The notes under the pieces were generated by a model. It did not search any database. It saw only the letters and a program-made list of their open reading frames with translations, and was not told the origin of the DNA. 64,000 nt of DNA. It comes from Macrostomum lignano. Its lineage: Eukaryota. The position numbers and the translations under genes are program-made. Location of the stretch: assembly GCA_002269645.1 (NCBI GenBank), contig NIVC01001872.1:4823-68822 (forward strand), written 5' to 3'. Within the stretch, counting starts at the first letter, position 1. Each line of letters starts with the position of its first letter. This document shows, in pieces, positions 1 through 64,000 of the stretch.

Positions 1-302
1 GACCGAGCTGCAGTCCGAGAGAGGGGAGGGAGGAGTCTCGACGCGACCTTCTGAATCGAGACAGGCCAAGGGAAGAAAAGGATGGATAAAGTTTTTTTAT
101 ATTCACTTAAATGGCCCATTTGTGGCGGCTGCGGTTCTTTCATTTTAGCGAAAGACTTTGCAAAGAAATTGTACAAATGGAATGGAAACTTCAATTTGCA
201 GATTCGCTCGTAAAGTACGCCACGCTTATGACGCCTTGTGAAAGTTCATTCATTTAAGCTCCCTGTGGCTATTGGAATGTACCGAATAACATTTACAAAA
301 AA

Positions 303-600
303 GGGGTTGTAGCCTAGTGGTTGGAGCGTCGGACCCACGACTGAAAGGTCGGGGGTTCGATTCTTGACCGAATCAGAACAGTTAGTGTCCTTGAGCAACA
401 ATACACTTGATTCTGCTTTACTCCAGTTCACACCAGCTGTAAAATGGGTTGTCAGCATTAGCTGGGGTAATTGAGGGTGTGTGTGGCGACCCCCCAGTCC
501 TTGGACTGAACAGCCGTACGCAGCCTTCAGATGCGCCGCGCAATAGCTGCGGCTGAGCTGTCGGTTGCACATCTGTTATTATTAATATTTACAAAGAGTA
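303..600 (+). mobile_element. tRNA-derived SINE with CORE/Deu-like central domain
   Basis: tRNA-like head with A box TAGCCTAGTGG (310-320) and B box GGTTCGATTC (354-363) but no complete cloverleaf. Followed by GTGTCCTTGAGCAA and CTCCAGTTCACACCAGCTGTAAAATGGGT, which resemble conserved SINE central domains, then an AT-rich tail. The 3' end is approximate. Confidence 0.6.
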
Positions 601-917
601 TACAAAATGTTTTTGAGAAATTATTCTTAAAATATACATTGAGCAGCGTAATAAAAAACCACAATGGGCAAAAAATTGATATAAAACTTGTTTATTTGAG
701 ATTCAATTATTAAAAAACGCAAAATTTCATAGAAAATTTTCGTACCGTAGTGGTAGACACAGTGTCCCTATACATTATTGAGCTGTTCTGTGTGAGGCAG
801 AATTAAATTTAAAAAATTCAATGGTAACCACTTTGCTTTCAGTTATTCTAAAGTAGTGAAGAAGGAACTACAGAGAAAAAATATTTGGTTTTGTATTTCT
901 TTACTGGTCATTGCCTC

Positions 918-3900
918 TCAGACCTGGTAACGCACGGTCACCCTCTGCAGCTGGTTCACCATAATGTCCTTGCTGTCCGATTGGGTCCTGCGCTGCTGGT
1001 AGCGCGGCACTCGAGACCAATCAAAGTAGGTGAACTCCATGGGCGTCTTGCGCTGACGCCGCTGCTCGTAGGCGGCCTCGATTGAGTCGAAGGTCTGCTG
1101 AGGGCTGCGCGAGGAAACAGTGTGGTTCTCTGTGTTGCTGCCGTGTCAAGGGGCAAAAAATTTCAGGATTCAGTAGAACTTTTCAGTGGCTTTAGCACCA
1201 GGGGCTTTAGCATCAGAGGCTTTAGCACCAGGGGCTTTAGCATCCGGGGCTTTAGCACCAGGGACTTTAGCACCAGGGACTTTAGCACTAGGGGCTTTAG
1301 CATCAGAGGCTTTAGCACCAGGGGCTTTAGCATCAGGGGCTTTAGCACCAGGGGCTTTAGCACCAGAGGCTTTAGTACCAGGGGCTTTAGCACCAGGGGC
1401 TTTAGCATCAGGGGCTTTAGCACCAGGGACTTTAGCACCAGGGACTTTAGCACCAGGGGCTTTAGCATCAGAGGCTTTAGCACAAGGGACTTTAGCACCA
1501 GGGGCTTTAGCACCAGGGACTTTAGCACCACGGGCTTTAGCATCAGAGGCTTTAGCACCAGGGGCTTTAGCATCAGGGGCTTTAGCACCAGGGGCTTTAG
1601 CACCAGAGGCTTTAGTACCAGGGGCTTTAGCACCAGGGGCTTTAGCACCAGAGGCTTTAGTACCAGGGGCTTTAGCACCAGGGGCTTTAGTATCAGGGGC
1701 TTTAGCACCAGGGAATTTAGCACCAGGGACTTTAGCACCAGGGGCTTTAGCATCAGAGGCTTTAGCACCAGGGACTTTAGCACCAGGGGCTTTAGCATCA
1801 GAGGCTTTAGCACCAGGGACTTTAGCATCAGGGGCTTTAGCATCAGAGGCTTTAGCACCAGGGAATTTAGCACCAGGGGCTTTAGCATCAGGGGCTTTAG
1901 CACCAGGGGCTTTAGCATCAGGGGCTTTAGCACCAGGGGCTTTAGCACCAGAGGCTTTAGTACCAGGGGCTTTAGCACCAGGGGCTTTAGCACCAGAGGC
2001 TTTAGTACCAGGGACTTTAGCACCAGTGGCGCCAGCACCAGTGGCACCAGCACCAGTGGCGCCAGCACCAGTGGCGCCAGCACCAGGGGCTTTAGCGCCA
2101 GGGGCGCCAGCACCAGGGGCGCCAGCACCAGGGGCGCCAGCACCAGTGGCGCCAGCACCAGGGGCTGTAGATGCATAGACATAATAGCTCATAACTTAAT
2201 TTCAAAGAATGTACTTTGTAATAGATTACAGTGGCCTTTCCTGCACTTAAGCGAACGAGTGACGCTAAAAATTTAGATTTAAGGTTTTACTTAAATTGCC
2301 TGAGAGCTCAGAGCAGCCAACTCACATCATTGATCTGTCGATTTCCGCTTTTCCACCACCATCCTGTTTGATCGCTTTAGCCGCCCCGGCGCTGGTATCG
2401 GCTGGACATCCTCTGGTCTCCACGCGGCTGCCGAAGGCCAGCCGGTCCCGCACCAGCTGATTGTCGGTGTCGAACAGGCGCTGCGCTCTCATGCGCTCGT
2501 TGAATGTGATCTCTGCGAGCGTTTGTGATAATAATGTAATGATTTAGGTTGCGGTAGCGTTGTAGGGTAGGCCCACGATAATAGCGCGTCCCGTGGTACT
2601 TCTGGTTATTCTGCTGACTCCTAAACACGCTCACACTAGGTGTACACACGCGGCCCTGACTTTCTAATCTTCAGGCATGTACACTTTCTGTGCCTTGGAG
2701 ATCGACCCTCATGGATGGCTGTGAATCGTGCGACAATCATCTGGCCAATTTTTAAGCACACAAGCCCCAAATGAAGTGTGGCCGCCCACGGAATCGAAAC
2801 ATGATTATCGCTAAACTGATCTGACTCTTGTTAGGAAGTTCTTTCAAACTTTAAGACTACATGCTGTGAGGGTACATTTTTGTTGTAAAACAAAAACAAC
2901 AAAAAAACAAAAATTTTGTAAAACAAAAGCTTAAAAACCTCCGTATCATTGCGTCGTCGAAGTCTTGATTTGTAGAACTATATCGAAGCTACAATACTTT
3001 GCTCAAGCATACGGTACAATTGAAAATTTACTCGGTTTGAAAGTTTCTTCAAAATACGAGTCCAATTATACGCCATTTTCTGCCAAGATATCACTAAAAT
3101 TATTCGTAAGTAGTATACGTTGATTCCACATGAGTTACAAGTATATACGAGTATAACAATATCTCCTCGTATAGATACGTTTTACGTTTCGTTTTCAGTG
3201 GCCTCGGATTATCTTAATCTATAGTCGTTATAAAGGCATGCTCACATTTAAATCAAGAGTTCTCATTCTCAAGGCCACTCACCGTGTCTATCCAGCACCT
3301 TGACCGACGGCAGGTGGAAGATGACGTAATCGCGATAGTGCTTCTCTTGGGCTACCGGATTGTCGAACAGAGCTGCATGGTGTTGAAATGTGTGGGAGTG
3401 AGTCAAGTGGTAAGCGATACTCATTAGTATTTTAGGGCGAGAATATACATGCATATCAGCACTGTCAATTTAATATCATATGAGTCTGGTGGTAGCGTGA
3501 AAAGATTCACAACAGTTGAAAAAGCATGCTAAATGCTACTAAGATCATATTCTTAACGATCCCTGACGCTTACATTCTCAACTCCCTGACGCTTACTTTC
3601 TCAACTCCCTGATGCTCATATTCTCAACTCCCTGACGCTTACTTTCTCAACTCCCTGATGCTCATATTCTCAACTCCCTGATGCTCATATTCTCAACTCC
3701 CTGACGCTTATATTCTCAACTCCCTGACGCTTATATTCTCAACTCCCTGATGCTCATATTCTCAACTCTCTGATGCTCATCTTCTCAACTCCCTTATGCT
3801 TATATTCTCAACTCCCTGATCCTCATATTCTCAACTCCCTGATGCTCATATTCTCAACTCCCTGATGCTCATATTCTCAACTCCCTGATGCTCATATTCT

Positions 3901-6274
3901 CAACTCCCTGATGCTTATATTCTCAACTCCCTGACGCTTATATTCTCAACTCCCTGATGCTCATATTCTCAACTCCCTGATGCTTATATTCTCAACTCCC
4001 TGATGCTTATATTCTCAACTCCCTGATCCTCATATTCTCAACTCCCTGATGCTCATATTCTCAACTCCCTGATGCTCATATTCTCAACTCCCTGATGCTT
4101 ATATTCTCAACTCCCTGACGCTTATATTCTCAACTCCCTGATGCTCATATTCTCAACTCCCTGATGCTCATATTCTCAACTCCCTGATGCTCATATTCTC
4201 AATCCCTGATGCTCATATTCTCAACTCCCTGATGCTTATATTCTCAACTCCCTGATGCTCATATTCTCAACTCTCTGATGCTTATATTCTCAACTCCCTG
4301 ATGCTTATATTCTCAACTCCCTGATGCTTATATTCTCAACTCCCTGATGCTCATATTCTCAACTCCCTGATGCTTATATTCTCAACTCCCTGGTGCTTAT
4401 ATTCTCAACTCCCTGATGCTCATATTCTCAACTCCCTGATGCTCATATTCTCAACTCCCTGATGCTTATATTCTCAACTCCCTGATGCTTATATTCTCAA
4501 CTCCCTGATGCTCATTTTCTCAACTCCCTGATGCTCATATTCTCAACTCCCTGATGCTCATATTCTCAACTCCCTGATGCTCATATTCTCAACTCCCTGA
4601 TGCTCATATTCTCAACTCCCTGATGCTCATATTCTCAACTCCCTGATGCTCATATTCTCAACTCCCTGATGCTCATATTCTCAATCCCTGATGCTCATAT
4701 TCTCAACTCCCTGATGCTTATATTCTCAACTCCCTGATGCTCATATTCTCAACTCCCTGATGCTTATATTCTTAACTCCCTGATGCTTATATTCTCAACT
4801 CCCTGATGCTTATATTCTCAACTCCCTGATGCTTATATTCTCAACTCCCTGATGCTCATATTCTCAACTCCCTGATGCTTATATTCTTAACTCCCTGATG
4901 CTTATATTCTCAACTCCCTGATGCTTATATTCTCAACTCCCTGATGCTTATATTCTCAACTCCCTGATGCTCATATTCTCAACTCCCTGATGCTTATATT
5001 CTCAACTCCCTGACGCTTATATTCTCAACTCCCTGATGCTCATATTCTCAACTCCCTGATGCTCATATTCTTGGTAACTGTGATGCTTAATTGGTGCTGT
5101 AAAAATGTTTAATTTGTTGTGCAGGTGATCGAGTTACATGGAATAAACGAAGGGCATATAGAGTAACATGAGTGTGAATTTTATACGAGTTCGATAAAAA
5201 TGAACACTTATTATATAACTTGAAAGGTGAACTTGAATTGTACTTACTGATTTTTTCTAAACACTGGAATATTTTACAGGATTTATGGTTGGAAATTCAG
5301 AATATTGTAATGCTTCAAATTTAAACTATAACAAGTTAAGAACTACTGGAAACTTTTCTTAACAGCTATACTGGTACTTACTCAAAGTCTGCAATCCCTG
5401 CATATTCTTCAGCTCCTGCACGACTTCCTCAACTTTGCTCAGCTGATTGTTGTGCAGCAAGAGAGTTTTGAGTCCTGTAAGCTGTCCCAATGAGCCACTG
5501 ATGCTGATCAGCTTGTTGTTGTGCAGGTACAAGTCCCCTAGCCGAAGGTTGTCTTTCAAACAGTCCACTTTTAACAGCTGAAATTTTCAGGCAGTGATTT
5601 TCATCACACGGGTCTAAAACTAGCTGTAATAATTTTAAACAAGACACCAGAAATGTACTCACCCTGTTGCCATTAAGCCACACTGCTTGAAGATTAGGGA
5701 AGCAATGAAGTGATGGAATCGTTCCCAATGATCTGAAGTACGAAATATATGTAGCTAAAATTTCGTTTTATAAAATCAGTACCTGCATCAATATGGATAC
5801 TGACTGAGAAACTATCATAAGTAAAGCCTATAAGAAAGACTCACAGTTTTCCTAGATAAAGTTCTTCGACCTCAAACAAGCGCATTACATGCTGACTCTT
5901 CATTTGATTTTGAAGGTTCTAAAAGAAAAAATTCCGTATTCGAATATATAGGTCTACCAATATTGTGCAATAAATTTAAGTTTTAAGAACAAAATTGAAT
6001 AGCGAGCTATTAAAGTAGAAATATGAGTTGCTACAAACTGTCAAAACATAAAAAAGGACACAAATTGGAACCAATTTTACGCTAATTTGACGGATAAATT
6101 CAAGTGATGAGATGATAAAATAAAAGCTAGGTAATTATTCGGACGGCTACTTAATTTTTTTATTGCGATTCTTTTTTAAGTTACGCTCGTATACTCGTCT
6201 ATCGCTCTCGACACGAGTTGCTAGGCTGGGCTTACCTGGTGCAAAGATGGATTCGCTTCTAATATGTGTTCCAT
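918..6274 (-). CDS. LRRC72: Leucine-rich repeat-containing protein 72; 7 exons (6236-6274, 5845-5918, 5663-5732, 5382-5577, 3283-3372, 2326-2512, 918-1137), 291 aa
   Basis: All junctions are GT-AG and phase-consistent; total 876 nt ending in TGA at 918-920. Translation gives LRRs (LQAVWLNGNR, LGDLYLHNNKL, LKTLLLHNNQL), an LRRcap (LFDNPV...YRDYVIFHLPSVKVLDRHEIT) and C-terminal LAFGSRV and MEFTYFDWSRVP, matching my recollection of LRRC72 (IAFGGKV, MTLTSMNWDTVP). Confidence 0.9.
1190..2165. repeat. 15-bp minisatellite (GGGGCTTTAGCACCA)n in the last LRRC72 intron
   Basis: About 65 tandem units, with a variant unit (GGCGCCAGCACCAGT) at the right end. Lies inside intron 1138-2325. Confidence 0.95.
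3560..5070. repeat. 23-bp minisatellite (TTCTCAACTCCCTGATGCTCATA)n in an LRRC72 intron
   Basis: Period 23 read directly (e.g. 3601 vs 3624); about 65 units. Confidence 0.95.
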
Positions 6275-6845
6275 TATATAGCTGTTGAAAAAGGCTCTTG
6301 TTCAAATTTTCAGCTTCCAATTTCGGGTAAGTTTAATAACATCAATGTAATATATTTTACAGATATAAATTTTCTACCAGCTGCTTGAAAATCAAATCGT
6401 AGCTGTGTTGCTACTGAATACAATTTTATACGTCTAAAACAGTAACTTAAATGAAGTTAAAAACAAACAAACATATACCTTACTAAGAAATTTACACAGT
6501 TTGACATACCTACCAGAAAGAGTTATCAAACTTTGATTTACCAATAGTTTCTACGAAAGTAATGTAATAATTTTTAGAAGTAAAAACTCGATAGAACCAG
6601 GTCGAAATCGGCATGTTGATGTAGTGAGTTTCACTTTTAAAAGGAGGTATTTTTTATACTGATAAGTTCTTTGTATTTCATATTAAGAGTGATCTGTGAT
6701 TGTAAAGTAATTTTTCGCTGTTCACTCCTATCACTAGGTCTATCCATCAACTAGGTCGTTGACTCGATAGCCTCAATATTTGTTTTTGTAAATTTTGCTT
6801 GAACTTCAAGATTCAAGAAAGTGGTTGCTGATTAACTTTTCAAAA
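6275..6845. promoter_or_regulatory. Probable bidirectional promoter region between LRRC72 and CLINT1
   Basis: Divergent predicted start codons at 6274 (minus) and 6846 (plus) are separated by only 571 bp. No specific motif was called. Confidence 0.5.
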
Positions 6846-16865
<10,020 letters not shown>

Positions 16866-17419
16866 CGGCTGCCCCTGACTGAGTCGCACTGGAATTATTG
16901 ATATGAATTTATATTAGAATTACTCAATATTGAATGAGCATCTGGTCACTGCTGTGTTTTGTTTACTGCTTGTCTCCGGCTGTCAAAATCACCTCGCAAC
17001 TGCTACTCACAGTACTCACAATACCTGTCTGACCTTCCAGTGTCCCTGCTGTTATTAATGCACTGACTGTTGTGACTGCCCAGTTCAGTATATAAAGTGC
17101 ATCTGACTACTGTGAGTAGCTTTGCTTTAAATGAAACCAAATAAATTTATTCCAATGCTGCTTTTGTTAGTCTTCATTTCGATGGGTATTAAATGTACTT
17201 TTATTTATTGCTGTCTGTTAGTTGAAACTGCTGTCAATTTAAATTTGTTTTACTGCACCAGAGTAAATTCATTATTGATGAGGTCAGTGATTTCAGTTAT
17301 GTCTGTCAGTTGAGTTTAAACCGACCAATCTGCACAGATGCAAACTGCCTGATCTGGTGCTGCTGCCTGCTTTGTTCTGGTTTTTATTTTTTGTTTTACT
17401 GGTCTGGCCACTTAGTCAG

Positions 17420-18010
17420 CTAAAACTCCCACTCACTCAGCTAAAAATCCACAAACTCAGCTAAAAATGCCACTCACTCAGCTAAAAATCCACTCACTCA
17501 GCTAAAAATCCACTCACTCAGCTAAAAATCCACTCACTCAGCTAAAAATCCCACTCACTCAGCTAAAAATCCACTCACTCAGCTAAAACTCTCACTCACT
17601 CAGCTAAAAATCCACTCACTCAGCTAAAAATCCACAAACTCAGCTAAAAATGCCACTCACTCAGCTAAAAATCCACTCAATCAGCTAAAAATCTCACTCG
17701 GCTAGGCTGAAAATGTCACTCACTTAGCTAAAAATCCACTCACTCAGCTAAAAATGCCACTAACTCAGCTAAAAATCCACCCACTCAGCTAAAAATCCAC
17801 TCACTCAGCTAAAAATGCCACTCACTCAGCTAAAAATGCCACTCTCCCAGCTAAAAATCTCACTCACTAGGCTAGGCTAAAAATGCCACTCACTCAGCTA
17901 AAAATCTCACTCACTCAGCTAAAAATCCACTCACTCAGCTAAAAATCCACAAACTCAGCTAAAAATTCCACTCACTCAGCTAAAAGTCCCAATCACTCAG
18001 CTAAAATCCC
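17420..18010. repeat. About 20-bp minisatellite (CCACTCACTCAGCTAAAAAT)n
   Basis: About 28 units with 20-21 bp variants, downstream of the CLINT1 stop. Confidence 0.93.
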
Positions 18011-18639
18011 AATCCATGTATTTCTGTTTCCCACTGTCGTCTCAGTCGCTGCTGAAGCCTTCAACCCAGGTGTTATTTTATTCAATCAGAGCTCAGCCTC
18101 TGTCTCAGGCTGATGGATTCCATCTGCTTATCAATGCTGCTCAGCCTTAGTGTCTCAGGCTGATGGATTCCATCTGCTTATCAATGCTGTTCAGCTTTTA
18201 GCAGTCATGCAGTTCTGCTGTTATTCACCTGTCAGAACAACTTTGCTTGGGACCCTGCATCCGTGATGGAGATGAACTGCTTAATGACTCTGAGGTGGAT
18301 TTGAATTATCAAAGACAATCAGAAATGCCATTTTAGTGCTGCACACCATGCTTATGCAATAAGTATTGTCTCATTAGTGTAACTCTGATACAGGTTTGTT
18401 GTAATGAACCGTATTTTTATTTACATTGTGGAATGAATATGTTTTAAATTTTAATTTTAATTGTCTAGTAGATTATTGATCCTTTTTAGTTATTTAAGAT
18501 TTTATTAATAACCAAATACATGAGTTCCTGCAGTCGGATGGCATCTGTTATAACGCTAGCGAACAACGCTATCTACTCTTGTGATTTGCATAATTTCATT
18601 TGTAATATTAGCTAATAGATGGACAGGCAGCCTGTAATC

Positions 18640-18738
18640 TAGTCAGACAGCATCACAGATCTAGTCAGACACCATCACAGATCTAGTCAGACACCATCTC
18701 AGATCTAGTCAGACACCATCACAGATCTAGTCAGACAC
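18640..18738. repeat. 22-bp repeat (ATCTAGTCAGACACCATCACAG) x4-5
   Basis: Direct reading; a related pair of units lies at about 21978-22020. Confidence 0.85.
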
Positions 18739-18799
18739 TTTTGCTTTAATCACCGGCTCAACTGCTAGTCCTTCCAGCTGATTCTGTAGTTCGGCCCGC

Positions 18800-21700
18800 T
18801 ACTCGGTTTTGCGGGTACCAGTATCCCATAGCAATTTGGGTTGTCTCCTGCAGTCTCTGTCGATCCTGACTGCACAGAACTTTTGACTAGGCATCAGGAA
18901 GTAGGAGCGACAACCTTGTTCTGACAGTTCTGCCAAACAACACTTCCGAAGGCGTCTTGCCCGTTGTGCTGTGCGGTGTCGTCCTAGCACGCCACAGAAA
19001 GTTTGAAAGCTGTTTTAGCATGTCAGGATCATTGGAAGCTTTTAAAGCCTTTTTGACTTGCTTGAGCATGTTTTCTGCCAAGCCATTTGATCTCGGATGT
19101 CCAGGGCTGCTCAGCGAATGCCGGATTCCAGTTTGCCTAAGGAACTCCTTAAATTGGTAGAATGTAAACAGAGAGCCATTGTCCGAGTGAAGCACTCGAC
19201 ACAATCAAAGTCTTGCGAAAATCTGCCCTAGACACCGAACTGTTCTCCGACGTCGCATTCTTCATTGAAACCACTTCGGGAAATTTACTCGTTGCATCAG
19301 CAACCACCAGAAACATCCATGATCTGTATGGCCCTAAGAAATCTGTGATTCCGAGTCCACGGAGTAGTTGGCCAGGTCAGTGCGCTCAATGGTGCTTCAG
19401 GAGTGCTTGACCTCTGCAGCTGACATCCGCGACAATTGCTTACACTGTCCTCAATGTCTTGATCGATTCTCGGCCACCAGCAGTGCATCCTCGCCCTTGA
19501 CTTTGTAAGCACAATGTCTAGGTGTCAGTGCCTCGTGCCAGTCTGCAGAGCTCGGCAGTAATAATCACATGCATCCCAAGCAGCAGTACACCACAGAAAA
19601 TTCCGAGTTCATGTCTCTTGTCATAGTATGGCTTCAGTTCTGTCCTGATATCAGCTTCTTGCCATCCCTGTTTGCAAAGTATCAGCACTTGCTTCAACAC
19701 CGGATCCTTCACAGTTGCTGTCGCAATGGTATCCGCCTGCACTGGCAATCTGCTGATCATCACCTGCTGAACTTCATCACCTTCGGTTTCACATGCCGTT
19801 CCTGCTTTCTCTGGCAGTCTCAACAAACCACTCGCATTGCAGTGACGGTCTGTTGGCCTGAACTTGATTTCATACAAATGAGCGCCTAGAAACATCGCCC
19901 ATCGTTGCAAATGACTTGATGCCACAGACGGCACTGGTCTCTTGAGATTCTAGACAAAGGTCAAGGTGAAGCACCAAATTCTAGCTTCATCTTCTTGGAC
20001 GGATCATAGTGAGTTAGCACCTTGCTTGAGGTAAGTTGACCTTTGACTTGCTTGAACACGGATTCGTACTCGGCTGGCCAGTCGAAATCTTCTTCTTATC
20101 GAAGTCGCAAGTGAAAGCAGTGTTTCAGAGTAGCCAGATTCTGAATGAAATTCCCATAGTAATTTACCAGTCCAATCCAAGCCCTCAGCTCGGACACGTT
20201 ACGTGGGCGTGGAACCTCGTGGGTAGCTCTGATCTTGTCCTCAGTTGGGTGGATTCCCTTTTCGTCTTGAAATTGACTTGAAATCCGCACAGATTCTCAC
20301 CGATTTGCTGTCCGTCTTAAGTAATGGTACAATTTGAGTAGCCCAGTCCGAATGAGTAATTGGTATGATGACACCCTGCTTCTCCAGGCGTTTCAGCTCA
20401 GTCTCCACTAGTGGTTTCAGGGCGAATGACATCGTGCGAGCTCTGCAAAATGTTGGCTTGCTCCCTTCCTTGATCTTGATCGTAGCCTTCACTCCTGTTA
20501 TTTGGCCAATGTGTTCGTTGAAAACGTCTGAGTAGGTACGCAGAATCCCGTCCAGCTGACTGTTCTCCGGATCCGATACAACGTTTTTCTCTGCGCTTCG
20601 CGTTCCGAGGATCTGACTCGAAGTTAGTTCAAGACACCCTGTCGCATCCAGTCTCTTCCAAGTAATTTGAACCATTGTTTGACACAGCAAGTATCGAAAG
20701 TTTTGCAACCTTACCTAGGTACTCTACGAAAACACTACATTCACCCTTGGCCGCAATTTCTCTACCAAGGCAATGACTGTGCTTGGTATCACTCGGCTTT
20801 AAGTCTAGTCCGAGCGACTCTGCTGTCTCATCATCCAGGATGTTCCTTTCAGCCCCCGTGTCGACTTCAAAGTGAACCGGCTTTTTGTTAATCAAAACTT
20901 CTCCGAAGTAAGCGGGGTTGCTTCTGTTAAATACCCGATTATTGCTTGGTGGTGATGCCCTGGCTCCGTAACCTGCTTGTTGCGAAATCCTTTCAGAGCC
21001 ACGGTAGATGTTCCTTCTTTCGACACTTCTTGCACTTTTTAATACGATGTGGGCAAGCATTTCTCAAGTGATCTGGGTCAGAGCAACGGTAGCACCTACG
21101 AGTAAATGTTGGCTTCTCCTTGTTCCTTCTCTGAATTAGCGCGTCTCAGTAGCGCGTCGAAAAGCCGGCTTCTGCTTCTGGAGCTGGTCGCTTTGAGTGT
21201 CAACTCTGTTGAGCGTTTTTGTACGCATTCTCAATGACCTAGGCCTCCTCAACTGCGCAACTTTGAATGTCAAGCCGTCCCTTAACAAATCCATGAGCAA
21301 TATAGCTCATTTGCGAGGTAAACTGGTGCCGGAATGCAGTCAGTAGCTCCTCGTAGGAATTGTTGTTATACTTTTCGTATTATGCTTTTAAAAAACCGTG
21401 ATGCTCAAAGAGCGCTCTTGAATTGTTAAGTTCTTTTGGAGCTCTTGGGCTCTCAGCTTTTTTCAAATTTATTATTTATGTTTAAGAGAGTCGAGCTCTA
21501 CTGGCTCAAGCAGCCGTTAGCTGCCTACACAGCCATAGACAAAAATGAACTGAATTACGCTCGAAAATACAAGTGAAGCTCGCAATAAGTTTGCTGTGCT
21601 CAACCCACAGCAATTGTCTTTCCTCAGAATTAAGTCAGCCTCTTCTCCGATCACGGTCAGCAGGTTGGCCTTTTTATCAGCGCCGTCAGTGACTTTCTTG

Positions 21701-21960
21701 ACCGCAAGAAAACGCTCCAACCGCTCCTCGTACGCCTCCCAGTTCCGAGGGTTGCTGCAGTTGAATGGTTCGATAACAGGCCTAGTCGCCACTGTTTTTG
21801 TTTTTATGTCGTATTTTGTCGGAGCTAGTCTATTGTAAAAACAAACACGTAGGCTCGAAGCCTAACGGACAAAAATAGTAAAATGAATATTAAAAAGCCC
21901 GCAGCTTTCTGGGTACTTTAGCTCCCGCTAAGTCCGTGTTTAGACCATAAACATAAAAGT
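18800..21960 (-). mobile_element. Ty3/gypsy LTR retrotransposon, internally deleted and frameshifted
   Basis: PBS-like TGGCGAC at the gag start (ends 21792). Gag WEAYEERLERFL, CCHC CYRCSDPDHLRNAC, protease FEVDTGA, RT N-terminus (VRICADFK) with the core deleted, RT thumb (ELRAWIGLVNYY), integrase HHCC (WWPRIDQDIEDSVSNCRGC) and core (SDNGS...PGHPRSNGLAE). No 3' LTR found. Confidence 0.9.
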
Positions 21961-22009
21961 GCATACGTCACACACACATCCAGTCAAATACCATCACAGA
22001 TCCAGTCAG

Positions 22010-22669
22010 ATGCCATCACGCCAAACCCCCACACCGCCACCCCAGGAGGACCCAGTCCAGTTCCGCGACCTTCACCACTTTGGCTGCTACTACAGCCTGG
22101 AGGACATTCTGGCTACAGGCGAGCGGCTCAAGTGCGTCACCGGTGACGCGCTGCCCCGCCTGGCCGGGCTGGAGGTGGGCGGCGGTCACTCGGACGAAGA
22201 CCTGCCGGCCGGAGTGAAGATCGAGCTGCCCTTATTCATGGTGTCGCACGTGTTTGTGCGCCTTCGGCAGGCCTGCTCGCTCCGCGTGGAGCCCCCGCGC
22301 TGCCTGACGGAGGCGCAGAAGAACATCTTCAGCGCTGACCCCACCGTGGTGAACCTGCGCCAGCTGTCGCCTCAGCTCTACCTGCAGGGCATGCACCTGC
22401 TGCTGCTGCCGGGGGCATCAAAACCTGACATCGCCCACACCCTGTGCAAGCTGCTCAGGGGAAGAGTCTGCGCCATCATGGACCGAGCTCTGCACTCGCC
22501 GCTAAATGAGCACTGCTCAATTGTCAACATGCTGGACGACACCGAGATGCTGTTGTTTGGCATCGGCAGGGACACCGCCAGGAAGCTGCAGTGTTGGGAC
22601 TCGGGGCGTCTGCACTCCATCACCGTGTCTGAGACTGTGCTCAGGCACCGAAAGAGGATGGAGCGGTGA
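22010..22669 (+). CDS. GINS3: GINS complex subunit 3 (Psf3), intronless, 219 aa
   Basis: YYSLEDIL, KIELPLFMV, IFSADPTVVNL, IMDRA and LDDTEMLLF...QCWDSG align with Psf3 motifs (FLSLDDIL, KLELPLWLA, VFSADPNVVDL, IMDSS, LDEMERGLF...QCWEKG). First in-frame ATG is at 22010. Confidence 0.93.
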   Translation: MPSRQTPTPPPQEDPVQFRDLHHFGCYYSLEDILATGERLKCVTGDALPRLAGLEVGGGHSDEDLPAGVKIELPLFMVSHVFVRLRQACSLRVEPPRCLTEAQKNIFSADPTVVNLRQLSPQLYLQGMHLLLLPGASKPDIAHTLCKLLRGRVCAIMDRALHSPLNEHCSIVNMLDDTEMLLFGIGRDTARKLQCWDSGRLHSITVSETVLRHRKRMER

Positions 22670-22729
22670 CCTCCTGCTACCTGTGACTTCGGCTCACCGT
22701 CTCAGGCACCTCACTGCCTCATAGACACC

Positions 22730-23068
22730 CAGCCCTCAGCCACTCAGCACTCAGACATACAGCACTCAGACACCCAGCACTCAGACACCCAGCCCTCTGA
22801 CATCCACCCTATGACACCCAGCCCTCTGACATCCACCCTATGACACCCAGCACTCACACACCCAGGCCTCAGTCACCCAGCACTCAGACACCCAGCACTC
22901 AGTCACCCAGGCCTCAGTCACCCAGTATTCTGACACCCAGCCCTCTGACACCCAGCACTCAGACATCCAGCACTCAGACACCCAGCACTCAGACATCCAG
23001 CACTCAGACACCCAGCACTCAGACACCCAAAACTCAGACACCAACCACTCAGACACCCAGCACTCAGC
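22730..23068. repeat. 15-bp minisatellite (CACTCAGACACCCAG)n
   Basis: Degenerate tandem units downstream of the GINS3 stop. Confidence 0.9.
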
Positions 23069-23299
23069 CATCAGTGGCTCCCATTGGTCAGTTTTGACCC
23101 CTTCGCAGCCAATCACTATGGCTGCAATGTACATCATGTACTTTATAAGTGCCAGTTCAAACTCACGTGGTTCTGCTCGGCTCCAGAGCGAACCCGCAAC
23201 TTGCACTGCTCTGACTCTCCTGCTGCCTGCATTTGTTCAAAGTCTGCTTGGCTCAATGAAATCCTGTTGCATGCTGGTCTGCGCGCATTTGCCAGTCTG

Positions 23300-23420
23300 T
23301 GTGCTGCTTTTGCATGCCATTGTGCTGCTTTTGCACGCCATTGTGCTGCTTTTGCATGCCATTGTGCTGCTTTTGCATGTTATATTGTTATTGTGCTGCT
23401 TTTGCATGTTATTGTGCTGC
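23300..23420. repeat. 21-bp repeat (GCTGCTTTTGCATGCCATTGT)n
   Basis: About 5 units. Confidence 0.8.
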
Positions 23421-23929
23421 ACCTTTTGTACGTCTTGTTCAGCTTGAACAATGAGTGACTTTTATAAGCAAATATACCTGACACTGCACCAATTTACATT
23501 TATCAACATGGTTACATATGTTCATTCAATTGTTTCTTTGATAGCAGCGTTTAAGCTACAAAGGAATTTGAAATGCTTCAAACCGAATGCATTACAAACT
23601 GAAATGCTTCCAATATCCACCTGCAGTTTATAACCTCTAAAATTCTGAAAAAATACGGTATCAATACCGTCCACTATGTACTCGTTAAATTTGACTGCGC
23701 AATCAGAGCTCAATTGGATTCAGGGCTGCTCAATGTACTACTAATTCAAGTAGCCACACCCTGGCATTGCAGCAGTTCTGCTTAGCACAGGCGGCCGCAA
23801 TCTGAGCAGGCAGGGTGAGAAGGTATTCGCTGCAGCTGCTCCAGGGCCAATAAAATCTGCTGCACAGGCGGCCGCTGCCCTGCCGGACTCTCGGGCTGAG
23901 CTGAGACACCTGCGACTGAGCTTGCAGTT

Positions 23930-26900
23930 ATGGCACAGCCAACGCCATTTCCTGACAAAAAAATAAGTAAAGTTCAAGTGAGGAAACCGAAAGCATAACA
24001 ATATTTGTAAGCTTGATTGCAGTTGCAGGAACTCACTCACATGTTTGAATGTGCAGCTTGGGTGTCTCAATTGCAGTTACAGGAACTCACTCACATATTT
24101 GAATGTGCAGCTTGGGTGCCTCAATTGCAGTTGCAGGAACTCACTCACATGTTTGAATGTGCAGCTTGGGTGCCTCAATTGCAGTTGCAGGAACTCACTC
24201 ACATGTTTGAATGTGCAGCTTGGGTGTCTCAATTGCAGTTGCAGGAACTCACTCACATGTTTGAATGTGCAGCTTGGGTGCCTCGATTGCAGTGGCAGGA
24301 ACTCACTCATATGTTTGAATGTGCAGCTTGGGTGCCTCAATTGCAGTTGCAGGAACTCACTCACATGTTTGAATGTGCAGCTTGGGTGCCTCAATTGCAG
24401 TTGCAGGAACTCACTCACATGTTTGAATGTGCAGCTTGGGTGCCTCAATTGCAGTTGCAGGAACTCACTCACATGTTTGAATGTGCAGCTTGGGTGCCTC
24501 AATTGCAGTTGCAGGAACTCACTCACATGTTTGAATGTGCAGCTTGGGTGCCTCAATTGCAGTGGCAGGAACTCACTCACATGTTTGAATGTGCAGCTTG
24601 GTTGCCTCAATTGCAGTTGCAGGAACTCACTCACATGTTTGAATGTGCAGCTTGGGTGCCTCAATTGCAGTTGCAGGAACTCACTCACATGTTTGAATGT
24701 GCAGCTTGGGTGTCTCAATTGCAGTTGCAGGAACTCACTCACATGTTTGAATGTGCAGCTTGGGTGCCTCGATTGCAGTGGCAGGAACTCACTCATATGT
24801 TTGAATGTGCAGCTTGGGTGCCTCAATTGCAGTTGCAGGAACTCACTCACATGTTTGAATGTGCAGCTTGGGTGCCTCAATTGCAGTTGCAGGAACTCAC
24901 TCACATGTTTGAATGTGCAGCTTGGGTGCCTCAATTGCAGTTGCAGGAACTCACTCACATGTTTGAATGTGCAGCTTGGGTGCCTCAATTGCAGTTGCAG
25001 GAACTCACTCACATGTTTGAATGTGCAGCTTGGGTGCCTCAATTGCAGTGGCAGGAACTCACTCACATGTTTGAATGTGCAGCTTGGTTGCCTCAATTGC
25101 AGTTGCAGGAACTCACTCACATGTTTGAATGTGCAGCTTGGGTGCCTCAATTGCAGTTGCAGGAACTCACTCACATGTTTGAATGTGCAGCTTGGGTGTC
25201 TCAATTGCAGTTGCAGGAACTCACTCACATGTTTGAATGTGCAGCTTGGTTGCCTCAATTGCAGTTGCAGGAACTCACTCACATGTTTGAATGTGCAGCT
25301 TGGGTGCCTCTATTGCAGTTGCAGGAACTCACTCACATGTTTGAATGTGCAGCTTGGTTGCCTCAATTGCAGTTTCAGGAACTCACTCACATGTTTGAAT
25401 GTGCAGCTTGGTTGCCTCAATTGCAGTTTCAGGAACTCACTCACATGTTTGAATGTGCAGCTTGGTTGCCTCAATTGCAGTGGCAGGAACTCACATGTTT
25501 GAATGTGCAGCTTGGGTGCCTCAATTGCAGTTGCAGGAACTCACTCACATGTTTGAATGTGCAGCTTGGGTGCCTCAATTGCAGTTGCAGGAACTCACTC
25601 ACATGTTTGAATGTGCAGCTTGGGTGCCTCAATTGCAGTGGCAGGAACTCACTCACATGTTTGAATGTGCAGCTTGGGTGCCTCAATTGCAGTTGCAGGA
25701 ACTCACTCACATGTTTGAATGTGCAGCTTGGGTGCCTCAATTGCAGTTGCAGGAACTCACTCACATGTTTGAATGTGCAGCTTGGGTGCCTCAATTGCAG
25801 TTGCAGGAACTCACTCAGCCGGACCCCAAAAACCGGGCAAGCGTCGGAGACTCACCAGCCGATCTCCGGAATCTCGCCCACGATGTCATCCGAGGTGACT
25901 TCGGCCAAGTGCGGCGGCTGGCAACGCGCCAACTGGTCACCAGCGCTGATGTAGCTCGTCGAACCGTCCTCATGCTGGTGGCCGACGCTCCTGAGACTCC
26001 CGTGCACACTGAAAAGTGCATCTTGTACTTATTTGAGGTGGGCGCAAACCCCAAGGCGGCTGACGCAAACGGCGACACGGCTGCGCACCTGGCAGCCCGG
26101 CGGGACCACCTGCGGCTGCTGGCGCTGCTGTCGTTCGATGCAAAGTGGCTGCGGAACGACAACGGCGCCACTCCGCTGATGGAGGCGGCGCGGACTGGAA
26201 GCTGGAAATGCGCCAAGCACCTGCTGCACCTGCTCAGGCAGCGAAGGTTCAATGAGTGCGAGAAGCACGGAAACTCGAAGAGGTCGCGGCTGCTCGGACT
26301 GGAGGATCGCGAGGGTCGAACGGCGTCGGACCTGGCGAGGCTCAGCGGCCACTCAGAGCTGGCCAGCTACATCGAGCGGTGAGTGAGCAGATCGCTGCTG
26401 TGTCCATCAAGTTTTGCAGCATTCGGCTGGGGTGGCCAGAGCTGCAGTCTCAGGCCAGCCAATCAGAGCCAGTCAGCTAAGCTTGTCTCTGGCTTAGTGC
26501 ATGTGAAAAATTTAAGAGTGGTGATTAGTCACTCAAAAACTCTCACTTCTAGACACTGGGGACCAAGTATATCCTCGGGTCAAATATCTCTGACGGTAGC
26601 GGCTCCTCGTAGGCTTCGAGGTTTGGCTTCGGTGAATCGCTACTTCCGCGAGTCCTTGACTTTATCTGTGGGTCGACCGAAAGCGAGAGCGAATCAGAAT
26701 TCTTGACGGTGTCCTCGAGCTCGAGGTGCAGTCTCAGGCCAGCCAATCAGAGCCAGTCAGCTGAGCTTGTCTCTGTCTGACTGTTTGATGGGCGAGAGCC
26801 GTGATTGGCTGGCTGCCTCCCAGCCAATGGGGTGACGGTTGATCTCAGTCGAAAATGGAAGCTGTAGGGCCTCGGTGTGTAGTGAGTGTGTGTGGGTTGA

Positions 26901-29900
26901 GCTGCAGATGGAGAACTGGGAGGCTGTGCGTGAGTGCTTTGTGTGACATTGTGAGATGGAAGGAAACTCATGCTGCAGAAATGGAAAATGAGCTGCGTGT
27001 GAGAAGTCGGATGCGCTATCGCCGATGCTGATTGTTGCAGAGCTGCTGCAGTCCTCTTGGAAACTCCATCTGCCAGCAGCACAGATATTTAAGAAATTTC
27101 TTTTTACTAAATTTTTCATGAAAATTAAATCCTACAACTTAAGATTATTATTTAGCGATTGAGGTTGTAGAATTTGAGAAAATGTCAAATTCGCAGCTCA
27201 TTTTTGCTGTTGCAGGGAGATGCGGCTGGTTGTGAATGCACATGGCGAGATCTCCGGCTTGACAGCCCAGGTGAGCGGTGCCGATGCGGCTGCAGCTGAG
27301 CAGCTGTGCTCAAATTTCCCGCTCGCCTTTGCAGGAGGAGCGGGATCGACTGGAACTGCAGCGGCTGGCCAAGTCGGGCGACTCGGCAGGGCTGCGGCGA
27401 GCGGCGACCCGCGGCAATTGCGACCTGCCTTACAGTTTGGGTGTCACCGCGTTGATGTTGGCAGCTGGAAACAGATCGTGCGGTGATGAGGCTCTGTGGG
27501 AGCAGCTGGTGCAGCTGGGTGACCCCACCTGTGCGAATATATGGGGTATCAGTTACCTGCAGTGGGCAGCCAGGGCTGGCAATTCTGCCGCAGCCTCCGC
27601 TCTGCTGTCTGCCGGAGCCTCCGCCAATGCCAGGGGTCTGTGTGAATTCACGCCCCTCATGCATGCAGCCTTTGCGCCCCCCGCCACCGCCGCCGCAGTC
27701 GGTCGGGTTCTGCTGGACTCAGGGGCGGATTGGAGCCTGAAGGACAAATTCAGCAAGACTGCGCTGCGTTTGGCCACAGAGAAGAGGAGCGAACTGGCTG
27801 AGCTGCTGCGTGGGTGAGTTTCCATGGCGACTGAGAATGTCAGTTTATTTAAGATTAATTAGAGCAACTAATTAAAATACATATTACGAGCGACAAAAAT
27901 TTTATAATTAATTGTTTAAGTAAGGATTACGTTAACTTTTAATAGTAAACTATTTTTTATAGAAGACCTAAGTTCTAAAATAATACAGTTTACATGTTTC
28001 AGATTTGAAGGAGACAGCTACTTCCAGGATCCTCTGTGAGTTTGCTACAGCACACACAGCTACAGCACACACAGCTACAGCACACACAGCTACAGCACAC
28101 ACAGCTACAACACACAGCTACAGCACACAGCTACAGCACACAGCTACAGCACACAGCTACAGCACACACAGCTACAGCACACAGCTACAGCACACACAGC
28201 TACAGCACACACAGCTACAGCACACAACTACAGCACACACAGCTACAGCACACACAGCTACAGCACACACAACTACAGCATACACAGCTACAGCATACAC
28301 AGCTACAGCACACACAGCTACAGCACACACAGCTACAGGACACACAGCTACAGCACACAGCTACAGGACACACAGCTACAGCACACAGCTACAGCACACA
28401 GCTACAGCACACAGCTAAAGCACACAGCTACAGCACACAGCTACAGCACACAGCTACAGCACACAGCTACAGCACACAGCTACAGCACACAGCTACAGCA
28501 CACACAGCTACAGCACACAGCTACAGCACATACAGCTACAGCACACAGCTACAGCACATACAGCTACAGCACACACAGCTACAGCACACAGCTACAGCAC
28601 ACAGCTACAGCACACACAGCTACAGCACACAGCTACAGCACACAGCTACAGCACACACAGCTACAGCACACAGCTACAGCACACACAGCTACAGCACACA
28701 GCTACAGCACATACAGCTACAGCACACACAGCTACAGCACACAGCTACAGCACACACAGCTACAGCACACACAGCTACAGCACACAGCTACAGCACACAC
28801 AGCTATAGCACACACAGAGCTACAGCACACAGCTACAGCACACACAGCTACAGCTACTTTCTAAACGTATCGGTTAGTCTCCAGACTCTCGTCCACGACG
28901 TCATCCGAGGTGACTTCGGCAAGGTGCAACGGCTGGCAACGAGCCAGCTGGTCACCAGCGCTGATGCAGCTCGTCGAACCGTCCTCATGCTGGCGGCCGA
29001 CGCTCCTGAGACTCCCGTGCACACTGAAAAGTGCATCTTGTACTTATTTGAGCTGGGCGCGAACCCCAAGGCGGCTGACGCGAACGGCGACACGGCTGCG
29101 CACCTGGCAGCCCGGCGGGACCACCTGCGGCTGCTGACACTGCTGTCGTTCGATGCGAAGTGGCTGCGGAACAAAAACGGCGCCACTCCGCTGATGGAGG
29201 CGGCGCGGACTGGAAGCTGGAAATGCGCCAAGCACCTGCTGCACCTGCTCAGGCAAGCAATGTTCAATGAGTGCAGACAGCACGGAAACTCGAAGAGGTC
29301 GCGGCTGCTCAAAAAGAAAGATCTCGAGGGTCGGACGGCGTCGGACCTGGCGAGGCTCAGCGGCCACTCAGAGCTGGCCAGCTACATCGAGCGGTGAGTG
29401 AGCAGTTCGCTGCTGTGTCCATCAAGTTTTGCAACATTCGGCTGGGGTGGCCAGAGCTGCAGTCTCAGGCCAGCCAATCAGAGCCAGTCAGCTGAGCTTG
29501 TCTCTGTCTGACTGTTTAATGGGCGAGAGCTGTGATTGGCTGGCTGCCTCCCAGCCAATGGGGTGACGGTTGATCTCAGTCGAGAATGGAAGCTGTAGGG
29601 CCTCGGTGTGCAATGAGAGTGTGTGGGTTGAGCTGCAGATGGAGAACTGGGAGGCTGTGCGTGAGTGCTTTGTGAGACATTGTTAGATGGAAGGAAACTC
29701 ATGCTGCAGAAATGGAAAATGAGCTGCGTGTGAGAAGTCGGATGCGCTCTCGCCAATGCTGATTGTTGCAGAGCTGCTGCAGTCCTCTCGGAAACTCCAT
29801 CTGCGAGCAGCTCAGAGAATTAAGAATTTCTGTTCACTAAATTTATCATGCAAACTTTATCGTACAACTGGGAATTTAATTTTAGCGATCGTAGTTGTCG

Positions 29901-32377
29901 GACTCGAGAAAATGTCAAATTCGCAGCTCATTTTTGCTGTTGCAGAGATATGCGGCTGGTTGTGGATGCAGATGGCAAGATCTCCGGCCAGACAGCCCAG
30001 GTGAGCGGCATCTGCGGTGCCGATGCGGCTGCAGCTGAGCAGCTGTGCTCAAATTTCTCGCTTGCCTTTGCAGGAGGAGGCGGATCGACTGGAACTGAGG
30101 CGGCTGGCCAAGGTGGGCGACTCGGCGGGGCTGCGGCGAGCGGCGACCCGCGGCAGCTGCGACCTGACTGACAATGATGGTTGCACCGCGTTGATGTGGG
30201 CTGCTGAGAACAGCTCGTGCGGTGATGAAGCTCTGTGGGAGCAGCTGGTGCAGCTGGGTGACCCCACCTGTGCGGATGTAGATGCTGACAGTTGCCTGCT
30301 CCGGGCAGCCAGGGCTGGCAATTCTGCTGCAGCCTCCGCTCTGCTGGCTGCCGGAGCCTCCGCCAATGCCACGAGTATGTGGGAATTCACGCTTCTCATG
30401 TCGGCAGCCATCTGTGCGCGCCCCTCCGCCGCCGCCGCAGTCGGCCGGGTTCTGCTGGACTCAGGGGCGGATTGGAGCCTGAAGGACAGAGACGGCAGGA
30501 CTGCGCTGGATTTGGCCACACAGAATGGAAAGAGCGAACTGGCTGAGCTGCTGCGTGGGTGAGTTTCCATGGCGACTGAGAATGTCTCTCTGACTTTGAT
30601 TTATCATTGATAAACATTATGCTGTAATTTATGATTGAATATTGAGCAGCTGACTGCAGTTGCTCTGAGTGGGCATTTTTACATTTTTGTAGTTTAAATG
30701 GGCAGCAGGGACTGACTGAGCTGCATTGAGGGAGTTTGCAGTGCAGTTTGACTGCAGATTGCCAGTTGAATATTAATGTGAGCTGTGAGACAATACACTT
30801 GTTTGAGTAAATTTGGGTAAATTTTTTGAAGCTTTTTGTATTCTACATGGCTCTCAACTGAATTCCCTCTGACTTCAGATTCCGCACTTCCTATTTAGGT
30901 ACGACGGCAAGATTTACTTCTACGAGCCTCTGGCACTGCCGTGAGTTCCTACAGCACACAAAATAATTACTCTACTGTTAAAACGACTACAGCAGACAGC
31001 TACAGCATACAGCTACAGCACACAGCTACAGCACACAGCTACAGCACACAGCTACAGTACACAGCTACAGCACACACAGCTACAGCACACACAGCTACAG
31101 CACACACAGCTACAGCATACAGCTACAGCATACAGCTACAGCACACACAGTTACAGCACACACAGCTACAGCACACAGCTACAGCACACAGCTACAGCAC
31201 ACAGCTACAGCACACAGCTACAGCACACAGCTACAGCACACAGCTACAGCACACAGCTACAGCAAACAGCTACAGCACACAGCTACAGCACACAGCTACA
31301 GCACACACAGCTACAGCACACACAGCTACAGCACACAGCTACAGCACACAGCTACAGCATGCAAATTATCCCTGATTGCCTGAATCCGCATCCCCTCAGA
31401 CCCGAAGGTCCCCCGTTCCTGAAGCGCTGGGATGCCCTTCGCCTCATCGGCCGCGGAGGCTTCGGTGAAGTCCACGAAGTTCGAACTGACACGGGCGTCA
31501 CGTGCGCTGCCAAGACTCTCAGACTGCCTGTGCAGCTCGGTGATGAGCTGCCCTCTGTGAGCACAGAGATTCACAGAGCTGTCGAGAGCGAGAACCTGTG
31601 CCGACTGCGGCATCCCAACATCGTCAGGTTCTTGCACATCGCTCAGCCGGAGCCCGCCACAGTCGTTGTGTTCATGGAGCTGCTGGACGGCCGGAGCTTG
31701 GAGAGGTTTATCGACAACCAGCCGCTGGACGAGCTGACGATTCGAGACTTCAGCGAGCAGGTGAGCATTGTGCATCCTTGATGCTCCTGCTCCATGTTCC
31801 CATGAATGATGACTGCTCACTGACCGACCGACCGCAGATCTGCCGCGCGCTGCTCTACCTGCACAGCCGGCAGCCGCCCGTGATCCACAGAGACATCAAC
31901 TGCTCGAACATAATTGTTTGTGCTGACAACACGCGAATCAAGCTGATCGACTTCGGCCTGTCAATCAAGCTGGAGCAGTCAGTCAGCCACATCTCAGCCT
32001 CCCCTCAGTCATTGCCCAAAGGCACTCTGAACTTCATGGCGCCAGAGCTGCTCGGAGCGGGAGAGTCAGACAGCGTGCAGTACAGCAGAGAGTCGGACAT
32101 CTGGGCGTTCGGCTGCTCGGTCTTCCAGATGGCGTCCGGCGCGAGGCCGTTCGCGAACGCCAAAAGCCTGTTAGAAATGGCCCAGCTAATCGACAGGAAG
32201 GGCGCCCCCGCCCTGCCGGACGGCCGGTCCGCAGAGCTGAGGGATTTCTACAGCCGCTGCACCGCCAAGGACCGCAGGAGGAGAAGACCCGCGCAGGAGC
32301 TGCTGGAGCACGAGTTCCTGACGGGCAGGAAGCTGCAGCCTGGATTCTTCAGCTCGTTTTTTAGTACAAGGAAATGA
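23930..32377 (+). CDS. Ankyrin-repeat / MAP3K-like Ser/Thr kinase gene; exons 23930-23977, 25807-26378, 27216-27270, 27335-27813, 28003-28035, 28854-29393, 29946-30000, 30074-30558, 30899-30940, 31358-31760, 31838-32377; about 1083 aa
   Basis: All ten junctions are GT-AG and phase-consistent (sum 3252 nt). Ankyrin motifs GDTAAHLAA, GATPLMEAA, GRTASDLA, TALMWAA, GADWSLKD. Kinase motifs GRGGFGEV, CAAK, HPNIVRF, HRDINCSN, DFG, GTLNFMAPE, SDIWAFGC. Exon 1 is tentative, and the model could in reality be two genes. Confidence 0.75.
24015..25818. repeat. 54-bp minisatellite (about 33 units) duplicating the intron/exon junction of ankyrin exon A
   Basis: Period 54 (24121 vs 24661 = 10 units). The unit contains TTGCAG|GAACTCACTCA, the same as the acceptor at 25806. 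One unit near 25490 has a 4-nt deletion. Confidence 0.95.
28045..28853. repeat. (CACAGCTACAG/CACACAGCTACAG)n array in the intron after the linker exon
   Basis: Mixed 11/13-bp units; homologous arrays at 30985-31357 and 51305-52250. Confidence 0.95.
30985..31357. repeat. (CACAGCTACAG)n array, second copy
   Basis: Same units; ends in the acceptor of the first kinase exon. Confidence 0.95.
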
Positions 32378-33419
32378 CAGAAGCTGAGCTGGTTGATGGC
32401 TCGCCTTCATTCAGATCGAGCAGCCGTTTCAGTCTTAGCAAACTTTTCTGCTAATGCCATGTTTAGCCTAGACTGCTTTCACCTGCTAAACTTGTATTCT
32501 ATACTGATTGTAAGCCATTTTCTGTTAGTTTCATTCATTAGTTTAAATAAAAAATTGTAACTACCTTAAAAATTGTAATTGTAACCTTAGCTACTCAATT
32601 GCCGTTAACTTTAGTTCTGTAACTTTCCTGTTTCTGTAATGAAAATCTAGTAATCTAATTATGAGCTAAGGTACTTGAGCTTGCATGCATAAGCTATGAG
32701 CCATAGGAAAATGCTCATAGGATTTGGAATGGGAATTTGGCAAGGTCACCTGGCCGTGTCACCCTGGTCGTGTCACTTGGCCGAGGCTGGACGGCAACGA
32801 GAGGACTCAATGTGAGCCTGGAGCGGGGGGACCAAAGTTATGAAGTAGGCTCCAACGTTGCTGTCGCTAGCCTCTGTCTAAGGCAGATCAGCAGATCAGA
32901 CCAGGACAACACGACCAGTTCAGCAGGAGAACGGAAGTTCATTGTGCTGCCACGCCTAATGGTATGCACAAGTGAGATTAGGAAAAGTCCAGCCTGCTGA
33001 AGTTGGCTTGCACTAAGAGCGTCAGGCTCCCACGAAAACTGCTGACATCAGCGCCCAAGATCTGCGACAGCGGTACTGCTGCGACACTGGTGGAGCTGCC
33101 GAATGCCGCACTACGGCCGGGTCTGATCTAGCCGTGTTCACATGGAACTGGCATGCAGGCGTTCAATGTTTTTCACTCAAGTAGTTGCTATTGCGTAGTT
33201 CTCTAACCCTCTTGCTATTGTGCAGCAGCGAGCTACAGCATCCCCGCAGCCACCCCAGCATCGTGGGATTCTTTCCGTTGTCAGCGGTGCTTGTAGTTTC
33301 CGTTTTAGCTGTTCGAGAACGCCAGGTAAATTTTACGTGAATTTAAGTTTTGTGAAAAAGCTAAAGGGAGGGACTTCCTAGAACTACAGGACTGAAGGCG
33401 AGCCAGAGAAAAGCTGTGG

Positions 33420-34600
33420 AGTCCTTCTTGACAATCAACACGCAGCGAGGCCTGTACCAGCTCATTTAAGGCCGCAAGGACGATTGTAGGGCTCCTCGGC
33501 GAAGACAAGGCAATTCCGGAGCACACGACTGCCGAGTCAGTTTGAACAGAAGCCGTCCGTCAACGCCCTGCTGCTGGATGCTGGTGCTGGAGACCGGGTC
33601 CGCAATATCGGCCAGGTCGGTCACGTGTAAGACCTCGCTCGGCGCCCTTCTCGACCAAGGTGCTTTGCTGTCTGCGGACCGGAGCGCTAATGGTTGGCGC
33701 TGACCTGATCGACAGGCAGGTTCAGCTGAGCGTTCGAGCAGGGCTGCGTGCTGTGGGGCGCCTACGGTTCTGCGACAAGGCGTGCTGAAGGAGCTGCACC
33801 AGGCTCGCTGGCCCAGAGCTACGCCTGGTGGCCCGGCCTGGACGAGCAGCTCGCAGCGACAGTCAAGTCGTGCCGGACATGCACGCTGAACCAGACCGAC
33901 CTGCCCAAAGTGCCGAAGCAACCGTGGCCGTTTCCTGCTGAACCCTCGACGAGGCTGCACCTGGACTTCGCAGGCCCCGTGACAGTTGCACATACCAGGT
34001 CATCGTACGTGGAAGCCTTCAGCGAGTGGCCAGAAAAGCAGCAGGTTCGCAGCAATACGTCTGCGGTCATCATCGAGCGACTCTGCGAGGTATTTTCCAT
34101 GAGTCGCAGTCTTCCTCGCTTATCTCCTCGCAGTTCAGCAAGGCGCAACGGCATCCGCTACATTCTCTCACCCCGTTCCACCCGGCAACGAGCGACAGAG
34201 CCGCTCTTTAAGAGCGGGCACTCAACGGCCGCACTGCAGCGGGTGCTGATGCCCTACCGCAACACGCCGCAATCGATCACCGGCGAGGCTCCCCAGATAG
34301 CTCCTCATCGGCCGCAGACTAGCTGCGAAGCTGGCTGGACCTGCTGATGCCATCGCTGACGAGCAGCATGCGGCAGCGGCAAGAGCGGCAGGTGAAGCAG
34401 CAGCTGCATGCGCGCGAGCTCCAAGTCAGCGACCGAGTTCTGCTGCGCCACTTCAGCTTCAACGCCAGGACTGGCGGCGGCACCCGATGGGCGGATGGGA
34501 CTGGCGTGTCCGCTGGCTTCAGCAATTGCGACGTTTTTGTCAGCGCCATGTGCGGCACACTGACCAGCTGCTGACGAGCTCGCTGCCGGAGGCCGGGGTT
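33420..34600 (+). mobile_element. Ty3/gypsy pol relic (RT fragment and integrase)
   Basis: LTINTQRGLYQ, YAWWPGLDEQLAATVKSCRTC, RLHLDFAGP, YRNTPQSITGEAP; frameshifts and deletions. Confidence 0.85.
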
Positions 34601-35124
34601 TTTGATGAGCCGCTTACCGAGCAAGGCAAAGGCGACGGCGGAAATGACGAGCCGCAGGATGACGCATTGTTATAATTACTCATGTCATTGGGTTCGTTGT
34701 TATTTCAATCATTCTTTGTTCTTGAGTTTTTTAGTTCAAGTGCACCTCATCAGATGCATTTTTGTTCGGACGAAGAGCCAGAGGCTGAAACCGGTTGCCA
34801 ACTGAATACCAGCTGTGACTCCCCCTGTGATACCCTGTTGGCTGATGCGGCACCCACCCTTAGTTTCTTTATCTACTTCGTATTTAATTATACCGAGTCA
34901 GTAAATGAAATTTGAGTAAGAATAACGAAAAATTACAACTGCAGTACTCGTCTCCAAGCCACAAGCCACATTAATTTCACACCTGGAACCACCTGGACCG
35001 GAATCAAGCCGAAAATAACTCATGGATTTCTAAAACCTTCTGGACTGGAAGCGAGCCGGGTCAAAACCAAATTATAAGAACCAAAACATAAATTTAATAT
35101 CACAAATTTCAGAATTTCAGAATG

Positions 35125-35535
35125 GAACCGGACACAAACAAATAGGTAGAGCCGGACACAAACAAATAGGTAGAGCCGGACACAAACAAATAGGTAGAGC
35201 CGGACACAAACAAGTAGGTAGAGCCGGACACAAACAAATAGGTAGAGCCGGACACAAACAAGTAGGTAGAGCCGGACACAAACAAGTAGGTAGAGCCGGA
35301 CACAAACAAATAGGTAGAGCCGGACACAAACAAATAGGTAGAGCCGGACACAAACAAATAGGTAGAGCCGGACACAAACAAATAGGTAGAGCCGGACACA
35401 AACAAATAGGTAGAGCCGGACACAAACAAATAGGTAGAGCCGGACACAAACAAATAGGTAGAGCCGGACACAAACAAATAGGTAGAGCCGGACACAAACA
35501 AATAGGTAGAGCCGGACACAAACAAATAGGTAGAG
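35125..35535. repeat. 24-bp minisatellite (GTAGAGCCGGACACAAACAAATAG)n
   Basis: About 17 units. Confidence 0.95.
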
Positions 35536-36020
35536 CCGGACACAGCGGGCCTGTTCATGATGCTTTTTTATACCCCAAGCATGGAGCCTCCATAACGTGG
35601 CTACAGAATCCTCCTCATCTTTCATTATCCCATTAATTTCATCTGCACGAGCGTATTATCCCTAATGAAATGGTAAACTTTCAACATACCACTTCTACTC
35701 GCTACCATGATAATCCCTTTATTATTCATTTTCAAAAGCCATAATTCAAACCTCATTCAATTTGCTGCCCAAAACCAGATCTCAAAAACTTTCAACAATT
35801 ATCGCAGGTTCCTCACCATCTTGAAATAATAATTTACATTAAAATTTTCTCAGTTGCGTCACCAGGTTCCTACTACGCCCAACCGAACCCATTGCACAAA
35901 CCCAAATACAAGTTCGGACCCCAGATAGAAATTAACGAATATTGATCAGGCACTCAATGCTGTGTCAACAGCATGAAGCAATAATTTATGAATGTCAGTT
36001 ACTTTAATAACCTATAACCT

Positions 36021-36082
36021 AAGGACCGCAAAAGCAGAAAGTCCGCACTGGAGCTGATGGGGCACGAGTTCCTCATCGTCAG
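36021..36082 (+). pseudogene. Isolated C-terminal remnant of a further kinase domain with a splice donor
   Basis: KDRKSRKSALELMGHEFLIV then AG|GTAC; homologous to KDRRRRRPAQELLEHEFLTG of kinase 1. Confidence 0.7.
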
Positions 36083-36496
36083 GTACAAATGTACAGTAAT
36101 TCGGCTAGCCTTAGACACCTGTGCGATATGATGCTCATGCAGAGGTGAGACCAGTGTTGCACTTTTCCATCAGTTGTCAAGCAGCTCACTGTGCTCACGC
36201 TGAAGATGCGCCGCCTACTTTGAGCAGTGAGCACTGAGGCCTCAGCTAGGAGCTCAGAAAAAACTTGTGCTCAATTTGCTTCGATATAGCAAAAGTCCTT
36301 CTCAGACTCAGAAACAGTTCGACGGAGTTGCTGCAAATTTTTGGCAGCTAAGTTTTACTGAATATGACATCCAACAAATTCTTTAAACTGCTGTGACTCC
36401 CGTGCATCTCCACATTTTTGCCTTTTTGTCAAGAAATTCAAAAATTCTGATCAGCAGCTCAACTTTTCCTGACTTGCTTTCCAATTTTCCTAACAG

Positions 36497-37429
36497 CCCC
36501 GTTTTCAAGGAGAGCTGGGACTCCGTTCGCTTTGTTGCAAATGGATTTTTTGGTGACATCCAGGAAGTTGTCACAGACAGAGGCATCAGGTGCGCCGCCA
36601 AGACTCTCAACCTGCCTGTGCAGCTCGGCGATAAGAAGGAGACGAAAACGAAGAATATCGATGAAGCTGTCGAGAGCGAGAGAAACCTGTGCCGACTGCG
36701 GCATCCCAACATCGTCAGGTTCTTGCACATCGCTCAGCCGGAGCCCGCCACAGTCGTTGTGTTCATGGAGCTGCTGGACGGCCGAAGCTTGGAGAGGTTT
36801 ATCGACAACCAGCCGCTGGACGAGCTGACGATTCGAGACTTCAGCGAGCAGGTGAGCATTGTGCATCCTTGATGCTCCTGTTCCATGTTCCCATGAATGA
36901 TGACTGCTCACTGACCGACCGCTCGCAGATCTGCCGCGCGCTGCTCTACCTGCACAGCCGGCAGCCGCCCGTGATCCACAGAGACATCAACTGCTCGAAC
37001 ATAATTGTTTGTGCTGACAACACGCGAATCAAGCTGATCGACTTCGGCCTGTCAATCAAGCTGGAGCAGATAGTCAGCCGCCACTCATCTTTCCCGGAGG
37101 CACCCAAAGGCACTCTGAACTTCATGGCGCCAGAGCTGCTCGGAATTGGCACCTCTGAATGCCTTCAGTGCAGCAGAGAGTCGGACATCTGGGCGTTCGG
37201 CTGCTCGGTCTTCCAGATGGCCTCCGGTGCCAAACCGTTCTTAAATGTCAAAAGCTTCTGGGAACTGGCATTGGATCTTTACAGGACCGGTGCCCCCGCC
37301 CTGCCAGACGGCCGGTCCGCAAAACTGAGGGATTTCTACAGCCGCTGCACTGCTAAGGACCGCAGGGAGAGAAGCTCAGCCCAGCAGCTGCTGGAGTTTC
37401 TGGCAAACTGTTCTGACTCGCAGCTCTAA
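36497..37429 (+). CDS. Second MAP3K-like kinase domain; exons 36497-36851 and 36929-37429; upstream exons missing or distant
   Basis: Open frames; ANGFFGDI (altered Gly loop), CAAK, HRDINCSN, DFG, APE. The intron is nearly identical to the kinase 1 intron. Starts at a phase-2 acceptor. Confidence 0.8.
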
Positions 37430-38174
37430 GCCGAGATGCTTGAAAAAACTGTCCGTGATGATTTTTATACGCATGGTACGCGTAAATTGAACGAAAACTG
37501 TTTTTAGCAGTCTAGCATGCAATACTTGGCTTTTGAACTTTCACTTACTTTGTCCCTCAAGTGGCGCTTTTATTTTTCGAACAAAATGACAAATATTTTG
37601 TCAGCAGACGGATTCCTGACAGATCTGGACTAAATCTGAAAATGTGTTGAACGATTAAAATTTGTTGATTTAACTTTTTCTCTTTATTGTTTCGATTTCG
37701 CCAGATTTTCAAACTACGCTCGTATTTATTCCACAACTATTCTATAGATTTGCCGCAGGCATAGATGGGTCACTAAGCTTCGAATCCCCCATGACTGAGT
37801 GCCAGATGCAGCCATGAACTTTTCTCATTTCAAGCGCCAACTTTTTATTTGTTTCCCCTTCTCTGCTTTCTCTTCGGCACCAATCTTTTACTCTCTGCCC
37901 ACCCTCAAGCAGTGAAGCTGCTCAAATGCCTATCTGTACTCAAGCTCTTTGCTGTTTGCCATGAGCTGGTGTCGCTATTTATGAGCTTTTCGTGACGAAT
38001 CAATGAAAGTGGAACCTGACGACTTTTCCAGAGAGAGTAGAGCCAGCTGCAGAGAGAGTAGAGCCAGCTGCAGAGAGAGTAGAGGCAGCTGCGGAGAGAG
38101 TAGAGGCAGCTCTGCTCTACTGTGCATACAACTGAAGCATTACACAGCATGCACACATCACCCACACTAAATTT

Positions 38175-38525
38175 AGCATCCCCATCACCCAGCATCCCCA
38201 TCACCCAGCATCCCCATCACCCAGCATCCCGATCACCCAGCATCCCCATCACCCACCATCCCCATCACCCTGCATCCCCATCACCCACCATCCCCATCAC
38301 CCACCATCCCCATCACCCAGCATCCCCATCACCCAGCATCCCGATCACCCAGCATCCCCATCACCCACCATCCCCATCACCCTGCATCCCCATCACCCAC
38401 CATCCCCATCACCCAGCATCCTCATCACCCAGCATCCCCATCACCCAGCATCTCCATCACCCAGCATCCCCATCACCCAGCATCCTCATCACCCAGCATC
38501 CCCATCACCCAGCATCCCAATCACC
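38175..38525. repeat. 16-bp minisatellite (CCATCACCCAGCATCC)n
   Basis: About 22 units; a 21-bp repeat also lies at about 38030-38110. Confidence 0.92.
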
Positions 38526-40604
38526 CACCAACACGCAACCCTCTAGCTAACAGGCTGTTTATTCGTGGGATTCCCTCCGGAATCAGCGGTGCTTCCAGAA
38601 CAAAAGCAACTCAATGCAGGAAGTGGCTCACTCTGCGGTTGTCAGGCACGGATCAGCTGACGGAATGCATTCGGCCTCAAAATGAGAGCCTATAAATAAG
38701 GCAATGAGCACAGCAAGCAGAGCAGATTCCAGACCCTGAGTGCTTGCAGGAGTCACAATTATTCTCTGATTGCCGATTCGGAGGCAACTCTGAGCTGCTT
38801 CATCTGTAGGCCCAGTTTGTCGCTTTTATTCTGTTTGTATTTTTTTCGACCGCGCCTTTGTTGTTGGATAATTCTGTCTGTCTAATTTACTTTTTTGCCT
38901 GCTGACGATCGGTGCAATCGCGTAAAGATTCAACTTCATGAATAAATATATGAGCTGCATCACTGCTTTGCTGGTATCTCCAGATGAAGACAACTTTTTT
39001 ATGCAAATTATTAGCCAGAATTGGCCGCCACTATATATCTTAGTTATATAAAATAATAAATATATAATAAATCGTATAACTTCCTATTTCATTTATGTAA
39101 TTGTTGCTTATGGTGGCTCCAATTGGGCCGTTTTAATCTGTGCTTGTTGTGTGTATTCAGAGCGGTCCGTGCAGTATGATAGTTTCACGATCAATAATTT
39201 AGACCTCTCAGTATCGAAAGACTGTGCGCCTCATGCCAGTGTTTTGCTCTCCAAGTGCAGCATGCAGAAGTCTCGCAGAGCAGATAAGCGGGACTCGAGG
39301 CAGTTCCTGCACTGAAGACTCGGCAGCCCTTAGCAGTGTCTGCAGTGGAGTTGGCCGGCCTGCGGCTCTGTGAGTGCCCAATGCAAGCTGCAGCACGTCG
39401 AGTTGAGCTTTGCTTAATCAGATAAAATTCTTTTTCAGCTGTTGAATTTCTGCGAATTTCTGAGCATTAGGCATGAGTGCTTGGTTTTCATTGCTTAAAT
39501 AAACCATATATAGACAGGCTGGGAGGCTGGCTGGAGAGTATCAGATCCACGAGCAGGTGCTTAGGATCAAGGCTTAGCCTAGGTACCCTACAATGTGAGC
39601 TCTTACTTGGTTCAAAGTCCTAGCTGAACATGTTACCTGTCGGAGTCACATGACCGAGGCAGGCGAAGGTCGAACTGGACACTGGGGTGCCTGTGAGGTG
39701 TCTCACAAAGACAATAACCAAACAAGGCTTCAGCTTTGCAGCAAGGCCAGACCGAAAACACAAAAGAGCCACAGGTCGCACCTAAATTCCGCCCCTGTAG
39801 AAAACAAGATTAGTGGAGCCACCGAAGCCGCAACGCAGATCAAAACAAGCTCTTCCCGATAAGAGAGTCGCGCAGAGCTCACCTGAGAAGGGCAGCCATG
39901 CAGCCCCAAGAATCAGCTGACACTGACGTCAAGGGTCGAAAGCAACACTGGGCAAGAGAGCTACATCTTTAATTTAACTGTTGACGCGAGTTTTGAAAGC
40001 TTTGTGAAAAGATGAAATTGTCAGTCGGTTGAGGAGCTCACAGTGCATGAGGCCACTTTGATTGCAGTGGAAAGCTCAAGAATCGCATCATCTGTGCTTT
40101 TCAGCCATTCTCTGCTGCTTTTGCGGCCTGCATGCGATTATGGTTTAGCTGGGTTCCATTTTATACTTGTTAAAGAAATAATCAAGTCTAATAAATCTAA
40201 GGGTTAGACTTTAACAAAAAAACAGGTAAATGAGCCCTGTGGCTAAATTATTGCTTATATACAAAATTAAATCGATGTTCTCTCTCTCCAACTCTCTGAC
40301 TCAACAACGCCTCACGCACATCAACCCCACCCCAACACACTCTGAGACGGGGACCGCCAAGTGTACACTGGCGACGCTACACATAGCAGAGGGTCGGTAC
40401 GCAGGCACTCCAAATCCAATACAATACTACTATTAGGATTCATTAATGCTAAAAGTGCTTGTTTTTCTTTGAGTTTAAAACCGAAAATGAATCTGAGAAA
40501 TTATTTTCTCGCATTTTGTTTTAATAACAGTACACAATTCTAAAATCTCTCAAGATTAAGACGCTGAGAGATTCTGAGATGCTGGGAGATTCTGAGATGC
40601 TGAG

Positions 40605-40890
40605 AGGACACAAACCAGTGAATAGAACCGGACAAAAACCAGTGAATAGAACCGGACACAAACCAGTGAATAGAACCGGACACAAACCAATGAATAGAAC
40701 CGGACACAAACCAGTGAATAGAACCGGACACAAACCAGTGAATAGAATCGGACACAAACCAGTGAATAGAACCGGACACAAACCAGTGAATAAAACCGGA
40801 CACAAACCAGTGAATATAACCGGACACAAACCAGTGAATAGAACCGAACACACACCAGTGAATAGAACAGGACACAAACCAGTGAATAGA
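40605..40890. repeat. 24-bp minisatellite (AACCGGACACAAACCAGTGAATAG)n
   Basis: About 12 units; shares CCGGACACAAAC...ATAG with the 35125-35535 array. Confidence 0.95.
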
Positions 40891-41404
40891 GGCTGCTCTC
40901 TGCTGCCAGGGTGCTGTCTCAACTCTCACAGACAGAATACTGCAGTCAGAAATGAGCGCACAGTTTGCATGTATCAACTGGCTGTGCTGCTCTTAGAAGG
41001 CACCGGCGCAGCCAGAAATAGGAGCAGCAGAAGTTCCACAGTTCCTCTGAAAACAAGCAATGACGGCAGAGGTCTGTCTCGGGCAGACTACGTTGGGCGA
41101 TGGCATCTGGTGGACGTTCGGCGCTGTGCACTCTCTGGAGTCCATGAGAATCGTGCAAAGTACATGTACATTGTACATGTCCTTTCTGCGAAATAAATAT
41201 TGTACGAGTAATAGTACATTCTCCCATGTAGAGACTCACTAGCGACCCAGCTTAGACTCTCAGGAAGGACAGAGAAGTCCTCTGTGTCCCTGCATGGTCA
41301 ATGCGATCCGAACCCAGCAGTGTCCTTTTTTATCAGCTGTGACTTCGAGATCGACAGCCAAAAGAGTTAAGACAGTTCAGACTCAGAGCCACTTCTAGTC
41401 GGAA

Positions 41405-42540
41405 ATCTGTATGTTCTATCTGTATGTTCCATCTGTATGTTCTATCTGTATGTTCTATCTGTATGTTCCATCTGTATGTTCTATCTGAGTGTTCCATCTG
41501 AGTGTTCTATCTGTATGTTCTATCTGTATGTTCTATCTGTATGTTCCATCTGTATGTTCTATCTGAGTGTTCCAACTAAGTGTTCTATCTGTATGTTCTA
41601 TCTGTATGTTCTATCTGTATGTTCTATCTGTGTGTTCTATCTGTATGTTCTATCTGTGTGTTCTATCTGTGTGTTCTATCTGTATGTTCTATCTGTGTGT
41701 TCTTTCCGTATGTTCTATCTGTATGTTCTATCTGTATGTTCTATCTGTATGTTCCATCTGTATGTTCTATCTGAGTGTTCCAACTGAGTGTTCTATCTGT
41801 ATGTTCTATCTGTATGTTCTATCTGTATGTTCTATCTGTATGTTCTATCTGTGTGTTCTATCTGTGTGTTCTATCTGTATGTTCTATCTGTGTGTTCTAT
41901 CTGTATGTTCTATCTGTGTGTTCTATCTGTGTGTTCTATCTGTATGTTCTATCTGTGTGTTCTATCTGTATTTTCTATCTGTATCTTCTATCTGTATGTT
42001 CTATCTGTATTTTCTATATGTATCTTCTATCTGTATGTTCTATCTGTATTTTCTATCTGTGTGTTCTATCTGTGTGTTCTATCTGTATGTTCTATCTGTG
42101 TGTTCTATCTGTGTGTTCTATCTGTATGTTCTATCTGTGTGTTCTATCTGTGTGTTCTATCTGTATGTTCTATCTGTATGTTCTATCTGGATGTTCTATC
42201 TGTATGTTCTATCTGTATGTTCTATCTGTATGTTCTATCTGTATGTTCTATCTGGATGTTCTATCTGTATGTTCTATCTGTATGTTCTATCTGTATGTTC
42301 TATCTGTATGTTCTATCTGTATGTTCTATCTGTATGTTCTATCTGTATGTTCTATCTGTATGTTCTATATGTGTGTTCTATCTGTGTGTTCTATCTGTAT
42401 GTTCTATCTGGATGTTCTATCTGTATTTTCTATCTGTATCTTCTATCTGTATGTTCTATCTGTATTTTCTATATGTATCTTCTATCTGTGTGTTCTATCT
42501 GTATGTTCTATCTGTATGTTCTATCTGGATGTTCTATCTG
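41405..42540. repeat. 13-bp minisatellite (ATGTTCTATCTGT)n
   Basis: About 87 units. Confidence 0.95.
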
Positions 42541-42832
42541 CCATTGTTGAGTCCTTTCTTCATCTCCTCTCTTATCTTTGCAATTTTTCACTGCCCACTC
42601 AACTCTGCAAGTCTGCACTCCAAACGCTACTGCCATAAGTAGTATGCATTCCGTACGGAGAAGAATCAGAGACCGAGGCTCGCATTCGGCCAATAAGCCG
42701 TGAGCAGTGAATCTCTCTGACAATGTCTTCTGAGGCCGATAAAATAACTGCTGTGCTGGGGGGGGGCGGCTGGTCATGCAGTTTTCTTTTCTTTTTAGGC
42801 TGAGTTGAGATAATCTGATCGAAGCGCGCATA

Positions 42833-43035
42833 ATGGGCAATGGAACTTCGAAGGTACAGCATTTTTATTTTAAAGTACTTACTTTTGCGAGTTCAAGCAG
42901 TAAATTAAAACAAACTTTTTGCCTTGTTCTTACGTCCTCATGTTCAGCTTGGGTGCAATTGCAGTTGCAGAAACTCACTTAGCCAAACTATAGAAACCGG
43001 GCAGTAGCAGAAACTCAGCAGCCAGGCATAAAACA
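42833..43035 (+). pseudogene. 5' part of a third ankyrin gene copy (exon 42833-42853 MGNGTSK; exon A start at 42971 with a TAG stop at 42980-42982)
   Basis: CAGCTTGGGTGCAATTGCAGTTGCAG|AAACTCACTTAGCC...AAACCGGGCA is homologous to 25780-25840. The rest of exon A resumes at about 48021. Confidence 0.65.
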
Positions 43036-43384
43036 TCACACTTATCATATCTCTTCTACTTCTATTCGTACTCCCATTCCTATTTTTGCGCGTGGTGCCC
43101 CTAATCGGTTCGTTTTATCCCTACTTGTGTGTATTTAGAGCGTATTCGCGAAGTTGCACGATCAATAATAGCCTCTTCGCGCGTTATCAAGTTTTTTTTA
43201 TACGAGCTAATATAACCGCTCTCGCCTCGGTCAGCCGACTTTTACTGCCACGACAAAATGTACCCTCACTCGAAAATTTCCGATCAAACAGTGCCAGCCG
43301 ATAAAAGTCAGAAATGTACATTAAATTAACGTAGATTGCAAAGTCTTGAGGAGCACTCTCAGAGTAGCAATGAAAGGCGCGGAG

Positions 43385-43407
43385 AGAGATGGAGAACAAG
43401 GAGAGAA

Positions 43408-43492
<85 letters not shown>

Positions 43493-43525
43493 GAGAGAGA
43501 AAGAGAGAGATGGAGAGAGAGATGG

Positions 43526-43558
<33 letters not shown>

Positions 43559-43610
43559 TAGATGGAGAGAGATTAGAGAGAGAGAGAGGTAGAGAGAGAA
43601 GAGAGGTAAC
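43385..43610. repeat. (GA)n microsatellite, left flank of the Penelope-like element
   Basis: Direct reading; a matching (GA)n tract lies at 47564-47612. Confidence 0.97.
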
Positions 43611-43634
43611 GGCGTGTTGAAAATATTGAATATG

Positions 43635-43672
43635 GGCTACCGGTTTCGAGCCTCTGGGCTCTTCGTCAGGCC
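43635..43672 (-). ncRNA. Minimal type I hammerhead ribozyme
   Basis: Minus strand GGC-CUGACGA-A-GAGCC-CAGA-GGCUC-GAAA-CCGG-UA-GCC. Intact core, 5-bp stem II, palindromic stem III, GUA cleavage triplet, 3-bp stem I. Confidence 0.85.
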
Positions 43673-43946
43673 GTAATGCAATGCAAATAGGTCTTTTAAG
43701 TAATTTTTCTGAGTCTGATAAAATTGATGAGTACTTGTACGAGTACATATGAGGGATGTACTGCCTGTTTCGTCTAGCGGGAGCATGGTTTATTTTGTAG
43801 CTTATCAAAGTTTTTAGCTATCTCGTTGGAAAGCCAGACCGTAGATGGGTGAAAAGGAAGGACCAATGGGATGGGTCGGAGAAGGTGATTGTCGACCCTG
43901 ATGCTCGCATTCGGCGGTTTGTCAGTCCCCAGTTTTTAATCCAGAT

Positions 43947-45982
43947 TTATTCCCTTAGTTCGATTTTGTTGCTATTAAGAACTTGTTCGATAGCAATGGA
44001 GAAAAAGTTTGCAATCGAGTGATTGGGAGTGAGAAAGTGCTCTAACCCCGAAGTAACGATTCTCCTGTTAATATTTGACCTGTGCTGGTTCATTCTATCT
44101 CTCATTGTTCTTCTAGTCATACCTACATAGAAGATTTTCCCAGGGTGGCACTGGTTACAGGAGATGCCATAGATGATGTTCTTGGAGCCACAGGACAGGC
44201 TCTGAGAGACTAAAACATCGGAAGCCGGTTTCAGCCCCTGGGCGGAGAGAGCAGGCGGTGAGTGGGTGCAGCATTTGCAGCGGGATGACCCACAGGGATG
44301 GAACCCTTTGGGAAGCAAACACAGATTGGTTGTTGGTCCCGCAGTCCAGTTCGTAAGTTTGAGGACCTCCTTTTTGCAGTTTCTAAGAAAAATCTTCAAG
44401 TAGCCTAATTGCTTGAGTTCCGATTTTAAAGAATTGAAAGCATCGTTGAAAGACTTGTAGTCATCACAGATTCGAGCGTACCGAAGGATTTGGGATTTTA
44501 CTACCCCCTTGAAGGTGTGTGACGGATGGAAGGACTGTCGGTGCAGCAATCTATGAGTGTCTGTTTCTTTTGAAAACAGTTGTGTTGTGAAGCGGTTTTC
44601 AGCTTTCTTGATGGTCATGTCAAGAAAACTGACCTCAGTTGATGAGGAGCTGACGGTGAGTTTGATGTTGGGGTTGATTGAATTTAGGTGTCGAACAAAT
44701 TCTGTCAGAGCTTCAGCCGGGTGGTCCCAGTGAATGAAGATATCATCTATGTACCTAAAATAGATGTTGGGCTTATAAAGAGCAGTTTTCAGGGCAGTTT
44801 CCTCCCAGAGGCTCATGAAGAGGCAGGCATAGCTGGGCGCAAATATGCGCCCCATGGCTGTACCTCTAAGTTGTAGGAAAATAACTTTGTCAAATTCAAA
44901 GTCATTCCTGTACAAACACAATTCCAGTAGCTTTATTATTTCAGCATCCGGTCTAATGGGATCCGGGTATCGGTTAAAGAATTCCTGGATCGCTGCAATG
45001 CCCTGATCTATTGGGATCATGGAGTACAGACTCTGGACATCACAAGTTGCCAGAGTCGAACCTTCCTTGCAGCTTTTATCCATAAGGTGTGCCTTGAAGT
45101 CATAGGAGTCCTTAATGAAAGTGGGTTGCGCTTGGGCAATCGGTTTTAGAAAGAAGTCTATGTACTTTTCGGCCCCAATTGCTTCAGAACTGCATCCGCT
45201 AACAATAGGTTTGCCTGCTGGGACCCGAAAGGGGATCAGCCAGGTGGCCGGGTCCTTGTGAATTTTTGGGAGCAGGTAGAAATGCCGGGGACGGAAGTTC
45301 TCTCCGGGACAAAGAAAAGAAAACTGTTTCTTCGATATGAACTTTCTATTACATAAATCGAGGAAGATCCCCCTGATAAGTTCCGCAGTCTCGGGTTGCA
45401 GTGGCTGGTCCAGCTGTTGATAGGCATTAGTGTCAAGCAATTGGTTGTAGGCTGCAAATTCGTAATAATTATGGTGCATGATGACCACTGCGTTACCTTT
45501 GTCCGGCTTTTTATAAGGACGGAGCTGTTTCGCTTGAGCCCCTGAATCGCTTTGGTCTCTGGCACCTCTAGGTTGCCTTTGATCTGTACCGTTGTCAAAT
45601 TCTCTACCAGTTTTTGGTTCTCAAGCACAAACAAGTTGCACTCATCCCTTCTACGTTTTGAGGGAACCTCCTTTACTTATTTCCCCATGAAGGGGGCGGG
45701 CTGCTATTGGCGAGCCCCTCTTTTGAAAAAATCTGTCCAGAAAAGTTTCCGATAAAATTCCGTCATGCAGTTCCTCAGATCATCGAAATCAAGGGCTTGG
45801 GTTGGGATAAAATTAAGTCCCTTATCTAGCAGCCTCGTCTCGGACTCGGAGAGTTGGAAGGTAGGGTGTAGATTCAAAATGTTGCCTTCCAGTTTGGGAG
45901 GCCTACAGTAGTCAGCTAGTTTAAAGTTCTCAGCCAGGAAGCCAGCGCCAGTATATAAAGTCAGGCGCTGAGAAGGATACAA
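43947..45982 (-). CDS. PLE reverse transcriptase / GIY-YIG endonuclease polyprotein, disrupted upstream of 45490
   Basis: LLDKGLNFIPT, KPDKGNAVVIM, FYLLPKIHK, DVQSLYSMI, QLRGTAMG...APSYA, FRYIDDIF, linker CGSSRCKCC, and IIYGISC...FYVGMTRR..RMNQH. The main 513-aa frame is 43947-45488, with a frameshift in an A-run near 45510. Confidence 0.93.
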
Positions 45983-46098
45983 TTGGTTTAAGAGGAGAAG
46001 AGGCAGTAAGAGTAACAGGTGAGATCTGGTAGCGATGCTCGTTTAATAAGTAATAGAGAAATGAAGGCCAACACCAACATATAATAAATTATTTTAAT

Positions 46099-46137
46099 AG
46101 CCAACGCGTTTCGACACAAGCGGTCATCTTCAGGGCT
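46099..46137 (-). ncRNA. Minimal hammerhead ribozyme (left arm)
   Basis: AGCC-CUGAAGA-U-GAC-CGCUUGU-GUC-GAAA-CGCG-UU-GGCU. Confidence 0.75.
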
Positions 46138-46397
46138 TGCACTCATGATTCACATACAGTTCAGTATACTTAAATAGAGAAAATCAAGATCTGTACATGG
46201 CAATAGACAAATGGGTTCAGTCCGGTCGATAATTGTGCATTACGAGACGTTTTCTGTGTGATGGCCAAATAATTTATTATAGTTTCGTCTCGTAATGTAC
46301 AATTATCGACCGGACTGAACCCATTTGTCTATTGCCATGTACAGATCTTGATTTTCTCTATTTAAGTATACTGAACTGTATGTGAATCATGAGTGCA

Positions 46398-46436
46398 AGC
46401 CCTGAAGACGACCGCTTGTGTCGAAACGCGTTGGCT
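46398..46436 (+). ncRNA. Minimal hammerhead ribozyme (right arm)
   Basis: AGCC-CUGAAGA-C-GAC-CGCUUGU-GUC-GAAA-CGCG-UU-GGCU. Confidence 0.75.
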
Positions 46437-46555
46437 ATTAAAATAATTTATTATATGTTGGTGTTGGCCTTCATTTCTCTAATAGGTGAGAGTTTCTTAC
46501 TCAGAATTTGAGTCAATCCTTCACCGCTGGCAAAGGGCGGAACAAGAAGGATCTC

Positions 46556-47566
46556 TCAGTAGATCGATGGCCTCAGAGAGCGACTCTCGCCAGTGGTCTG
46601 TGCTGAGCAGCTCGTCCGCCAGGACCAGCACCGTTGACTGAGCGCATTGCCGGTTCCGCAGGGCGGCCGACCTTCGTAGTGATGGTAAGGCTGACATTGA
46701 GTACTCATGCACCTCTGTGATTGCCAGCAGTTTGAGGCCCTCGAAAGGCTTTGGGCAGAGGACCAGGTTCCGGAAGTCCCTGCTGATGATGAGCGTACCG
46801 GGCTGCTCAAAGGTGAGTCATTCAGATGCGGCCTGTGGCGTTCCGGACCACCAGGGGAGTCCTCAGAGTCCGGCGATGGTAAGCGACGTTCAGCAGGTGA
46901 AGCAGGCAGTCCCACCCGTGGAAGAGGCGGGGTCACAAAAAGGTCGTCAGCCGCCGACGTACAGCCGTTGTCGGGTGAGGCGACTTCGGTGGTCCCACCG
47001 GCCGCCGGACTGCCTACCGGAGCCCCAACCGCAACCGCTGGCGGGTCGTTGCTTATCGTCGCATCGGCGCTCGCTGCCACGTCCCCAATAGCGCCGTCCG
47101 CTACCGAGTCGGCGTTGGTCTCCGTGCTCGTGCTAGCCGTGGATTCATTGTTTGTTGCTGCGATCGTGCTGGCTGTCGTGGTGTCGTCCTCCACGTTAGA
47201 GCAGACGACCTCTGAGATCCTACGATGTTTGGCAGATTGGGCGCTCTCTTCGAGATCGACTGGTGCCAGGCTTGTAGCCAGAGAGATTACGGTGCTGGGA
47301 ATGGCAGTCTTGGTGGCACTAGGTGCAGATGGGGCCAAGAAAGCCCCGGTGGCACCGCTGTTGGGATCTTCGTGAGTCCAGCGGAAGGTCAAGTTGAACT
47401 GGCGGCCACGTTTGTGGTGTTGCGGGGGAATTCGATGATAAAAATTGGCCTGACAGTCGCTTGACATGGTCAGAAGACTGCCATGAAATAGATCGAGAGA
47501 TAAACAAGGCGCAGTCGCTGACTTAGCTTTTAGATCGAAGGTTCTGGTGCACCTGATTGACAAAGA
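46556..47566 (-). CDS. 5'-truncated AlkB-family (ALKBH2/3-like) 2OG-Fe(II) dioxygenase C-terminal half plus a long Ala/Ser/Thr/Pro-rich tail
   Basis: SLSIRCTRTFDL...LDLFHGSLLTM...FYHRIP...RQFNLTFR parallels ALKBH3 SLSFGATRTFEM...L.HGTLLIM...H.VP...RVNLTFR. The HxD part is absent and homology stops at the (TC)n tract. Confidence 0.78.
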   Translation of the reverse strand, partial: SLSIRCTRTFDLKAKSATAPCLSLDLFHGSLLTMSSDCQANFYHRIPPQHHKRGRQFNLTFRWTHEDPNSGATGAFLAPSAPSATKTAIPSTVISLATSLAPVDLEESAQSAKHRRISEVVCSNVEDDTTTASTIAATNNESTASTSTETNADSVADGAIGDVAASADATISNDPPAVAVGAPVGSPAAGGTTEVASPDNGCTSAADDLFVTPPLPRVGLPASPAERRLPSPDSEDSPGGPERHRPHLNDSPLSSPVRSSSAGTSGTWSSAQSLSRASNCWQSQRCMSTQCQPYHHYEGRPPCGTGNALSQRCWSWRTSCSAQTTGESRSLRPSIY

Positions 47567-48020
47567 GAAAGAGAGAGAGAGAAAGAGAGAGAGAGAGAGG
47601 GGGAGAGAGAGAGGGCACCGGCACCATGATTGGCAAGTTGTTTATTTAGTATTGGTCTAACGCAATTTTATATACAGGGACTCAAGCACTTTTAGTCTGT
47701 ACTCACTTGAGCTCTTATGAATGGTAAAAAATTATTTGCGAAAAATTTACTAAGCTAGACCTTGCAATCTACTGTATATTTAATTTACATTTCTGATTTT
47801 TATCGACCCCGTTTCACGTCTAAATTTATATATATACGGTTAATAAATACAGAAATAAATCGTTGCTAATTTTAAGACCCTGACGATGCCTGACGCGAAC
47901 CGAAACATGTCGCATATCAAAAAACGATAGCGCTCACATTCTTAATTTTACTATTTATCAAACGCGCAATTTTCCGCAATGAAACTTGAGTTCCATTTTC
48001 GTTATTTGTCCTATTAGCAA

Positions 48021-49709
48021 TTGGACATAACGATTCTCGCCCAGCTCGTCATCCGAGGTGACTTCGGACAGGTGCCGCAGCTGGCAACGCGCCAGCTGGT
48101 TACTTGCGCTAATGCAGCTCGTCGGAACGTCCTCATGCGGGTGTTCGGCGCTCCTGAGACTCCCGTGCACACTGAAAAGTGCATCTTGTACTTATTTGAG
48201 CTGGGCGCGAACCCCAAGGCGGCTGACGCGAACGGCGACACGGCTGCGCACCTGGCAGCCCGGCGGGACCACCTGCGGCTGCTGACGCTGCTGTCGTTCG
48301 ATGCGAAGTGGCTGCGGAACAAAAACGGCGCCACTCCGCTGATGGAGGCGGCGCGGACTGGAAGCTGGAAATGCGCTAAGCACCTGCTGCACCTGCTCAG
48401 GCAGATAAGGTTCAATGAGTGCTCTGAGCACGGAAACTCGAAGAGGTCGGAGCTGCTCGGACTGAAGAATCGCGAGAATCGGACAGCGTCGGACCTGGCG
48501 AGGCTCAGCGGCCACTCAGAGCTGACCAGCTACATCGAGCGGTGAGTGAGCAGTTCGCTGCTGTGTCCATCAAGTTTTGCAGCATTCGGCTGGGGTGGCC
48601 AGAGCTGCAGTCTCAGGCCAGCCAATCAGAGCCAGTCAGCTGAGCTTGTCTCTGTCTGACTGCTTGATGGGCGAGAGCTGTGATTGGCTGGCTGCCTCAC
48701 AGCCAATGGGGTGCCGGTCGATCTCAGTCGAGAATGGAAGCTGTAGGGCCTCGGTGTGCAGTGAGAGTGTGTGGGTTGAGCTGCAGATGGAGAACTGGGA
48801 GGCTGTGCGTGAGTGCTTTGTGAGACATTGTGAGATGGAAGGAAACTCATGCTGCAGAAATGGAAAATGAGCTGCGTGTGAGAAGTCGGATGCGCTCTCG
48901 CCAATGCTGATTGTTGCAGTGCTGCTGCAGTCCTCCTGGAAACTCCATCTGCGAGCAGCTCAGATAATTAGGAATTTCTGATTATTTAGTCTATTATTAA
49001 AATTTTATTGTAAAACAAAAACATATATTTTGGCGATCGCATTTGAGTCGGATTTGAGAAAATTGCAAAATTCGCTGCTCATTTTTCCTGTTGCAGGGAG
49101 ATGCGGCTGGTTGTGGATGCACATGGCTGGATCTCCGGTCTTACAGCCCAGGTGAGCGGAATCTGCAGTGCCGATGCGGCTGCAGCTGAGCAGCTGTGCT
49201 CAAATTTCCCGCTCGCCTTTGCAGGAGGAGGCGGATCGACAGAAACTGCAGCGGCTGGCCGAGGCGGGCGACTCGGCAGGGCTGCGGCGAGCGGCGACCC
49301 GCGACAGCTGCGACCTGCCTGACAAATGGGGTCGCACCTCGCTGATGTGGGCAGCTCACAACAGATCGTGTTGTGATGAGGCTCTGTGGAAGCAGCTGGT
49401 GCATCTGGGTGACCCCACCTGTGCAGATAAATATGCTGGCAGTTGTCTGCACCATGCAGCACGGGCTGGCAATTCTGCCGCAGCCTCCGCTCTGCTGAGT
49501 GCCGGAGCCTCCGCCAATGCCACGGGGCTAGGAGACACGTCCCTCATGGAGGCAGCCGAATTTACGCCCCCCACCGCCACCGCCGCCGCAATCGTTCGGC
49601 TTCTGCTGGACGCAGGGGCGGATTGGAGCATTAAGAACAACGACGGCAAGACTCCGCTGGATTTGGCCGTGGAGAACGGAAATATCGAAGCCGCTGAGCT
49701 GCTGCGTAG
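48021..49709 (+). pseudogene. Third ankyrin module: exon A body (about 48021-48541), 49097-49151, 49225-49709
   Basis: Same exon structure and phases as copies 1 and 2. The 5' end is separated by a 5-kb insertion and contains a stop; the 3' side is interrupted by a gypsy fragment. Confidence 0.8.
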
Positions 49710-49989
49710 GTGAGTTTCCATGGCTGTTGTATATTCAATGAGACACAAATATGGTTGATGGATCTGATTCCCTTTTCTAGCCGGCCTCTTCGCTCTTATA
49801 TATTATTTATATCTTCTACACCATTTTACCTTCTATTTTGAACAAACTCTTGTTTAAAAAAACAAGCATATTAGGGCTTGCGGAAATTAAATTCAAAGTC
49901 CCTTTCTATTGAAACAGAAAAAATTCAATTCAGACTGTCTGTGGCCAAAATTGTCTCAGAGTGACGCGCACGCGCAAACTTGAAATTCA

Positions 49990-50460
49990 ATTACAACAAG
50001 CTGTCTTGTTGTAATGTTGGACAATTTTATCCCTCATACTAGTTGCTTTGGCTTCAATTTGATCAGCTGTTTTCTGCAATTCCTTTGCAAAAAATCGTCT
50101 ATGAGCTGGCAAAACTCGGACTGGGTGGCCAAACAGGATTTGCGCCGGCGACTTGCCATCATGGCGAGCCACCTTGGCGTGTAGCAAAATATCAATATTC
50201 CTTGGCAAAACTTGTCCCAGTCGATCTTCTCTGACTGCGGATTCCATGAACCTCGCAGAAGCTTTTTCATTTCCTTCACTGCCGACTTGTTGGCTCTGCT
50301 ATTGCTCTGTAAGTCGGAGACGATACTCTGTGCTCCACTTTCCATCTTCACAAGAAAGCAGTGAACAAATCCTAGCTAAATTGAGGTCCTCCGTAGGACC
50401 AAAGAATCTCTTGTGCTGATTTTTCACAAAATCGCTGTCTTAGCGCATTAATGACCTTTG
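49990..50460 (-). mobile_element. Ty3/gypsy integrase C-terminal fragment
   Basis: AVKEMKKLLRGSW...DKFCQGILIFCYTPR and DGKSPAQILFGHPVR.LPAHRRFFAKELQ. Confidence 0.75.
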
Positions 50461-50514
50461 ATGTCCGAGCGTTCGTTGTACGAGTATCCGAATGCATTCA
50501 CTGCACAGTGCAGC

Positions 50515-51290
50515 CAATGCTAGCAACTCTGCCGGAGCCTCCGCTGTGTCGGCTGCCGGAGCCTCCGCTGTGCCGGCTGCCGCAGCCTCCGCTGTGCCGG
50601 CTGCCGCAGCCTCCGCCAATACCAAGAGTCAAAAGGATTGGACGCCCCTCATGTGGGCAGCCTTTGCGCCCCCCGCCACCGCCGCCGCAGTCGGTCGGGT
50701 TCTGCTGGACTCAGAAGCGGATTGGAGCCTGAAGGACAGACAGGGCAGGACTGCGCTGGATTTGGCCACAGAGAAGAGAAGGAGCGAACTGGCTGAGCTG
50801 CTGCGTGGGTGAGTTTCCATGGCGACTGAGAATGTCTCTCTGACTTTGATTTATCATTGATAAACATTATTCTGTAATTTATGATTGAATATTGAACAGC
50901 TGACTGCAGTTGCTCTGAGTGGGCATTTTTACATTTTTGTAGTTTAAATGGGCAGCAGACACTGACTGAGCTGCATTGAGGGAGTTTGCAGTGCAGTTTG
51001 ACTGCAGATTGCCAGTTGAATATTAATGTTCAGCTGCCTGCGAGCTGTGAGACACCAGAAAGCATTTTGCTGTGCACATTGCAGTTGAGTTTTAACGTAT
51101 GCAATTTTCTGATAATTGTCTGTAAGATAAAAGAAAATAATTACGATTTTTTCATAGTTGATATAATAAGCAAAAAGAAGAAATTAAGCACAGAACATCG
51201 TCTCTCACCTGAGTTCCCCTGACTTCAGACTCCGCATTGTCTATTAAGGTACGACGGCAAGATTTACTTCGACGAGCCTCTGGCACCGCC
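50515..51290 (+). pseudogene. Fourth ankyrin module remnant (3' half of block B, about 50515-50808) and linker exon 51249-51290
   Basis: WTPLMWAAFAPP...ADWSLKDRQGRTALDLATEKRR. The intron is near-identical to 30559-30898. Linker YDGKIYFDEPLAP. No kinase follows the array. Confidence 0.8.
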
Positions 51291-51304
51291 GTGAGTTCCT
51301 TCAG

Positions 51305-52250
51305 CAAACAGCTACAGCACACACAGCTACAGCTCACAGCTACAGCACACAGCTACAGCACACACAGCTACAGCACACAGCTACAGCACACAGCTACAGC
51401 ACACACAGCTACAGCACACAGCTACAGCACACAGCTACAGCACACACAGCTACAGCACACAGCTACAGCACACACAGCTACATCACACAGCTACAGAACA
51501 CACAGCTACAGCACACACAGCTACAGCACACACAGCTACAGCACACAGCTACAGCACACACAGCTACAGCACACAGCTACAGAACACACAGCTACAGCAC
51601 ACACAGCTACAGCACACACAGCTACAGCACACACAGCTACAGCACACAGCTACAGCACACACAGCTACAGCACACACAGCCACAGCACATACAGCTAGAG
51701 CACACAGCTACAGCACACACAGCTACAGCACACAGCAAAAGCACACAGCCACAGCACATACAGCTAGAGCACACAGCTACAGCACACGGCTACAGCACAC
51801 ACAGCTACAGCACACAGCTACAGCACACACAGGTACAGCACACACAGCTACAGCACACACAGCTACAGCACACACAGCTACAGCACACACAGCTACAGCA
51901 CACAGCTACAGCACACAGCTACAGCACACACAGCTACAGCATACACAGCTACAGCACACACAGCTACAGCACACAGCTACAGCACACAGCTACAGCACAC
52001 ACAGCTACAGCACACAGCTACAGCACACACAGCTACAGCACACAGCTACAGCACACAGCTACAGCACACACAGCTACAGCACACAGCTACAGCACACACA
52101 GCTACAGCACACAGCTACAGCACACACAGCTACAGCACACAGCTACAGCACACACAGCTACAGCACACAGCTACAGCACACACAGCTACAGCACACAGCT
52201 ACAGCACACACAGCTACAGCACACAGCTACAGCACACACAGCTACAGCAC
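51305..52250. repeat. (CACAGCTACAG)n array, third copy
   Basis: Same units, following the linker exon donor. Confidence 0.95.
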
Positions 52251-52439
52251 TACTATATGAACCCGTATCCGTTGATTTTGGAGGTGGGGTGGGTGTCAAC
52301 CCTCCTCGCCTCTCATTGGCTGGCGCCCCGATCACTAGGTGATCGGTACCCGTATCGATATCGGCGCTCGGCGCGCGCGCGCCGCAGGCGCGTGGCGCCA
52401 AGCGCCGCAGGCGCACCCTCCCGATATTAGATCCCAATA

Positions 52440-52503
52440 AATCAATCAGATCCCAAATCAATCAGATCCCAAATCAATCAGATCCCAAATCAATCAGATC
52501 CCA
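52440..52503. repeat. 17-bp repeat (AATCAATCAGATCCCAA) x4 inside a GC-rich palindromic patch
   Basis: Direct reading. Confidence 0.85.
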
Positions 52504-55500
52504 AGCGCACCCTCCCGAGCCGCAGGCGCCCATGCAGCAGGCGCCCCTCCCCGTCTCAGGCGCCCCTCCCGATATGTATGCGCACTCTCCCTATATGTAC
52601 ACCGATATGTATGCAGCAGGCGCCCCGAGTGTACACTCCCCCGATATGTGTGTACACCGATATGTAGTCATCGATACGGGCCTCTTCCCCTCTCTCACCT
52701 ACATCTCAACTAGCGAAATCGAACCCAGGTCGCGCCCATACTAGGACACTACACGGTTGTGGGGTATAGGGAGCGAGAAGTTTCAACCCTAACGCTGACG
52801 CAGCCCTGTACAGTGAGAGTGTACGGGCAGAGAGGGGTGGCGCGGACAGAGAACCAGCCACTAGGTTGTTATACTGTTGAAGCATAGGGAGCGAGAAGTT
52901 TTAACCCCGATGCTGACGCAGCCCTGTACACTGAGCGTGTACGGGCAGAGGGTGGGTGGAAAGAGATGTGAATAACACAGCCTGCTGCAGGAGCCGGATA
53001 GAGAGGCGCATGCTAGGACAGAGAGGTAGTGTGAGTCACACACACCCCACAGAGAAAGCCATACAGAGGATAGAGAGCTCCCTCCCCAGTTGCAGGGGAC
53101 AGAGAGGCAGGCAGGGTATGCAGGGGCATGCGAACCGTCAAGGGGCCACGCGAGGATAGAGTGGAGGAGCAGAGATGTGTTTGGACAGAGAGCCAGCCAC
53201 GTGTGCGTAGTGTGAGGGAACAGAAACATATGGAGCAGGAGGGAGATAGGAAGCAAACGCGCAGGGTAAGGGAGCCACACAGGGCGGTACAGTGAGACAC
53301 GGGCAGGGGTGGAGCCGTGCGTGGACAGAGCTGAACGGCACGGTCAGCTGCAGGAATAGGATGATAGAGAGGCGCGGAGGGGGACAGAGAGCAGTGTGCA
53401 GGGGTAGGCAGCCACGCAGGCTGGGGAACAGAGAGGCGCGTGTCAGCCAGTTGCAGCCCGGGACAGAGAAGTATGAAGGGGGGCCTGGGACAGAGTTCCG
53501 AGCAAGGCACAGAGGTAGGGTCCTGTAGCTATGTATAGGCAGGGAGCCACGCGAGGGCAGGACAGGGGAGCAGACATGCAAGTTGCATGCAAGGCCAGAG
53601 AGGTGTGCGCGGAGGGAGACAGAGAGCAGTGTGTAGGGGTAGGTAACAGCAAACTTTAGTAGCGGCGCGTGCGGGGACGGAGAAACCAGTCAGAGCATAC
53701 AGAGACGTTACAGAGAGGTACACAAGCAGAGACCAAAGCGAGCAGAGCACATGTGTAGGGACAGAGACGTGAGGGAGAATCGACCAAAACACGCTATGTA
53801 TTTTCAAAAGTTGGTTTTAGTGCAACATGTTTAATAGTGGGTAGTATAATAGTATGTACATAGTAGGTATAATAGTAGTAATAATAGTAAGCATATTAGC
53901 CCAAAAGGTAGACTAAAACAGGCTAAACTGTGTGTACGCATCCTCATCACCCCACAAGCCCCCTCTCCGCCAGACTCACTCTACCAAACCCTCCTGTATT
54001 GCTGCATGAAGGAAAATATAGTGTAAAAATACAGATCTTAACCGTCAGACCGCTGAAATCAGGGCACACTAGAGGGGGTTTCGGGGTCTGCATGCTCTAT
54101 GTAAGCTGCTTGAGGAGGTTCCAAGGGCGTTGTGAGGGTTTCCATTATGTTTTGAAAAAAAACTAGAGGCTTAAATACAACGTTTTATTCAAAAGTAGGT
54201 TATTTTAATGAAATAGCTGACACAATCATTGTCGAGAGTAGAAATTTTTATAAGAAACCAGGCATTTTAGCAAAAATAAACCTTCAAACCACATAAAATT
54301 GAATAAAAAGCAGACATTTTCAATTATAAACCGCAAGTATTTTAATAGAAAAGTAAGCAAACAAGGCACAAAACCAGCAAATTTTACCTTTTTATTTTAA
54401 TGTTACTGATAAGGTAGAGAGTAGAAACTTGTGAGCTGTACGGAGTTAGAAAGTATTAACCATTATGTATCGTATGAATTATTAGTTCAGTACCAGCCAT
54501 TGGTCAAGCGAGCATTTATGAAGTTATTACGAGTGATGAAGGGATAGAGAGCTATATACAGGAAGACAGTATCCTTCTAAACCACCACGAACAGATTGCT
54601 AATAGAGATAAGCTTTGTCTGTGTGCAGTATGAGTAAGCGAAGGCGGGGCAAATACTTTTCCACATGCCGGACAGAACAGTATTGTGCTAGGATTTCTCT
54701 CGAAATCGCGGTACGTTACTAGTTTTTATCACACCATCCAGATGCGTCAACTAGTCAGCAGTAGTCATTTATATGTTATTAGAACTTACAAACCCAGGTC
54801 AAGTAAATATTACAAAGAGTATATTACGTACACACGCCAACTCCGAATACCAAGCCATACTAGTCTACTTGCAGTGCTCCTGGAGGGAAGGGACGGCGGG
54901 GTGTACATCCGGCAGGGTGGGCGTCCAGCGAGTGTACATCTGACAGGATGGGTGTTCAGCAAGTGTACATCTGACAGGGTGGGCGTTCAGCAAGTGTACC
55001 TTCAGCGTCGAGTAGGTGTACACCCGTCAGTGGGAACTCAGCCCCTCCCACCAATGTCGTGTGCATGCGGTTAGTCAGTATAGTGGTGGGGTAGACGGTG
55101 CAGGAAGGAAACCCAGATGCTGACGCTGCCCTGTACAGCGAGCAACCAGCCCTCCTGTAGCAGGAGGGGGACAGAGAGTGCGTGGAGGCAGTAGGAGATA
55201 GAGGACGCTACCCGGCATGTCGCAGCACGCGGCGCGGGACAGAGAGGCAGTGTGTAAGTCACCCCCACAGGGAGAGCTGCCCTGGCAGGAGGCGCGGGAC
55301 AGAGAGGCGGTGAATCACACCACACGGAGAGAGCCGTACAGCGAGCTTCCCACCCGAGTCCGGTAAATATTACAGAGTATTACGTGCACACGCCAGCCCT
55401 GAATACCAAGCCATACTAGTCTACCTGCAGTGCTCCCAGAGGGAAGGGATGGTCAGGAGTTACACACCAAGAATGCATTCATACAAAGAGTACACAACTC

Positions 55501-56743
55501 GAGCCCAGACACCAAGTCACAGTCTACTTACAGTAGAGATGGTAGATTAATAGCAAGATTATATTACAATTAGACCTCCCTAGCACATGAGGAGTGAAAT
55601 TCAATAATAATTGAATTCAATAATAATACAACATTTAGACGTAGTAATTTAATTACAAAATACCACTAACACTGAGCCAACGAATTGTAGGTTACAAAGG
55701 AGTTGCCACTCATATGGAAAGCCAGTATAATGCAGGTGTATATTATTAAAACATAGACAAAAACGATGCAGACGTATATACACACTATTGATTTTGTACA
55801 TGTACATTTCGGCATATTACCACACATCGCAGGCACATATTATATATCGGGGGATAGGTTAAAATACACACATCGTAGATGTAGAAGCAGACACAATGCA
55901 GGAAAATTATGATACGAGTGTACATATTAGTGCGTAAAAGTATCATATTATGACACCCTGTAGCACATATTGACATAATGCAGGGGAAAATATTGACAGA
56001 AATAGTACACAATTGTAGAGGTAACAACCCGCCAACTAGTAAGGACATCCAGCACTTGTTCAGGTTTTTATTATTTCGAGACGAGTGTCATGCCCCCGCA
56101 AGAGATCTTATCAGAAATTTGTTGAACTCCACTGCAACTCTCCCCAGAGCCTCCAAATGTGAGTTTTTAACCCAGGGTCGAGTACAAAGGACCCGCCCAC
56201 TCTTAACCCCAAGGGGTGATCGTAGCGGAGACCAAGTACAGTGCGGACGGAGAGGGGTAACAGAAAGCGCTGCATCAGACCGCAGGGCTGCATTCCTCCC
56301 CCGAGGTAGGCGCGTCAGCTCCCACTCCTCATTTAACCATCAAGTAAACTAAAGAAGTCAAGCAGAAAGCCTTACAATCACCCGCAACCAGCACAAGTAA
56401 GAGTACTTTCCACTAGAGAGCCATAGTGCAAGATTCGCGAGCCAAGTTGAAGAAGCACACCAAATTACACTAAAGACATATGTATTAAAAAGCATACCGG
56501 CACCTCTACAAAAACACAGTATGTACCGATTAAAGTTGCTTTTGGTGCAGTGTATTTAATAAAAAGCAGGTACCTAACACAAAAGTAGGCATCAATGCAG
56601 TGCACGGACTAAACTGTATTTACAAACGCAGGGCAACGAACTACACACAATGTAGCGCATAGACATAATTGTACGCATAAATGTACGCAATTTCCGGTAT
56701 ATAGGACCACATGTACGCAAATGTACACAATGTACACAAACAA

Positions 56744-56744
<1 letters not shown>

Positions 56745-56813
<69 letters not shown>

Positions 56814-56906
56814 CCAGGCGTATCCTGCAGAGCGCATCCTGCAGCGCCGATCGCCGCAGGCGATGGCGCCATCGGCAGGAAGCTCTTGCTGTGAATACGC
56901 CTGAGG

Positions 56907-56945
<39 letters not shown>
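56745..56945. repeat. Inverted repeat (CA)n-GCACCCAGGCGTAT ... ATACGCCTGAGGGTGC-(TG)n
   Basis: Direct reading; about 70-bp GC-rich centre. Confidence 0.85.
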
Positions 56946-56946
<1 letters not shown>

Positions 56947-58132
56947 GCACGGGGCATTTGTTGGGCCATACGCGTACAACGGGACCCGCACTGTTGGGCC
57001 AAAAAAAATGTTGGGACTGACCCATCAAGTCCGTCCAACACTTCCAAAAAACTTACAATAGCAGCTCAAAAAAATACTCTATGGATTCAGCTCGACAGCC
57101 TCTTTTTGATGGTGCAACTCATTTTTAATAATTTTACTTTCTGAGTCCATAATTAAGCAAAAACTGGCGTCCCAATAAGGAAAAATGATACAAAATTCGA
57201 CTAAATCACTATTGGGACACTGAAATGGCTAATCTGCTCCCGCATATTTTTATTGGTTTTTTCTCATATTTTTACTAATAGTAGATTTCAAGCGCATTCA
57301 TTTGCTGCAGTCTTTGTTACAAGACGTAAATACATAGCATACATTAAAATACATACAAAGCAAAGCATAGCAAAACACTTTTAAGGGTATTTTATTGTCA
57401 AAGGATGGTTCTGGATGGAGATAAACCTAAAGAAATGACAAGGGCTTACATGTACTTCTGACTGTGATGGGCATCAGTACTCTACACGAACTAAATTGTT
57501 AGGACAGTGTTGCAGTGTTGAATACAACAGCCCACTCTTGTTAGGACTCATGCTATTGACTGCTGCGCGCATTCGATATTCTATAAATTGTTGGGACTGT
57601 GTGCTAGAGTGTCGTTTACAAAAGCCCACTCATATTAGGACTTACCCCGTACATGTTAGGACTAAGCCCTACCCCCCTGTGTACATGGCTCCAATTTACC
57701 AGAGTCCCCTTGCTAGTTAAGTGTACTTTTATTTTGGTCTATTATTGACGCCACCCCGCAAACGTACGGTAAAACTAAATTGGCATGTACTCGCTATGCT
57801 GAAATCAATGGTCAACTCTGCCTCTGCCATGGCACCCGAGTCACCATGGTATGGAAAGAACAGCATGGAATGGCACAGCGAGAAACATGTAAGTGGTATT
57901 AAAAAACTTTGTCGGAAACAAGAAGCATTTATATTTAAATGCTATAAAAAATACTGCTCCTGCTAAGCAGTACCTACTTTACTTCAGGTATATCACCTTT
58001 GATCAACTGCCATGTGGCGCAATTGCCAAAGGATCCGTCGACTTTAACCAGTAAGCTGTAAAAGCTTTGAGTAAAACTTGACATTTCGTCTGAATCCATT
58101 GACATCAATAGCCTACGTGTCCAACCACAAAA

Positions 58133-61100
58133 ATTATAAGTTTTGTACTTTTAACTCTCAGATCGGGTCTTAGCAGATTCTATAGCTATGCATGCAAGGG
58201 CCCCTCAGAGGAGATGCTTAAACACTGCAGTGCATTTTTCCTAGCAATTATTGGGACACGAAGTGTTGGGCCACTGTGTGTGTGTGTCTAGTTTTTTCCG
58301 CATTTGTTAAGTCACCTAAAGAACTCAATTAATAAAGGGCTCCAGAACAAATTGATGGGCAAACGGATGACACACTGCACAGAGACTTGTTGGGACATAT
58401 TAAAAACAGCTTATTTTAGAATGGGTACACTTTACTAAAGTAGAATGCTCCTACAGAAAGCTGCAAGCAAACTAGCATCTTCTGGAGCTGACATGCAGAG
58501 AAGAATGATTTTGTCGTCCTTGAAATCACTAAACAGATATGCGAAATCGATCTTTTGCTAATCCCACCACAGGTTCCAGTGAAAAGAAGAAACGAAACCC
58601 ATTGACTAAATTGGCAGTCGACTCAATCGATGCCGACTGCAACGGACCTGTCAGCTTCGAACTCAGGAGAGCAGCTAATAGTCTACGAGAGTAATGCTAG
58701 ATGCCAGAATGCTTCACAGCATCAAAGTTTAAAGCAGAAGCTTCAATAAAAGGTTAGTTCATGCTGTGGCTGCATTCGTTTTCGTGTCTAGAAGCGTTAT
58801 AACTTTTTGTACTTTTAACTCTCAGATCGGGTCTTAGCAGATTCTATAGCTATGCATGCAAGGGCCCCTCAGAGGAGATGCTTAAACACTGCAGTGCATT
58901 TTTCCTAGCAATTATTGGGACACGAAGTGTTGGGCCACTGTGTGTGTGTGTCTAGTTTTTTCCGCATTTGTTAAGTCACCTAAAGAACTCAATTAATAAA
59001 GGGCTCCAGAACAAATTGATGGGCAAACGGATGACACACTGCACAGAGACTTGTTGGGACATATTAAAAACAGCTTATTTTAGAATGGGTACACTTTACT
59101 AAAGTAGAATGCTCCTACAGAAAGCTGCAAGCAAACTAGCATCTTCTGGAGCTGACATGCAGAGAAGAATGATTTTGTCGTCCTTGAAATCACTAAACAG
59201 ATATGCGAAATCGATCTTTTGCTAATCCCACCACAGGTTCCAGTGAAAAGAAGAAACGAAACCCATTGACTAAATTGGCAGTCGACTCAATCGATGCCGA
59301 CTGCAACGGACCTGTCAGCTTCGAACTCAGGAGAGCAGCTAATAGTCTACGAGAGTAATGCTAGATGCCAGAATGCTTCACAGCATCAAAGTATTTAAAG
59401 CAGAAGCTTCAATAAAAGGTTAGTTCATGCTGTGGCTGCATTCGTTTTCGTGTCTAGAAGCGTTATAACTTTTTGTACTTTTAACTCTCAGATCGGGTCT
59501 TAGCAGATTCTATAGCTATGCATGCAAGGGCCCCTCAGAGGAGATGCTTAAACACTGCAGTGCATTTTTCCTAGCAATTATTGGGACACGAAGTGTTGGG
59601 CCACTGTGTGTGTGTGTCTAGTTTTTTCCGCATTTGTTAAGTCACCTAAAGAACTCAATTAATAAAGGGCTCCAGAACAAATTGATGGGCAAACGGATGA
59701 CACACTGCACAGAGACTTGTTGGGACATATTAAAAACAGCTTATTTTAGAATGGGTACACTTTACTAAAGTAGAATGCTCCTACAGAAAGCTGCAAGCAA
59801 ACTAGCATCTTCTGGAGCTGACATGCAGAGAAGAATGATTTTGTCGTCCTTGAAATCACTAAACAGATATGCGAAATCGATCTTTTGCTAATCCCACCAC
59901 AGGTTCCAGTGAAAAGAAGAAACGAAACCCATTGACTAAATTGGCAGTCGACTCAATCGATGCCGACTGCAACGGACCTGTCAGCTTCGAACTCAGGAGA
60001 GCAGCTAATAGTCTACGAGAGTAATGCTAGATGCCAGAATGCTTCACAGCATCAAAGTTTTAAAGCAGAAGCTTCAATAAAAGGTTAGTTCATGCTGTGG
60101 CTGCATTCGTTTTCGTGTCTAGAAGCGTTATAACTTTTTGTACTTTTAACTCTCAGATCGGGTCTTAGCAGATTCTATAGCTATGCATGCAAGGGCCCCT
60201 CAGAGGAGATGCTTAAACACTGCAGTGCATTTTTCCTAGCAATTATTGGGACACGAAGTGTTGGGCCACTGTGTGTGTGTGTCTAGTTTTTTCCGCATTT
60301 GTTAAGTCACCTAAAGAACTCAATTAATAAAGGGCTCCAGAACAAATTGATGGGCAAACGGATGACACACTGCACAGAGACTTGTTGGGACATATTAAAA
60401 ACAGCTTATTTTAGAATGGGTACACTTTACTAAAGTAGAATGCTCCTACAGAAAGCTGCAAGCAAACTAGCATCTTCTGGAGCTGACATGCAGAGAAGAA
60501 TGATTTTGTCGTCCTTGAAATCACTAAACAGATATGCGAAATCGATCTTTTGCTAATCCCACCACAGGTTCCAGTGAAAAGAAGAAACGAAACCCATTGA
60601 CTAAATTGGCAGTCGACTCAATCGATGCCGACTGCAACGGACCTGTCAGCTTCGAACTCAGGAGAGCAGCTAATAGTCTACGAGAGTAATGCTAGATGCC
60701 AGAATGCTTCACAGCATCAAAGTCTTAAAGCAGAAGCTTCAATAAAGGTTAGTTCATGCTGTGGCTGCATTCGTTTTCGTGTCTAGAAGCGTTATAACTT
60801 TTTGTACTTTTAACTCTCAGATCGGGTCTTAGCAGATTCTATAGCTATGCATGCAAGGGCCCCTCAGAGGAGATGCTTAAACACTGCAGTGCATTTTTCC
60901 TAGCAATTATTGGGACACGAAGTGTTGGGCCACTGTGTGTGTGTGTCTAGTTTTTTCCGCATTTGTTAAGTCACCTAAAGAACTCAATTAATAAAGGGCT
61001 CCAGAACAAATTGATGGGCAAACGGATGACACACTGCACAGAGACTTGTTGGGACATATTAAAAACAGCTTATTTTAGAATGGGTACACTTTACTAAAGT

Positions 61101-64000
61101 AGAATGCTCCTACAGAAAGCTGCAAGCAAACTAGCATCTTCTGGAGCTGACATGCAGAGAAGAATGATTTTGTCGTCCTTGAAATCACTAAACAGATATG
61201 CGAAATCGATCTTTTGCTAATCCCACCACAGGTTCCAGTGAAAAGAAGAAACGAAACCCATTGACTAAATTGGCAGTCGACTCAATCGATGCCGACTGCA
61301 ACGGACCTGTCAGCTTCGAACTCAGGAGAGCAGCTAATAGTCTACGAGAGTAATGCTAGATGCCAGAATGCTTCACAGCATCAAAGTATTTAAAGCAGAA
61401 GCTTCAATAAAGGTTAGTTCATGCTGTGGCTGCATTCGTTTTCGTGTCTAGAAGCGTTATAACTTTTTGTACTTTTAACTCTCAGATCGGGTCTTAGCAG
61501 ATTCTATAGCTATGCATGCAAGGGCCCTCAGAGGAGATGCTTAAACACTGCAGTGCATTTTTCCTAGCAATTATTGGGACACGAAGTGTTGGGCCACTGT
61601 GTGTGTGTGTCTAGTTTTTTCCGCATTTGTTAAGTCACCTAAAGAACTCAATTAATAAAGGGCTCCAGAACAAATTGATGGGCAAACGGATGACACACTG
61701 CACAGAGACTTGTTGGGACATATTAAAAACAGCTTATTTTAGAATGGGTACACTTTACTAAAGTAGAATGCTCCTACAGAAAGCTGCAAGCAAACTAGCA
61801 TCTTCTGGAGCTGACATGCAGAGAAGAATGATTTTGTCGTCCTTGAAATCACTAAACAGATATGCGAAATCGATCTTTTGCTAATCCCACCACAGGTTCC
61901 AGTGAAAAGAAGAAACGAAACCCATTGACTAAATTGGCAGTCGACTCAATCGATGCCGACTGCAACGGACCTGTCAGCTTCGAACTCAGGAGAGCAGCTA
62001 ATAGTCTACGAGAGTAATGCTAGATGCCAGAATGCTTCACAGCATCAAAGTATTTAAGCAGAAGCTTCAATAAAAGGTTAGTTCATGCTGTGGCTGCATT
62101 CGTTTTCGTGTCTAGAAGCGTTATAACTTTTTGTACTTTTAACTCTCAGATCGGGTCTTAGCAGATTCTATAGCTATGCATGCAAGGGCCCCTCAGAGGA
62201 GATGCTTAAACACTGCAGTGCATTTTTCCTAGCAATTATTGGGACACGAAGTGTTGGGCCACTGTGTGTGTGTGTCTAGTTTTTTCCGCATTTGTTAAGT
62301 CACCTAAAGAACTCAATTAATAAAGGGCTCCAGAACAAATTGATGGGCAAACGGATGACACACTGCACAGAGACTTGTTGGGACATATTAAAAACAGCTT
62401 ATTTTAGAATGGGTACACTTTACTAAAGTAGAATGCTCCTACAGAAAGCTGCAAGCAAACTAGCATCTTCTGGAGCTGACATGCAGAGAAGAATGATTTT
62501 GTCGTCCTTGAAATCACTAAACAGATATGCGAAATCGATCTTTTGCTAATCCACCACAGGTTCCAGTGAAAAGAAGAAACGAAACCCATTGACTAAATGG
62601 CAGTCGACTCAATCGATGCCGACTGCCAACGGGACCTGTCAGCTTCGAACTCAGGAGAGCAGCTAATAGTCTACGAGAGTAATGCTAGATGCCAGAATGC
62701 TTCACAGCATCAAAGTCTTAAGCAGAAGCTTCAATGAAAGGTTAGTTCATGCTGTGGCTGCATTCGTTTTCGTGTCTAGAAGCGTTATAACTTTTTGTAC
62801 TTTTAACTCTCAGATCGGGTCTTAGCAGATTCTATAGCTATGCATGCAAGGGCCCCTCAGAGGAGATGCTTAAACACTGCAGTGCATTTTTCCTAGCAAT
62901 TATTGGGACACGAAGTGTTGGGCCACTGTGTGTGTGTCTAGTTTTTTCCGCATTTGTTAAGTCACCTAAAGAACTCAATTAATAAAGGGCTCCAGAACAA
63001 ATTGATGGGCAAACGGATGACACACTGCACAGAGACTTGTTGGGACATATTAAAAACAGCTTATTTTAGAATGGGTACACTTTACTAAAGTAGAATGCTC
63101 CTACAGAAAGCTGCAAGCAAACTAGCATCTTCTGGAGCTGACATGCAGAGAAGAATGATTTTGTCGTCCTTGAAATCACTAAACAGATATGCGAAATCGA
63201 TCTTTTGCTAATCCCACCACAGGTTCCAGTGAAAAGAAGAAACGAAACCCATTGACTAAATTGGCAGTCGACTCAATCGATGCCGACTGCAACGGACCTG
63301 TCAGCTTCGAACTCAGGAGAGCAGCTAATAGTCTACGAGAGTAATGCTAGATGCCAGAATGCTTCACAGCATCAAAGTCTTAAAGCAGAAGCTTCAATAA
63401 AAGGTTAGTTCATGCTGTGGCTGCATTCGTTTTCGTGTCTAGAAGCGTTATAACTTTTTGTACTTTTAACTCTCAGATCGGGTCTTAGCAGATTCTATAG
63501 CTATGCATGCAAGGGCCCCTCAGAGGAGATGCTTAAACACTGCAGTGCATTTTTCCTAGCAATTATTGGGACACGAAGTGTTGGGCCACTGTGTGTGTGT
63601 GTCTAGTTTTTTCCGCATTTGTTAAGTCACCTAAAGAACTCAATTAATAAAGGGCTCCAGAACAAATTGATGGGCAAACGGATGACACACTGCACAGAGA
63701 CTTGTTGGGACATATTAAAAACAGCTTATTTTAGAATGGGTACACTTTACTAAAGTAGAATGCTCCTACAGAAAGCTGCAAGCAAACTAGCATCTTCTGG
63801 AGCTGACATGCAGAGAAGAATGATTTTGTCGTCCTTGAAATCACTAAACAGATATGCGAAATCGATCTTTTGCTAATCCCACCACAGGTTCCAGTGAAAA
63901 GAAGAAACGAAACCCATTGACTAAATTGGCAGTCGACTCAATCGATGCGACTGCAACGACCTGTCAGCTTCGAACTCAGGAGAGCAGCTAATAGTCTACG
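58133..64000. repeat. About 665-bp tandem satellite, about 8.8 near-identical units, running off the window
   Basis: The marker TGTACTTTTAACTCTCAG recurs at spacings of 664-666 bp (58144, 58808, 59474, 60139...). Confidence 0.97.

What the first reader, a model, noticed from the sequence alone, without database searches (positions are those of the whole stretch)
23930..32377. Cryptic 11-exon gene encoding a four-block ankyrin array fused to a MAP3K-like kinase
What the ORF track shows as scattered fragments splices, with every junction in phase, into one protein of about 1083 aa: A1-B1-linker-A2-B2-linker-kinase. I do not recognise it as an ortholog of known ankyrin kinases (ILK, RIPK4/ANKK1, TNNI3K, DAPK and LRRK have TKL or CAMK kinases N-terminal or central, or different repeats). 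The kinase motifs (GTLNFMAPE, SDIWAFGCSVFQMASG..PF) look STE11/MEKK-like. A lineage-specific sensor-kinase family is inferred.
Basis: partly seen in the sequence, partly recalled or inferred. Interest (0 to 1): 0.8.

Follow-up and report, generated by a model that had tools for sequence, protein, structure and literature searches.

The report
Flatworm ankyrin-kinase gene with duplicated exons
This is one copy of a very large, flatworm-specific family of genes that join a variable ankyrin-repeat binding module to a STE-type protein kinase. The "four-block" protein is a possible but unsupported splice form created by a local duplication of the ankyrin exons.

Summary
The window is Macrostomum lignano contig C1872.

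**Observation: confirmed.** Eleven GT-AG exons between 23930 and 32377 join in frame. Pfam finds ankyrin repeats in A1, B1, A2 and B2, and a split protein-kinase domain.

**Interpretation: partly supported.**
- The gene belongs to a Macrostomum-only family: at least about 100 kinase exon loci and at least 150 A-type ankyrin exons in this assembly.
- No relative above 33% identity was named outside the species.
- The usual architecture is one A block, one B block and one kinase, about 600-700 aa.
- The four-block layout comes from a roughly 3-kb tandem duplication of four exons (A, s, B, e).
- That duplication is shared with a homeologous locus on C414. There the RNA-seq-guided NCBI model (BOX15_Mlig015152g1, 699 aa) joins A1 to B2 and the kinase, skipping B1, E5 and A2.
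- No database protein has A-B-A-B-kinase.
- The kinase is STE-group-like, but STE11 and STE20 cannot be told apart. Its catalytic-loop lysine is replaced by Asn across the subfamily.
- Variation between paralogs, and between B1 and B2, sits on the canonical ankyrin binding surface. The same ankyrin module is also fused to caspases in paralogs.

A sensor-kinase role is therefore plausible but inferred.

The parts
23930..23977 (+). Exon E1 with the start codon (MAQPTPFPD...). The alternative donor after 23966 is phase 1.
   Evidence: It matches the first exon of P0003 at the homeolog. The donor position orthologous to the homeolog's reads AT in the window. GTAAAG after 23966 and GTGAGG after 23977 both keep the frame with available acceptors. 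An AG lies 2 nt upstream of the ATG in both homeologs; I infer a possible SL trans-splice acceptor.
24016..25817 (+). 54-bp minisatellite in intron 1, 33.4 copies. Each unit repeats the A-exon acceptor and its first codons.
   Evidence: Tandem Repeats Finder. The homeolog has only about 7 copies. The array is open in two frames.
25801..26378 (+). Exon A1: ankyrin block A, copy 1. It ends in phase 2 at a GTGAGT donor.
   Evidence: Pfam Ank_2 5.7e-13. The acceptor at 25801 corresponds to the one P0003 uses at the homeolog. P0122 maps at 100% to 25783-26379.
27216..27270 (+). Small exon s1 (REMRLVVNAHGEISGLTAQ), the linker between blocks A and B.
   Evidence: GT-AG sites. P0122 maps exactly to 27217-27270. 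It forms a short beta hairpin in the AF2 model of P0003.
27335..27813 (+). Exon B1: ankyrin block B, copy 1, with a binding surface different from B2's.
   Evidence: Pfam Ank_2 1.6e-19. P0122 maps exactly to 27335-27634. B1 and B2 differ at 18 of 24 surface positions against 23 of 137 framework positions, p=3e-8. The RNA-based model at the homeolog skips this exon.
28003..28035 (+). Exon E5 (FEGDSYFQDP..), the unit-1 copy of the small 'e' exon. If its donor is not spliced, the reading frame hits TGA at once.
   Evidence: Good acceptor and a GTGAGT donor. It resembles the 'e' exon of P0023, FEGVIYFDETL. It is 100% identical in the homeolog.
28044..28854 (+). (GCTACAGCACACA)n microsatellite. It fills the intron after E5 and abuts the 5'-truncated A2, marking the duplication joint.
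   Evidence: Tandem Repeats Finder. The sequence is shown. Similarity between the two units starts at 25863 / 28878.
28854..29393 (+). Exon A2: ankyrin block A, copy 2. It lacks the first ~15 codons and the native acceptor of an A exon.
   Evidence: Pfam Ank_2 6.5e-12. A1 and A2 give dN/dS 0.69. The acceptor at 28854 is in phase with E5 but weak; the one at 28885 is phase 0. P0003 skips this exon at the homeolog, while P0006 uses it from an internal Met.
29946..30000 (+). Small exon s2 (RDMRLVVDADGKISGQTAQ).
   Evidence: GT-AG sites. It is the unit-2 copy of s1.
30074..30558 (+). Exon B2: ankyrin block B, copy 2.
   Evidence: Pfam Ank_2 4.6e-18. P0003 uses the orthologous exon.
30899..30940 (+). 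Exon E9 (YDGKIYFYEPLALP), the linker to the kinase.
   Evidence: GT-AG sites. P0003 uses the orthologous exon, which is 100% identical.
30987..31359 (+). (CTACAGCACACAG)n microsatellite in the intron before the kinase.
   Evidence: Tandem Repeats Finder.
31400..31760 (+). Exon K1: kinase N-lobe, with G-loop GRGGFGEV and the beta3 lysine in CAAK.
   Evidence: Pfam Pkinase, profile positions 4-107. P0003 at the homeolog supports the 31400 acceptor. Motifs are conserved across 23 paralogs.
31838..32377 (+). Exon K2: kinase C-lobe (HRDINCSN, DFG, GTLNFMAPE, SDIWAFGCS), with the stop codon at 32375-32377.
   Evidence: Pfam Pkinase 1.8e-31, profile positions 106-263. The 77-bp intron 31761-31837 is GT-AG and in phase. 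Best PDB matches are MAP3K2 and ASK1.

Best explanation
**What it is.** The locus is one gene of a Macrostomum-specific multigene family. Its members encode an N-terminal ankyrin domain made of two blocks (A: conserved, with an insertion loop; B: hypervariable) followed by a STE-group-like Ser/Thr kinase.

**How the four blocks arose.** Before this locus and its homeolog on contig C414 diverged, a roughly 3-kb unit of four exons (A, s, B, e) was duplicated in tandem. The joint lies in the microsatellite that follows the 'e' exon. The second A copy lost its first ~15 codons and its native acceptor. The exon phases are symmetrical, so every combination of blocks stays in frame.

**Most likely product.** I think the main product is a protein of about 700 aa with one A and one B block: E1-A1-s-B2-E9-K1-K2, as in the RNA-seq-guided model of the homeolog. 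B1 and A2 would then be skipped or alternative cassette exons. The 1071-1083-aa four-block protein would be at most a minor isoform.

**How it probably works (inferred).** The concave ankyrin surface binds a paralog-specific partner, and the kinase domain transmits the signal. The kinase is otherwise intact, but its catalytic-loop Lys is replaced by Asn. In paralogs the same ankyrin module is wired to a caspase instead, or in addition.
For: **Shown**
- The domains and the in-phase GT-AG exon chain are real.
- Units 1 and 2 are 89-94% identical, introns included.
- The C414 locus (L021) has the same A-s-B-A-s-B-e-K1-K2 layout. It is collinear with the window at about 95% identity by blastn, with a 3.0% intron mismatch rate in the pairwise alignment, and it shares the upstream PSF3 gene.
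- P0003 (PAA83579.1, 699 aa) comes from the StringTie/TACO genome-guided annotation described in PMC5730564. It maps letter for letter to E1, A1, s, B2, e, K1 and K2 of L021, skipping B1, E5 and A2.
- 18 further paralog loci are single-unit or kinase-only. Dozens of annotated proteins are A-B-K.
- Family size: 147 kinase exon matches and at least 150 A-exon matches in the assembly. Both are lower bounds.
- The kinase exons are under purifying selection among paralogs (dN/dS 0.37-0.50) and the catalytic motifs are conserved.
- Variability in block B sits at ankyrin positions 2, 3, 5, 10, 13 and 14. At predefined surface positions pN is 0.374, against 0.111 in the framework.
- B1 and B2 differ at 18 of 24 surface positions against 23 of 137 framework positions, p=3e-8.
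- Paralogs join the same module to a caspase or to a Ras/Roc domain.

**Inferred**
- The binding and sensor role, and which isoform predominates at this particular locus.
Against: - P0003 belongs to the homeolog, not to this locus. No RNA-based model of the window's own gene turned up in the hit lists or clusters I examined.
- In the homeolog, s1 and s2 are identical at the protein level. An A1-s-B2 path could therefore be a short-read or Trinity chimera of two transcripts.
- B1 and A2 are open in both homeologs and show no indels between them. B1 shows a protein-shaped pattern of change. That is not what permanently skipped sequence should look like.
- A transcript-based model at the window's third locus (P0024) does string two B-type exons together.
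- NCBI models with long ankyrin arrays plus kinase exist in more distant paralogs (P0141; P0036, which is UniRef only).
- dN/dS at the surface positions is about 1.0, not above 1, and the permutation test is not significant (19 of 200).
Confidence: 0.55

Rival explanations
1. The main mRNA includes all eleven exons and encodes a protein of about 1071-1083 aa with an A1-B1-A2-B2 ankyrin array in front of the kinase.
For:
- B1 and A2 stay open, without indels between the homeologs.
- B1 differs from B2 mainly at binding-surface positions.
- E5 has good splice sites.
- P0024 shows that duplicated B exons can be co-included in a transcript-based model.
- Long ankyrin arrays plus kinase exist in distant paralogs.
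- The gene prediction P0035 strings pieces of A1, B1, A2 and B2 together.
Against: - The only RNA-guided model of a locus with this layout skips B1, E5 and A2.
- No A-B-A-B-K protein is in the databases.
- A2 lacks its native acceptor. The only in-phase acceptor lies in the microsatellite and has the weakest pyrimidine tract of the gene.
- P0035 is a frameshifted ab initio-style model.
Confidence: 0.15
2. There are two genes. An ankyrin-only gene (E1-A1-s1-B1, with or without E5) ends at a read-through stop. A separate A2-s2-B2-E9-kinase gene starts by trans-splicing or from an internal promoter.
For: - UniProt models split the homeolog in just this way: P0309 ends ...ELLRG at the read-through stop after B1, and P0006 starts at a Met inside A2.
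- P0122 is A1-s1-B1 of this window.
- Ankyrin-only family members that end at the read-through stop after the 'e' exon exist, including the RNA-based P0024 in this window and P0019.
- M. lignano has many polycistronic, trans-spliced transcription units (PMC5730564).
Against: - P0309 is fused to the upstream PSF3 gene and P0006 starts mid-repeat, which is typical of ab initio prediction rather than transcript evidence.
- The RNA-guided model P0003 physically links E1 and A1 to the kinase.
- A2 has no start codon before codon ~35. An out-of-frame ATG at 28962 precedes the in-frame one at 28987 (my reading).
Confidence: 0.15
3. This particular copy is silent or decaying: a redundant homeolog that is no longer properly expressed.
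For: - No RNA-based NCBI protein from this locus appears in the hit lists or in the clusters I examined, although the homeolog and the window's third locus each have one.
- The E1 donor used in the homeolog is mutated from GT to AT here.
- Intron 1 holds a minisatellite expanded to 33 copies, each carrying decoy acceptors.
- dN/dS against the homeolog is 0.46-1.37 per exon.
Against: - All eleven exons are open and have intact GT-AG sites.
- There are no frameshifts in about 3.2 kb of coding sequence, while the introns carry indels.
- Alternative in-frame E1 donors lie 4 and 15 nt downstream.
- Substitution counts are too low to separate dN/dS from either 0.5 or 1.
- The annotation dropped novel transcripts below 0.5 RPKM, and multi-mapping reads between the homeologs would hide expression.
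Confidence: 0.12

Closest known systems
Macrostomum lignano hypothetical protein BOX15_Mlig015152g1 (PAA83579.1; P0003) and its paralogs
   Same: - The exon structure is the same and the locus layout is identical, including the duplicated A/B unit.
- Exons are 92.7-100% identical at the nucleotide level to the homeolog's. A single-unit isoform built from the window is 91.9% identical to P0003.
- The upstream neighbour, PSF3, is shared.
   Different: The window copy has a mutated E1 donor, a roughly 5-fold larger intron-1 minisatellite, and no RNA-based protein model of its own that I could find. The family has no described function.
STE-group kinases: MAP3K2/MEKK2 and MAP3K5/ASK1 (STE11); SLK, MST3, LOK, PAK1, TNIK (STE20)
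   Same: - These are the best sequence and fold matches to the kinase domain: MAP3K2 2e-27 and ASK1 2e-26 with a single sequence; SLK 5.5e-50 and MAP3K2 6.9e-48 with the family profile.
- The motifs GTLNFMAPE and DIWAFGCSVFQMASGARPF resemble ASK1's GTLQYMAPE and DIWSLGCTIIEMATGKPPF.
   Different: - Identity is only about 25-30%, and there is no ortholog outside Macrostomum.
- The catalytic loop reads HRDINCSN in place of HRDIKxxN.
- The N-terminal ankyrin domain is not a feature of MEKK, ASK or STE20 kinases (my knowledge).
Known ankyrin-repeat kinases: ILK, TNNI3K, RIPK4/ANKK1, DAPK1
   Same: Ankyrin repeats and a kinase(-like) domain sit in one polypeptide. In ILK and TNNI3K the repeats are also N-terminal (my knowledge).
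   Different: Their kinase domains are TKL or CAMK (my knowledge). None appears in the top 60 PDB hits. Here Pfam Pkinase scores well above PK_Tyr_Ser-Thr (109.9 against 81.9 bits). The generic ANK-TKL protein P0066 is only 25% identical.
Platyhelminth ANK-caspases, and the M. lignano caspase with a kinase pro-domain (PMC11463336)
   Same: M. lignano paralogs carry the same A-B ankyrin module fused to Peptidase_C14 (P0030, P0031, P0043-46). P0029 is A-B-kinase-caspase. The paper reports such a kinase pro-domain caspase in M. lignano.
   Different: The window gene has no caspase domain. The paper does not describe the ankyrin-kinase family or its size.
RNase L (ankyrin sensor, pseudokinase, KEN nuclease)
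   Same: This is the only full-length architectural analogue among the Foldseek PDB hits: N-terminal ankyrin repeats followed by a kinase fold, aligned over about 685 columns. It works as a ligand-sensing ankyrin domain that controls a kinase-fold dimer (my knowledge).
   Different: TM-score is only about 0.2 and identity 16-18%. There is no KEN nuclease domain and no sequence relationship. It is an analogy, not membership.

Membership tests
Eukaryotic protein kinase superfamily (Pfam PF00069) | Match to the Pkinase profile above the gathering score, across both lobes | tested here: met
   K1 scores 42.4 bits over profile positions 4-107 and K2 109.9 bits over positions 106-263, against a cutoff of 31.7.
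Eukaryotic protein kinase superfamily (Pfam PF00069) | Catalytic residues: G-loop, beta3 Lys, HRD Asp, catalytic-loop Asn, DFG, APE | tested here: met
   GRGGFGEV, CAAK, HRD..SN, IDFG and MAPE are present and conserved in 13-21 of 22-23 paralogs.
Eukaryotic protein kinase superfamily (Pfam PF00069) | Catalytic-loop lysine of Ser/Thr kinases (HRDxKxxN) | tested here: not met
   HRDINCSN in 21 of 22 close paralogs. Distant M. lignano paralogs keep HRDIKCSN or HRDIKSSN. The effect on activity is not known.
STE11 / MAP3K (MEKK, ASK) | The kinase domain groups with STE11 rather than with STE20 or other groups | tested here: inconclusive
   With a single sequence the top PDB hits are MAP3K2 and MAP3K5. 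With the family profile SLK (STE20) comes first, then MAP3K2, then MST3, LOK, WNK1, PAK1 and ASK1, with close scores. I built no phylogeny with curated kinase groups.
STE11 / MAP3K (MEKK, ASK) | Orthologs in other animals | tested here: not met
   Every hit I named at 35% identity or more is M. lignano. The first outsiders are at 33% or less: an oomycete kinase, PAK3-like and RSK-like proteins.
STE11 / MAP3K (MEKK, ASK) | Phosphorylates a MAP2K | not testable with these tools
   This needs a biochemical assay.
Ankyrin repeat domain (PF12796 / PF00023) | Repeated helix-turn-helix units that match the Ank profiles | tested here: met
   Ank_2 E-values run from 5.7e-13 to 1.6e-19 in all four blocks. 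The AF2 model of P0003 gives about 10 helix pairs at pLDDT 84-97. Foldseek's best matches are DARPin fusions and tankyrase ARCs.
Described ankyrin kinases (ILK, TNNI3K, RIPK4/ANKK1, DAPK, LRRK) | TKL- or CAMK-type kinase domain orthologous to those proteins | tested here: not met
   They are absent from the top 60 PDB hits in both searches. Pkinase scores above PK_Tyr_Ser-Thr.
Macrostomum ANK-STE-like kinase family (unnamed; BOX15_Mlig015152g1 type) | Exon chain E1-A-s-B-e-K1-K2 with shared splice phases and high identity | tested here: met
   Exon-by-exon matches at 62-100% protein identity across 20 loci. P0003 maps exactly onto the homeolog.
Platyhelminth ANK-caspases | Peptidase_C14 (caspase) domain after the ankyrin pro-domain | tested here: not met
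   No caspase domain turned up in the Pfam scans of the gene's exons or of the larger window ORFs that I ran. Paralogs have one.
RNase L / Ire1-like | KEN ribonuclease domain after the kinase fold | tested here: not met
   The protein ends about 20 residues after kinase subdomain XI.

The most novel reading that the evidence does not exclude
The family may be a flatworm-specific repertoire of intracellular receptors for immunity or cell death. In this reading:
- A hypervariable ankyrin surface, diversified across more than 100 tandemly clustered loci, recognises different ligands.
- It drives a STE-derived kinase with an altered catalytic loop, or a caspase in sister genes.
- Phase-symmetrical duplication of the ankyrin exons, as in this locus and its homeolog, lets alternative splicing swap or stack recognition blocks (A1/A2, B1/B2). 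One gene could then yield several specificities, including the four-block form.
Probability: 0.2. Interest if true: 0.75.

Novelty: new variant of a known kind. Interest (0 to 1): 0.45.

Why it matters
Ankyrin-kinase fusions are known, but one with a STE-type kinase is not, to my knowledge. This one is expanded to at least a hundred loci in one flatworm lineage. Its variation sits on the ankyrin binding surface, and its ankyrin module is shared with caspases.

I found no paper that describes it. PMC11463336 covers only the ANK-caspases and a single caspase with a kinase pro-domain.

If the family is a receptor repertoire, it would give Macrostomum, a regeneration and stem-cell model with transgenesis, a handle on flatworm innate immunity or regulated cell death. 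The subfamily-wide loss of the catalytic-loop lysine is a clean question for kinase biochemistry.

The specific claim of a four-block protein matters less. It is one possible isoform of a duplicated-exon locus and can be tested with existing RNA-seq data.

Tried and rejected
- **Assembly artefact:** rejected. The two units differ by 6-11%. The same layout occurs on an independent contig whose introns differ from the window's by 3%.
- **Per-exon dN/dS against the homeolog, to ask whether B1 and A2 are coding:** too few substitutions to tell (ratios 0.46-1.37).
- **Positive selection on the ankyrin surface:** dN/dS is 1.0 against 0.53 in the framework, and the permutation test gives 19 of 200. 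Not demonstrated.
- **B1/B2 dN/dS:** 1.79, but Fisher p=0.12.
- **The look-up of encoding contigs for P0024, to walk along the annotated genes of the contig:** nothing on record.
- **P0066, an ANK-kinase from a Logan assembly, as a possible distant ortholog:** rejected. It is a generic ANK-TKL kinase at 25% identity.
- **Literature searches for a description of the family (Macrostomum with ankyrin, kinase, kinome, expansion):** none found.
- **AF2 model:** the ankyrin part is confident, but the kinase part is poor (pLDDT 28-92 in 10-residue blocks). I drew no structural conclusion about the kinase or about domain packing.
- **Joining the second kinase copy (36450-37429) to this gene, as in P0001 (A-B-K-K):** I saw no convincing donor before the K2 stop codon in the window, so I treated it as separate.

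Full report
**Origin of the window.** The window is contig C1872 (positions 4823-68822) of a 764-Mb, 5269-contig assembly. All close protein hits are from the flatworm Macrostomum lignano. The assembly size and scaffold count fit Mlig_3_7 as described in PMC5730564.

**1.

ORFs at 25453-26382, 27275-27817, 28009-29397 and 30005-30562 carry ankyrin repeats. ORFs at 30945-31781 and 31547-32377 carry the two halves of a protein-kinase domain.

Each ORF ends inside a GTGAG(T/C) donor, and each next piece is preceded by an AG. The exon chain is:

| Exon | Coordinates |
|---|---|
| E1 | 23930-23977 |
| A1 | 25801-26378 |
| s1 | 27216-27270 |
| B1 | 27335-27813 |
| E5 | 28003-28035 |
| A2 | 28854-29393 |
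| s2 | 29946-30000 |
| B2 | 30074-30558 |
| E9 | 30899-30940 |
| K1 | 31400-31760 |
| K2 | 31838-32377 |

This chain is open for 1071 aa.

**2. Where the four blocks come from**

Unit 1 (25863-27841) and unit 2 (28878-30586) are tandem copies. They are 94% identical over the A part and 89% over the rest, introns included.

- The unit consists of four exons: A, a 55-nt exon 's', B, and a small exon 'e' (E5 and E9).
- A (GCTACAGCACACA)n microsatellite follows the 'e' exon in both units. In unit 1 it runs up to A2.
- A2 lacks the first ~15 codons and the native acceptor of an A exon.
- The only acceptor in phase with E5 is ctacag|C at 28854, inside the repeat, and it has the weakest pyrimidine tract of the gene. 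The nicer acceptor at 28885 is phase 0.

The tandem duplication is not an assembly error. Contig C414 carries the same A-s-B-A-s-B-e-K1-K2 layout. It is collinear with the window at about 95% identity by blastn, with a 3.0% intron mismatch rate in the pairwise alignment, and it shares the upstream PSF3 gene. The duplication is therefore older than the split between these two homeologs.

**3. What transcripts and annotations say**

The NCBI BOX15 models derive from a genome-guided StringTie/TACO assembly of RNA-seq reads (PMC5730564).

- P0003 (PAA83579.1, BOX15_Mlig015152g1, 699 aa) maps letter for letter onto the C414 locus as E1, A1, s, B2, e, K1, K2. It skips B1, E5 and A2.
- UniProt models from the other annotation split the locus:
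  - P0309 is PSF3 fused to A1-s1-B1, ending at the read-through stop after B1.
  - P0006 is part of A2, then s, B2 and the kinase.
  - P0122 is A1-s1-part of B1 of this very window, at 100% identity.
  - P0035 is a frameshifted model that strings pieces of all four blocks together.
- No protein in the databases has A-B-A-B-kinase.
- No RNA-based model of the window's own gene was found.

The ankyrin-kinase fusion is therefore supported by an RNA-based model, and the four-block array is not. Caveat: s1 and s2 are identical at the protein level in the homeolog, so the A1-s-B2 path could be a short-read artefact.

Three other observations bear on this:
- In the window, the E1 donor that P0003 uses is AT instead of GT. 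Two nearby GT donors keep the frame.
- All single-unit alternatives are open: A1-s-B2-E9-K gives 702 aa and A1-s1-B1-E9-K gives 700 aa.
- At the window's third family locus, the RNA-based model P0024 includes one B exon plus part of a second. It then stops at the read-through stop after the 'e' exon.

**4. B1 and A2 do not look like junk**

- Both are open in both homeologs, with no indels between the homeologs, while several introns carry indels.
- B1 against B2 gives dN/dS 1.79, which is not significant (p=0.12).
- Their differences fall on 18 of 24 predefined ankyrin binding-surface positions (repeat positions 2, 3, 5, 13, 14 and 33, the ones randomised in designed ankyrin proteins; my knowledge). 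Only 23 of 137 framework positions differ, p=3e-8.
- That pattern indicates selection on a protein, or recent conversion from a functional paralog.

**5. The family**

- The genome has 147 exon-level matches to the kinase: about 106 C-lobe exons, roughly a fifth of them with an in-frame stop. It has at least 150 A-type exons, nearly all intact. Both counts are lower bounds, and the loci are clustered on contigs such as C875, C894, C414 and C1803.
- The usual architecture is A-B-kinase, about 600-700 aa.
- Variants are A-B only, A-B-K-K, K-K-K, A-B-caspase, A-B-kinase-caspase and Ras/Roc-A-A-B-kinase.
- Among 16-23 close paralogs, median dN/dS is 0.67 (A), 0.78 (B), 0.50 (K1) and 0.37 (K2).
- Block B variability is concentrated at repeat positions 2, 3, 5, 10, 13 and 14. 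At the predefined surface positions pN is 0.374 against 0.111 in the framework. pS is also higher there, so dN/dS is about 1.0 against 0.53, and a permutation test is not significant.
- An exhaustive HMMER search of 1.84 billion representatives found a graded series of relatives. Every one I could name at 35% identity or more is M. lignano. The first outsiders, at 33% or less, are generic kinases.

**6. The kinase**

- With a single sequence the best PDB hits are MAP3K2 (2e-27) and ASK1, then PAK1, TNIK, MST3 and WNK1.
- With a family profile they are SLK (5.5e-50), MAP3K2, MST3, LOK, WNK1, PAK1 and ASK1.
- The Foldseek hits for the kinase part are TNIK, MAP4K4 and MST3.
- It is STE-group-like. 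Assignment to STE11 or STE20 is unresolved.
- All catalytic motifs are present and conserved, except that the catalytic-loop lysine is Asn (HRDINCSN, 21 of 22 paralogs). More distant M. lignano paralogs keep HRDIKCSN.

**7. Structure**

- AF2 on P0003 gives a confident ankyrin region (residues ~30-390, pLDDT 84-97, about ten helix pairs). Exon 's' forms a short hairpin between A and B. The kinase is poorly modelled.
- Foldseek's best matches are DARPin-DARPin fusions and tankyrase ARCs.
- RNase L is the only full-length analogue (ankyrin plus kinase fold), at a TM-score of about 0.2.

**8. Literature**

PMC11463336 describes platyhelminth ANK-caspases and one M. lignano caspase with a kinase pro-domain. 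I found no description of the ankyrin-kinase family.

**Verdict**

The sequence observation is confirmed.

The four-block protein is an unverified isoform of a locus with duplicated ankyrin exons. The best available RNA-based evidence points to a single-unit protein of about 700 aa. A recognition ('sensor') role for the ankyrin surface is plausible from the pattern of variation and from the caspase-fused paralogs, but it is inferred, not shown.

Noticed in passing
window 24016-25817: A 54-bp minisatellite sits in intron 1, with 33 copies here and about 7 in the homeolog. Each unit repeats the A-exon acceptor (ttgcag) and its first codons (LQELT..) and is open in two frames, so it offers dozens of decoy acceptors.
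   Followed up: partly
window 28044-28854 and 30987-31359: The same (GCTACAGCACACA)n microsatellite fills the intron after the small 'e' exon in both duplicated units. The first copy abuts the truncated A2, so it probably marks, and may have mediated, the tandem duplication.
   Followed up: partly
window 23960-23980: The E1 donor used by the RNA-based model in the homeolog (GAAAGA|GTAAGT) reads AAAAAA|ATAAGT here. In-frame alternative GT donors lie 4 and 15 nt downstream.
   Followed up: yes
window 36450-37429 (+): A second, kinase-only family copy (K1' and K2') lies 4 kb downstream. Its G-loop is degenerate (VANGFFGD), like the second kinase of the A-B-K-K protein P0001. An integrase fragment and a minisatellite lie in between.
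   Followed up: partly
window 48135-51291 (+): A third family locus corresponds to NCBI BOX15_Mlig001598g17 (P0024, 430 aa). Its structure is A-s-B, then part of a second B exon, then 'e', ending at the read-through stop in the unspliced donor. No kinase lies downstream.
   Followed up: yes
window 31838-32377, and paralogs L021-L040: The catalytic-loop lysine is replaced by Asn (HRDINCSN) in 21 of 22 close paralogs, while distant M. lignano paralogs keep HRDIKCSN. The kinase exons are nevertheless under purifying selection.
   Followed up: partly
G000:C1804:79409-85500: Three A-type exons with identical scores are spaced exactly 2793 bp apart, which suggests another tandem array of the ankyrin unit elsewhere in the genome.
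   Followed up: no
window 21944-22669 (+): The upstream neighbour is a GINS subunit PSF3-like gene (PSF3_N domain). The same gene lies upstream of the homeologous locus, and one UniProt model (P0309) wrongly fuses it to the ankyrin exons.
   Followed up: partly
window 10501-11649 (-), 33730-34347 (+), 43947-45620 (-), 46556-47641 (-): Mobile-element fragments are present: a Tc1/mariner-like DDE transposase, an integrase zinc-binding domain and a reverse transcriptase. There is also an AlkB-like 2OG-Fe(II) oxygenase ORF.
   Followed up: no
proteins P0020 and P0029 (M. lignano paralogs): The same ankyrin-kinase module occurs behind a Ras/Roc GTPase domain (P0020) and in front of a caspase domain (P0029). 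This domain shuffling is reminiscent of death-signalling proteins.
   Followed up: partly
paralog exon alignments (A, B, K1, K2 from 16-23 loci): Synonymous divergence among paralogs differs by block (A 0.10, B 0.22, K1 0.11, K2 0.18). This suggests mosaic gene conversion within the family.
   Followed up: no
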